DNA of 64,000 bases from Dendrobates tinctorius (lineage: Eukaryota): contig NW_027361819.1 in the NCBI RefSeq assembly GCF_039654945.1, forward strand, positions 4,588,001 to 4,652,000, in the 5' to 3' direction. Each line of letters opens with the position of its first letter. The stretch's first letter is position 1. Positions 1 to 64,000 of this stretch are shown here, piece after piece. The translations under genes were made by a program, and so were the position numbers. The notes below the pieces were generated by a model. That model saw nothing but the letters and a program-made list of their open reading frames with translations. It ran no database searches and was not told the DNA's origin.

Positions 1-1113
1 CCCATGAGAGCATAGTGAGCATGCTCTGTGCCATGTGCGGAGGTCATTATGCAGATAGGGGTAAGACCTGATGTTTCCATTACCTACTGACACCCATGAG
101 AGCGTAGTGAGCATGCTCTGTGCCATGTGCGGAGGTCATTATGCAGAAGGGGGTAAGACCTGATGTTCCCATTACCTACTGACACCCATGAGTGTAGTGA
201 GCATGCTCTGTGCCATGTGCGGAGGTCATTATGCTGAGGGGTAAGACCTGATGTTTCCATTACCTACTGACACCCATGAGAGCGTAGTGAGCATGCTCTG
301 TGCCATGTGCGGAGGTCATTATGCAGAGAGGGGTAAGACCTGATATTTCCATTACCTACTGACACCCATGAGAGCGTAGTGAGCATGCTCTGTGCGGAGG
401 TCATTATGCAGAAGGGGGTAAGACCTGATGTTCCCATTACCTACTGACACCCATGAGTGTAGTGAGCATGCTCTGTGCCATGTGCGGAGGTCATTATGCA
501 GAGGGGTAAGACCTGATGTTTCCATTACCTACTAACACCCATGAGAGCGTAGTGAGCATGCCCTGTGCCATGTGCGTAGGTCATTATGCAGAGAGGGGTA
601 AGACCTGATGTTTCCATTACCTATTGACACTCATGAGTGTAGTGAGCATGCCCTGTGCCATGTGCGGAGGTCATTATGCAGAGGGGTAAGACCGGATGTT
701 TCAATTACCTACTGACACCCATGAGAGCGTAGTGAGCATGCCCTGTGCCATGTGCGGAGGTCATTATGCAGAGAGGGATAAGACCTGATATTTCCATTAC
801 CTACTGACACCCATGAGAGCGTAGTGAGCATGCTCTGTGCCATGTGCGGAGGTCATTATGCAGAGAGGGGTAAAACCGGATGTTCCCATTACCTACTGAC
901 ACCCATGAGAGCGTAGTGAGCATGCTCTGTGCCATGTGCGGTGGTCATTATGCAGAGAGGGGTAAGACCTGATGTTCCCATTACCTACTGACACCCATGA
1001 GAGCGTTGTGAGCATGCTCTGTGCCATGTGCGGAGGTCATTATGCAGAAGGGGGTAAGACCTGATGTTTCCTTTGCCTACTGACACCCATGAGAGCGTAG
1101 TGAGCATGCTCTG
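1..1113. repeat. ~92-bp tandem repeat, ~12 copies, truncated by the window start
   Basis: Unit cccatgagagcgtagtgagcatgctctgtgccatgtgcggaggtcattatgcagagaggggtaagacctgatgtttccattacctactgaca. Confidence 0.95.
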
Positions 1114-2916
1114 AGAATAGAGGTCACTTTGCAGAAAGGGGAGATGCCACTGAGCCATCACTTAAGGTTATGCACACAGATTTTTCGAGTGGGTCCAATT
1201 AAAAACTATGCCCGAAATTGCTTAACCTCAAACTCATGCTATTCATTTCTATTATAAAACACTTTGCTGCCGCCACGTTCAGTGTTTTGAGCATTTTTAC
1301 CACTTCAGGTTTTGAAAAACTGGTGGAAAAATAAAGTGTAGGTCGCTACATTGTAGCAGAAAACGCTCCAAGCAAAAGGCTGCAAAAAAAAAAAAAAAAC
1401 TCTTCCAAAACATCACAAAAGGAGGAGCGTTACAAAATGGTAGCAAAACAATACAGTATATACAATCACATGAAACAAAAAGGGATAACGGAAGAAAAAA
1501 TACTAAACCTGCGAGATGGAAAACTGACAGAACCCCCAGCGAGCTGCACCTTCCAGGACTGACAAAATACAAAACCACAAATTCTGATTAGATAAAGGTA
1601 ACTCCATATACCTCCACTTGGTGAGCTTATATGGGGGCTAGTAATAGGATGTACTAGGTCAGGATATCCTTTCCCCTGGAGGTCCCAGGTGGTAGATATT
1701 GTCGGCATGTTTCCTATCACTATTAAACCTTTCTATAGCAATAAAACCTGACACGGATAGCATCATCCATAGGGTAGATATTATGTTGGAGGGGTTAGAA
1801 TGGCCTTACAGTAATGTGAATGAATGCAGTCTGTCCCTTCGCTACAGCACCGAAAATATATCTCCCATAAATATCGGATTGATGCAAATCCCAATATTCA
1901 TCACTGACCACTGGCTCCAAAAAGTCTGCGATTAGTGCTTTCAACAGAGGAGGTTCTTGCCCTGGAAGTGTTCTTCTCTGAGTAAACAAATGCGAGTCTT
2001 GGTGGCTGGTTCTCAAAGCAGGTATTTGCTGTAATCACCTGTTCACCGCAGGATGTCCCTCCTTCAATGGAGGTTGAAGAGTCAGCTCGCTCTCACTTCC
2101 CCAGTTATTAATCCCCTTAATGTGAGGGTGATCTGTTCCCTCTCTGGAAATATCTTTATGGGCTTTACTTTGTGTTTGACACATGGTAATACTTGATTTC
2201 CGCATTGTGCCGCCACCTCTCCTGGTAGTGTCTCATTTCTGGTCATACATCCACACTCCTCCTCTCTGGTATGACGTTCTTTCCTGTATTCTGGAGCTTC
2301 CATCGCTTGTGAATTTTCCGATAAAGGTCAGCGCACTGCGGAATCTCCACGACTCAGGCCACAGCCGTTACCGCGTATGCCGGGATTTTCACACCAGCGG
2401 CTGCCAACATTCCTCCTCGCGGGAGCCCCATGGTTGTCATGTGACCTCTACTGGCCACTGCTGGAATAGCAGAAAACATGATTCCGCAGAAAGACAACAG
2501 ATGTGTTTTTGCAAGATGGAAAACCCAAAAACCCATAAAGTCCCTTCTCTTGGCTTTTGAGCCCGTCCGTGACCTCTTCTAAATGTCAAGTGTGCACCTC
2601 CTGGTGGCCGGCTACTGCAATATCAGCAACGTCTCCCAAGGGCCGGAGCGTCAAATATATATTGCTTCAATAAAATGGTCACAATTCTACTGACCAACCC
2701 GAGGGCTGAGTTTTCTGTATTTTGATGGACTCTCTAAAGCCAGAGCCGAGGAGCACTGAACTGTTTGGCTGTGTCATGATGTGCTTGGTTTGAACAGTCC
2801 TTCTGTGCTGACAGACACAAGGTCGTGTCCCTGCCTTTGGTTTGGGCTTGCACCCCCGAGCCCACATCTTTTCCCGCCTATGATGACTGATTTAATTAGT
2901 CATCATGTAGCCTTAA

Positions 2917-3269
2917 AGGGGTATTCCCATCTCCAGGATCCTATTACAATACATGGTAGGTGTAATAATAATAAAATTAGCAAATACCTCCAATTAGAAA
3001 TGTAGTATAGTTCTTCTGATTCACTGTCTCTTTCCTCATGTGCAGGACCTTAGGTATCCATGGTTATGACCACTGATAAAGTGACAGCTTGCTGCTATTG
3101 GTTGTAACTATGGATACCTAAGGTCCTGGAATGCCTGCACATGAGGTAAGAGACATGGTGAATCAGAAAAACTATGCTACATTTCTAAATTGGAGGTATT
3201 TGCTAATATTCTTATTATTACACCTCCTACTACATATTGGGATAGGATATTGGAGATGAGAACACCCCT
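2917..3269. mobile_element. T2/Kolobok-type MITE (near-complete palindrome)
   Basis: TTAA|AGGGG...CCCCT|TTAA (TTAA at 2913-2916 and 3270-3273). The two halves are inverted copies, e.g. ttagcaaatacctccaatt / aattggaggtatttgctaa. Confidence 0.85.
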
Positions 3270-3974
3270 TTAACAGCCGCGGGTGGAGTGCTGCTGCTGC
3301 GCCTGCTGTTTTTGAAAGTTAAATACCGCTGTCAATATCGGATTCTGGAATTTACCACGCGCCGGCTGGAAGGGCGTCATTCATCCCGCCCATCGGCGTC
3401 CCCTTCACATGATCACTGGGCGCCGATGAGTTGCCATAATAGCCAGGGGTCTGCAGAAGACCCCGTATCGGTCATCACATTCCTCCTGTGAACGCCGGCC
3501 TGTGGCGGACGCTCCTGGTCCGTGCTGTCTGCTATACATAGCATTTCCAGTGAAAATGAACGGTGTCGTCCAGCAGTACAACACGTCCCGCAAAAAACAA
3601 GCCCTCATATGGCTACGAGGATGGAGGAAAAAAGGGGGGGGAAATACAAACGCAAAAAATTCAGTCATGAACGGGTTAAAAGGTTGTGTGGGGGAGAGGG
3701 GGGGGTATATTCTATAACATGTACCATAGTAAAGTGTGATCAAACAACGATCCGGATCCGGAGATCCTGCACAGAGGTTTGTAGATCCAACTATGGATCT
3801 ATCGCGCGTGGAATAAGATGAAGAGCGTAGGCGTCTCTCCCCATCACACAGCCGCGCTCGAGCGTGGAGGCCACCGCTCCGCTTCCTGCTGGGGCGCCAG
3901 ATGCCTCCAAGTCAACAGAGGTTTTTGCCCTTTTGGACAGATATTGAGGCCACGAGTCTTAGAAGAAGAAGAAG

Positions 3975-4005
<31 letters not shown>

Positions 4006-4036
4006 CCTTTAGAATAAAAGGTTTCTCGAAGTTTTT

Positions 4037-4207
4037 GGCTGTGTGCGCACGTTGTAGATTTGGCTGCGGAGAATTCCGTGCAGATTTGCTGCGGTGCATG
4101 CGGAATCTGAAGCGTCTTTACACCTCTTCCATTATAGGAATCCGCAGGTAAAACGTAGGCCGTTTCACCTGTGGGTTCAGCCAAATCCGCAACGTGTGCA
4201 CATCCCC
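4037..4207. mobile_element. Degenerate PIF/Harbinger-type MITE
   Basis: Inverted termini ggctgtgtgcgcacgttgtagatttggctg / cagccaaatccgcaacgtgtgcacatccc, followed by TTA. Confidence 0.65.
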
Positions 4208-4624
4208 TTATCGACCAGGTCTGTTCCCCCAAAAAAGGCTGCTTCTAATTCGGATCTCTGGTAACACCACTTTTTGGTTCACATATTCGGCGTTTTGAGA
4301 ACAGCCCCCCCCATCTGACCCCAATTATGTGACCCCTGAACACAGGCATGCACATACTCTGCACTCCGCCTGTGTCCGTGTGGATGCGCACCCCTAGCCT
4401 GTGAGGCTGCCCCTCTCCATGATGCGACCGTCCCGTGTAACGCCCCGTCGCATTCAGAGCCCTTTCATTCTATGGAAACAGATTATAATCGATTTCTTGG
4501 GAAGGTTTCTGACATTTTTCATGCACCGGTCTCATCGATCCTCAGGATCGTTCCCGTTTGTCGTACAGCGGCGCCCGACGTCAACTCTACGCCCAGAGAT
4601 CACCATTATCTATGGAAGGCTGCA

Positions 4625-6326
4625 CCTATATATATAAAAAAGAGTGTATGTATATGTGTGTGTATCAAGCCCCACCCCTCATTATGATGTCATAATAGGT
4701 TGCCATGGCGAAGATGATGTCACAATGGTTGCTATGGTGACGATGATGACTTAATAGGTTGCAATGGTGACAGTTATGTCATAACGGTTGCCATGGTGAT
4801 GATGTCATGATGGGTATATGGGCATGGGACTATGGGATGGAGGATATGTATGATGGGTATATGGGCATGGGACTATGGGATGGAGGACATGTATGATGGG
4901 TATATGGGCACGGGACTATGGGATGGAGGATATGTATGATGGGTATATGGGCACTGGACTATGGAATGGAGGATATGTATGATGGGTATATGGGCACGGG
5001 ACTATGGGATGGAGGATGTGTGATGGGTATATGGGCATGGGACTATGGGATGGAGGATATGTATGATGGGTATATGGGCACGGGACTATGAGATGGTGGA
5101 TATGTATGATGGGTATATGGGCACGGGACTATGGGATGGAGGATATGTATGATGGGTATATGGGCACGGGACTATGGGATGGAGGATATGTATGATGGGT
5201 ATATGGGCACGGGACTATGGGATGAAGGATATGTATGATGGGTATATGGGCACGGGACTATGAGATGGTGGATATGTATGATGGGTATATGGGCACGGGA
5301 CTATGGGATGGAGGATATGTATGATGGTTATATGGGCACGGGACTATGGGATGGAGGATATGTATGATGGGTATATGGGCACGGGACTATGGGATGGAGG
5401 ATATGTATGATGGGTATATGGGCACGGGACTATGGGATGGTGGATATGTATGATGGGTATATGGGCACGGGACTATGAGATGGTGGATATGTATGATGGG
5501 TATATGGGCACGGGACTATGGGATGGAGGATATGTATGATGGGTATATGGGCACGGGACTATGGGATGGAGGATATGTATGATGGGTATATGGGCACGGG
5601 ACTATGAGATGGTGGATATGTATGATGGGTATATGGGCACGGGACTATGGGATGGAGGATATGTATGATGGGTATATGGGCACGGGACTATGGGATGGAG
5701 GATATGTATGATGGGTATATGGGCACGGGACTATGGGATGGAGGATGTGTGATGGGTATATGGGCACGGGACTATGGGATGGAGGATATGTATGATGGGT
5801 ATATGGGCACGGGACTATGGGATGAAGGATATGTATGATGGGTATATGGGCACGGGACTATGGGATGGTGGATATGTATGATGGGTATATGGGCACGGGA
5901 CTATGGGATGGAGGATATGTATGATGGGTATATGGGCACGGGACTATGGGATGGAGGATATGTATGATGGGTATATGGGCACGGGACTATGGGATGGAGG
6001 ATGTGTGATGGGTATATGGGCACGGGACTATGGGATGGAGGATATGTATGATGGGTATATGGGCACGGGACTATGGGATGAAGGATATGTATGATGGGTA
6101 TATGGGCACGGGACTATGGAATGGTGGATATGTATGATAGGTATATGGGCACGGGACTATGGGATGGAGGATATGTATGATGGGTATATGGGCACTCGAC
6201 TATGGGATGGTGGATATGTGTGATGGGTATATGGGCACGGGACTATGGGATGGAGGATAATTATAATTTGCTGTAACTAACCACAGTTAGTTACTATGCC
6301 TGGGCAGCGCCGGGCTCTTCAGCTAG
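4625..6326 (+). mobile_element. Non-autonomous Helitron carrying internal tandem arrays
   Basis: 5' end A|cctatatatataaaa (canonical TC start altered to CC). 3' subterminal hairpin cctgggcagcgccggg, then CTAG|T at 6323-6327. Flanked by A and T with no TSD. Confidence 0.7.
4807..6258. repeat. 43-bp G-rich minisatellite, ~34 copies, inside the Helitron
   Basis: Unit tgatgggtatatgggcacgggactatgggatggaggatatgta. Confidence 0.95.
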
Positions 6327-6693
6327 TTTGTCATAAAACTACAAAAAAAAAAAACCAAACACCATTTCCAAATTCTTTTATCTGCATACTCCGCTTCCAT
6401 CGGTCCGCCTGCAGGTGCGAGACCCCTGTACAATATAAATTACCAAGACCCATCTGGGCTCTGAGGAAACATTACAGCTCGGCAGACGTGTAAACCCCCG
6501 TCGTGGAGCCCACCCCGAACTGCTGGGATCATACTTCACAAACTCCCAAATCCTTCCCTGGAATGGTGCGGAGGAAGTAAACAGATAATCCAGCGTCAGG
6601 GAGCTGCCGTCACAGACCACCCCAGTGTCAAGTGTTTCGTTAAAGCACCATAATATTCCGTCAGAAGTGCATCTGTAAAGGGAAGGTCCACCT

Positions 6694-6699
6694 TTTATT
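6694..6699 (-). promoter_or_regulatory. Candidate polyadenylation signal for ZNF646
   Basis: AATAAA on minus (tttatt on plus) ~240 nt after the stop codon. Confidence 0.45.
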
Positions 6700-6935
6700 G
6701 TCCTCCGTATAAAAGAAAAAAAAAGGCAATGTAACAGAAGGCAAGCCTCTCCCACGCCAGGTCTCTAGGCCGGTCCATTATTAAGTTATTATCTACACTT
6801 GGACAGTCTGGAGAGGGTTGATGGTACACTGCTGAGGTTACGAAAGAAAAAAAAAAAAAAGAGAATCTGTAAGTTCTCCGCATCTCGTGTAAACTCCGAG
6901 CTACATGTGGGCAACTGTGGCCACCATCATGACAG

Positions 6936-9900
6936 TCATGTTACTTCTACCATGAACTTGGATACTGCCTGAGGGTCTAAGATGTCGCCGTCCTGGTTAT
7001 CGTGGATCCTCTGATGGTTTTTAAGACTGGACCGACACAGAAAATGTTTATTACAGAGAGAGCAGGTGAAGGATCCTTCTTGGTGCATCTCTGAATGTGC
7101 GACCAGGTCGCTGGAGTTTCGGAAGGCTTTTCCGCACTCCTTGCAGTTGTATCTGTGGATCCGGAGATGATTTTTAAAGGCGAGCAGGTTGAAGAATTCC
7201 TTGAGGCAGTTTGGGCACTTGTAGACCCCGATACTGTGAGTTTTCCGGTGGTTAAAGAGGCTACTAGCATGAAGGTAAGAACGGCCACATTGTTTGCATT
7301 TGTATTTTCGATCGCCTTGACTGGCTTGGTCGTTGTGATTTGGGGATTTCTCATCCGATGGCAACGTCTTATTTTCATTGTTAGGCCTCCGCGTTGATAA
7401 AAATAGTGAGGAAGACTGAGAAGACAGCTGCTCGTGAGTGCGTTGGTGATGTCTGAGGGTTTGTTCACAGCTGAAGCCGTGGTTACAGGTTGGACACTGG
7501 AAGGGATTTCCTTTAACATGGACTGTGTTGTGGATGATCAGTTCCTGGGAAGACTGAAACGTTTGCTCACAATTCACACCCCGACGGTGTTTTTCAGGGG
7601 AGTGAGTCTGCAGATGGGTGTTCATCGCGATGGGGTTGAGGAACTCGTTGGGACACACAGAGCACTTATATTTTTCACTTTCCCGTTTGCTCATATGACT
7701 GCATAAGCTGCCAGCATGGTGATCAATATGGCCACAGATATCACATCCATGAGGTTCTTCAGATTGCAAAGATTCTAAAGCCCCACTCTTTGCCGAGACA
7801 TCACTACGGTTTTCCTCACATGAATGGCTCTTCATCTCATTTTCCCCATTGGAGACATCCTCCTTGAAGTTGGATGCTTCATGGCCGTTAGTGGAATTTT
7901 CCACCTGTTGGTCAGTTATGGCCTTTGCTTCTGTTCTCGAGGTTATCCGAGAGTCCGATTGTGATCCCTGTGGAACATGTACAATTTGATGCCTGAAAAG
8001 TTGTCTCCTCCACTTAAAGGTTTTCCCGCACTGAGAACAAGGGTGTCTTTTCGCTTCATAGTGAGTGCGCTGATGGTTTTTTAGGGCCATTAAGTTCCGG
8101 TAGGTTTTGTCACAGACTGAACAATGGTACTGACCCGTTTTGTGGCTTTTCTTATGGTTAAACAGGCTTCCAGCATGTCTGTAGGAACGTCCACACTCCT
8201 GACACTGGTAGGGCCGAGAGTCTGGATCCATTTTGCTTTTTAGCCGAGACGCAGATCTCATCTCAACAGTGCCAATTACTTTTTCTATAGAAGCTTCACT
8301 TGGACCTTGCATTATTGACTTTTTATGATGCCCTTGAGCAAATCTTCGGTATCGGCTTTTACGGTTGCGCCTTCCCGGCTTTTTGGCTGAGGCCCTTTGC
8401 CGGTGTATTCTTTGGTGAGTATCGAGTTGTTTCTGCAGCCGAAAAGCTTTACCGCAATCCAGGCATTTGTGTCTCTTTAACTCAAAATGGATGCGGTTGT
8501 GATTCTTCATTGCCATTAGATTGAAAAAGCGTTTCTGACAGATAGGACAGCGGAAGATCCCGGTTTTATGAGTCTGCTTATGGTTAATCAGACTCCCCGC
8601 ATGCCTATAGCTCCTGCTACACACTTCACAATGAAATGGACGCTTCTGAAGTCCAGTCTCTTGTTCGATTTGTGACCGGGAGATGTCAGGCAAGACTGGA
8701 AGATCGTGAATTTCTTCTTTACATTCAACTAGAGTGTCGTGGAGCTTCGATAACGCTCTCACACAATTGTAAGAAAGATGTAGCGCCAGGTCTTTTACGT
8801 GAAACATCTTACCACATGACTTACAGGCCTGAACCTTACTGTCTTCTACACTATCGGCCCCACTCATAGAACCAGAAATCTGTTGGGTGATCTGATCTTC
8901 ACTTATACTACCAATCTGGTGAGAAAACAGCCTCCTCAAATTCTTTTTATGTAGAGTTGTTTTTGAAGAAGGACTAACTGAAGTGGAATTATCACATTTA
9001 TCTGGGCCATGTTGACTACGAGAATCACCAGGCAAATAAGGAGAAAATGGCAACGATCTATGATTCTCACTAAGGTATATATGGTCTTGTAGAGTGGAAG
9101 TTTGTAGATCATGCAGATTGTTCATAGCACTCGACTGCTTACACTTCGGGTGGTGCCGCAGGTGGGTTCTGTAAGCTGCCAGGTTAGGGTAATGTCTAGA
9201 ACAAGCTACGCATTGAAAATTTCCAACCAAGTGAGTCTTTTTATGATTAACTAAACTTCCACCATGACGATAAGTCTTTCCACATTGCTTGCATGTGTAA
9301 GGTCGGCTCTCTGGGCTTTCTCCATTTTTTGGACTTGATTCAGAGCATTCAACTGTTGGCTTTGGACATGGTTGTTGGCGGTTCTCATCAGGTTTAGGCG
9401 GGATGTTTTCATTTGCAGAGGAGTCTTCATTTTGGTGAATAGAGCTGTGAGCCTTCAAGCTTTCTAGATCGTCATAGGTTTCCCCACAGAATCCACAAAT
9501 GTGAGACAGCTGGGAGCCCCCGTCAAGGTTTTCACTACGCTCCGTTTCCTCAATCTCACTTTTGATTCTGTTTAATAGTTCTCTTTCTGAAGAATGCATG
9601 GAAAAGGAGAATTCTGGCTCTTGTACTTCTTGCATTTCCGGAACAGATTCAGCCATTCCTTGTTGTTTCTCGTGTGCAACCTGGTGTTGGTGGAAGTCGA
9701 CTTCATTAGAAAAGATCAAACCGCAGTGACCACAGTCATAATGGTTATCTGCCGGGACCTGGTGGTCCACAAAATCATTCCCATCTGATCCACTTATGAC
9801 TGTAGTTCTGAGAGTTTGAGGCTTGGTGTGGGTCTCAAAATGACTTCTCAGAGCAGAGAGGCTAGGGTACTCTTTGGGGCAAAATGAGCACTGGAATATA

Positions 9901-12827
9901 CCCGCCTGATGGCTACGTTTATGGTAATTTAGATAATCTATGTGGTCGTACACTTCCCCGCATTCAACACATGTGTATTCAGGCTCTTGGTCTTCTGCTG
10001 CAGAGTCCAAATGTTCACCTTTAATAACCAGGTTATTGGAATGGTCCCATTCAGAGTCTCCTATAAAGTTTACATCTTTTTTAACCTCTGTTGAGCTGGA
10101 CTTGAGGACCTGGTCATCCCATCGGTCTCCTTCTAGGGATGCATGCACCATTTGGTGTGCCAGCAAATCAGTTTCGGTATGAAACATCTCCCGACAGCTG
10201 ACGCAGCCATATACGCCTTTAGCATCAGATGGATATGAAAGATGTGAATAGAGAAGCGCTTGGTCAGACATTTCTTTCGGTTCACTCTTTTTAATTTTGT
10301 GGTGAATTCGAATATGATTTTTTAAGGCAGCCATGTTCTGTACATGTTTGGCGCAGTAAGGGCACACATAGTCACCGGTTTGGTGAGTTCGTTTGTGGTT
10401 TATTAGGCTTCCTGAATGTCTATAGGACTTACTGCACAGATTACATTTATACACTCTCCTTCCCGGGTTCTCGGAGGTTCCTGTAACCTTTCCATGAGGT
10501 TTTTCTCCTTCCTTTACTTTGAAAAGATCATTTTCTGGACTTGTACCTTGAGCATTGGTGGGCGTTTTTGCAGGAGTTACAGATATTGCGCTCAGACAGC
10601 TCCGTCTAGAGGATTGAAAATTCTCAGAATGGTTAAATAACATTCCAAATGGTGAAAGAATTTGGGACTCGTTTAAGAGTTCTTTTCCTGCTCTTTGACT
10701 GGTAGTCGCTCTTTGGGGTATTCTCTCATTTAACTTTACAGAATTGGCAAGCGAGTGACTCTTGCTTTGCAAAAATCTGGGCCTGGTCCGAAAAAAATGG
10801 CGGCCCTGTCGGGATGATATATTTTTTCTTCCTGCATATGATCTACTGTGGAATCGAACATGATTTCTCAGAGCCATTACATTAGAATATTGCTTTGGAC
10901 AGATTGAGCACTGATATACTCCAGTCTTGTGCGTCAGCTTATGGTTTATTAAACTACTTTTGTGCCGATATGTTCTGCCGCAAAGTTCACACTTATGTGG
11001 CCGATCATCTGGTGATTGGTGATGCTCTTCAAGGCCGGAAGATTCCTCTTCTTTAAAGGTAACTGGATCAGGTGGAGGTATTGCAACACTAGTGTCAGTA
11101 TTTTGGAGATCATCATCATCATCATCTTTACGTTCGAGTTTAACATCAAATTCAGTAGCTAAGGAGTCTTGACTACATGGCTGAAAAACCAGGCTGTCCA
11201 TTTCCATCTTTGCTTCTGGAGGAAGGGCAGGACCACTAGAATAAGCAGAGTCGTCACTGCTAGCTTGTGAAACTTGAGGAGTTTCTTGCCAAATGCCTGA
11301 TTCAGGAACCTCCTCCACTGGTTTATCGATCAATATTTCACTTATTTCTTGCTTCTGGTGAAGAAAGTGATGTTTTAAAAAGTCATTCTCATTAGTAGAA
11401 GTGACAGAGTTTCCATACTCAAACGAATCTTCTTGGTTTTGACAGATATCTTCGGACAGGCTGGCAGAAGGAAAGTGAGCATCTTCTATTCTCTTCTCTG
11501 CCTTAGACTTGAAGTGAGCCCGGAGATGGTTCTTTAAGGCAGCCATGTTGAACATCTTTTTGGAACACAACGAACAGCTGTACACTCCGGTTTGGTGAGT
11601 TTTTTTGTGATTTATCAGGCTTCCTGCATGCCTGTAGCTCTTTCCACACTCCTGGCACGTAAACCGTCTATCTCCAGACTTTGAATCTTCGTCATTAGCA
11701 TCATCATATTCTGTGAAATCAGTCGTCTTTTCCTTAGCGTCATCTTCATTTGTATCGATGATCGAGTCTGAACCGAAGGGTGTATCTGTCACATCATCAT
11801 GGTTAGGCTTTGTAAAAGGACTTAAAGTTTCAGGGCCATCTTGACAGTGGCTTTCCAGAACAGGGACAGAGTCTGGATCTTCAGATTTAATTTGCTTGGA
11901 TAAATCGGGTAAGCTAGGTGGATGATTTGCTTTTTCTACTGGCTCTAATACTTCATTCAAGTCTAAATGGACACCGGCATTTTTTCCAGAAGTTAGAGGC
12001 GATTTACAACTTCGACGTGCTCTAGAGTCTGAATGGAGACGACAATGGTTTTTCATCGCCATAAGGTTTGAGAACTCCTTAAAACAGACGGCACACTGGT
12101 ATACTCCAATAACGTGACTCTGCTTGTGGTTGGCGAGACTTCCTGCGTGTTTATAAGCTTTTCCACACTGCGTACACTTATATCGATATTCCTCCGCGTT
12201 ACTGTCATTTGGCTGATCCTTCTCGTCTGTAAATACTTCATATTCCACAGATTCCTCTTTTACGGGGGCCTCGTCTTCTGCCTTTTCATCAGGATATTTC
12301 AAGATGAGCTGAGGGAAATCCACAGGTAACATGGATTCAGCAATATAGTTCTCTAAGTTTGTCATTAGGTTGCTACTTTCCACTAATACTGGGGATTGCA
12401 TTTCAAACTTGGTGTTTCTTGTGTTTTTTTCCACATTGGGAGTAGTATAGTAAGCATGCAAGGATTTCCGATGATTGTACAGCTGCTGGGACATCCGAAA
12501 AGCTTCTCCACACTGTTCACACTTGAATCGTTTCTCCTCCGAGTGGGTTCGCAGATGACTTTTCAGGCCCATGGGGTTGGAATATTCTTTCTGACAGATC
12601 AGACAAGTGTAGAGACCAACTTGATGAGTCTTCTTATGGTTGACCAAGCTTCCGGCATGACGATAACTTTTGTCACACTGGTTACACTTATAAGGTCGAT
12701 CTTCTCTGTGGCTTCCATGGTGACTATCAAACTCTGTTAGACCAGAGGAAGACATGGGGCCCTGGTCGCAGTTCAGATTCTGATTTGGAGATCTGTCGGC
12801 TTGATTGGTTCCATCATCTATATTCAT
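6936..12827 (-). CDS. ZNF646: Zinc finger protein 646 (multi-cluster C2H2 protein, ~1963 aa), single coding exon
   Basis: Uninterrupted ORF. The track starts at a TTG (12851); the first in-frame ATG is 12827 (MNIDDG...). It carries the repeated ZNF646-type finger pair CxxCGxSYRHAGSLxNHKKTH-xxG-xYxCxxCxKxFxNLMALKNH. Head-to-head with ZNF668 as in human. Upstream acceptor ttttttgtctttatag|G puts the exon start at 12989. Confidence 0.93.
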   Translation of the reverse strand: MNIDDGTNQADRSPNQNLNCDQGPMSSSGLTEFDSHHGSHREDRPYKCNQCDKSYRHAGSLVNHKKTHQVGLYTCLICQKEYSNPMGLKSHLRTHSEEKRFKCEQCGEAFRMSQQLYNHRKSLHAYYTTPNVEKNTRNTKFEMQSPVLVESSNLMTNLENYIAESMLPVDFPQLILKYPDEKAEDEAPVKEESVEYEVFTDEKDQPNDSNAEEYRYKCTQCGKAYKHAGSLANHKQSHVIGVYQCAVCFKEFSNLMAMKNHCRLHSDSRARRSCKSPLTSGKNAGVHLDLNEVLEPVEKANHPPSLPDLSKQIKSEDPDSVPVLESHCQDGPETLSPFTKPNHDDVTDTPFGSDSIIDTNEDDAKEKTTDFTEYDDANDEDSKSGDRRFTCQECGKSYRHAGSLINHKKTHQTGVYSCSLCSKKMFNMAALKNHLRAHFKSKAEKRIEDAHFPSASLSEDICQNQEDSFEYGNSVTSTNENDFLKHHFLHQKQEISEILIDKPVEEVPESGIWQETPQVSQASSDDSAYSSGPALPPEAKMEMDSLVFQPCSQDSLATEFDVKLERKDDDDDDLQNTDTSVAIPPPDPVTFKEEESSGLEEHHQSPDDRPHKCELCGRTYRHKSSLINHKLTHKTGVYQCSICPKQYSNVMALRNHVRFHSRSYAGRKNISSRQGRHFFRTRPRFLQSKSHSLANSVKLNERIPQRATTSQRAGKELLNESQILSPFGMLFNHSENFQSSRRSCLSAISVTPAKTPTNAQGTSPENDLFKVKEGEKPHGKVTGTSENPGRRVYKCNLCSKSYRHSGSLINHKRTHQTGDYVCPYCAKHVQNMAALKNHIRIHHKIKKSEPKEMSDQALLYSHLSYPSDAKGVYGCVSCREMFHTETDLLAHQMVHASLEGDRWDDQVLKSSSTEVKKDVNFIGDSEWDHSNNLVIKGEHLDSAAEDQEPEYTCVECGEVYDHIDYLNYHKRSHQAGIFQCSFCPKEYPSLSALRSHFETHTKPQTLRTTVISGSDGNDFVDHQVPADNHYDCGHCGLIFSNEVDFHQHQVAHEKQQGMAESVPEMQEVQEPEFSFSMHSSERELLNRIKSEIEETERSENLDGGSQLSHICGFCGETYDDLESLKAHSSIHQNEDSSANENIPPKPDENRQQPCPKPTVECSESSPKNGESPESRPYTCKQCGKTYRHGGSLVNHKKTHLVGNFQCVACSRHYPNLAAYRTHLRHHPKCKQSSAMNNLHDLQTSTLQDHIYLSENHRSLPFSPYLPGDSRSQHGPDKCDNSTSVSPSSKTTLHKKNLRRLFSHQIGSISEDQITQQISGSMSGADSVEDSKVQACKSCGKMFHVKDLALHLSYNCVRALSKLHDTLVECKEEIHDLPVLPDISRSQIEQETGLQKRPFHCEVCSRSYRHAGSLINHKQTHKTGIFRCPICQKRFFNLMAMKNHNRIHFELKRHKCLDCGKAFRLQKQLDTHQRIHRQRASAKKPGRRNRKSRYRRFAQGHHKKSIMQGPSEASIEKVIGTVEMRSASRLKSKMDPDSRPYQCQECGRSYRHAGSLFNHKKSHKTGQYHCSVCDKTYRNLMALKNHQRTHYEAKRHPCSQCGKTFKWRRQLFRHQIVHVPQGSQSDSRITSRTEAKAITDQQVENSTNGHEASNFKEDVSNGENEMKSHSCEENRSDVSAKSGALESLQSEEPHGCDICGHIDHHAGSLCSHMSKRESEKYKCSVCPNEFLNPIAMNTHLQTHSPEKHRRGVNCEQTFQSSQELIIHNTVHVKGNPFQCPTCNHGFSCEQTLRHHQRTHEQLSSQSSSLFLSTRRPNNENKTLPSDEKSPNHNDQASQGDRKYKCKQCGRSYLHASSLFNHRKTHSIGVYKCPNCLKEFFNLLAFKNHLRIHRYNCKECGKAFRNSSDLVAHSEMHQEGSFTCSLCNKHFLCRSSLKNHQRIHDNQDGDILDPQAVSKFMVEVT

Positions 12828-13259
12828 TCTGGAACGTATGAGGTTGTCCAAACATGGGATCTCCTCCGATCAGAAGGGGATCGAGCTACATCTTTAAATC
12901 ATTTCTTAAACGTGGAGTCGTCTCAGGGTAGATGCATCTCTTGCATGTCGGATCCGAGTCTGGTCCCGTGAACTTCTTAAATATTCATCCTATAAAGACA
13001 AAAAAAGAAAAATAAATGTTGACGTGATTAATGTGACTTAACCTGGATCATAGCAGAAGAACAACAAAATGATTCAACCATGAAGTCTGCTCTAGTCTAT
13101 CCGTGGGGTTCGTCCCAGAGACTACGTTATGTGTACGGCCACCACATACAGGTAGGGAATAATACTGAATCTATGCAAGAAAGATGATCTGGATAATCAG
13201 TTAAGGGGGCTGAAGTTCACTGTAAAAGGCTAAAATAAACACAACACAACTATTCTTGG

Positions 13260-13660
13260 CTTAAAAGCATTTTTTTTTTTGCAATAGGGTTTCATTAACA
13301 ATTCTGGAGTGATCGTCACCGACATCCTCTACGTATCACAGTACATAGACTGCAGGAGGGGAGATCAGCGATTGTGATCGGCGTCACTTTTAATCTCTTC
13401 CACCGAAACACCATTTAAGCTGATTTATGACCACACGAAAGTGATATTGTGAACTTCTATCACAAATCAGCCTAGAAGAGGGTTCAGAAGAGAGAAAGAT
13501 TACAGGCCATAATGAGAGCCCAACAATCACTCGTGACTATCCCTGCAGTCCGCCATGTACTGTCATACATAGAAGATGTAGAAGCTAAAAGCTGCAAACT
13601 AAACAGTATTGTAAGAATGGATTTTAATCAAAAGTAAAAAATAAAAACACCCCAAAGCAG
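13260..13660. mobile_element. Decayed palindromic MITE in ZNF646 intron 1 (ends approximate)
   Basis: catcctctacgtatcacagtacatagactgcagg (~13323) is an imperfect inverse of cctgcagtccgccatgtactgtcatacatagaagatg (~13542). Central gctgattt...aaatcagc. Confidence 0.5.
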
Positions 13661-14296
13661 TTTTATAGGATGCAAATATGGTCAGCTAAGAGATGATTTC
13701 ATGGTCTAATATGTACAGAGGCCACCCAACCATCGTGGCAGTGCTGAGGTTCAACGCGTCCGATCCTTTCCTCCAACTAGGAGGGTCGGGCAGCGACTTG
13801 TTCCAATCACCTCATTAAATACATATATTCTGCTTAGTGCACGTTTATGAGTCGGGCGAAATCCCAGCAGAGGACTTGAGGGGGTTGTCCGGCACCGCTC
13901 GCTTTTGCATGCAAACTCAGATCCTGAAGGTAAAGCGTTACTTGATTCATCTGGATGTTGAGCTTATGACTGCAGTTTGCTTATCAGCGGGGGTGCGGGA
14001 ATATTCTGTGTGGTCCTTCCTTTTTAACGGAAAGAATTGAGAAAGCATGGTGGACACAGGGCTATATGGAGGGGGGAGCTCTATAGGAGGTGGCACAGCT
14101 CCTCTATACATCCATGTGCTTTCCCATCCGCAGAGGCTTTCTGTAATCTCTGGATTAGTCCGGACCCCACATAACGTATACACCGCTAGTGGGAACATAT
14201 CACCTCATGGAGGGAACTTCCCCACTGTGGAGTCCTAGTATGAAGCCGCCTGCATTCCTGCTGAGCGCACAGTCAGGTGCACCGTCTACACGAAGG

Positions 14297-16383
14297 CGGC
14301 AAGCAGGCGAACAGGGGCAGCAGGGAGCCAAGAAGAGGGCAGCAAGCAGGCAGATTGGCAGCAGAGCGCCAACACGGGGCAGCAAGCAGGCAGACGGGCA
14401 GCAGAGAGCCAACACGGGGCAGCAAGCAGGCAGACAGGGGTAGGAGGGAGCCAACACGGGGCAGCAAGCAGGCAGACAGGGGCAGCAGGGAGCCAAGATG
14501 GGGCAGCAAGCAGGCAAACAGGAGCAGCAGGGAGCCAAGACGGGGCAGCAAGCAGGCGAACAGGAGCAGCAGGGAGCCAAGACGGGGCAGCAAGCAGGCG
14601 AACAGGGGCAGCAGGGAGCCAAGACGGGGCAGCAAGCAGGCGAACAGGGGCAGCAGGGAGCCAACCCGAGGCAGCAAGCAGGTGTACAGGGGCAGCAGGG
14701 AGCCAACACGGGGCAACAAGCAGGCGAATGGGGGGCAGCAGGGAGCCAACACTGGGAAGCAAGCAGGCAGACAGGGGCAGCAGGGAGCCAACCCGGGGCA
14801 CCAAGCAGGCAGACAGGGGCAGCAGGGAGCCAACCCGGGGCAGCAAGCAGGCAGACGGGCAGCAGAGAGCCAACACGGGGCAGCAAGCAGGCAGACAGGG
14901 GTAGGAGGGAGCCAACACGGGGCAGCAAGCAGGCAGACAGCGGCAGCAGGGAGCCAACCCGGGGCAGCAAGCAGGGGCAGCAGGGAGCCAAGATGGGGCA
15001 GCAAGCAGGTGGTGAACAGGGGCAGCAGGGAGCCAACATGGGGAAGCAAACAGGGGCAGCAGGGAACCAAGATGGGGCAGCAAGCAGGCGAACAGGGGCA
15101 GCAGGGAGCCAACCCGGGGCAGCAAGCAGGCGAACAGGGGCAGCAGGGAGACAGGGGCAGCAGGGAGCCAACACAGGGCAGCAAACAGGGGCAGCAGGGA
15201 GCCAAGATGGGGCAGCAAGCAGGCAAACAGGAGCAGCAGGGAGCCAAGACGGGGCAGCAAGCAGGCGAACAGGAGCAGCAGGGAGCCAAGACGGGGCAGC
15301 AAGCAGGCGAACAGGGGCAGCAGGGAGCCAAGACGGGGCAGCAAGCAGGCGAACAGGGGCAGCAGGGAGCCAAGACGGGGCAGCAAGCAGGCGAACAGGG
15401 GCAGCAGGGAGCCAACCCGAGGCAGCAAGCAGGTGTACAGGGGCAGCAGGGAGCCAACACGGGGCAACAAGCAGGCGAACAGGAGCAGCAGGGAGCCAAC
15501 ACGGGGCAACAAGCAGGCGAACGAGGGGCAGCAAGCAGGCGAACAGGGGCAGCAGGGAGCCAACACAGGGCAGCAAGCAGGCAGACAGGGGCAGCAGGGA
15601 GCCAACACAGGGCAGCAAACAGGGGCAGCAGGGAGCCAAGACGGGGCAGCAAGCAGGCGAACAGGAGCAGCAGGGAGCCAAGACGGGGCAGCAAGCAGGC
15701 GAACAGGAGCAGCAGGGAGCCAAGACGGGGCAGCAAGCAGGCGAACAGGAGCAGCAGGGAGCCAAGACGGGGCAGCAAGCAGGCGAACAGGAGCAGCAGG
15801 AAGCCAAGACGGGGCAGCAAGCAGGCGAACAGGGGCAGCAGGGAGCCAAGACGGGGCAGCAAGCAGGCGAACAGGGGCAGCAGGGAGCCAACCCGAGGCA
15901 GCAAGCAGGTGTACAGGGGCAGCAGGGAGCCAACACGGGGCAACAAGCAGGCGAACAGGAGCAGCAGGGAGCCAACACGGGGCAACAAGCAGGCGAACGA
16001 GGGGCATCAGGGAGCCAACACGGGGCAACAAGCAGGCAGACAGGGGCAGCAGGGAGCCAACCCGGGGCAGCAAGCAGGCGAACAGGGGCAGCAGGGAGCC
16101 AAGAAGAGGGCAGCAAGCAGGCAGACGGGCAGCAGAGAGCCAACACGGGGCAGCAAGCAGGTGTACAGGGGCAGCAGGGAGCCAACACGGGGCAACAAGC
16201 AGGCGAACAGGAGCAGCAGGGAACCGACACGGGGCAACAAGCAGGCGAACGGGGGCAGCAGGGAGCCAACCTGGGGCAGCAGGGAGCCAACCCGGGGGCA
16301 GCAAGCAGGCGAACAGGGGCAGCAGGGAGCCAACACGGGGCAGTAAGAAGGCAAACACGGGCAGCAGGGAGCCAACACAGGGC
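14297..16383. repeat. 42-bp purine-rich minisatellite, ~50 copies, ZNF646 intron 1
   Basis: Unit ggggcagcaagcaggcgaacaggggcagcagggagccaagac and variants. Stop-poor, which explains long ORFs in all frames. Confidence 0.95.
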
Positions 16384-18881
16384 ACTATCCTGGTGACTGC
16401 AGCAATACCCTTATTGCCCCTATGTATCTTGCATTCTCATAACTTGGGGTTTGTGCTTACATAGCCTCTCTAAAGTGAGCTGCACATGGCCTAATTCTCT
16501 GCCTAATCGGATGGTCGGTCCGAGGAGGGGAGGTGTACTGAGTGTATCTGACGACCATGGCTCGGGGCCACGGTATTCCTGGAATGGGCCGAGATGTCAC
16601 AGTCTGATAAGCATCACTTGCCCTATACCTCCCGCTTTCACCGCTTGTGACCCAGGTGAGCACACGTAGCACTCAGCCATGAAGCCGCCCGTAATCTCAG
16701 TGCAAACAGATTCAGCAAGAACCAATTCTCAGCAATCAGTAAGTAAACAGCTCTTCACACTGAGCTAGACGAAGCGCAGATGTGGAGAGTCCTTGTGATC
16801 GCAGCAGGAGAGCCAATGACAGGGGGATGTGACCCCTCCGTGTGAGCCACAGTCTATAGATAAAACTGAAGAACGGCAGAGACTGGATACGGCCGGGAGC
16901 CACCACAGTCAAGTCATCAACCACGCAATCGTTCTTTTTGCCCACTTTTATGGGGGGGGGGGGGGGGAACCTTGGTTTTTAGGTATTTTTACTTTCATAT
17001 CAATCATGACTTTTCCACCAGTTTTTCCGGTGTTCTCTGTGAGAGCCGCCATCAGATTTCTTGGATCGGTCTTTGTAAATCCAACTTGCTGCGCTGACTA
17101 CAACGATGCCCAGGATTCGGGAAGTAACCAGTGACCCTAGAATTCGCTACTGTCCCCATCTTCGTTTTTAGGACAAATGACCACTAATGGTAGTTTTGTT
17201 TTTATACCGGGGGGTTTATCACACCCCATTGAAAAGGTCATTTCCACATGTAGAGAGACTGCCATTCCTGCCTGCAGCTCCAGGGATCGGTCAGATAACA
17301 GTAAGGAGAAGATTTCCACTTTGCGGTAAACTGGAGTTACTGGTGTTTGCTTTGGCCTCCTCTGGATTAACTGGGAATGTGAGAATAAAACATGAACTTC
17401 TGCCAATGACGTGATCCCGACGCTACGAGCAGAGTAAACAGTGTCAGCGGTGTAAGGAAAGGATCAACGCAGGCGAGGCCTCGGGGGCGATCACTCACAA
17501 TGCACATTCCCGGCTGTGGGTGATCCTGCCCGAGGGCGATGGACAGGATCAGCCGCGAACTTCATCGCGGAAGTAGAATATTATGTAACAGGAGACCAGG
17601 AGCCGAAGGAGACGCAGGAAACGCCACCCGGCATTGCCAAATAATAAGCAACCGAGAAGATTCTCCGAGGAGCATCCGCCCGGCACCGCCATACATTAAG
17701 CCGAGGAACGCAAGGATTTCCTACACAGCTGAGATTGGATTTTTTGCTTTTCTTCAAGTCCTCAATAAACAAGTCAGTGATGAATTCCGGACGTCGGGGA
17801 GGAGCTGGAGAGCCAGGGATGTAGTCGCTGGTGGTCTGGGTCACTGGTGTCTGGTCCTCCCCCCGGTAGGAAGCAGGACGGTGACAGCACATCATTCTGC
17901 AGCAAACATGGGGACAGTCTCATTGCCACTCCAAAAGATGCCAGAAGTGGGTGCACCTCTGTCTTTTTACAAGGCTACTACAAAAGGCACAAATTGTGGC
18001 CCAAGTGTTTGTCTGCACCAAGGTGAGAAGTTGGCTTCTACACACCAGTCCTGACTGTGACAAGGGCTTATAGGTCAAGTGCACTCGACAAACCCAGTAA
18101 AGTCACGCTAGGGCTTATTTTCAGGGGAAATCTTTACACCACTGCTGTCAAATGACACCACTGCAGCAGCGCACAGGGCCAGCGACCACAGGGGGGGCGC
18201 AACAACCACAGGAAGGGGGGGGCAGCTCCCGAGGAAACTATTATATTCAAAAGATAGTTGGCAGTAACACTGTTTGCTTTTTTCCTTCTTTCTTTGGTCA
18301 TCAAACTCCCCCCCAAATAAAAAAAAAATTATCTAAGTGAACAAAACGTAGTATTCACCCCTGCATGGTATCGGTACCAGACAGCTCGCCAAAATGAAGA
18401 CAGCCACGGATAGAAAAAATGGCAACAACAAAACAAAATGTATTTTCTTAAAAATATAAAAAAGGATAAAATAAGAAAACAACAAGGTTGACGTCGCCAT
18501 AATCGCACTGATCCGGAGAATCTTGTTGCATTTTATTTCTACATAATAAAAACTACAAGGACAATCGTGTTATTTTTTTTAGAATTTCACTGCACTTGGA
18601 ATTTTTTCACTTTTTTCCCCAGGACATTATATGGTACCGTCCAAAACAACAACTCGTCCTGCAAAAAACAAGGCTCAAACGGTGACGGGAAACAAAGAAA
18701 AGAGTCATGTCCCCTGGAAGAAGCTGAAAGGAACGAAACCACAAACCCCACAAAAGCGGCCATACTCGTCATGTACGGAGCCGCTCGTCAGGGTGCGGAA
18801 TCACATTGGGCCAGGGGGGTTTATCGTATCATACGGCGTGAGAGGGGATCATATCAGGCCAGAAGAGTGTGGGGGGGCCCA

Positions 18882-20240
18882 TCATATCTGGGCAGAGGGG
18901 GGGGGGGAGATCATATCTGGGCAGAGGGGGGGGATCATATCTGGGCAGAGGGGGGGATCATATCTGGGCAGAGGGGGGGGATCATATCTGGGCAGAGGGG
19001 GGGGATCATATCTGGGCAGAGGGGGGGGGATCATATCTGGGCAGAGGGGGGGGGATCATATCTGGGCAGAGGGGGGGGGATCATATCTGGGCAGAGGGGG
19101 GGGGGATCATATCTGGGCAGAGGGGGGGGGATCATATCTGGGCAGAGGGGGGGGGGATCATATCTGGGCAGAGGGGGGGGGGGATCATATCTGGGCAGAG
19201 GGGGGGGGGATCATATCTGGGCAGAGGGGGGGGATCATATCTGGGCAGAGGGGGGGATCATATCTGGGCAGAGGGGGGGATCATATCTGGGCAGAGGGGG
19301 GGGATCATATCTGGGCAGAGGGGGGGGATCATATCTGGGCAGAGGGGGGGGATCATATCTGGGCAGAGGGGGGGGATCATATCTGGGCAGAGGGGGGGGA
19401 TCATATCTGGGCAGAGGGGGGGGATCATATCTGGGCAGAGGGGGGGATCATATCTGGGCAGAGGGGGGGGGATCATATCTGGGCAGAGGGGGGGGATCAT
19501 ATCTGGGCAGAGGGGGGGGATCATATCTGGGCAGAGGGGGGGGATCATATCTGGGCAGAGGGGGGGGATCATATCTGGGCAGAGGGGGGGATCATATCTG
19601 GGCGGGGGGGGGGATCATATCTGGGCAGAGGGGGGGATCATATCTGGGCAGGGGGGGGGATCATATCTGGGCAGAGGGGGGGGATCATATCTGGGCAGAG
19701 GGGGGGGATCATATCTGGGCAGAGGGGGGGGATCATATCTGGGCAGAGGGGGGGGGATCATATCTGGGCAGAGGGGGGGGATCATATCTGGGCGGGGGGG
19801 GGATCATATCTGGGCAGAGGGGGGGGGGTCATATCTGGGCAGAGGGGGGGGGTCATATCTGGGCAGAGGGGGGGGGGGTCATATCTGGGCAGAGGGGGGG
19901 GGATCATATCTGGGCAGAGGGGGGGATCATATCTGGGCAGGGGGGGGGGATCATATCTGGGCAGAGGGGGGGGGATCATATCTGGGCAGAGGGGGGGGGA
20001 TCATATCTGGGCAGGGGGGGGGGGATCATATCTGGGCAGAGGGGGGGGGATCATATCTGGGCAGAGGGGGGGGGATCATATCTGGGCAGAGGGGGGGGAT
20101 CATATCTGGGCAGAGGGGGGGGGATCATATCTGGGCAGAGGGGGGGGATCATATCTGGGCAGAGGGGGGGGGGTCATATCTGGGCAGGGGGGGGGGGGTC
20201 ATATCTGGGCAGAGGGGGGGGATCATATCTGGGCAGAGGG
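18882..20240. repeat. ~24-28-bp minisatellite with poly-G tract, ~55 copies
   Basis: Unit gatcatatctgggcaga(G)n. Confidence 0.95.
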
Positions 20241-20362
20241 GATGGTATCAGGGCAGTCTGTTATATCATGCCTCCTGCCCGTTATTATGACGTCACCACA
20301 CGATTATCTCCGACCCTACACAGCAGCTCAGGTGTAATGGGGACAATGGAGGACGCACTCAC

Positions 20363-20520
20363 CATGGGTCCGGGTGCAGCAGTGTCAGCGCCAGGCTGTG
20401 CCGCCCTCCTTTGCCCCTCGGTGATGCCCCCGGAGCCGGCGGGTGAGGGGCCCGGCCCGAGCGATCAGCTCCACATCTCTTATACCATCTCTCTGCCCAA
20501 CAAACACTTCCTTTTGTTGC
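20363..20520 (-). other. ZNF646: Probable first (5'UTR) exon of ZNF646; 5' end approximate
   Basis: Consensus donor CCCATG|GTGAGT on minus at 20363/20362, in GC/CpG-rich sequence next to the shared promoter. Confidence 0.6.
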
Positions 20521-20990
20521 TAGGAAACAGGAAGTGTGCACCGCACAATGTCTCCCTTCTCGTGATCACTACCTACTCCGGGAGTTCCTTTTCATTCCGG
20601 TGCCCGGATGTAATATGGCGGAGGAGAGGATTCCAGGTTTAAAAATGGAGGAGCAGTAGCCAATAGGAATGGAGCAGCTTGAAAGTTGTTTGGGTGCAGG
20701 TAGCGATAAGGGGAGAACCGACCAATCAGTGAAGGGGGAGATTTTCCGCCTCTCCCTGTGCGCACGTCTGAAGTCTTCTCTCTGGAAACATGAGATGAGA
20801 GAAAGAGTTCCGTCCGGCTGATAACCAGCTTTCTGCAGGCTGGGTGCGGTACGCGGCTGCTGGGCGGGGGGGTCGCTCTGGGCCGGCTTCTCACAGCTAG
20901 TGCTCTGTGTTTTTTTAGTCTCACTTTATGGATCGAACGGTGGAGGGAAGCTAATAGTGAAGCACCGAGAACTTCCGGCGTCGGCTCCTC
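20500..20990. promoter_or_regulatory. Bidirectional CpG-rich promoter shared by ZNF646 and ZNF668
   Basis: Lies between divergent splice donors (20362 minus, 21098 plus). ETS cores AGGAAGTG 20529 and ACTTCCGG 20971, YY1-like AATATGGCGG 20612, CCAAT boxes 20660 and 20722. Confidence 0.75.
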
Positions 20991-21097
20991 CTCAACCCCC
21001 AGGGTCCTAGGTCCGGCCATGTTCAGCTTTGTCTGCTGCTGGAGCTCTGAGGCTGAGTGAGGGGAGCGGAGGGTGTAACGGCCGCCAGAAGCCCCAG
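20970..21097 (+). other. ZNF668: Probable first (5'UTR) exon of ZNF668; 5' end approximate
   Basis: Donor CAG|GTGAGC at 21097/21098 just downstream of an ETS site. Confidence 0.6.
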
Positions 21098-21258
21098 GTG
21101 AGCGCCGTGCGGAGGGGAGGCGTCCGTATACGGAGCCTGGGCGCTCTGAGGTCCGTATATACAGAGCTGGGCTGTGCAGAAGGCTGAGGCAGGACGAGGG
21201 GATGCTGCAAAGCCGGAAAGGGAGAAGCTTCGTACATGGAAGGGTTAATAGTAATCAA

Positions 21259-23206
21259 TGTGACCCCCCCCATCATCAGTATCTGGTGACCCCCCCATCA
21301 TCAGTATCTGGTGACCTCCCCCATCATCAGTATCTGGTGACCCCCCATCATCAGTATCTGGTGACCCCCCCATCATCAGTATCTGGTGACCCCCCCATCA
21401 TCAGTATCTGGTGACCCCCCCATCATCAGTATCTGGTGACCCCCCCATCATCAGTATCTGGTGACCCCCCCCATCATCAGTATCTGGTGACCTCCCCCAT
21501 CATCAGTATCTGGTGACCCCCCCCATCATCAGTATCTGGTGACCCCCCCCATCATCAGTATCTGGTGCCCCCCCCATCATCAGTATCTGGTGACCCCCCC
21601 ATCATCAGTATCTGGTGACCCCCCCTCATCAGTATCTGGTGACCCCCCCCTCATCAGTATCTGGTGACCCCCCCCCATCATCAGTATCTGGTGACCCCCC
21701 CATCATCAGTATCTGGTGACCCCCCCCATCATCAGTATCTGGTGACCTCCCCCATCATCAGTATCTGGTGACCCCCCCATCATCAGTATCTGGTGCCCCC
21801 ACCATCATCAGTATCTGGTGACCCCCCCCTCATCAGTATCTGGTGACCCCCCCCTCATCAGTATCTGGTGACCCCCCCCTCATCAGTATCTGGTGCCCCC
21901 CCATCATCAGTATCTGGTGACCCCCCCCTCATCAGTATCTGGTGACCCCCCCCTCATCAGTATCTGGTGACCCCCCCTCATCAGTATCTGGTGACCTCCC
22001 CCATCATCAGTATCTGGTGCCCCCCCCATCATCAGTATCTGGTGCCCCCCCCCTCATCAGTATCTGGTGACCCCCCCTCATCAGTATCTGGTGACCCCCC
22101 CATCATCAGTATCTGGTGCCCCCCCATCATCAGTATCTGGTGAACCCCCCATCATCAGTATCTGGTGAACCCCCCATCATCAGTATCTGGTGCCCCCCCC
22201 CTCATCAGTATCTGGTGCCCCCCCCATCATCAGTATCTGGTGACCCCCCCATCATCAGTATCTGGTGACCCCCCCATCATCAGTATCTGGTGACCCCCCC
22301 ATCATCAGTATCTGGTGACCCCCCCCCATCATCAGTATCTGGTGACCCCTCCATCATCAGTATCTGGTGACCCCCCCTCCATCATCAGTATCTGGTGACC
22401 CCCCCTCCATCATCAGTATCTGGTGACCCCCCCCATCATCAGTATCTGGTGACCCCCCCCATCATCAGTATCTGGTGACCCCCCCATCATCAGTATCTGG
22501 TGACCCCCCCATCATCAGTATCTGGTGACCCCCCCATCATCAGTATCTGGTGACCTCCCCCATCATCAGTATCTGGTGACCCCCCCATCATCAGTATCTG
22601 GTGCCCCCCCACCATCATCAGTATCTGGTGACCCCCCCATCATCAGTATCTGGTGACCCCCCCCATCATCAGTATCTGGTGACCTCCCCCATCATCAGTA
22701 TCTGGTGACCCCCCCATCATCAGTATCTGGTGCCCCCACCATCATCAGTATCTGGTGACCCCCCCCTCATCAGTATCTGGTGACCCCCCCATCATCAGTA
22801 TCTGGTGCCCCCCCATCATCAGTATCTGGTGAACCCCCCCATCATCAGTATCTGGTGACCCCCCCATCATCAGTATCTGGTGACCCCCCCATCATCAGTA
22901 TCTGGTGACCCCCCCATCATCAGTATCTGGTGACCCCCCCATCATCAGTATCTGGTGACCCCCCTCCATCATCAGTATCTGGTGACCCCCCCTCCATCAT
23001 CAGTATCTGGTGACCCCCCCTCCATCATCAGTATCTGGTGACCCCCCCTCCATCATCAGTATCTGGTGACCCCCCCTCCATCATCAGTATCTGGTGACCC
23101 CCCCTCCATCATCAGTATCTGGTGACCCCCCCCATCATCAGTATCTGGTGACCCCCCCATCATCGGTATCTGGTGACCCCCTCCCCCCATCATCAGTATC
23201 AGTATC
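21259..23206. repeat. ~25-28-bp minisatellite with poly-C tract, ~70 copies, ZNF668 intron 1
   Basis: Unit catcatcagtatctggtga(C)n. Confidence 0.95.
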
Positions 23207-23600
23207 AGCACGACGGAAGCAACGCCGCGGAGCACCACGGAAGCAACGCCGCGGAGCACCACGGAAGCAACGCCGCGGAGCCCGACGGAAGCAACGCCGC
23301 GGAGCACGACGGAAGCAACGCCGCAGAGCACCACGGAAGCAACGCTCTGTTGCTTCCGTGGTGCTCTGCGGCGTTGCTTCCGTGGTGCTCTGCGGCGTTG
23401 CTTCCGTCGGCCTCTGCGGCGTTGCTTCCGTCGGGCTCTGCGGCGTTGCTTCCTTCGGGCTCTGCGGCGTTGCTTCCGTCGGGCTCTGCGGCGTTGCTTC
23501 CGTCGTGCTCGGCGGCGTTGCTTCCGTCGGGCTCTGCGGCGTTGCTTCCGTCGTGCTCCGCGGCGTTGCTTCCGTCGGGCTCTGCGGCGTTGCTTCCGTC
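23207..23600. repeat. 24-bp tandem repeat that inverts mid-array (~6 forward, ~11 reverse copies)
   Basis: acggaagcaacgccgcggagcacc to ~23345, then its reverse complement gctctgcggcgttgcttccgt. Confidence 0.9.
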
Positions 23601-23662
23601 TGCCTATAGCTTTTGCCCAGTCCTCTGTATACAAACCATATGTTTCCATGTGAAGTTCCATT

Positions 23663-24255
23663 AGTCCGGCACTTCCTATTGTGTAACGCTGCGGCTTGTG
23701 GCATGTCATCCTGATAGTCCGGCACTTCCTATTGTATAGCGCTGCGGCTTGTGGCATGTCATTCTGATAGTCCGGCACTTCCTATTGTATAGCGCTGCGG
23801 CTTGTGGCATGTCATCCTGATAGTCCGGCACTTCCTATTGTATAGCGCTGCGGCTTGTGGCATGTCATCCTGATAGTCCGGCACTTCCTATTGTATAACG
23901 CTGCAGCTTGTGGCGTGTCATCCCGATAGTCCGGCACTTCCTATTATATAGCGCTGCGGCTTGTGGCATGTCATCCCGATAGTCCGGCACTTCCTATTGT
24001 ATAGCGCTGCGGCTTGTGGCATGTCATCCTGATAGTCCGGCACTTCCTATTGTATAACGCTGCGGCTTGTGGCATGTCATCCTGATAGTCCGGCACTTCC
24101 TATTGTATAACGCTGCGGCTTGTGGCATGTCATCCTGATAGTCCGGCACTTCCTATTGTATAACGCTGCGGCTTGTGGCATGTCATCCTGATAGTCCGGC
24201 ACTTCCTATTGTATAACGCTGCGGCTTGTGGCATGTCATCCTGATAGTCCGGCAC
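23663..24255. repeat. 53-bp tandem repeat, ~11 copies
   Basis: Unit tagtccggcacttcctattgtatagcgctgcggcttgtggcatgtcatcctga. Confidence 0.95.
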
Positions 24256-24399
24256 GTTGTTCCAGCCGCCGTCATTTCTGTTTATTATTTTCTGCTGTTT
24301 TTGTTTATTGCAATGTGAATATCTGAGCGATTCTAACAAAGGTTTCTCTCTTCACAAGACGCTTCTTCTACCGACGGCTGCGGTCTCGGGATCATTCTC

Positions 24400-25950
24400 C
24401 TCTAGCGTCTCTAGGTCTTAGCAGAGCCCCTCCGGCTGTTGTGACCTGCTGCAGACCTGATCCATTCCCAGACTCCGGCGTCTGGCAGATTCCTGACGAG
24501 TCTTGGCCCGGTCCTTACTAATGGCCTCCAGGTCACTAATATTCTTGAGTGTGCTGCCGCCTTCACATCCAACCAAAGATTTTCTATGGAATTCAAGCCC
24601 GGTGACGGCCGCTCCGGAATCTTCCAGGACGTCTCCTGAAACCAAACTATGGTGGACTGTGCGGTGCAGGGTCAGTGTCCTCCTGAAAGGTCCAATGTGG
24701 CCCGAACTTCAGCTCCTCACAGAAGACATGAGGTTTTCTCCTAGAATTGTCTGATACGTGATTGGATTCATCTTGCCCTCCACCTGCTGCAGGTCTCCAT
24801 CCGCAGGGATCGCCGAGCCCCCGCCACGCTACACCGCAGGGATCACCGAGCCCCCGCCGCGCTACACCACAGGGATCGCCGAGCCCCCGCCAGGCTACAC
24901 CGCAGGGATCGCCGAGCCCCCGCCAGGCTACACCGCAGGGATCGCCGAGCCCCCGCCAGGCTACACCGCAGGGATCGCCGAGCCCCCGCCACACTTCACC
25001 ATAGGGATCACCGAGCTCCCGCCACTCTTCACCTCAGGGATCACTGAGCCCCCGCCAAGCTTCACTGCAGGAATTGCTGAGGCCCGGCCAGGCTTCACCG
25101 CAGGGATCACCGAGCCCCCGCCACTCTTCACCTCAGGGCTCACCAAGCCCGCACCACGCTTCACCTCAGGGATCACCAAGCCCCCGCCACTCTTCACCTC
25201 AGGGATCACCAAGCCCTCGCCACGCTTCACCGCAGGGATCACCGAGCCCCCGCCACTCTTCACCTCAGGGATCACCGAGCCCCCGCCACTCTTCACCTCA
25301 GGGATCACCAAGCCCTCGCCACGCTTCACCTCAGGGATCACCAAGCCCCCGCCACTCTTCACCTCAGGGATCACCAAGCCCCCACCACGCTTCACCTCAG
25401 GGATCACCAAGCCCCCACCACGCTTCACCTCAGGGATCACCAAGCCCCCGCCACTCTTCACCTCAGGGATCACCGAGCCCTCACCACGCTTCACCGCAGG
25501 GATCACCGAGCCCCCGCCACTCTTCACCTCAGGGATCACCGAGCCCCCGCCACGCTTCACCGCAGGGATCACCGAGCCCCCGCCACGCTTCACAGCATGG
25601 ATCGTCGAGTCCCCACCATGCTTCACCGCAGGGCTCACAAAGCCCCCGCCACTTTTACTGCAGGGCTCACCAAGCCCCCACCACATAGTGTTCTCCTTGT
25701 TTGTAAAGATTGTGAGCACTTTTTTTTTTTTTTTTTTTACTTTTTGGACCATTCTCTTGACAGCCGAAGGACATTAGTGATCTGGAGGCCACTACCCATG
25801 AGACCTGGGCTCAGCTTCCTCAGGATCACTGCCAGGAGCTTGAGTCTGCAGCCGGTTATAACAGCCAGAGAGGAATCAGGTCATAACAGCCAGAGGAGCT
25901 CTACCAAGTACTAAAGATATTTCATATGAAAGAGGTGAATAATTGTGATT
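24400..25950 (-). pseudogene. Decayed Tc1-family transposase remnant (ends approximate)
   Basis: Minus-strand fragments in Tc1 order: PAVKHGG.S (Tc1 PTVKHGGGS), LKFGPHWTFQEDTDP (Tc1 WTFQQDNDPKH), LNSIENLW (Tc1 SPDLNPIENLW). Frameshifted and deleted. Confidence 0.8.
24801..25684. repeat. 33-bp minisatellite, ~27 copies, inside the Tc1 remnant
   Basis: Unit ccgcagggatcaccgagcccccgccacgcttca; minus strand reads PAVKRGGGSVI. Confidence 0.93.
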
Positions 25951-26325
25951 AGAACCGTACATGATCCTGGAGATGTAGTGTAATCATAGTCACCTGCAGC
26001 ATTTCTGGGTATCTCCCCGATAGTCTGGCGCATGGTGCCCCCGACAGGTAATGTTCATTATATCTCCTTGTATCTGGGATGTCGCTGTAATCCTCCAGAG
26101 CCGCACATTACGTGTCTTTGTGCAGAGAGACTCCATGTGGTTTGGAATTTCTGCCAATCAGCAGATCCGGGAGAATTACCAGCATTGATTGCATGGAGCC
26201 GTACTGATGTGACTGTTGTCTTTACATCTGTAGAATCTCTGTTGTGCTTAGTCCATACTGGGAGTAAATGGAGGTTGACTGAATTAATCCTGGGTCCCCG
26301 TCTTCTTTTCCAGGCCTCCCCCACA

Positions 26326-27996
26326 ATGTCTTCGGAGCAGCAGCAATCTTCAGGAGAGATTGAGGTGGCCATCGAGCAGGATCCTGAGGAGTCTCCCAGA
26401 TTTGTTCAGAGTGGACGTCGCTTTCGCTGTTTGTCCTGCCGCAAAACCTTCCCAAACCAGCCCCGTGCCAAGCGCCACTGTCGGGTGCACCTCTCAGCTG
26501 ATGACTCTCAGCCTCCGACCCCCAAGACTCAAGGGCCAAAAAGCGAGCAACGCCACCAGTGCGTACACTGCAACAAGTCCTACAAAACCGCCTCCCTGCT
26601 GAAGAGCCATGAGCGAAGCCACACAGGGGAGAAGCCGTTCGTGTGTAAAGAGTGCGGGCGCTCCTTCATGCAGCCCATATGCCTGCGGGTACACATGGCC
26701 ACACACAACGGGCAGCTCCCTTTCCAGTGCAGCCAGTGTGGAAAAGCTTACGCCACGCCGTCAAAGCTGCGGATCCACGAGCGGCTGCACACTGGGGAGC
26801 GCCCGTTCTCATGCCCTGATTGTGGGAAGGGGTTTGCCGACCCGTCTGTTTTTCGGAAGCACAGGCGGAGTCATGCCGGGCTGCGGCCTTATCAGTGCCA
26901 GCTGTGCCAGAAGTCATATAGCGAGCTGAAGGACCTAAAGAACCATGAACGGAGCCACACGGGGGAGAAGCCTTTCCTGTGTGCAGATTGCGGTAAGGCG
27001 TTCTCCCGCGCGTCTTCTCTAACGTGTCACCAGCGCATTCATGCTGCCGAGAAACCGTACAAGTGCCCTATATGTAACAAAGACTTTACCCAACTGTCCT
27101 CCTACCAGAGCCACCAACGCACACACTCCGGGGAGAAGCCTTACCTGTGCCCTCAGTGCGGCCGCATGTTCTCCGACCCATCTAGCTTCCGGCGGCACCA
27201 GCGGGCTCACCAGGGCGTGAAGCCGTACCGATGCGACAAGTGTGGCAAACCATTCCGGCAGCCGGCTGATTTGGCCATGCACCAGAGAATCCACACGGGT
27301 GAGAGGCCCTTCAAATGCCCGGACTGTGACAAGAGCTTTGTGGCCTCTTGGGACTTGAAGCGGCACCGGCTTTCGCACAGCACGGAGCGTCCCTTCCAGT
27401 GCATGGAATGTGGTAAAGGTTTCGCCGAGCGCTCCGGACTCAGCAAACACCAACGTTCCCACAGCGGAGAGAGACCCTACAAGTGCGAGGAGTGCAACAA
27501 GACGTTCATCGTCTCGTCAAGTCTGCGGAAGCACGAACGGACCCACGTGAAGCCCGAAGTGCAGGCCAACAAGAAGAAGGAAGAGTCCACCACCTGCGAT
27601 TCGTGCGCAGTGACCTTCCTGAGCGTGATGGACCTGAAGAACCATCAGAGAAACCATCCGGAGCTCAGGCCTTTCCGCTGTGACCAGTGTGACAAGGGCT
27701 TTGTGGACAAGGCCGGCCTGAAGAAGCACCAACGGATTCACAGCGACGTGCGCCCCCACATCTGCCAACAGTGCGGCAAGGGCTTCCACGTCCCCTCCGA
27801 CCTTCGTAAGCACCAGAAGACACATGACAAGGAGGTGAAGGGCAAAGAAGAGGAGGAGGAAGAGGAGATCACCACTTTGACCCTCCATCCGGCCTACGTA
27901 GAACCTCCGCCGCTCTTTGATCCTCTGGTCTCCTTCTTAGAGAAAGTGACCGAAGGAAACATGGAGGTGATAGAACAGTCGCCCACGTCGAGCTGA
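26326..27996 (+). CDS. ZNF668: Zinc finger protein 668 (16 C2H2 fingers, 556 aa)
   Basis: Acceptor tcttcttttccag|G at 26313/26314 and in-frame ATG at 26326. The N-terminal finger [23 protein letters not shown] resembles ZNF668, followed by TGEKP-linked fingers. Syntenic between ZNF646 and STX4. The track's first 98 codons are intronic. Confidence 0.92.
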
Positions 27997-28323
27997 ACTT
28001 GCTCTTGTACAAAGAACTGTACAGGACTACACAGACCCTACGTCTCCTGCGTGTAGGCGGCCATCTTGTCGGTGCAGAACATCCCACTCACCCCCATTAC
28101 ACAAACAATCATGGGAAGACTAAGCAGCGTGAAATGAATAATTACCGCCATTACCCAGTCTGAGGGACGATGGCCATTTTATAATGGGTATCTGCCACCC
28201 GCGGGGTGTACAGGACCGGGCCCCGGGACTGATGGGGCAGTGGAGATTTGCACACGTGTATATCCTGTAATACGTCGAGGTCATGTGACCGGAGTATGAA
28301 ATTCAGTATTTTTTCCTTGCAAA

Positions 28324-28329
28324 AATAAA
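28324..28329 (+). promoter_or_regulatory. Candidate polyadenylation signal for ZNF668
   Basis: AATAAA ~330 nt after the stop codon. Confidence 0.5.
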
Positions 28330-28436
28330 AGCTTCTGCCTTCATTTCCCCCCGCGAGGCAGCCATGTTTGTATAAAGAATAGTGCCTGTAAGCTGAGAAA
28401 CTGCGGGATGGAGAGGTCGCGTCTGTCTCACACACA

Positions 28437-28725
28437 GCCCGTCCACGGGGGCGGAGGAGGGCGTCCACGGGGGCGGAGGAGGGCGTCCACGGGGGCGGAG
28501 GAGGGCGTCCACGGGGGCGGAGGAGGGCGTCCACGGGGGCGGAGGAGGGCGTCCACGGGGGCGGAGGAGGGCGTCCTCGGGGGCGGAGGGCGTCCTCGGG
28601 GGCGGAGGGCGTCCTCGGGGGCGGAGGAGGGCGTCGAGGGGGGAGGGCGTCCTCGGGGGTGGAGGAGGGCGTCCTCGCGGGCGGAGGAGGGCGTCCACGG
28701 GGGTGGAGGAGGGCGTCCACGGGGC
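28437..28725. repeat. 22-bp G-rich minisatellite, ~13 copies, downstream of ZNF668
   Basis: Unit gcgtccacgggggcggaggagg, containing the GC box GGGGCGGAG. Confidence 0.92.
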
Positions 28726-29417
28726 AGGACGACGTTCTGGTAACCACAATGACTGCTCGCACAAATGTTCTGGCTTAGGCCCAGCAATATGGCCGCCATA
28801 TCAGCTCCTGATCACCAAATGACGGGGCTGATTTATCATTCCATGGCCTGAAGAAGCTGAATGACGCCTCCTGGTGGCCATTTATGTTATCACCCAGCTT
28901 TTCCAGGCTCCTGAATGAGTGAACATAATAAAATGTATAAGGCTGAGAGATCGTCCTTTCTGGCATCTGTCAGGTGCCCGGGTGTCATGGAGTGCTGGTG
29001 TGGATCACGATCGCCATGAATACCCACGCCCTGTGGAATAATATCTCCATGACCACATGGCGCCGGTGATAATCTGAGGACACCATGATGCCGGACTCTC
29101 GGTAGTGACGCCCCGGCTTTATTTCGCCCCTCGGAGCGGAGGCCATGTTAGATCTGCCGTTATCTCTCCTCATCACTGGTTGTGTCTCCTACCGATCACG
29201 CAGGTTTATGACTGGTCGTAATGGGGGTGCACGGTCCCCCGTTCTCATTGATGGCCCCTCTAGATGCTCAGTCTCTATGATCGGCCCCGGCGATCGCACG
29301 ATGAACAAACAAGCAGCTCCTTAGTCCGGTGAGATGATTTTACGGCGGCACAGTGTCCCGCGTAAACCGATGATGTGACACCATGATATCCAATGCGCAC
29401 AGAGCGATTGTATTTAA

Positions 29418-29850
29418 AGGGATTATTTCCACCTTCATAAATGAAGCCCTTTTGCAGTTTACTGCTTGTTAAAATATGCAACTGTTCTCAAGATATTAAC
29501 ATTTTTCTTTTGTATGTATCTCGTTGCCTAGGAGACCGACCACTTCTACGGTTTAGCTTTTAAGCACTGCGTTAAAGCTGGCGGGACTAAGTGGTAACAA
29601 CACGCTGCAGCGATCACGGACAGCTTCAAAACAGCGCTTAAAAGCTCAATAAAAGACGGCTTGTAAGCACTGTGCACGTTGTGCCATCTAGCAGTGGTGG
29701 TCGGTCTCCTAGGCGACGATCTGTAAGGAAAATAAATCGGTTCATATCTCAGGAACGGTATAAAATTTTAATAATTGGTAAATTGCAAAGTTGCTTGTAT
29801 TTACATGCTGTATCCAACAATACTCACTTATGGAGCGGTGGAATTACCCT
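29418..29850. mobile_element. T2/Kolobok-type MITE
   Basis: TTAA|AGGGA...ACCCT|TTAA (29414-29417 and 29851-29854). Internal inverted arms cctaggagaccgaccac / gtggtcggtctcctagg. Confidence 0.8.
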
Positions 29851-30869
29851 TTAAGAATTCTGTGCACCTACAAATGTTGGCCGTGTAAACCCGTTCCGAT
29901 TGGCCTTTATTGGGGCCATTAAAGACCTGCTAGTCTTCCAGAGTCCTTAGATTGTGCAGCAGCATAAGGGGACGTAAAGTCTATCCATGGCCTGAAATGG
30001 CTGATAACAGAGAGCAATCGACGGCTGTTCAGATCTGTGAGTAGTAATTGATCCGTCCACCTGTAGGTCCCATTAACTCTCTCTTGCCTGTTGTGGTGCA
30101 TTGTGGGAGAGGGCCGAGCTGATTGCAGCTTTGGATGTGACTGGAGCAGAAGACGTGTGGCAATCAGTGCCAGGGAAGCAGAAGTCGCTCCACAATGTAG
30201 GGAGATTTCTCCTGTAAATGGTGATCACAGCCGAGTTTTTTTTTTTCCTTCAACTCTTTTCCCCTGTAACTTGGGTCATTTCAATAAACTTCTCCATTTT
30301 ATCTCCAGAGCACAAAATAGTAAAATAATAAATCACTTTATTTATGGAAAATGTTGTCTTCCTCCTGTAGAAATGTCACTCAGTGTCCCCTCCTCTGTAA
30401 CGTCCGATTCACTGACTGTTGTCAGGAGAAATCCATCGGTGGTTACAGAGAAGCCGAGCTCGATCACAGATGGGGCAGGACTTCTTCTGCACCCAGAGGA
30501 GGTTGGGAGGTCTTCATACGCAGCCTCTCCTGTCCTCCCCCGATAACTGCACTATCCATGACCTTCACGCCACACACACACTAATCAGTGACATCCCGAT
30601 TCGCCACCTCTTCCGTTTCTCCAGGCAGCGGTAAGCTACTGTCAGACGTATCGCTGTGTACCGGCTCATTCACAAGGAAACACAGACGGGATTGTAACGT
30701 GAAACAGTAATAACGACTCCTGCTGCTGTCACCCAGGCTAAATCCCTCTGTATGCTGTCATCTCTGGCTGTCCCCTCAGTCTCCTCTCTGCCTGTCACCT
30801 CCATCCCATCTATGTCTGTCATCGTGCTGCTGTCACTTCCATCTCTCTGCTGTCCCCTCCATCGCCTCC

Positions 30870-32085
30870 TTGGCTGTCATCTCAGTCTCCTCTCTGCCTG
30901 TCACTGTGCTGCAGTCACCTCCGTCTGCTCTTTGCCTGTCACTGTGCAGCTGTCACCTCCATCGCCTCTCTGCCTGTCACTGTGCTGCCGTCAGCCCCGT
31001 CTCCTTTCAGCCTGTCGCTGTACAGCTGTCACCGCCGTATCCTCTCTGCCTGTCACTGTGCTGCCGTCAGCCCCGTCTCCTCTCTGCCTGTCGCTGTGCA
31101 GTTGTCACCTCCATCTCCTCTCTGCCTGTCGCTGTGCAGCTGTCACCTCCATCTCCTCTCTGCCTGTCGCTGTGCTGCAGTCAGCCCAGTCTCCTTTCTG
31201 CCTGTCGCTGTGCTGCTGTCACTTCCGTCTCTTTTCTGCCTGTCGCTGTGCTGCTGTCACCTCCATCTCCTCTCTGCCTGTCACTGCAGCTGTCATCTCC
31301 ATCTCCTCTCTGCCTGTCTCTGTGCTGCTGTCACCTCCGTATGTCACTGTGCTGCCGTCAGCCCCATCTCTCTGCCTGTCGCTGTACAGCTGTCACTTCC
31401 GTCTCCTTTCTGCCCGTCGCTGTGCTGCTGTCACTTCCGTCTCCTTTCTGCCCGGCGCTGTGCTGCTGTCACTTCCTTCTCCTTTCTGCCCGTCGCTGTG
31501 CTGCTGTCATTTCCGTCTCCTCTCTGCCTGTCGCTGTGCTGCTGTCACCTCCGTATGTCGCTATGCTGCTGTCACTGTCACCTTTCTGCCTGTTGCTGTG
31601 CTGCTGTCATCACCATCTCCTCTCTGCCTGTCGCTGTGCTGCTGTCATCTCCGTCTCCTCTGTCGCTATGCTGCTGTCATCTCCATCTCCTCTCTGCCTG
31701 TCGCTGTGCAGCTGTCACCTCCGTCTCCTCTCTGCCTGTCGCTGTGCAGCTGTCACCTCCGTCTCCTCTCTGCCTGTTGCTGTGCAGCTGTCACTTCCGT
31801 CTCTTCTGCCTGTCACTGTACAGCTGTCACTTCCGTCTCCTCTCTGCCTGTCGCTGTACAACTGTCACCTCCGTCTCCTCTCTGCCTGTCGCTGTACAGC
31901 TGTCGCCTCCGTCTCCTCTCTGCCTGTCGCTGTACAGCTGTCGCCTCCGTCTCCTCTCTGCCTGTCGCTGTGCAGCTGTCACTTCCGTCTCCTCTCTGCC
32001 TGTCACTGTACAGCTGTCACCTCCGTCTCCTCTCTGCCTGTCGCTGTGCAGCTGTCACCTCCATCTCCTCTCTGCCTGTCACCAT
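30870..32085. repeat. ~38-bp pyrimidine-rich minisatellite, ~30 degenerate copies
   Basis: Unit ctgtcacctccgtctcctctctgcctgtcgctgtgcag. Confidence 0.9.
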
Positions 32086-32492
32086 CTCTTCCTTGGCTCT
32101 CTGCAGCATGTACACTCCTGGCATACCGCGCACGATCAGTGACCTCCCCCTGAGAGCGGATGGTCATACCTGCAGCAGGTCAGGGGTTCTCTCCATGTCA
32201 CAGGATACCGGTCTGTGCTCCGATACGAGTCAGGACGTAAGACGCAGGAGCACCACGACCTGTGCCTCATATAATGGCAGGTACAAGTCCCTGGTGGGCT
32301 GGAGTAATTCCACTGTTGGGCGGTCCGCGGGGGCCCAGGTTTCCACCTACTCTAGGCCTTGGTGCTTATTCTCAGCCAGTGAAGGACATTAAACAATATC
32401 AGGCGAGTGAGGTTTCACTTTCAGTCGTCACAAGCACTGACTGACTGTTCCTCCTGGTAATTCACAGCAGACACCGGGATATTACATAATAG

Positions 32493-32498
32493 TTTATT
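32493..32498 (-). promoter_or_regulatory. Candidate polyadenylation signal for STX4
   Basis: AATAAA on minus in an AT-rich patch ~760 nt after the stop codon. Confidence 0.6.
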
Positions 32499-33259
32499 TA
32501 ATACAAGATCTTTATATAAAAAAGAAACACTAAATGGAGCGGTCAGTGCGAGCTCCACGGACACGAGAAACCTCCAGCATTACAGGAGCCGGGACAGTCC
32601 ATGAGCATGCAGCAGCAGAATGCACGCTCACCTCGCCAAAGTGCAAGCTCCTCCCAAGTGACTGCTCCGGACACAGCCAGAGCTGCATTCACAATTCTGC
32701 CGCAGTGCGAGATGTAGGGTTTGATCCAGTAATGAGACTTGGAACACTACATTTCCCAGAGGGCCGTGCATCCTGGCATCTCAGGGGTGTAGACGGTGCT
32801 GACAGAGCCAGCCAAGTGGCGGCTGGAGCTGCGGCAGTGACCGACCGCTACACGATTTACACTGTAAAATACCGTATAAAAGTGAAGCCGCTCGTTACAT
32901 AAATTGCGCTAACAATTAAAAAGAAGAAAATGCAGCGACTGAGCGACCCCTCATCCCCCACACAATGTCATGGACGCCCATGCACCAGCAGGGGGCAGTG
33001 TATGGACCTGAGCGCACACGCCACGGCCGGGCTGTGTACAGGGATGGAGGCAGCGCCGCTCGCAGACTGACATCTATAATGGTAAAGTATAAGGCACACT
33101 TGGAAATCGCACACAGTGTCGGTGGTCAGTCACCACGCGAGGTCCGTTACCCTCCCCGAGCCCCAGCGGGGACCACCGGTCCTGTCCTCAGGAGCTACGC
33201 TGAGCGGGGAGCAGGATACAGAGATGTATGGGGTCGGGGGCACAGGGGTCCTCGTCCTC

Positions 33260-33340
33260 TCAGGTCGTCAGAGACACCGTGATGATGAGGACGACAACAA
33301 TGATGAGAATGGCCACGCAGATGGCGATGTAGACTTTCTT
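33260..33340 (-). CDS. STX4: Syntaxin-4 last coding exon (KKVYIAICVAILIIVVVLIITVSLTT*), C-terminal TM anchor
   Basis: Acceptor ctctctgcag|, 81 nt, polybasic stretch plus hydrophobic tail, TGA at 33262-33260. The ten exons sum to 885 nt (294 aa + stop). Confidence 0.95.
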   Translation of the reverse strand, partial: KKVYIAICVAILIIVVVLIITVSLTT

Positions 33341-33415
33341 CTGCAGAGAGAAGAGACGGATGTGTAAAACGCGCCGGGCACAGGGAAAACACCACGAGTC
33401 ATCTCCGGGTCTCAC

Positions 33416-33526
33416 CTTCCGCGCCTTCTGCCTGTTGTCCACCGCCTGGTCCAGCTGCTTCTTGGCTTTTTCCACATAATCCGTAGAATGTAAAATATTC
33501 TTCTCGATGCTGTCTATCGTCTCCCC
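33416..33526 (-). CDS. STX4: Syntaxin-4 coding exon 9 (GETIDSIEKNI...QKARK)
   Basis: Acceptor tctcag|, donor AAG|GTGAGA, 111 nt. Confidence 0.95.
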
Positions 33527-33633
33527 CTGAGATGGGAAAAGAGTCAGGACAAGGTATGAGGACATGGGCAGGAGAGCCAGGCAGGGATCAACCATTCACA
33601 ACCACCAGCCCCGTACATGGACCCAGGCATCAC

Positions 33634-33771
33634 CTGCGCCTCCACCTCCATGGCGAGGTACATGAACATATCGTGAAGTTCCACGATGCTCTTCTCCAGC
33701 TTCAGGATCTCCTCGTGCCGAGCTTCTATTTCATTCAGGGCCTGTTTAGTGACCTGCGTGTCCTTCAGGAT
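33634..33771 (-). CDS. STX4: Syntaxin-4 coding exon 8 ([19 protein letters not shown]...EVEAQ), SNARE motif
   Basis: Acceptor ttttacag|, donor CAG|GTGATG, 138 nt, ends on the Qa-SNARE zero-layer Q. Confidence 0.95.
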
Positions 33772-34071
33772 CTGTAAAAGGAAACCCACCGGTCAGACAG
33801 TGTGTCCTACTACCAACATCCCAAACAGCCTCCAGTGCGCAGGCATCACAACACTCGCCCTCTTACATACATGCAACATCCTGCACCAGTCCCCGACACT
33901 TCCTCCAATGGCCTCCTCCTCCACCAATTTCCAATGCTTTCTCCGATGGCGACAACCTTCACCAATCCTCAACGCTTCTTCTAGCGTCCGCATGTCCCTC
34001 ATCCTCCACCAATCCCCAACGCTCACTCCTGCAGCCTCAATCACCACCAAAGCTCCCTCATCCTCCATCAA

Positions 34072-34860
34072 ACCCCGACGCTGCCTCCCGCATACTTCGC
34101 AAATCCCCGACGCTGCCTCCCGCATACTTCGCAAGTCCCCGACGCTGCCTCCCGCATACTTCGCAAGTCCCCGACGCTGCCTCCCGCATACTTCGCAAGT
34201 CCCCGACGCTGCCTCCCGCATACTTCGCAAGTCCCCGACGCTGCCTCCCGCATACTTCGCAAGTCCCCGACGCTGCCTCCCGCATACTTCGCAAGTCCCC
34301 GACGCTGCCTCCCGCATACTTCGCAAGTCCCCGACGCTGCCTCCCGCATACTTCGCAAGTCCCCGACGCTGCCTCCCGCATACTTCGCAAGTCCCCGACG
34401 TTGCCTCCCGCATACTTCGCCAGTCCCCGACGCTGCCTCCCGCATACTTCGCAAATCCCCGACGCTGCCTCCCGCATACTTCGCAAGTCCCCGACGCTGC
34501 CTCCCGCATACTTCGCAAGTCCCCGACGCTGCCTCCCGCATACTTCGCAAGTCCCCGACGCTGCCTCCCGCATACTTCGCAAGTCCCCGACGCTGCCTCC
34601 CGCATACTTCGCAAGTCCCCGACGCTGCCTCCCGCATACTTCGCAAGTCCCCGACGCTGCCTCCCGCATACTTCGCAAGTCCCCGACGCTGCCTCCCGCA
34701 TACTTCGCAAGTCCCCGACGCTGCCTCCCGCATACTTCGCAAGTCCCCGACGCTGCCTCCCGCATACTTCGCCAATCCCCGACGCTGCCTCCCGCATACT
34801 TCGCAAGTCCCCGACGCTGCCTCCCGCATACTTCGCCAATCCCCGACGCTGCCTCCCGCG
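34072..34860. repeat. 32-bp highly homogeneous minisatellite, ~24 copies, STX4 intron 7
   Basis: Unit ccccgacgctgcctcccgcatacttcgcaagt. Confidence 0.95.
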
Positions 34861-35108
34861 TCCGTATCCTCCACCAATCCTCAAAGCTCTCTCCAGCAAG
34901 AGCATCCTCAACCAACCCCCAACGCTCCCTCATCCTCCACCAACCTTAACACTCACTCCAAACACTTCCCCCATTACTCACCAACACCCCCTTCAGCTCC
35001 CAAATCCTTCATCAATCACTATCACTCTGTGAAAGACTGACACCAACCACAGCCTCTCCCACCATCCTCGCAGTTCTGATGATTGCTCACACTCGCACCA
35101 CCTCTTAC

Positions 35109-35182
35109 ATTGCAGGTGAACACGTCCGTCTGTCCAGTCTCCAGCATCTCCTCAAACTGCTCGTCAGTGACACTGTGGCCGG
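35109..35182 (-). CDS. STX4: Syntaxin-4 coding exon 7 (GHSVTDEQFEEMLETGQTDVFTCN)
   Basis: Acceptor tttcacag|, donor AAT|GTAAGA, 74 nt, syntaxin linker. Confidence 0.92.
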
Positions 35183-35296
35183 CTGTGAAAGAACGGGAAA
35201 GTTAATGGCGTCTTCCACCCGTCACACTATAGGCCCATGGCATGAATGTTCAGTCACGACCACTACCCCCACCGCACAGCAGGTGTGGGAACATAC

Positions 35297-35405
35297 TGAT
35301 CTGGAGCTGCCGCTTGATCCTGTTCACGTTGTTGTCTCTGTACTGCGTCTGCACCATGTTACACTGGTTTAGGATTTCGAAGAATTGCTGAGAGAGGATG
35401 GAGTG
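35297..35405 (-). CDS. STX4: Syntaxin-4 coding exon 6 (HSILSQQF...RIKRQLQI)
   Basis: Acceptor cttgcag|, donor A|GTATGT, 109 nt, Hc helix. Confidence 0.93.
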
Positions 35406-35493
35406 CTGCAAGATGAGAGAGGATAAAAGAACCTGAGCCCAGGGATGAAGCCCCCACAAGCCTCCGCTCCATGAAGGGTCAATAGGACTATAC

Positions 35494-35561
35494 CTGAGTC
35501 TTTTTCATCCGCAGGTGCACAGACTGCCTCACCTCCTCCTCATCGTCCTTTATCTCAATGA
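35494..35561 (-). CDS. STX4: Syntaxin-4 coding exon 5 (IEIKDDEEEVRQSVHLRMKKTQ)
   Basis: Acceptor cattacag|, donor CAG|GTATAG, 68 nt, RMKKTQ motif. Confidence 0.92.
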
Positions 35562-35805
35562 CTGTAATGATGGAGGAACCAAGGTGAGACGGCGACAGAC
35601 ACGGGTGAAGGAATCCCACCCACCATCTTCCACAGGTACTAGGATCTAACAACCAGCCCAAATCCCCCACAAAACACCTGGACCCTCACATCCTGTCCTG
35701 ACAACAGGCACAAAGTGATCACCCCCTTACCTGGCCCCAATTACCGCCCTAACCATCTTACCACCAGGACTCATGCTGTCCAATTCTTCAGCTATAACCC
35801 TCAAG

Positions 35806-38665
35806 TGCAGCCCCAACTCCTCCACCCCAAGACCCCACCATGCACCAGCCCCAACTACTTCATCCCAGGACCCCACCATGCACCAGCCCCAACTACTTCA
35901 TCCCAGGACCCCACCATGCACCAGCCCCAACTCCTCCACCCCAGGACCCCACCATGCACCAGCCCCAACTCCTCCACCCCAGGACCCCACCATGCACCAG
36001 CCCCAACTCCTCCACCCCAGGACCCCACCATGCACCAGCCCCAACTACTTCACCCCGGGCCCCCACCATGCACCAGCCCCAACTCCTCCACCCCAGGACC
36101 CCACCATGCACCAGCCCCAACTCCTCCACCCCAGGACCTCACCATGCACCAGCCCCAACTCCTCCACCCCAGGACCCCACCATGCACCAGCCCCAACTAC
36201 TTCACCCCGGGCCCCCACCATGCACCAGCCCCAACTCCTCCACCCCGGGACCCCACCATGCACCAGCCCCAACTCCTCCACCCCGGGACCCCACCATGCA
36301 CCAGCCCCAACTACTTCACCCCAGGACCCCACCATGCACCAGCCCCAACTCCTCCACCCCAGGACCCCACCATGCACCAGCCCCAACTACTTCACCCCAG
36401 GACCCCACCATGCACCAGCCCCAACTCCTCCACTGGATAAGAATGAAGTGATTAAACAGAGTCAGCATGGGTTTCTAACTAATAAGTCATGTCAGACTAA
36501 CTTAATTTCCTTCTATGACGGTATCACTGATTGGGTGGATCAAGGAAATGCTGTAGATATAGTATATCTTGACTTCAGCAAAGCATTTGACAAAGTCTCT
36601 CATACAATCCTTATTGAAAAAATGACTAAGTATGGAATGGACAAGGCAACTGTTAGGTGGATTCATAACTGGCTTAGTGATCGGACCCAAAGAGTGGTCG
36701 TAAATGGCTGCACATCCAGTTGGAAGAATGTCTCAAGTGGGGTACCACAGGGCTCTGTCCTGGGCCCTGTATTGTTCAACATCTTTATCAACGATTTAGA
36801 TGAAGGAATTGAGGGTAAACTGATTAAATTTGCTGAAGACCCAAAGCTAGGAGGGATAGCTAATACTAGAGAAGAGAGAGAGAGGATTCAAAAAGATTTA
36901 AATAAACTGGAGAAGTGGGCAGCAACTAACAGAATGGTTTTTAACAGGGAGAAATGCAAAGTACTACATCTGGGCAAGAAAAATGAAAAAAACATATATA
37001 GAATGGGAGGAATAGGGCTAAGTGACAGCACATGTGAAAAAGACTTGGGTATACTAATAGATCACAGACTGAATATGAGTCAACAGTGTGATGCAGCAGC
37101 AAAAAAGGCAAATGCAATTCTAGGATGTATTAACAGAAGCATACAGTCTAGATCACGTGAAGTCATTATTTCCCTCTACTCCTCTTTGGTCAGACCTCAT
37201 CTGGAATATTGTGTCCAGTTTTGGGCACCACATTTTAAAAAAGACATCAACAAACTGGAGCAAGTTCAGAAAAGAGCGACCAGAATGGTGACCGGTCTGC
37301 AAACCCTGTCTTATGAGGAAAGGTTGCAGGATTTGGGAATGTTTAGTTTGCAAAAGAGAAGACTGAGAGGAGACTTAATAGCTGTCTACAAATATCTAAA
37401 GGGCTGTCACATTGTAGAAGGATCAACTTTATTCTCATTTGCACAAGGAAAGACTAGAAGCAATGGGATGAAACTGAATGGGAAGAGACACAGATTAGAT
37501 ATTAGAAAAAACTTTTTGACAGTTAGAGTGATCAATGAGTGGAACAGGCTGCCACGAGAAGTGGTGAGTTCTCCTTCAATGGAAGTCTTCAAACAGAGGC
37601 TGGACAGACATCTGACTGGGATGATTTAGCGAATCCTGCTTTGAGCAGGGGGTTGGACCAGATGGCCCAGGAGGTCCCTTCCAACTCTATGATTCTATGA
37701 TTCTACCCCAGGACCCCACCATGCACCAGCCCCAACTACTTCACCCCGGGCCCCCACCATGCACCAGCCCCAACTCCTCCACCCCGGGACCCCACCATGC
37801 ACCAGCCCCAACTCCTCCACCCCGGGACCCCACCATGCACCAGCCCCAACTCCTTCACCCCGGGACCCCACCATGCACCAGCCCCAACTCCTTCACCCCG
37901 GGACCCCACCATGCACCAGCCCCAACTCCTTCACCCCGGGACCCCACCATGCACCAGCCCCAACTCCTTCACCCCGGGACCCCACCATGCACCAGCCCCA
38001 ACTCCTTCACCCCAGGACCCCACCATGCACCAGCCCCAACTCCTTCACCCCAGGACCCCACCATGCACCAGCCCCAACTCCTTCACCCCAGGACCCCACC
38101 ATGCACCAGCCCCAACTCCTTCACCCCAGGACCCCACCATGCACCAGCCCCAACTCCTTCACCCCAGGACCCCACCATGCACCAGCCCCAACTCCTTCAC
38201 CCCAGGACCCCACCATGCACCAGCCCCAACTCCTTCACCCCAGGACCCCACCATGCACCAGCCCCAACTCCTCCACCTCAGGACCCCACCATGCACCAGC
38301 CCCAACTCCTCCACCCCAGGACCCCACCATGCACCAGCCCCAACTCCTCCACCCCAGGACCCCACCATGCACCAGCCCCAACTCCTTCACCCCAGGACCC
38401 CACCATGCACCAGCCCCAACTCCTTCACCCCAGGACCCCACCATGCACCAGCCCCAACTCCTCCACCTCAGGACCCCACCATGCACCAGCCCCAACTCCT
38501 CCACCCCAGGACCCCACCATGCACCAGCCCCAACTCCTCCACCCCAGGACCCCACCATGCACCAGCCCCAACTCCTCCACCCCAGGACCCCACCATGCAC
38601 CAGCCCCAACTCCTTCACCCCAGGACCCCACCATGCACCAGCCCCAACTCCTCCACCCCAGGACC
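35806..38665. repeat. 38-bp C-rich minisatellite in STX4 intron 4, split by a CR1 insertion
   Basis: Unit caccatgcaccagccccaactcctccaccccaggaccc on both sides of 36434-37704. Confidence 0.95.
36434..37704 (+). mobile_element. 5'-truncated CR1 LINE (3' part of ORF2 RT plus 3'UTR), antisense to STX4
   Basis: QHGF...SCQTNL, YLDFSKAFDKVSH, SGVPQGSVLGPVLFNIFIND, VRPHLEYCVQFWAP, CR1 C-terminus. Ends in the (ATTCTATG)n tail. The catalytic FADD reads FAED. Confidence 0.95.
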
Positions 38666-39155
38666 CCACACAAGCGCCAGCCCCTCCACCACAGACCCCA
38701 CACAAGCGCCAGCCCCTCCACCACAGGCCCCACACAAGCGCCAGCCCCTCCACCACAGGCCCCACACCAAGCGCCAGCCCCTCCACCACAGGCCCCACAC
38801 CAAGCGCCAGCCCCTCCACCACAGGCCCCACACCAAGCGCCAGCCCCTCCACCACAGGCCCCACACCAAGCGCCAGCCCCTCCACCACAGGCCCCACACC
38901 AAGCGCCAGCCCCTCCACCACAGGCCCCACACCAAGCACCAGCCCCTCCACCACAGGCCCCACACAAGCGCCAGCCCCTCCACCACAGGCCCCACACAAG
39001 CGCCAGCCCCTCCACCACAGGCCCCACACCAAGCGCCAGCCCCTCCACCACAGGCCCCACACAAGCGCCAGCCCCTCCACCACAGGCCCCACACAAGCGC
39101 CAGCCCCTCCACCACAGGCCCCACACAAGCGCCAGCCCCTCCACCACAGGCCCCA
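38666..39155. repeat. 32/33-bp C-rich minisatellite, ~15 copies, related to the adjacent 38-bp unit
   Basis: Unit ccacac(c)aagcgccagcccctccaccacaggcc. Confidence 0.92.
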
Positions 39156-39313
39156 AGCAATAAATTCAGGAGGGCTGTAATCCCAATCTTCCACAGGCCC
39201 ACCAAGTACCAGGCATTACCTCCCTCCCACCAAGGCACCAACACCAAGCCCTTGCCCAGTGGCCTTCCCTACCCCCATAAGCTCTGACTGACCTACTTTC
39301 CCAATGCACTTAC

Positions 39314-39388
39314 GCTGTAGTTTACTCCGGATTTCCTTTGCGATGTGTTTTATCTCTTCCCGCAGAGATTGTAAATCTTTCTTCATAT
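39314..39388 (-). CDS. STX4: Syntaxin-4 coding exon 4 (MKKDLQSLREEIKHIAKEIRSKLQ)
   Basis: Acceptor ttctggtctcag|, donor C|GTAAGT, 75 nt, phase 1/1, Hb helix. Confidence 0.92.
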
Positions 39389-39419
39389 CTGAGACCAGAA
39401 ACAAGCACTGAGATTAATG

Positions 39420-40560
39420 TCCACCCGAGCAGCTGACACCCCGACCACCCGAGCCGCTGACACCCCTAACCACCGACCACCCGAGCCGCTGACACCCCGA
39501 ACCACCGACACCCCGACCACCCGAGCCGCTGACACCCCGAACCACCGACCACCCGAGCCGCTAACACCCCGAACCACCCGAGCCGCTGACACCCCAAACC
39601 ACCGACCACCCGAGCCGCTGACACCCCGAACCACCCGAGCCGCTGACACCCCTAACCACCGACACCCCGACCACCCAAGCCGCTGACACCCCGAACCACC
39701 GACCACCCGAGCCGCTAACACCCCGAACCACCCGAGCCGCTGACACCCCAAACCACCGACCACCCGAGCCGCTGACACCCCGAACCACCCGAGCCGCTGA
39801 CACCCCGAACCACCCGAGCCGCTGACACCCCGAACCACCCGAGCCGCTGACACCCCGAACCACCCGAGCCGCTGACACCCCGAACCACCCGAGCCGCTGA
39901 CACCCCGAACCACCCGAGCCGCTGACACCCCGAACCACCGACACCCCGAACCACCCGAGCCGCTGACACCCCGAACCACCGACCACCCGAGCCGCTGACA
40001 CCCCGAACCACCGACCACCCGAGCCGCTGACACCCCGAACCACCGACCACCCGAGCCGCTGACACCCAGAACCACCCGAGCCGCTGACACCCAGAACCAC
40101 CGACCACCCGAGCCGCTGACACCCAGAACCACCGACCACCCGAGCCGCTGACACCCAGAACCACCGACCACCCGAGCCGCTGACACCCAGAACCACCGAC
40201 CACCCGAGCCGCTGACACACCGACCACCCACCACCCGAGCCGCTGACACCCCGAACCGACCACCCGAGCCGCTGACACCCCGAACCACCGACCACCTGAG
40301 CCGCTGGCACCCCGAACCACCGACCACCCGAACCACCGACCACCTGAGCCGCTGACACCCCGAACCACCGACCACCCGAACCACCGACCACCTGAGCCGC
40401 TGACACCCCGAACCGACCACCCGAGCCGCTGACACCCCGAACCACCGACCACCTGAGCCGCTGGCACCCCGAACCACCGACCACCCGAACCACCGACCAC
40501 CTGAGCCGCTGACACCCCGAACCACCCGAGCCGCTGACACCCCGAAACCACCAACCACAC
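39420..40560. repeat. 25/32-bp C-rich minisatellite, STX4 intron 3
   Basis: Unit accacccgagccgctgacaccccga with an optional accaccg. Confidence 0.93.
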
Positions 40561-40799
40561 GAGCCACTGATGGATGTAAGAACTACCAACAGTGAATACG
40601 ACCAGTACACAGAGTCACAGGTGCTGAAGGACCGCGGTGTCCGTGTAGACCGGTCATTACTGAAATATGGAGAGGGGGCAGAGAATGTGATGAGCGCCAG
40701 CTGCTGTGCAGCACTCAGGGCCACCACAGGGGGTGCAGGAGGTGGTCACCGTCGCTGATGGTCATTACATGGCGATAACATGCCGGCCGCGCCACTTAC

Positions 40800-40899
40800 T
40801 CTCATCCGGGAGCGCCTTGCTCAGGATCTTCACCTGACTGGACTCCAGCTCGGACACTTTGCTGCTCAGGACGCCCACCAAGTCCCGGATCTCACGAGT
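40800..40899 (-). CDS. STX4: Syntaxin-4 coding exon 3 (TREIRDLV...ILSKALPDE)
   Basis: Acceptor tctttccttag|, donor A|GTAAGT, 100 nt, Ha helix. Confidence 0.9.
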
Positions 40900-40992
40900 C
40901 TAAGGAAAGACACAAAGACACAATATGGGTGAGGAGAGGCGCCCCCTGCTGGTTATTATGCACATGACATCAGTCAGCAATGTCGCCGGTAC

Positions 40993-41091
40993 CATCCTGA
41001 AGAACTGGTGGTCCGTCTCGGATTCGTCTCTGCCGCCATTCGACATCGAGATGAAAACTTTCTGCTCATCGGGCTCAGAGTCGCTGTCACC
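40993..41091 (-). CDS. STX4: Syntaxin-4 coding exon 2 (GDSDSEPDEQ...HQFFRM)
   Basis: Acceptor ttgtttcag|, donor ATG|GTACCG, 99 nt, phase 0/0, acidic STX4-like segment. Confidence 0.88.
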
Positions 41092-41184
41092 CTGAAACAA
41101 AATGGTGGGTGAAGAATAAGTGACCAGAAACGGGAAAACCACCGAACACCAGGACAACGTGCAGCCCGGCAGAGGCGGGGCGCG

Positions 41185-44100
41185 CTGGGACGTGTAGTTC
41201 TGCAGAGGCGGGGCGCGCAGGGACGTGCAGTTCGTTCTGCGGGGAGCGCTGGGACGTGCAGTTCGTTCTGCGGGGAGCGCTGGGACGTGCAGTTCGTTCT
41301 GCGGGGAGCGCTGGGACGTGCAGTTCGTTCTGCGGGGAGCGCTGGGACGTGCAGTTCGTTCTGCGGGGAGCGCTGGGACGTGCAGTTCGTTCTGCTGGGA
41401 CGTGCAGTGCTGCGGGGGGCGCTGGGACGTGCAGTGCTGCGGGGGGCGCTGGGACGTGCAGTGCTGCGGGGGGCGCTGGGACGTGCAGTGCTGCGGGGGG
41501 CGCTGGGACGTGCAGTGCTGCGGGGGGCGCTGGGACGTGCAGTGCTGCGGGGGGCGCTGGGACGTGCAGTGCTGCTGGGACGTGCAGTGCTGCTGGGACG
41601 TGTAGTGCTGCGGGGGGTGCTGGGACGTGCAGTGCTGCTGGGACGTGCAGTGCTGCTGGGACGTGCGGGGGGCGCTGGGACGTGCAGTGCTGCGGGGGGC
41701 GCTGGGACGTGCAGTGCTGCGGGGGGCGCTGGGACGTGCAGTGCTGCGGGGGGCGCTGGGACGTGCAGTGCTGCGGGGGGCGCTGGGACGTGCAGTGCTG
41801 CGGGGGGCGCTGGGACGTGCAGTGCTGCGGGGGGCGCTGGGACGTGCAGTGCTGCGGGGGGCGCTGGGACGTGCAGTGCTGCGGGGGGCGCTGGGACGTG
41901 CAGTGCTGCGGGGGGCGCTGGGACGTGCAGTGCTGCGGGGGGCGCTGGGACGTGCAGTGCTGCGGGGGGCGCTGGGACGTGCAGTGCTGCGGGGGGCGCT
42001 GGGACGTGCAGTGCTGCGGGGGGCGCTGGGACGTGCAGTGCTGCGGGGGGCGCTGGGACGTGCAGTGCTGCGGGGGGCGCTGGGACGTGCAGTGCTGCTG
42101 GGACGTGTAGTGCTGCGGGGGGCGCTGGGACGTGTAGTGCTGCGGGGAGCGCTGGGACGTGTAGTGCTGCGGGGAGCGCTGGGACGTGTAGTGCTGCGGG
42201 GAGCGCTGGGACGTGTAGTGCTGCGGGGAGCGCTGGGACGTGTAGTGCTGCGGGGAGCGCTGGGACGTGCAGTGCTGCGGGGAGCGCTGGGACGTGCAGT
42301 GCTGCGGGGAGCGCTGGGACGTGTAGTGCTGCGGGGAGCGCTGGGACGTGTAGTTCCGCCGGGACGTGTAGTGCTGCGGGGGGCGCCGGGACGTGTAGTG
42401 CTGCGGGGGGCGCCGGGACGTGTAGTGCTGCGGGGGGAGCCGGGACGTGTAGTGCTGCGGGGGGCGCCGGGACGTGTAGTGCTGCTGGGACGTGTAGTGC
42501 TGCGGGGGGCGCTGGGACGTGTAGTCCTGCGGGGGGCGCTGGGACGTGTAGTCCTGCGGGGAGCGCTGGGACGTGTAGTCCTGCGGGGAGCGCTGGGACG
42601 TGTAGTCCTGCGGGGAGCGCTGGGACGTGTAGTCCTGCGGGGAGCGCTGGGACGTGTAGTGCTGCGGGGAGCGCTGGGACGTGTAGTGCTGCGGGGAGCG
42701 CTGGGACGTGTAGTGCTGCGGGGAGCGCTGGGACGTGTAGTGCTGCTGGGACGTGTAGTGCTGCGGGGAGCGCTGGGACTTGTAGTGCTGCGGGGGGCGC
42801 CGGGACGTGTAGTTCCGCTGGGACGTGTAGTGTTGCGGGGGGCGCCGGGACGTGTAGTTCCGCTGGGACGTGTAGTGCTGCGGGGGGCGCCGGGACGTGT
42901 AGTGCTGCGGGGGGCGCCGGGACGTGTAGTGCTGCGGGGGGCGCCGGGACGTGTAGTGCTGCGGGGGGCGCCGGGACGTGTAGTGCTGCGGGGGGCGCCG
43001 GGACGTGTAGTGCTGCGGGGGGCGCCGGGACGTGTAGTGCTGCGGGGGGCGCCGGGACGTGTAGTGCTGCGGGGGGCGCCGGGACGTGTAGTGCTGCTGG
43101 GACGTGTAGTGCTGCGGGGGGCGCTGGGACGTGTAGTGCTGCTGGGACGTGTAGTGCTGCGGGGGGCGCTGGGACGTGTAGTGCCGCTGGGACGTGTAGT
43201 GCTGCGGGGGGCGCCGGGACGTGTAGTGCCGCTGGGACGTGTAGTGCTGCGGGGGGCGCCGGGACGTGTAGTGCTGCGGGGGGCGCCGGGACGTGTAGTG
43301 CTGCGGGGGGCGCCGGGACGTGTAGTGCTGCGGGGGGCGCCGGGACGTGTAGTGCTGCGGGGGGCGCCGGGACGTGTAGTGCTGCGGGGGGCGCCGGGAC
43401 GTGTAGTGCTGCGGGGGGCGCCGGGACGTGTAGTGCTGCGGGGGGCGCCGGGACGTGTAGTGCTGCTGGGACGTGTAGTGCTGCGGGGGGCGCTGGGACG
43501 TGTAGTGCTGCTGGGACGTGTAGTGCTGCGGGGGGCGCTGGGACGTGTAGTGCTGCTGGGACGTGTAGTGCTGCGGGGGGCGCTGGGACGTGTAGTGCTG
43601 CTGGGACGTGTAGTGCTGCGGGGGGCGCCGGGACGTGTAGTGCTGCTGGGACGTGTAGTGCTGCGGGGGGCGCCGGGACGTGTAGTGCTGCGGGGGGCGC
43701 CGGGACGTGTAGTGCTGCGGGGGGCGCCGGGACGTGTAGTGCTGCGGGGGGCGCCGGGACGTGTAGTGCTGCGGGGGGCGCCGGGACGTGTAGTGCTGCG
43801 GGGGGCGCCGGGACGTGTAGTGCTGCGGGGGGCGCCGGGACGTGTAGTGCTGCGGGGGGCGCCGGGACGTGTAGTGCTGCGGGGGGCGCCGGGACGTGTA
43901 GTGCTGCGGGGGGCGCCGGGACGTGTAGTGCTGCGGGGGGCGCCGGGACGTGTAGTGCTGCGGGGGGCGCCGGGACGTGTAGTGCTGCGGGGGGCGCCGG
44001 GACGTGTAGTGCTGCGGGGGGCGCCGGGACGTGTAGTCCTGCGGGGGGCGCCGGGACGTGTAGTCCTGCGGGGGGCGCCGGGACGTGTAGTCCTGCGGGG

Positions 44101-47100
44101 GGCGCCGGGACGTGTAGTGCTGCGGGGGGCGCCGGGACGTGTAGTGCTGCGGGGGGCGCCGGGACGTGTAGTGCTGCGGGGGGCGCCGGGACGTGTAGTG
44201 CTGCGGGGGGCGCCGGGACGTGTAGTCCTGCGGGGGGCGCCGGGACGTGTAGTGCTGCGGGGGGCGCCGGGACGTGTAGTGCTGCGGGGGGCGCCGGGAC
44301 GTGTAGTGCTGCGGGGGGCGCCGGGACGTGTAGTGCTGCGGGGGGCGCCGGGACGTGTAGTGCTGCGGGGGGCGCCGGGACGTGTAGTGCTGCGGGGGGC
44401 GCCGGGACGTGTAGTGCTGCGGGGGGCGCCGGGACGTGTAGTGCTGCGGGGACGTGTAGTGCTGCGGGGGGCGCCGGGACGTGTAGTGCTGCTGGGACGT
44501 GTAGTGCTGCGGGGGGCGCTGGGACGTGTAGTGCTGCTGGGACGTGTAGTGCTGCGGGGGGCGCTGGGACGTGTAGTGCTGCTGGGACGTGTAGTGCTGC
44601 TGGGACGTGTAGTGCTGCGGGGGGCGCCGGGACGTGTAGTGCTGCTGGGACGTGTAGTGCTGCGGGGGGCGCCGGGACGTGTAGTGCTGCGGGGGGCGCC
44701 GGGACGTGTAGTGCTGCGGGGACGTGTAGTGCTGCGGGGGGCGCCGGGACGTGTAGTGCTGCGGGGGGCGCCGGGACGTGTAGTGCTGCGGGGGGCGCCG
44801 GGACGTGTAGTGCTGCGGGGGGCGCCGGGACGTGTAGTCCTGCGGGGGGCGCCGGGACGTGTAGTCCTGCGGGGGGCGCCGGGACGTGTAGTGCTGCGGG
44901 GGGCGCCGGGACGTGTAGTGCTGCGGGGGGCGCCGGGACGTGTAGTGCTGCGGGGGGCGCCGGGACGTGTAGTGCTGCGGGGGGCGCCGGGACGTGTAGT
45001 CCTGCGGGGGGCGCCGGGACGTGTAGTCCTGCGGGGGGCGCCGGGACGTGTAGTGCTGCGGGGGGCGCCGGGACGTGTAGTTCTGCGGGGGGCGCCGGGA
45101 CGTGTAGTGCTGCGGGGGGCGCCGGGACGTGTAGTCCTGCGGGGGGCGCCGGGACGTGTAGTCCTGCGGGGGGCGCCGGGACGTGTAGTCCTGCGGGGGG
45201 CGCCGGGACGTGTAGTGCTGCGGGGGGCGCCGGGACGTGTAGTGCTGCGGGGGGCGCCGGGACGTGTAGTGCTGCGGGGGGCGCCGGGACGTGTAGTGCT
45301 GCGGGGGGCGCCGGGACGTGTAGTGCTGCGGGGGGCGCCGGGACGTGTAGTGCTGCGGGGGGCGCCGGGACGTGTAGTGCTGCGGGGGGCGCCGGGACGT
45401 GTAGTGCTGCGGGGGGCGCCGGGACGTGTAGTCCTGCGGGGGGCGCCGGGACGTGTAGTGCTGCGGGGGGCGCCGGGACGTGTAGTGCTGCGGGGGGCGC
45501 CGGGACGTGTAGTGCTGCGGGGGGCGCCGGGACGTGTAGTGCTGCGGGGGGCGCCGGGACGTGTAGTGCTGCGGGGGGCGCCGGGACGTGTAGTGCTGCG
45601 GGGGGCGCCGGGACGTGTAGTGCTGCGGGGGGCGCCGGGACGTGTAGTCCTGCGGGGGGCGCCGGGACGTGTAGTGCTGCGGGGGGCGCCGGGACGTGTA
45701 GTGCTGCGGGGGGCGCCGGGACGTGTAGTGCTGCGGGGGGCGCCGGGACGTGTAGTCCTGCGGGGGGCGCCGGGACGTGTAGTCCTGCGGGGGGCGCCGG
45801 GACGTGTAGTCCTGCGGGGGGCGCCGGGACGTGTAGTCCTGCGGGGGGCGCCGGGACGTGCAGTGCTGCGGGGGGCGCCGGGACGTGCAGTGCTGCGGGG
45901 GGCGCCGGGACGTGCAGTGCTGCGGGGGGCGCCGGGACGTGCAGTCCTGCGGGGGGCGCCGGGACGTGCAGTGCTGCGGGGGGCGCCGGGACGTGCAGTG
46001 CTGCGGGGGGCGCCGGGACGTGCAGTGCTGCGGGGGGCGCTGGGACGTGCAGTGCTGCGGGGGGCGCTGGGACGTGCAGTGCTGCTGGGACGTGCAGTGC
46101 TGCTGGGACGTGTAGTGCTGCGGGGGGTGCTGGGACGTGCAGTGCTGCTGGGACGTGCAGTGCTGCTGGGACGTGCGGGGGGCGCTGGGACGTGCAGTGC
46201 TGCGGGGGGCGCTGGGACGTGCAGTGCTGCGGGGGGCGCTGGGACGTGCAGTGCTGCGGGGGGCGCTGGGACGTGCAGTGCTGCGGGGGGCGCTGGGACG
46301 TGCAGTGCTGCGGGGGGCGCTGGGACGTGCAGTGCTGCGGGGGGCGCTGGGACGTGCAGTGCTGCGGGGGGCGCTGGGACGTGCAGTGCTGCGGGGGGCG
46401 CTGGGACGTGCAGTGCTGCGGGGGGCGCTGGGACGTGCAGTGCTGCGGGGGGCGCTGGGACGTGCAGTGCTGCGGGGGGCGCTGGGACGTGCAGTGCTGC
46501 TGGGACGTGTAGTGCTGCGGGGGGCGCTGGGACGTGTAGTGCTGCGGGGAGCGCTGGGACGTGTAGTGCTGCGGGGAGCGCTGGGACGTGTAGTGCTGCG
46601 GGGAGCGCTGGGACGTGTAGTGCTGCGGGGAGCGCTGGGACGTGTAGTGCTGCGGGGAGCGCTGGGACGTGCAGTGCTGCGGGGAGCGCTGGGACGTGCA
46701 GTGCTGCGGGGAGCGCTGGGACGTGTAGTGCTGCGGGGAGCGCTGGGACGTGTAGTTCCGCCGGGACGTGTAGTGCTGCGGGGGGCGCCGGGACGTGTAG
46801 TGCTGCGGGGGGCGCCGGGACGTGTAGTGCTGCGGGGGGCGCCGGGACGTGTAGTGCTGCGGGGGGAGCCGGGACGTGTAGTGCTGCGGGGGGAGCCGGG
46901 ACGTGTAGTGCTGCTGGGACGTGTAGTGCTGCGGGGGGCGCTGGGACGTGTAGTCCTGCGGGGGGCGCTGGGACGTGTAGTCCTGCGGGGAGCGCTGGGA
47001 CGTGTAGTCCTGCGGGGAGCGCTGGGACGTGTAGTCCTGCGGGGAGCGCTGGGACGTGTAGTGCTGCGGGGAGCGCTGGGACGTGTAGTGCTGCGGGGAG

Positions 47101-50100
47101 CGCTGGGACGTGTAGTGCTGCGGGGAGCGCTGGGACGTGTAGTGCTGCGGGGAGCGCTGGGACGTGTAGTGCTGCTGGGACGTGTAGTGCTGCGGGGAGC
47201 GCTGGGACTTGTAGTGCTGCGGGGGGCGCCGGGACGTGTAGTTCCGCTGGGACGTGTAGTGTTGCGGGGGGCGCCGGGACGTGTAGTTCCGCTGGGACGT
47301 GTAGTGCTGCGGGGGGCGCCGGGACGTGTAGTGCTGCGGGGGGCGCCGGGACGTTTAGTGCTGCGGGGGGCGCCGGGACGTGTAGTGCTGCGGGGGGCGC
47401 CGGGACGTGTAGTGCTGCGGGGGGCGCCGGGACGTGTAGTGCTGCGGGGGGCGCCGGGACGTGTAGTGCTGCGGGGGGCGCCGGGACGTGTAGTGCTGCG
47501 GGGGGCGCCGGGACGTGTAGTGCTGCGGGGGGCGCCGGGACGTGTAGTGCTGCGGGGGGCGCCGGGACGTGTAGTGCTGCTGGGACGTGTAGTGCTGCGG
47601 GGGGCGCTGGGACGTGTAGTGCTGCTGGGACGTGTAGTGCTGCGGGGGGCGCTGGGACGTGTAGTGCCGCTGGGACGTGTAGTGCTGCGGGGGGCGCCGG
47701 GACGTGTAGTGCCGCTGGGACGTGTAGTGCTGCGGGGGGCGCCGGGACGTGTAGTGCCGCTGGGACGTGTAGTGCTGCGGGGGGCGCCGGGACGTGTAGT
47801 GCTGCGGGGGGCGCCGGGACGTGTAGTGCTGCGGGGGGCGCCGGGACGTGTAGTGCTGCGGGGGGCGCCGGGACGTGTAGTGCTGCGGGGGGCGCCGGGA
47901 CGTGTAGTGCTGCGGGGGGCGCCGGGACGTGTAGTGCTGCGGGGGGCGCCGGGACGTGTAGTGCTGCGGGGGGCGCCGGGACGTGTAGTGCTGCGGGGGG
48001 CGCCGGGACGTGTAGTGCTGCGGGGGGCGCCGGGACGTGTAGTGCTGCGGGGGGCGCCGGGACGTGTAGTGCTGCGGGGGGCGCCGGGACGTGTAGTCCT
48101 GCGGGGGGCGCCGGGACGTGTAGTCCTGCGGGGGGCGCCGGGACGTGTAGTCCTGCGGGGGGCGCCGGGACGTGTAGTCCTGCGGGGGGCGCCGGGACGT
48201 GTAGTCCTGCGGGGGGCGCCGGGACGTGTAGTCCTGCGGGGGGCGCCGGGACGTGTAGTCCTGCGGGGGGCGCCGGGACGTGTAGTGCTGCGGGGGGCGC
48301 CGGGACGTGTAGTGCTGCGGGGGGCGCCGGGACGTGTAGTGCTGCGGGGGGCGCCGGGACGTGTAGTCCTGCGGGGGGCGCCGGGACGTGTAGTGCTGCG
48401 GGGGGCGCCGGGACGTGTAGTGCTGCGGGGGGCGCCGGGACGTGTAGTGCTGCGGGGGGCGCCGGGACGTGTAGTGCTGCGGGGGGCGCCGGGACGTGTA
48501 GTGCTGCGGGGGGCGCCGGGACGTGTAGTGCTGCGGGGGGCGCCGGGACGTGTAGTGCTGCGGGGGGCGCCGGGACGTGTAGTGCTGCGGGGACGTGTAG
48601 TGCTGCGGGGGGCGCTGGGACGTGTAGTGCTGCTGGGACGTGTAGTGCTGCGGGGGGCGCTGGGACGTGTAGTGCTGCTGGGACGTGTAGTGCTGCGGGG
48701 GGCGCTGGGACGTGTAGTGCTGCTGGGACGTGTAGTGCTGCTGGGACGTGTAGTGCTGCGGGGGGCGCCGGGACGTGTAGTGCTGCTGGGACGTGTAGTG
48801 CTGCGGGGGGCGCCGGGACGTGTAGTGCTGCGGGGGGCGCCGGGACGTGTAGTGCTGCGGGGGGCGCCGGGACGTGTAGTGCTGCGGGGGGCGCCGGGAC
48901 GTGTAGTGCTGCGGGGGGCGCCGGGACGTGTAGTGCTGCGGGGGGCGCCGGGACGTGTAGTGCTGCGGGGGGCGCCGGGACGTGTAGTGCTGCGGGGGGC
49001 GCCGGGACGTGTAGTGCTGCGGGGGGCGCCGGGACGTGTAGTGCTGCGGGGGGCGCCGGGACGTGTAGTGCTGCGGGGGGCGCCGGGACGTGTAGTGCTG
49101 CGGGGGGCGCCGGGACGTGTAGTCCTGCGGGGGGCGCCGGGACGTGTAGTCCTGCGGGGGGCGCCGGGACGTGTAGTCCTGCGGGGGGCGCCGGGACGTG
49201 TAGTGCTGCGGGGGGCGCCGGGACGTGTAGTCCTGCGGGGGGCGCCGGGACGTGTAGTCCTGCGGGGGGCGCCGGGACGTGTAGTGCTGCGGGGGGCGCC
49301 GGGACGTGTAGTTCTGCGGGGGGCGCCGGGACGTGTAGTGCTGCGGGGGGCGCCGGGACGTGTAGTGCTGCGGGGGGCGCCGGGACGTGTAGTGCTGCGG
49401 GGGGCGCCGGGACGTGTAGTGCTGCGGGGGGCGCCGGGACGTGTAGTGCTGCGGGGGGCGCTGGGACGTGTAGTGCTGCGGGGAGCGCTGGGACGTGTAG
49501 TCCTGCGGGGGGTGCTGGGACGTGTAGTGCTGCTGGGACGTGTAGTGCTGCGGGGGGCGCTGGGACGTGTAGTCCTGCGGGGGGCGCTGGGACGTGTAGT
49601 GCTGCGGGGAGCGCTGGGACGTGTAGTCCTGCGGGGGGTGCTGGGACGTGTAGTGCTGCTGGGACGTGTAGTGCTGCGGGGGGCGCTGGGACGTGTAGTC
49701 CTGCGGGGGGCGCTGGGACGTGTAGTGCTGCGGGGGGCGCTGGGACGTGTAGTCCTGCGGGGGGCGCTGGGACGTGTAGTGCTGCGGGGGGCGCTGGGAC
49801 GTGTAGTGCTGCGGGGGGCGCTGGGACGTGTAGTCCTGCGGGGGGCGCTGGGACGTGTAGTGCTGCGGGGGGCGCTGGGACGTGTAGTGCTGCGGGGGGC
49901 GCTGGGACGTGTAGTCCTGCGGGGGGCGCTGGGACGTGTAGTGCTGCGGGGGGCGCTGGGACGTGTAGTGCTGCGGGGGGCGCTGGGACGTGTAGTGCTG
50001 CGGGGGGCGCTGGGACGTGTAGTGCTGCGGGGGGGGCGCTGGGACGTGTAGTGCTGCGGGGGGCGCTGGGACGTGTAGTCCTGCGGGGGGCGCTGGGACG

Positions 50101-50190
50101 TGTAGTCCTGCGGGGGGCGCTGGGACGTGTAGTGCTGCGGGGGGCGCTGGGACGTGTAGTTCTGCGGGGGGCGCTGGGACGTGTAGTCCT
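41185..50190. repeat. ~9-kb CpG-rich 27-bp minisatellite (18-bp and 31-bp variants) filling STX4 intron 1
   Basis: Unit gggacgtgtagtgctgcggggggcgc(c/t), short unit gggacgtgtagtgctgct, 31-bp lead-in at 41221-41395. Over 300 units by length. Confidence 0.97.
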
Positions 50191-50246
50191 CCTCCCGGGT
50201 GGTCGGTCCGGCCGCTGTCCCCCATCGCCCCCTGCCGGCCGCTCAC

Positions 50247-50276
50247 CTGGGTCAGCTCCTTGGTCCGGTCCCTCAT
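50247..50276 (-). CDS. STX4: Syntaxin-4 coding exon 1 (MRDRTKELTQ)
   Basis: Syntaxin N-peptide MRDRT, 30 nt, donor CAG|GTGAGC. Confidence 0.93.
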
Positions 50277-50329
50277 TCTGCCTCCGGATTCTGCGTCCCC
50301 CCCCACTCTTGATCACTTCTCACAACTTT

Positions 50330-50690
50330 TACTTCCACCGCTACTGCGCATGCTCGGCCCCGGCCACGCCCACTGCACCCTTCCTGCGGCTGAAGAGCCA
50401 TAGAGGCGAGCGGGAGCCAGCGCGGAGGATGCTGGGATACTGGAGGACCGGAGCGGCCCGGTTTCACGGAGCGGGGTAATGGCGGGAGCGCGGGCCGAGG
50501 ACAAGCAATGGTTTATAATAAACATGTCCGGGCTCTCATTTATAATGTTTTTATAGTACAAAATAATGATGACGTCATCTGACCGCTGACGGCTGTGATT
50601 GGCTGCGTAGGTCAGGTGACTTCTCCAAGTCACATGGTCTGAGCAGAGGCTGTAGTGGTCAGGTGACTGAGGAACAAGACGTCATGGCTA
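50330..50690 (-). promoter_or_regulatory. STX4 promoter region
   Basis: CpG-rich. NRF1-like TGCGCATGCTC 50345, SP/KLF GGCCACGCCC 50361, CRE TGACGTCA 50570, CCAAT (ATTGG 50598), E-boxes GTCAGGTGAC 50611 and 50658, GTCACATGG 50629. Confidence 0.7.
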
Positions 50691-50691
50691 A

Positions 50692-51002
50692 GGCTATGTG
50701 CACACACTGCGGAATCACCTGCGGGTTTTTCCCCGCGGAACCGCAGGTAAAGTGACCTTCAGTTTTCCCCTGTGGTTTCACATCTCTACTATGTTAAAGG
50801 TGTGAAACCGCAGCGGAATCCGCAGAAACAATTGACATGCTGCGGTTTAAAAACCGTGCGGAAAAAACACAGCGTGAGCCCTGCAGTTTTGAAAACCCAT
50901 AGGGTTACACGGTGCTGTACCTTGTCAGCGGAACTGCTGCGGTTCCACAGGGCCAAAACCGCAGAGTAACCGCAGCAAAAACCGCAGCGTGTGCACACAG
51001 CC
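50692..51002. mobile_element. PIF/Harbinger-type MITE just upstream of the STX4 promoter
   Basis: TAA|GGCTATGTGCACACACTGCGG ... CCGCAGCGTGTGCACACAGCC|TTA: inverted termini with TWA flanks. Confidence 0.85.
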
Positions 51003-54000
51003 TTACTGTGCTCTGGAGCCCTCCGGAGCGGCCATTACTGGGGCCGAGAGCCGCCAGTGTTCTCCTGTGATAGATGACCCCTTTAAGGCCATTGCTTCAA
51101 TAATGCCTGAGTCTTATGTTGTGGAGACGCCGATGAGAAAACGCCAGAAAACCCCCCAGGACGAGGCGCAGTGACGGAGGGTCTCCAGTATCGCCTCACA
51201 GGAGCCTCCGCAGCAGTGACCAGCACACAGGGGGTTACACGACATTGATGACCCACCGGTCGCCACAGCCCCCTGTACTGGCCGCTCCCAGCTACTGCAC
51301 AATAGAACGGCCACTTCATGGCGCTGTGCTGATCACGGGGGCCGGGACTCTCCTAAGGACAGGTCGTCAGAATCACATAACTGGAGAACCCTTCTAATAC
51401 ACCCTGTCCATTGTCCTGTGCTCACAGTCATGGCTGACCCGTATGTGACGTCATCACCCATCAGTGACTCCTCTGTCCTCTCCACACCCCATGTACCCCC
51501 ACTCAGACTCCTGAGACCACTCTGCTCCCATCCTGACTCCCCTGTCCTCTCCACACCCCATGTACCCCCACTCAGACTCCTGAGACCACTCTGCTCCCAT
51601 CCTGACTCCCCTGTCCTCTCCACACCCCATGTACCCCCACTCAGACTCCTGAGAGCCCTCTGCTCCCATCCTGACTCCTCTGTCCTCTCCACACCCCATG
51701 TACCCCCACTCAGACTCCTGAGACCCCTCTGCTCCCATCCTGACTCCTCTGTCCTCTCCACACCCCATGTACCCCCACTCAGACTCCTGAGACCCCTCTG
51801 CTCCCATCCTGACTCCTCTGTCCTCTGCACCCCCCCATGTACCCCCATTCAGACTCTTGAGACCCCTCTGCTCCCATCCTGACTCTTCTGTCCTCTCCAC
51901 ACCCCATGTACCCCCACTCAGACTCCTGAGACCCCTCTGCTCCCATCCTGACTCCTCTGTCCTCTCCACACCCCATGTACCCCCACTCAGATACCTGAGA
52001 CTCCTCTGCTCCCATCCTGACTCCTCTATCCTCTCCACACCCCATGTACCCCTATCCAGACTCCTGAGACCCCTCTGCTCCCATCCTGACTCCTCTGTCC
52101 TCTCTACACCCCTATGTACACCCATTCAGATTCCTGAGACCCCTCTGCTCCCATCCTGACTCCTCTGTCCTCTCCACACCCCGTGTACCCCCATTCAGAC
52201 TCCTGAGACCCCTCTGCTCCCATCCTGACTCCTCTGTCCTCTCCACCCCCCCATGTACCCCCATTCAGACTCCTGAGACCCCTCTGCTCCCATCCTGACT
52301 CTTCTGTCCTCTCCACCCCCCATGTAGCCCCCACTCAGACTCCTGAGACCCCTCTGCTCCCATCCTGACTCCTATCCTTTCCACACCCCATGTACCCCCA
52401 CTCAGACTCCTGAGACCCCTCTGCTCCCATCCTGACTCTTCTGTCCTCTCCACACCCCATGTACCCCCACTCAGACTCCTGAGACCCCTCTGCTCCCATC
52501 CTGACTCCTCTGTCCTCTCCACCCCTCCATGTACCCCCATTCAGACTCCTGAGAGCCCTCTGCTCCCATCCTGACTCCTCTGTCCTCTCCACACCCCATG
52601 TACCCCCACTCAGATACCTGAGACTCCTCTGCTCCCATCCTGACTCCTCTATCCTCTCCACACCCCATGTACCCCCACTCAGACTCCTGAGACCACTCTG
52701 CTCCCATCCTGACTCCCCTGTCCTCTCCACACCCCATGTACCCCCACTCAGACTCCTGAGACCACTCTGCTCCCATCCTGACTCCCCTGTCCTCTCCACA
52801 CCCCATGTACCCCCACTCAGACTCCTGGGACCACTCTGCTCCCATCCTGACTCCTCTGTCCTCTCCACACCCCATGTACCCCCACTCAGACTCCTGAGAC
52901 CCCTCTGCTCCCATCCTGACTCCTCTGTCCTCTCCACCCCTCCATGTACCCCCATTCAGACTCCTGAGACCCCTCTGCTCCCATCCTGACTCCTCTGTCC
53001 TCTCCACACCCCTATGTACACCCATTCAGATTCCTGAGACCCCTCTGCTCCCATCCTGACTCCCCTGTCCTCTCCACACCCCATGTACCCCCACTCAGAC
53101 TCCTGAGACCACTCTGCTCCCATCCTGACTCCTCTGTCCTCTCCACACCCCATGTACCCCCATTCAGATTCCTGAGACCCCTCTGCTCCCATCCTGACTC
53201 CTCTGTCCTCTCCACACCCCATGTACCCCCATTCAGACTCCTGAGATCCCTCTGCTCCCATCCTGACTCCTCTGTCCTCTCCACCCCCCCATGTACCCCC
53301 ATTCTGACTCCTGAGACCCCTCTGCTTCCATCCTGACTCTTCTGTCCTCTCCACCCCCCATGTAGCCCCCACTCAGACTCCTGAGACCCCTCTGCTCCCA
53401 TCCTGACTCCTCTATCCTCTCCACACCCCATGTACCCCCACTCAGACTCCTGAGACCACTCTGCTCCCATCCTGACTCCTCTGTCCTCTCCACACCCCAT
53501 GTACCCCCACTCAGACTCCTGAGACCCCTCTGCTCCCATCCTGACTCCTCTGTCCTCTCCACCCCTCCATGTACCCCCATTCAGACTCCTGAGACCCCTC
53601 TGCTCCCATCCTGACTCCTCTGTCCTCTCCACACCCCTATGTACACCCATTCAGATTCCTGAGACCCCTCTGATCCCATCCTGACTCCCCTGTCCTCTCC
53701 ACACCCCATGTACCCCCAATCAGACTCCTGAGACCCCTCTGCTCCCATCCTGACTCTTCTATCCTCTCCACCCCCCACGTAGCCCCCATTCAGACTCCTG
53801 AGACCTCTCTGCTCCCATCCTGACTCCTCTACTCTGTCCTCTCCACACCCCATGTACCCCCACTCAGACTCCTGAGACCCCTCTGCTCCCATCCTGACTC
53901 CTCTGTCCTCTCCACACCCCATGTACCCCCACTCAGACTCCTGAAACCCCTCTGCTCCCATCCTGACTCCTCTGTCCTCTCCACACCCCATGTACCCCCA

Positions 54001-55285
54001 CTCAGACTCCTGAGACCCCTCTGCTCCCATCCTGACTCCTCTGTCCTCTCCACACCCCATGTACCCCCACTCAGACTCCTGAGACCCCTCTGCTCCCATC
54101 CTGACTCCTCTGTCCTCTCCACCCCCCATGTACCCCCACTCAGACTCCTGAGACCCCTCTGCTCCCATCCTGACTCCTCTGTCCTCTCCACCCCCCACGT
54201 AGCCCCCATTCAGACTCCTGAGACCTCTCTGCTCCCATCCTGACTCCTCTGTCCTCTCCACACCCCATGTACCCCCATTCAGACTCCTGAGATCCCTCTG
54301 CTCCCATCCTGACTCCTCTGTCCTCTCCACCCCCCATGTACCCCCATTCTGACTCCTGAGACCCCTCTGCTCCCATCCTGACTCTTCTGTCCTCTCCACC
54401 CCCCATGTAGCCCCCACTCAGACTCCTGAGACCCCTCTGCTCCCATCCTGACTCCTCTATCCTCTCCACACCCCATGTACCCCCACTCAGACTCCTGAGA
54501 CCACTCTGCTCCCATCCTGACTCCTCTGTCCTCTCCACACCCCATGTACCCCCACTCAGACTCCTGAGACCCCTCTGCTCCCATCCTGACTCCTCTGTCC
54601 TCTCCACCCCTCCATGTACCCCCATTCAGACTCCTGAGACCCCTCTGCTCCCATCCTGACTCCTCTGTCCTCTCCACACCCCTATGTACACCCATTCAGA
54701 TTCCTGAGACCCCTCTGATCCCATCCTGACTCCCCTGTCCTCTCCACACCCCATGTACCCCCAATCAGACTCCTGAGACCCCTCTGCTCCCATCCTGACT
54801 CTTCTATCCTCTCCACCCCCCACGTAGCCCCCATTCAGACTCCTGAGACCTCTCTGCTCCCATCCTGACTCCTCTACTCTATCCTCTCCACACCCCATGT
54901 ACCCCCACTCAGACTCCTGAGACCCCTCTGCTCCCATCCTGACTCCTCTGTCCTCTCCACACCCCATGTACCCCCACTCAGACTCCTGAGACCCCTCTGC
55001 TCCCATCCTGACTCCTCTGTCCTCTCCACACCCCATGTACCCCCACTCAGACTCCTGAGACCCCTCTGCTCCCATCCTGACTCCTCTGTCCTCTCCACAC
55101 CCCATGTACCCCCACTCAGACTCCTGAGACCCCTCTGCTCCCATCCTGACTCCTCTGTCCTCTCCACACCCCTATATAGATTCAAAGAAGCTTTATTGGC
55201 AGGACTAAATACACATTAGTTTTGCCAAAGTAAGTGTACAAAAGGGAGTAGGGATAGGGACTGTAGGGATGTTGGGTAGGGGCAG

Positions 55286-55440
55286 ATCCAGGGTGGGGGC
55301 CATAGAAGTCCATGGCATAGGGAAGGTGGATGGGGGGATGGGGCATATCCAGGGTGGGGGCCATAGAAGTCCATGGCATAGGGAAGGTGGATGGGGGGTT
55401 GGGGCATATCCAGGGTAGGGGCCATAGAAGTCCATGGCAT
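55286..55440. repeat. ~60-bp tandem repeat (~2.5 copies) in the LINE 3'UTR
   Basis: atccagggtgggggccatagaagtccatggcatagggaaggtggatggggggatggggcat repeated. Confidence 0.85.
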
Positions 55441-57183
55441 ATCAGAGTTCTCTTTCTCGCAGTCTATGGCATTCGTTCACATATTGCGCTGCTATCTCCA
55501 CTGCTCTCTCTTCTTCCCCCAGCAGGATGTATGTTTTCTCTTCCTCCTTCATGGTGATGAAATCCGGGAAGAGATGTGAGAGTCTCCTGAAGCGAGTGTC
55601 CCTCACTGCTGAGTACTTGGAGCAGTGTAGCAGGAAGTGGGTCTCATCCTCCAGGGCCTCCTGGTCACAGTGTTGGCACAGTCTTTCCTCCCTGGACTTG
55701 TAGCTCTGCCTGTGTCGGCTGGATTCGATGGCCAGACTGTGGGCACTGAGTCTATACCGGCTCAGGATCTTGTGGTCTCTGGGGTCCGGGAGTTTCTCCA
55801 GGTATGGAGCCAGTCTGTAGTCTCTCTGTAGACTCCGGTACATGGTCAGTTTCTGTGAGCTGATGATGTCGTTCTTCCAGTCACTTACGTACCTCTCCTG
55901 GCCTTCGTCTACTATCTTCCTGATTCCGGCTTTTGTCAGGTTGCTGTGATTGGTTTTCTGGTCAGGTTGGGTTTGGGTGAGCTGTTCCGAGGGTCCTGGT
56001 TTTTCTGTTTCACCTACATGTGTCAGGGCTTTATGGTGATGGGAGCTTGGATTGCTCCTATGTAGGTGAGCCCGGAATGACAGTGCCCTCTTTAGAACCG
56101 TTAGGTGTAGAGGGAATCTGCCCAGCTCGGCCCGGCAAGCACTGTTGGAGGTGCTCCGATGGACTTGGAGAAGGTGCTTGCAGAATTCCAGGTGGAATAT
56201 TTCTGTTGGGCTTGAATCCCACCTTGACCAGTCTGGGTAGGTGTGAGGGCCCCAGACTTCGCTGCCATACAGGATGATTGGGGCGATGATAGAGTCGAAG
56301 ATTTTTAACCAGACCCTCACTGGTGGCTTTAGATGGTAGAGTTTCCTTCGGATGGCATAGAAGGTTTTGCATGCCTTGTCTTTCAGGGTCTCTATGGCTT
56401 GTTTGAAGCTCCCTTATCGGTGAATCTCTAGGCCCAGATAGGTATATTTGTCCTTTCCTGTAAGGGCGCAGTTGTTGAGGATAAATGAAGGGTGCTGGTC
56501 TGATTTTCTCTTTCTCTTCTGGAACACCATGATGTTGGTTTTCTTTAGGTTGACCGGTAGAGCCCAGGTGGAGCTGAATTTCTCTAAGATTTTCAGGTTG
56601 TCTTGGAGGCCTTTCTCGGTTGGTGACAGAAGCAGCAAGTCATCTGCGTACAGCAGGAATTTCACCTGCGCGTCATGGAGGGTGAGACCTGGTGCTGTGG
56701 AAGATCTCAGAGCGGTAGCCAGCTTGTTGATGTAAATGTTGAAGAGCGTTGGGCTTAGGCTGCAGCCTTGTCTGACTCCCCGGCTCTGCTGGAAATAGGC
56801 CGTTCTTCTACTGTTCACACTCACACTGCAGAGGTTCTCGGTGTAGGAGCTATCATAGGTCTTTCCTCCTATTCCGCTCTCCAGCAGTTTCAGGAATAAG
56901 CCTGGGTGCCACACCGAATCACAGGCCTTTTTAAAGTCCACGACACAGGCGTATATCTTCCCGTTCTTTGTATTGTGGCTCTGAATGAGGCTGTGCAGGG
57001 TGTAGATGTGGTCGGTAGTGCGGTGGTTTGGCATGGACCCTGCTTGGCTCTTGCTGAGGACGTTGTGCTCGGTGAGGAAACTGAGGATCCTCTTGTTCAG
57101 GATGCTGTTGAACAGTTTTCCCAGGTTGCTGCTGGCACATATTCCTCTGTAGTTGGCTGGGTCGTACCTGTCCCCATTCTTAT

Positions 57184-57614
57184 TAGATCAGAAGAAAGAC
57201 CAGTGCAAAGACGTCCTAATATTTTAAAATCACAAATCTTTATTAGGGACACAGATAAAATTGGCAATATAGTGAATATAAAAGTGACACAGAAAAACAG
57301 GCAGCATATGGAGGAGCAGTGCACCTCACTAGAATGGTACACAACCCGGTTGTGTAAAAATATATAGGCGTAAAGGCCAAGAGTTAATGCATGAAATGGA
57401 TAGCCAGTACAAGTGCAAAGTAAGGGGAAAAATCCCAGACTGGTTACCATACAGATTACATCTATAGAGAGAACTCCAAAAACCTAATAGGCCAAGCAGT
57501 TATTAATGATAGTAACACATACCAGGGAGAGGGACACGGACCACCTCAGGAAGGATTATATCTGAAACGCGCGTTGGGGTTTGTCAGCGTGTGGTGGTCT
57601 GTGTCCCTCTCCCT
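57184..57614. mobile_element. Penelope-like pseudo-LTR fragment with internal inversion, nested in LINE ORF2
   Basis: Interrupts ...NQGL / KNGDRYDPANYRG with loss of a few codons. Inverted repeat agggagagggacacggaccacc / ggtggtctgtgtccctctccct. Minimal-hammerhead-like AGGA AGG attata TCT GAAAC GCGC GTT GGGG. AATAAA near the minus-strand end. Confidence 0.7.
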
Positions 57615-60600
57615 AGGCCTTGATTCTAGGTACGAGGGAAGTAGCCGGCACTTAGCACAATATTGAAGAGTTTAACCATTGCGGCCTGTATTTCTGGTGG
57701 GCTGTACTTTAGCATTTCTGGTGGGATTCCATCCAGGCCTCCAGCTTGTCTACATCTTATGGAAGAGATTCTCTCTGCTACTTCCTGTAATGTAATAGGT
57801 GCATCCACGGGGTTTTGGAAATTTTTTACTTTTTCCTCCATTGCTTTTAGTTTTGCCATTATGCTTTCCTGTTCTTGGCTTAGTTCTTCCTTTGGAATGT
57901 CTTTATAGAGGTCTCTGAAGTACTGGAGCCAGATGTTGCCATTTTGGATATGGATGTTGTTTTTCTTGTCTTTTGTGCCCATGTGGTTCCATAGTTCCCA
58001 GAAGGAGTTGTCTTGGAGGGCATCTTGGAGTTGGATAAGCTTGGTAGAGATGTAACTCTGCTTCTTCCTCCTGAGGATGGTTTTGTACTGCCTCTGTATG
58101 GTGTCATAGGCTTCCCTCAGACCCGGGTGGTTGGGGTCTCTGTGTTTCTTGTTTGAGGCTGTTCTCAGGGTCTTCCGTACGGCTTTACATTCTCTGTCAA
58201 ACCATCCATTGATCTGTTTTTCTTTTGGTCTCTTGTAGTTGACTTTTTTAAGGTCGGACAGTCTGGCCATTGCATAGAATATATTGTTGAGGTCTTTGGC
58301 AGCTTGACTCACTCCCTTTGGGTTAGGCTGGTACTCGTAGTTGTAGAAGTGGTGGAGCATCCGCTGTATTTCAGGTCTGCTGGGAGCCTCTTTATACTTT
58401 AATGCCGACATTTTGTGCCATTTATAGGATGGAGGCCGGGTGAAGAGGCCGCTCTGCTGAGGCTTTTGAGTGGATGGTTTCTCTGTAGATTTCAGGTACA
58501 GAAGAAGTTGGTTGTGGTCTGACAGGTGCGTTTGTGGGGAGACTATGAAGGCGCTGATATTTGCCAGGTTCATATCTGTAATGGCATAATCTACGACACT
58601 CCTCCCTACATGGGAGTTTAGTGTGCACCTCCCTAAGGTGTCTCCTTTGGTTCGTCCGTTAAGAATATGAAGTCCTAAACTTCTGCATACGTTCAGGAGC
58701 TTTTTACCACTTTTGTTGACTGTACTGTCATAGCTGTTTCTCTCTGTGACTACTGAGTCTTGGCCATTATTCTCTGCTCCAAATATGTAGATGTTCCCAT
58801 CCGTGGTCAGGAAGTCGTTTTCTCTCCCTGTTCTTGCATTGAGGTCTCCAAAGATGAGAACTTTGCCCAGGCCCTGATAGTGGGCGGCTTCTCTTTGTAA
58901 GATCTCGAAGCAGTCTGGATTGAAGTAGGGTGACTCTGGCGGTGGTATATAGGTGGCGCAGAGGTGGACATCAGACTGAGAGGTGAGGATGGAGCTGCTG
59001 ATCCTGATCCATATGTGGCTGCCTCCTCTCTTCACCGGTTTGATGTACTGGTGGAGCTCCTCTTTATGCCAGATCAGTATTCCTCCTGAGCTCCGGCCCT
59101 GTTTGATGTTTTTATTTTTCAGGGCAGGGACAGAGATTTCCCTGTATCCGATGGGCACCAGAGATTCGTCTTCGGCTCTCGTCCATGTTTCCAGGAGGAT
59201 CTGAATGTCTATATTTCTCAGTCTTTCTATAAAGTCAGGGTCATTTGTTTTACATCCAAAGGCCGAGGTGTTGAGACCCTGAATATTCCAGCTGCTGATT
59301 GTAAGTGAGGTCATTTTTCTATATATCTTGGGTGTATATACCTTGTAATGAGTATGGCTGTGTAGGACACACCGGATCTCTGTTTTGTTGATGTGCTTGG
59401 TTCCGTCCAGTCACATTAGTTTCCTGCATAGTGCACTGAGCAGGTTTGTTATCTCATCCATATCTCTGCATGTATCTGTGTGTGGTCGGTGGACTCCTCC
59501 GTGGAGGTCTCCTCCTCTGATGGTCTGATTTTGGGTGAAGAGCTTTGTTTCCAGCTTCTGGAGACAGGATTGGGGTTTTCGGCCTTTTTATTGTTCGGGG
59601 TCTTTCAGTGTGATTCTGGTCACTGTTGAGTCCAGGCCTCGGTCCTCTGTTCAGTACAATGTCAGCTCTTTGGCCAGGAGGCTGACCCCTTGTTTGTTGA
59701 GGTGCTTATTATCATACAGGTGATGGTGGGTTATGGAAAGGTGTGGTGCCAGGGTCACGTTTGGAACAGTCTTGACCCTTTCTGTCAGTTCCATATTGAT
59801 GCTTTGGGTGGTTTGCCTGGATATGTCCTTTGTTGGGAGCAGAGATGACAGAATGATTTTGCTGTCTGGGAATTTTAGTTTTGCCGTCTTTGCTAATTGG
59901 ATAAGTTGTCCTGCGATCTGCTGGTGCTGGTCTGGCAGATTGTACCCGTGTGTATGGTGATATGGTTTGGGTTGGTAAACCGTGGATTACTGATGACCTC
60001 TGTCACCTGTTCAATAGTTGCACAGCGAACTTTTGGGGCCCGTTTTCGGAGAATAGCCGTTGTGTATTTAGGTACTTCCCATTTGAGTCCATTATTAGGA
60101 CAATATCAGGACTTTGTGGTGTCTGGGGTGGGCTGAGTGGCTGCTGATGGGGGTCTGTGATGCTGGCTTTGCTGGTGGTTGGTTCTCTTCTCTCTTCCAT
60201 CTCTCTGGTTTCTGGTTCACTTTTATTGGTTTCAGGATTGGTCGTATTGGTTATTGTTGTGCTGTTATTTGGCATCTCCACATTCTGGTCGGTGGAGGCC
60301 ATGTTGTCTGCTCTCAGGTTTGTTTCCATTGCCCCCTGCTGGGTCAGATGTCCAGGGGTCTGTGTTTTTAGTTCTGCAATCTCCTTTCTGAGTCTTTCAT
60401 TGTCATTTTGCAATTCACGCATTTCTTCTCATTTTCTGTAGAGCTGACTTGTACTCGCATTTCAGTTTATTGATCTCTATATCCCCCATCCAGACTCCTG
60501 AGACCGCTCTGCTCCCATCCTGACTCCTCTGTCCTCTCCACCCCCCCATGTACCCCCATCTAGACTCCTGAGACTCCTCTGCTCCCATCCTGACTCCTCT

Positions 60601-63600
60601 GTCCTCTCCCCCCCCATGTACCCCCATTCAGACTCCTGAAACTCCTCTGCTCCCATCCTGACTCCTCCATCCTCTCCACCCCCCATGTACCCTTCCATCC
60701 AGACTCCTGAGACCCCTCTGCTCCCATCCTGACTCCTCTGTCCTCTCCACTCCCCATGTACCCCTCATTCAGACTACTGAGACCCCTCTGTTCCCATCCT
60801 GACTCCTCCATCCTCTCCACCCCCCATGTACCCTTCCATCCAGACTCCTGAGACCCCTCTGCTCCCATCCTGACTCCTCTGTCCTCTCCACACCCCATGT
60901 ATCCCCCATCCAGACTCCTGAGACTCCTCTGCTCCCATCCTGACTCCCCATCCTCTCCACCCCCCATGTACCCTTCCATCCAGACTCCTGAGACCCCTCT
61001 GCTCCCATCCTGACTCCTCTGTCCTCTCCACACCCCATGTACCCCCCATTCAGACTCCTGAGACCGCTCTGCTCCCATCAATGACTCCTCTGTCCTCTCC
61101 ACACCCCATGTACCCCCCATTCGGACTCCTGAGACCCCTCTGCTCCCATCCTCACTCCTCTGTCCTCTCCACTCCCCATGTACCCCTCATTCAGACTCCT
61201 GAGACCCCTCTGTTCCCATCCTGACTCCTCTGTCCTCTCCACCCCCCATGTACCCCCATCCAGACTCCTGGCACCCCTCTGCTCACATCCTGACTCCTCT
61301 GTCCTCTCCACCCCCCATGTACCCCCATCCAGACTCCTGAGACCCCTCTGCTCCCATCCTGACTCCTCTGTCCTCTCCACCCCCATGTACCCCCACTCAG
61401 ACTCCTGAGACCCCTCTGTTCCCATCCTGGCTCCTCTGTCCTCTCCACCCCCCATGTACTCCCACCCAGACTCATGAGACCCCTCTGCTCCCATCCTGAC
61501 TCCTCTGTCCTCTCCACCCCCCATGTACCCCCCATCCAGACTCCTGAGACCCCTCTGCTCCCATCCTGACTCCTCTGTCCTCTCCACCCCCCATGTACCC
61601 CCACTCAGACTCCTGAGAACCCTCTGTTCCCATCCTGGCTCCTCTGTCCTCTCCACCCCCCATGTACTCCCACCCAGACTCATGAGACCCCTCTGCTCCC
61701 ATCCTGACTCCTCTGTCCTCTCCACCCCCCATGTACCCCCCACCCAGACTCCTGAGACCCCTCTGTTCCCATCCTGACTCCTCTGTCCTCTCCCACCCAT
61801 GTACCCCCCACCCAGACTCCTGAGACCCCTCTGCTCCCATCTTGACTCTTCTGTCCTCTCCCCCCATGTACCCCCCCATCCAGACTCCTGAGACCCCTCT
61901 GCTCACATCCTGACTCCTCTGTCCTCTCCACCCTCATATACCCCCACCCAGACTCCTGAGACCCTTCTGCTCCCATCTTGAGTCCTCTGTCCTCTCCCCC
62001 CCATATACCCCCTCCCAGACTCCTGAGACCCCTCTGCTCCCATCCTGACTCCTCTGTCCTCTCCACCCCCCATGTACCCCCACTCAGACTCCTGAGACCC
62101 CTCTGTTCCCATCCTGGCTCCTCAGTCCTCTCCACCCCCCATGTACTCCACCCCAGACTCATGAGACCCCTCTGCTCCCATCCTGACTCCTCTGTCCTCT
62201 CCACCCCCCATGTACCCCCATCCAGACTCCTGAGACCCCTCTGCTCCTATCCTGACTCCTCTGTCCTCTCCACCCCCATGTACCCCCACTCAGACTCCTG
62301 AGAACCCCCTGTTCCCATCCTGGCTCCTCTGTCCTCTCCACCCCCCATGTACTCTCACCCAGACTCCTGAGACCCCTCTGCTCCCATCCTGACTCCTCTG
62401 CCCTCTCCACCCCCATGTACCCCCCACCCAGACTCCTGAGACCCCTCTGCGCCCATCCTGACTCCTCTGTCCTCTCCCACCCATGTACCCCTCCTCCAGA
62501 CTCCTGAGACCCCTCTGTTCCCATCCTGACTCCTCTGTCCTCTCCACCCCCATGTACCCCCATCCAGACTCCTGAGACCCCTCTGATCCCATCCTGACTC
62601 TTCTGTCCTCTCCCCCCCATGTACCCCCCATCCAGACTCCTGAGACCCCTCTGCTCACATCCTGACTCCTCTGTCCTCTCCACCCCCATGTACCCCCACC
62701 CAGACTCCTGAGAACCCTCTGTTCCCATCCTGGCTCCTCTGTCCTCTCCACCCCCCATGTACTCCCACCCAGACTCATGAGACCCCTCTGCTCCCATCCT
62801 GACTCCTCTGTCCTCTCCACCCCCCATGTACCCCCCATCCAGACTCCTGAGACCCCTCTGCTCACATCCTGACTCCTCTGTCCTCTCCACCCCCCATGTA
62901 CCCCCCATCCAGATTCCTGAGACACTTCTGCTCCCATCTTGAATCCTCTGTCCTCTCCCACCCATTTACCCCTCATTCAAACTCCTGAGACCCCTCTGCT
63001 CCCATCCTGACTCCTCTGTCCTCTCCCACCCATGTACCCCTCATTCAGACTCCTGAGACCGCTCTGCTCCCATCACTGACTCTTCTGTCCTCTCCACACC
63101 CTATGTATCCCCCATCCAGACTCCTGAGACCCCTCTGCTCCCATCCTGACTCTTCTGTCCTCTCCCACCATGTACCCCCCATCCAGACTCCTGAGACCCC
63201 TCTGCTCCCATCCTGACTCCTCTGTCCTCTCCACCCCCATGTACCCCCACCTAGACTCCTGAGACCCCTCTGCTCCCATCCTGACTCCTCTGTCCTCTCC
63301 ACCCCCATGTACCCCTCATTCAAACTCCTGAGACCCCTCTGCTCCCATCCTGACTCCTCTGTCCTCTCCACACCCCTTTGTACCCCCATACAGACTCCTG
63401 AGACCCCTCTGCTCCCATCCTTACTCCTCTGTCCTCTCCCACCCATGTACCCTCATTCAAACTCCTGAGACCTCTCTGCTCCCATCCTGACTCTGTCCTC
63501 TCCACACCCCAATGTACCCCCCTCCTGACTCCTGAGAACCCTCTGCTCCCATCCTGACTCCTCTGTCCTCTCCACCCCCCATGTACCCTTCCATCCAGAC

Positions 63601-64000
63601 TCCTGAGACCCCTCTGTTCCCATCCTGACTCCTCTGTTCTCACCACTCCCCTATATATCCTCTTCCAGACTCCTGAGACCCCTCTACTCCCATCCTGACT
63701 CCTCTGTCCTCTCCACACCCCATATGTGCCCCCCATCCAGACTCCTGAGACCCCTCTGTTCCCATCCTGACTCCTCTGTCCTCTCCACCCCCCATGTACC
63801 CCCATCCAGACTCCTGAGACCCCTCTGTTCCCATCCTGACTCCTCCCTCTCCACCCCCATGTACCCCCCATCCAGACTCCTGAGACCCTTCTGCTCCCAT
63901 CTTGAATCCTCTGTCCTCTCCCATCCATATACCCCCACCCAGACTCCTGAGACCCCTCTTGCTCCCATCCTGACTCCTCTATCCTCTCCCACCCATGTAC

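What the first reader, a model, noticed from the sequence alone, without database searches (positions are those of the whole stretch)
41185..50190. STX4 intron 1 is a 9-kb multimer of the ZNF143/THAP11 promoter motif
Seen: on the sense (minus) strand most units read (C/G/A)ACTACACGTCCC(A/G)GC. A single GAACTACACGTCCCAGC next to GC boxes at the array edge (~41185-41200) looks like the seed copy. The array begins ~55 nt after the exon 1 donor. Known: ACTACAnnTCCC(AG) is the extended SBS/M4 element bound by ZNF143 with THAP11-HCFC1, normally present as one or a few copies at CpG-island promoters. Inference: an ordinary promoter-proximal site has been amplified to hundreds of copies, creating a possible copy-number-tunable enhancer, factor sink or methylation switch. 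Each motif contains a CpG and an ACGTG (HRE-type core). Blocks of GTGCAG units break the motif, so binding may be patterned along the array.
Basis: partly seen in the sequence, partly recalled or inferred. Interest (0 to 1): 0.75.

Follow-up and report, generated by a model that had tools for sequence, protein, structure and literature searches.

The report
Ancient promoter-motif minisatellite in frog STX4
Intron 1 of the syntaxin-4 gene of the dyeing poison frog is almost entirely a 9-kb tandem array of a THAP11/ZNF143-type promoter motif; the array grew from a site that is single-copy in more distant frogs and has stayed at this spot in six hyloid frog families, so it is an unusually old, possibly functional repeat.

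Summary
Window 41174-50187 (minus strand) holds 345 head-to-tail units, mostly 27 bp. Of these, 285 read ACTACACGTCCC. The M4 motif occurs 285 times against 0.93 expected by chance. The window is identical to Dendrobates tinctorius GCA_039654945.1. Orthologous proteins and spliced RNA contigs show the array fills STX4 intron 1, starting 59 nt after the exon 1 donor.

Pseudophryne has one copy at this place and Eleutherodactylus coqui has two. Rana has one copy beside the donor plus five in larger repeats. Hyla, Bufo, Engystomops, Anomaloglossus, Ranitomeya and Phyllobates carry arrays of 27-110 units. The units share one phase, which points to a single origin. The core GGACTACAnnTCCCAGC is identical across lineages, while the spacers and unit lengths (27-43 bp) diverge.

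The ancestral unit was a full SBS2 site (ZNF143 plus THAP11). In D. tinctorius, AT-to-GC changes destroyed the ZNF143 half. About 110 units keep an intact THAP11 site, and 28 of them lie at the promoter end. The CpG/ACGTG feature is derived.

Protein binding, methylation and any copy-number effect remain untested. Earlier first-stage notes of this scan report similar arrays elsewhere in this genome; I could not check them.

The parts
41174..50187 (-). Minisatellite of 345 units. The main form is 27 bp, ACTACACGTCCC(G/A)GCGCCCCCCGCAG(C/G). 47 units are an 18-bp form lacking GCCCCCCGC. GC is 74.8% and CpG o/e is 1.10.
49448..50187 (-). Promoter-proximal block of 28 consecutive units with an intact THAP11-type site (ACTACAnnTCCCA).
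46030..48810 (-). Copy 1 of a large internal duplication of the array (approximate ends). It has the same order of unit variants as copy 2, with different run lengths.
41400..44670 (-). Copy 2 of the internal duplication (approximate ends). It ends in blocks of ACTGCA units that break the motif.
41174..41390 (-). 3' edge of the array: five 31-bp units, then two longer units with a GCGCGCCCCGCCTCTGC spacer resembling the 33-bp units of Ranitomeya and Phyllobates.
41092..50246 (-). STX4 intron 1, 9155 nt: a 59-nt 5' flank, the array, and an 82-nt 3' flank with the polypyrimidine tract and acceptor.
50247..50383 (-). STX4 exon 1. The ATG is at 50274-50276, followed by 10 codons (MRDRTKELTQ). The RNA-supported 5' end is near 50383, where a cDNA fragment runs into sequencing adapter.
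40993..41091 (-). STX4 exon 2 (33 codons, GDSDSEPDEQKVFISMSNGGRDESETDHQFFRM).
50421..50439 (-). SBS1-type Staf/ZNF143 site of the core promoter (TATCCCAGCATCCTCCGCG), about 40-55 nt upstream of the RNA 5' end. The block is conserved in all 12 frogs aligned.

Best explanation
What it is. This is an old, recombination-driven minisatellite seeded from a real promoter-proximal SBS2/M4 element. SBS2/M4 is the composite site bound in mammals by ZNF143 and by THAP11 with HCFC1.

Shown:
- Neobatrachian frogs carry an ACTACAnnTCCCAGCATGC-type site in the sense strand of STX4 intron 1, 27-100 nt after the exon 1 donor and roughly 150-200 nt downstream of the transcription start.
- Before the hyloid families diverged, a segment of about 37-38 bp holding this site was duplicated head to tail.
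- The array has persisted at this spot since then, with 2 to 345 copies and unit lengths of 27-43 bp.
- The 15 specified core bases stayed identical in every lineage consensus except D. tinctorius, while the spacers changed.
- In dendrobatids, AT-to-GC changes removed the ZNF143 half. In D. tinctorius they also converted TCCCA to TCCCG in half the units.
- In D. tinctorius the array grew to 9 kb, partly through a duplication of about 3 kb inside the array.

Inferred mechanism:
- Frogs lack PRDM9, so recombination starts at promoters and CpG islands.
- STX4 lies in the long, GC-rich, recombination-rich distal part of frog chromosomes.
- Unequal exchange there builds arrays, and GC-biased conversion raises their GC content.

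Inferred function:
- The conserved core means the copies, at least the promoter-proximal ones, are kept as docking sites for THAP11-HCFC1, and for ZNF143 where the full site survives. They would act as part of the STX4 promoter and as an extension of its unmethylated CpG island.
- Most of the 9 kb in this species is a tolerated by-product that is spliced out.
For: - Array anatomy and motif counts.
- Identity of the window with D. tinctorius STX4.
- The intron is spliced out in RNA-type contigs.
- Orthologous introns: one sense-strand copy near the donor in Pseudophryne; one beside the donor plus five in 119-bp repeats in Rana; two in E. coqui; 27-110 units in six other hyloids; none in Discoglossus or Spea.
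- The unit junction GTAGG|ACTACA and a 37-38 bp unit are shared by E. coqui, Hyla and Bufo; Engystomops and Ranitomeya share the junction.
- Core identity is 15/15 in every pair of lineage consensus units except pairs with D. tinctorius (13/15). The rest of the unit is about 76% identical, plus indels.
- Between families, blastn aligns only the promoter, the exons and short stretches beside them, and this array. No other intronic array aligns.
- A single relic copy next to the donor has lost TCCC in Engystomops, Hyla and E. coqui, while the array copies kept it.
- Engystomops units match 17/18 positions of the published SBS consensus plus ACTACA (consensus from PMC5006282 and PMC3627581).
- The STX4 core promoter also carries a deeply conserved SBS1 site.
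- All derived dendrobatid changes run from A/T to G/C.
- CpG o/e is 1.10.
- The gene lies within the terminal 1-25 Mb of the record in 9 of 10 chromosome-scale records.
- Frogs lack PRDM9 and have recombination-rich, GC-rich, repeat-rich subtelomeres (PMC10794172, PMC5519329).
Against: - No binding, chromatin or methylation data exist for any frog here.
- Copy number ranges from 2 to 345 and non-hyloids manage with one copy, so the array as such is not needed for STX4.
- In D. tinctorius and Phyllobates most units have lost the canonical site. In D. tinctorius the ZNF143 half is gone everywhere.
- Within arrays, core positions are not consistently less variable than spacer positions: the difference is significant in 2 of 7 species.
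- Half the window is made of unrelated minisatellites. Discoglossus amplified a motif-free unit at the same place. Array formation here therefore needs no motif-specific cause.
- The pairwise conservation counts are not phylogenetically independent.
- Array length rests on one assembly.
Confidence: 0.7

Rival explanations
1. Wholly neutral minisatellite. The promoter-proximal site was caught up in the general tandem-repeat proliferation of frog subtelomeres. The core looks conserved only because of shared descent, slow frog substitution rates and array homogenisation. No copy beyond perhaps the first has any function.
For: - 49% of the window is minisatellite.
- Discoglossus has a motif-free 30-bp array at the same intron position.
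- Copy number and unit length vary widely, and the motif decays in dendrobatids.
- E. coqui keeps only two copies and lies farthest from a chromosome end.
- Tandem repeat expansion by unequal crossing over is the published norm for frog subtelomeres (PMC10794172).
Against: - The core is 15/15 identical across six lineages, while the adjoining spacer of the same units is about 76% identical with indels.
- The non-array relic copy lost TCCC in three families.
- No other intronic array is shared between families.
Confidence: 0.25
2. Copy-number-dependent regulatory array. The multimer itself is the selected unit. It would act as a high-avidity platform or local sink for THAP11-HCFC1/ZNF143 that tunes STX4 initiation, or as a roadblock or internal-initiation zone.
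For: - The array state is retained in 7 of 8 hyloids across six families, with the core conserved.
- Intact sites cluster at the promoter end.
- ZNF143 ChIP signal rises with the number of SBS2 motifs (PMC3627581).
- ZNF143 bound downstream of a start site can block polymerase or start bidirectional transcription (PMC11754675).
Against: - There is no dosage evidence.
- Copy number ranges 170-fold between species with the same gene.
- The ZNF143 half is lost in D. tinctorius.
- STX4 mRNA is spliced normally and was assembled at high contig depth in one RNA-type run.
Confidence: 0.15
3. Part of the 9 kb is an assembly artefact. On this reading the two blocks of about 3 kb with the same variant order are one block assembled twice.
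For: The order of unit variants is duplicated at an offset of 4.1-4.5 kb. Only one assembly was available, and the short-read contigs laid on it cannot span the array.
Against: The two copies differ in many run lengths (for example 11 versus 15 B units, and 4 versus 3 F units). They are separated by unique variant blocks. This pattern fits real duplication followed by divergence. Even halved, the array would remain the largest one sampled.
Confidence: 0.08
4. The array is a hypoxia-response or bHLH (ACGTG/CACGT) site multimer, or acts as an intronic RNA element rather than through the M4 motif.
For: Every D. tinctorius unit holds ACGTG on the + strand and a central CpG.
Against: - The ACG is derived. 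Pseudophryne, E. coqui and Hyla read ACATGT, Bufo ACATAT and Engystomops ACATCT at this place.
- There is no Rfam match.
- Folding is no better than shuffled sequence, with z-scores of 0.5 and 0.9.
Confidence: 0.02

Closest known systems
SBS2 / M4 composite promoter element (ZNF143/Staf with THAP11-HCFC1)
   Same: ACTACA plus TCCCAG at the canonical spacing, in the sense strand, within a few hundred bp of a transcription start in a CpG island. The orthologous units of Engystomops, Bufo and E. coqui match the full 25-bp SBS2 (PMC3627581, PMC5006282).
   Different: Known sites occur once or a few times per promoter. Here there are 27-345 back-to-back copies running up to 9 kb into an intron. In D. 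tinctorius the ZNF143 half is lost and two thirds of the units depart from ACTACAnnTCCCA.
Subtelomeric minisatellites of frogs expanded by unequal crossing over (for example the 52-bp SINE/tRNA-V-derived array of pipids; PMC10794172)
   Same: GC-rich units of tens of bp in the distal chromosome region, many arrays per locus, lineage-specific unit lengths, and probably the same expansion mechanism.
   Different: Those arrays differ between frog groups and derive from transposon parts. This one derives from a gene's own regulatory site and has been kept at an orthologous position across six families.
Transcription-factor-binding VNTRs and microsatellite enhancers (INS VNTR, MAOA uVNTR, GGAA repeats bound by EWS-FLI). 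Named from general knowledge, not tested here.
   Same: A tandem repeat near a promoter whose unit is a factor binding site, with copy number as a possible expression dial.
   Different: Those are young, polymorphic within species and not conserved between families. Their factors differ. No expression link is known here.
Xenopus rDNA spacer 60/81-bp enhancer repeats. Named from general knowledge, not tested here.
   Same: A piece of a promoter duplicated into a tandem array next to the promoter it came from, in frogs. It is thought to work by loading the promoter's own factor.
   Different: That is a Pol I system with UBF, and the array lies upstream of the promoter. Here it is a Pol II gene, the array lies downstream and it is transcribed as an intron.

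Membership tests
SBS2 / M4 element (THAP11-HCFC1 / ZNF143 site) | ACTAYR module (ACTACA) | tested here: met
   285 of 345 units have it. 60 units read ACTGCA and fail.
SBS2 / M4 element (THAP11-HCFC1 / ZNF143 site) | THAP11 binding site ACTACANNTCCCA | tested here: inconclusive
   Met in 109 of 345 units. 173 units read TCCCG, which still fits M4 ACTAYRNNNCCCR but not the THAP11 consensus of PMC3627581.
SBS2 / M4 element (THAP11-HCFC1 / ZNF143 site) | ZNF143 half, positions MATSCMYYRCR of the 18-bp SBS | tested here: not met
   In D. tinctorius the central AT is GC in all units, and there are no SBS core matches in the intron. The feature is met in the orthologous arrays: 46 of about 54 Engystomops units match by regex, and the consensus units of Bufo and E. 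coqui match.
SBS2 / M4 element (THAP11-HCFC1 / ZNF143 site) | Position within about 500 bp of a transcription start | tested here: inconclusive
   The first unit lies about 196 nt downstream of the RNA-supported 5' end at about 50383. Only about the first 11 units lie within 500 bp.
SBS2 / M4 element (THAP11-HCFC1 / ZNF143 site) | Occupancy by THAP11, HCFC1 or ZNF143 | not testable with these tools
   No frog ChIP or CUT&RUN data are within reach.
Minisatellite / VNTR | Head-to-tail units of 10-100 bp with interspersed variant units | tested here: met
   27-bp period, 29 unit variants in blocks, and a large internal duplication.
Minisatellite / VNTR | Length variation between individuals | not testable with these tools
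   Only short-read contigs were available. Length differs greatly between species.
CpG island | GC above 55%, CpG o/e above 0.6, length above 500 bp | tested here: met
   GC 74.8%, CpG o/e 1.10 and 12.7 CpG per 100 bp over 9 kb, contiguous with the promoter.
CpG island | Unmethylated in the germline | not testable with these tools
   Only inferred from the lack of CpG depletion.
Transposon-derived satellite | Unit matches part of a mobile element found elsewhere | tested here: inconclusive
   The unit traces to a single-copy orthologous site in Pseudophryne, not to a repeat, and no Rfam family matches. No transposon library was available.

The most novel reading that the evidence does not exclude
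Hyloid frogs may maintain, under selection, tandem arrays of SBS2/M4 sites just downstream of transcription starts as a distinct class of regulatory element. STX4 would be one of several such loci; unchecked first-stage notes report 0.4-23 kb arrays of the same motif type beside other promoters in this genome. Many THAP11-HCFC1/ZNF143 sites would form a high-avidity hub that keeps a long CpG island open, and copy number would tune output.
Probability: 0.15. Interest if true: 0.8.

Novelty: new variant of a known kind. Interest (0 to 1): 0.6.

Why it matters
Minisatellites are usually short-lived and lineage-specific. Here one sits at the same intron position in six frog families, with unit lengths from 27 to 43 bp, and the 15 specified bases of a known promoter motif are unchanged in the consensus unit of every sampled lineage except D. 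tinctorius, which differs at two. That offers a natural experiment on three questions: whether multiplying a transcription factor site matters, how arrays turn over under constraint, and how promoter-targeted recombination in animals without PRDM9 reshapes promoters. The series runs from 1 to 345 copies, with and without the ZNF143 half, and so gives ready-made material for reporter and binding tests. If it proves neutral, it is still a clean, dated example of a regulatory site seeding a 9-kb intron.

Tried and rejected
- Word search with the neighbouring 654-aa C2H2 zinc-finger ORF, to find orthologous loci. It returned only generic zinc-finger hits. The route that worked was a stop-free reference ending in exon 2 with the 'region' option.
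- Position weight matrices for ZNF143 and THAP11 were not available offline. I used the published IUPAC consensus sequences instead.
- Within-array test of whether core positions vary less than spacer positions. It was significant only in D. tinctorius and Engystomops and was driven by length variants, so I do not use it as evidence.
- Hairpin-driven slippage. Four units folded as single-stranded DNA are no more stable than shuffles on either strand, with z-scores of 0.46 and 0.92.
- G-quadruplex on the G-rich template strand. No G4 pattern with loops of 12 nt or less occurs in the array.
- Known RNA families in the intron and promoter: none.
- The HRE/E-box reading is rejected because the ACG is derived.
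- Four literature searches for tandem arrays of ZNF143/THAP11 motifs found nothing relevant. The library lacks many subscription papers, so this is weak evidence of absence.
- The other motif arrays noted earlier in this genome could not be read, because only this window and the fetched loci are accessible.
- Every run offered was held only as assembled contigs, so transcription starts, expression levels and array length could not be measured.
Full report
**1. The observation**

Tandem Repeats Finder reports one array at 41397-50187 with period 27 and 336 copies. Splitting the sense (minus) strand at the motif gives 345 units between 50187 and 41174. About 285-290 units are 27 bp. 47 units are 18 bp and lack GCCCCCCGC. 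A few 31-37 bp units sit at the 3' edge.

- 285 units read ACTACACGTCCC, and 60 read ACTGCACGTCCC and lie in blocks. All are on the minus strand.
- The M4 consensus ACTAYRNNNCCCR occurs 285 times in the window against 0.93 expected from shuffles.
- The array is 74.8% GC with CpG o/e of 1.10.
- It contains a large internal duplication. Two blocks of about 3 kb (about 46030-48810 and 41400-44670) carry the same order of unit variants with different run lengths.

**2. The gene and the organism**

Exon 1 (MRDRTKELTQ, 50247-50276) and exon 2 (40993-41091) lie on the minus strand. A search seeded on exon 2 found syntaxin-4 of four dendrobatoid frogs and Engystomops. The fetched Dendrobates tinctorius locus (GCA_039654945.1, contig JAYMGB010000173.1) is identical to the window over 20 kb. 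The window is therefore D. tinctorius STX4.

Contigs of public runs confirm the intron:
- A 1771-nt RNA-type contig matches 50246-50373 without a difference and leaves the genome at the donor.
- A second run's contig leaves at the same place, and its overhang reads the first 11 nt of exon 2.
- A cDNA fragment runs into sequencing adapter at 50383. This suggests a 5' end there.

Intron 1 is 9155 nt: a 59-nt flank, the array, and an 82-nt flank. The first unit lies about 196 nt downstream of the RNA 5' end.

**3. What the motif is**

Published work defines three sites (PMC3627581, PMC5006282):
- the 18-bp ZNF143/Staf site SBS1 (YWCCCRNMATSCMYYRCR);
- the 25-bp SBS2, which is SBS1 preceded by ACTACAN;
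- the THAP11 site ACTACANNTCCCA.

ZNF143's DNA-binding domain does not bind the THAP11 site alone, but THAP11's does. The ACTAYR module recruits THAP11 and HCF-1.

The whole D. tinctorius 27-mer lines up with SBS2, but the central AT of ATGC is GC in every unit. The ZNF143 half therefore fails. 109 units keep ACTACAnnTCCCA, 173 read TCCCG and 60 read ACTGCA. The intact units are not scattered. The 28 units nearest the promoter are all intact.

**4. Orthologous introns**

I fetched STX4 from eleven other frogs and located intron 1 in each. The table gives results; taxonomy is.

| Species | Family or group | Motif state in intron 1 |
|---|---|---|
| Spea | non-neobatrachian | no M4 site |
| Discoglossus | non-neobatrachian | no M4 site; a motif-free 30-bp array that repeats the splice donor |
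| Pseudophryne | Myobatrachidae | one intact site 52 nt after the donor, plus two stray M4-type matches (one antisense) more than 1 kb into the intron |
| Rana | Ranidae | one site 27 nt after the donor, plus five in 119-bp repeats |
| Eleutherodactylus coqui | Eleutherodactylidae (hyloid) | two 37-bp units |
| Hyla | Hylidae | 38 bp x 75 |
| Bufo | Bufonidae | 38 bp x 66 |
| Engystomops | Leptodactylidae | 43 bp x 54 |
| Anomaloglossus | Aromobatidae | 34-35 bp x 110 |
| Ranitomeya | Dendrobatidae | 33 bp x 60 |
| Phyllobates | Dendrobatidae | 33 bp x 27 |

All arrays are in the sense strand and start 40-150 nt after the donor.

The units of E. coqui, Hyla, Bufo, Engystomops and Ranitomeya share the junction GTAGG|ACTACA. 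In Pseudophryne the single-copy sequence from ACTACA to TGTAG is about as long as one unit. The simplest reading is a single duplication before the hyloid families diverged. From general knowledge that divergence was several tens of millions of years ago; I did not date it here.

**5. Conservation of the core**

- In the alignment of lineage consensus units, GGACTACAnnTCCCAGC holds all the invariant columns. The rest of the unit has none.
- Every pair of lineages except those involving D. tinctorius is identical at 15/15 specified core positions. The rest of the unit is about 76% identical at aligned positions, plus indels. For the four non-dendrobatid hyloid families the counts are 90/90 against 92/121. 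These pairs are not independent, so the p-values overstate the case.
- Between families, blastn aligns only the promoter, the exons and short stretches beside them, and this array. The other arrays of the same introns are lineage-specific.
- A lone relic copy right after the donor in Engystomops, Hyla and E. coqui has lost TCCC (TCACA, TGACA, GAACA), while the array copies kept it.

These points favour constraint on the motif in the array. Within-array diversity does not add support.

**6. The ancestral unit and its decay**

Engystomops units (ACTACATCTCCCAGCATGCCCTGC) match 17/18 SBS positions plus ACTACA. Bufo and E. coqui are similar. The founder was therefore a full ZNF143 plus THAP11 site.

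The STX4 core promoter also holds an SBS1-type block, CCTCCAGTATCCCRGCATGCYCCGCGCC. It is conserved in all twelve frogs and lies at 50421-50439 in the window. STX4 thus looks like an old ZNF143-type promoter.

In dendrobatids the derived changes all run from A/T to G/C:
- ACATG to ACACG;
- CATGC to CGCGC or CGCCC;
- CCCAGC to CCCGGC;
- ACTACA to ACTGCA.

The 3' edge of the D. tinctorius array keeps 31-33-bp units like those of Ranitomeya. Contigs of two other, coded organisms (identities hidden by the run search) that match the first units carry 6-7 extra letters per unit. The 27-mer is therefore a recent deletion form that swept the interior.

**7. Mechanism**

Amphibians lack PRDM9 (PMC5519329). 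Frog chromosomes have long distal regions with high recombination, high GC and many tandem repeats. These repeats are attributed to unequal crossing over (PMC10794172).

STX4 lies 1-25 Mb from the end of the record in nine of ten chromosome-scale assemblies. The exception is E. coqui at 39 Mb, which is also the hyloid with only two copies. Half of this window is minisatellite.

I infer that promoter-targeted recombination plus unequal exchange built and resizes the array. I also infer that GC-biased conversion explains the AT-to-GC drift and the undepleted CpGs. Hairpins and G-quadruplexes gave no support.

**8. Function**

Nothing here shows protein binding. I rate it about two in three that at least the proximal units bind THAP11-HCFC1 in vivo, and ZNF143 where the full site survives. 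I rate it about one in six that copy number itself matters.

In mammals, ZNF143 ChIP signal rises with the number of SBS2 motifs (PMC3627581). ZNF143 bound downstream of a start can block polymerase or start bidirectional transcription (PMC11754675). The full-site arrays of Engystomops and Bufo are therefore the best places to look for an effect.

**9. Novelty**

Four literature searches found no report of tandem arrays of this motif. First-stage notes of this scan list at least five further arrays of ZNF143/THAP11-type motifs beside promoters in the same genome. I could not read those places, so they are leads only.

I class the finding as a new variant of a known kind: a minisatellite bearing a factor binding site, here unusually old and conserved.

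Noticed in passing
window 50421-50439 (-); L001-L012 promoters: The STX4 core promoter carries an SBS1-type Staf/ZNF143 site, CCTCCAGTATCCCRGCATGCYCCGCGCC, conserved in all 12 frogs from Discoglossus and Spea to dendrobatids. Further conserved blocks follow it: GCCGCAGGAAGGGTGCAGTGGGCGTGG and an NRF1-like GAGCATGCGCAGT at 50345-50353.
   Followed up: partly
L011 3031-4939 (Discoglossus pictus): A 30-bp x 64 minisatellite starts exactly at the exon 1 donor of STX4 and repeats the GTGAGT donor itself. That gives dozens of potential donor sites in a row. No M4 motif is present.
   Followed up: no
L010 3058-4100 (Rana temporaria): The M4-like site ACTACAGGGCCCAGCATGG sits 27 nt after the donor. 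It recurs five times inside 119-bp/245-bp repeat units, apparently a separate amplification with a larger unit.
   Followed up: partly
window 50688-51001: A 314-bp MITE-like element full of CTGCGG/CCGCAG repeats lies in the STX4 upstream region. It is missing from a roughly 97%-identical contig of another labelled organism (run X9) and is present at very high depth in all four runs.
   Followed up: no
window 32746-32758 (+): A single canonical ACTACATTTCCCAG lies about 0.5 kb beyond the STX4 stop codon, antisense to STX4. An antisense M4 hit stands at a similar distance beyond the gene in Ranitomeya and Phyllobates but is absent from the other families. It may be an unannotated start site.
   Followed up: no
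window 1-64000: About 31 kb (49%) of the window is covered by at least 18 unrelated minisatellites with periods of 22-92 bp. These include 69-bp arrays on both sides of a gap at 51457-55172 and 60483-64000, and several arrays inside other STX4 introns.
   Followed up: partly
window 26032-27996 (+): A 654-aa single-exon C2H2 zinc-finger ORF with about 14 fingers lies next to STX4. It gave only generic zinc-finger hits, so its orthology is not established.
   Followed up: partly
window 40903-50316 (-): A stop-free frame of 3138 codons runs through the whole array and into exon 2. It is a mechanical result of the 27-bp (9-codon) period, not evidence of coding. It is not in frame with the exon 1 start codon.
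   Followed up: partly
L005 6480-8530 (Engystomops pustulosus): A second, unrelated 38-bp x 54 array directly follows the SBS2 array and fills the rest of intron 1 up to the acceptor. It has no counterpart in the other species.
   Followed up: no
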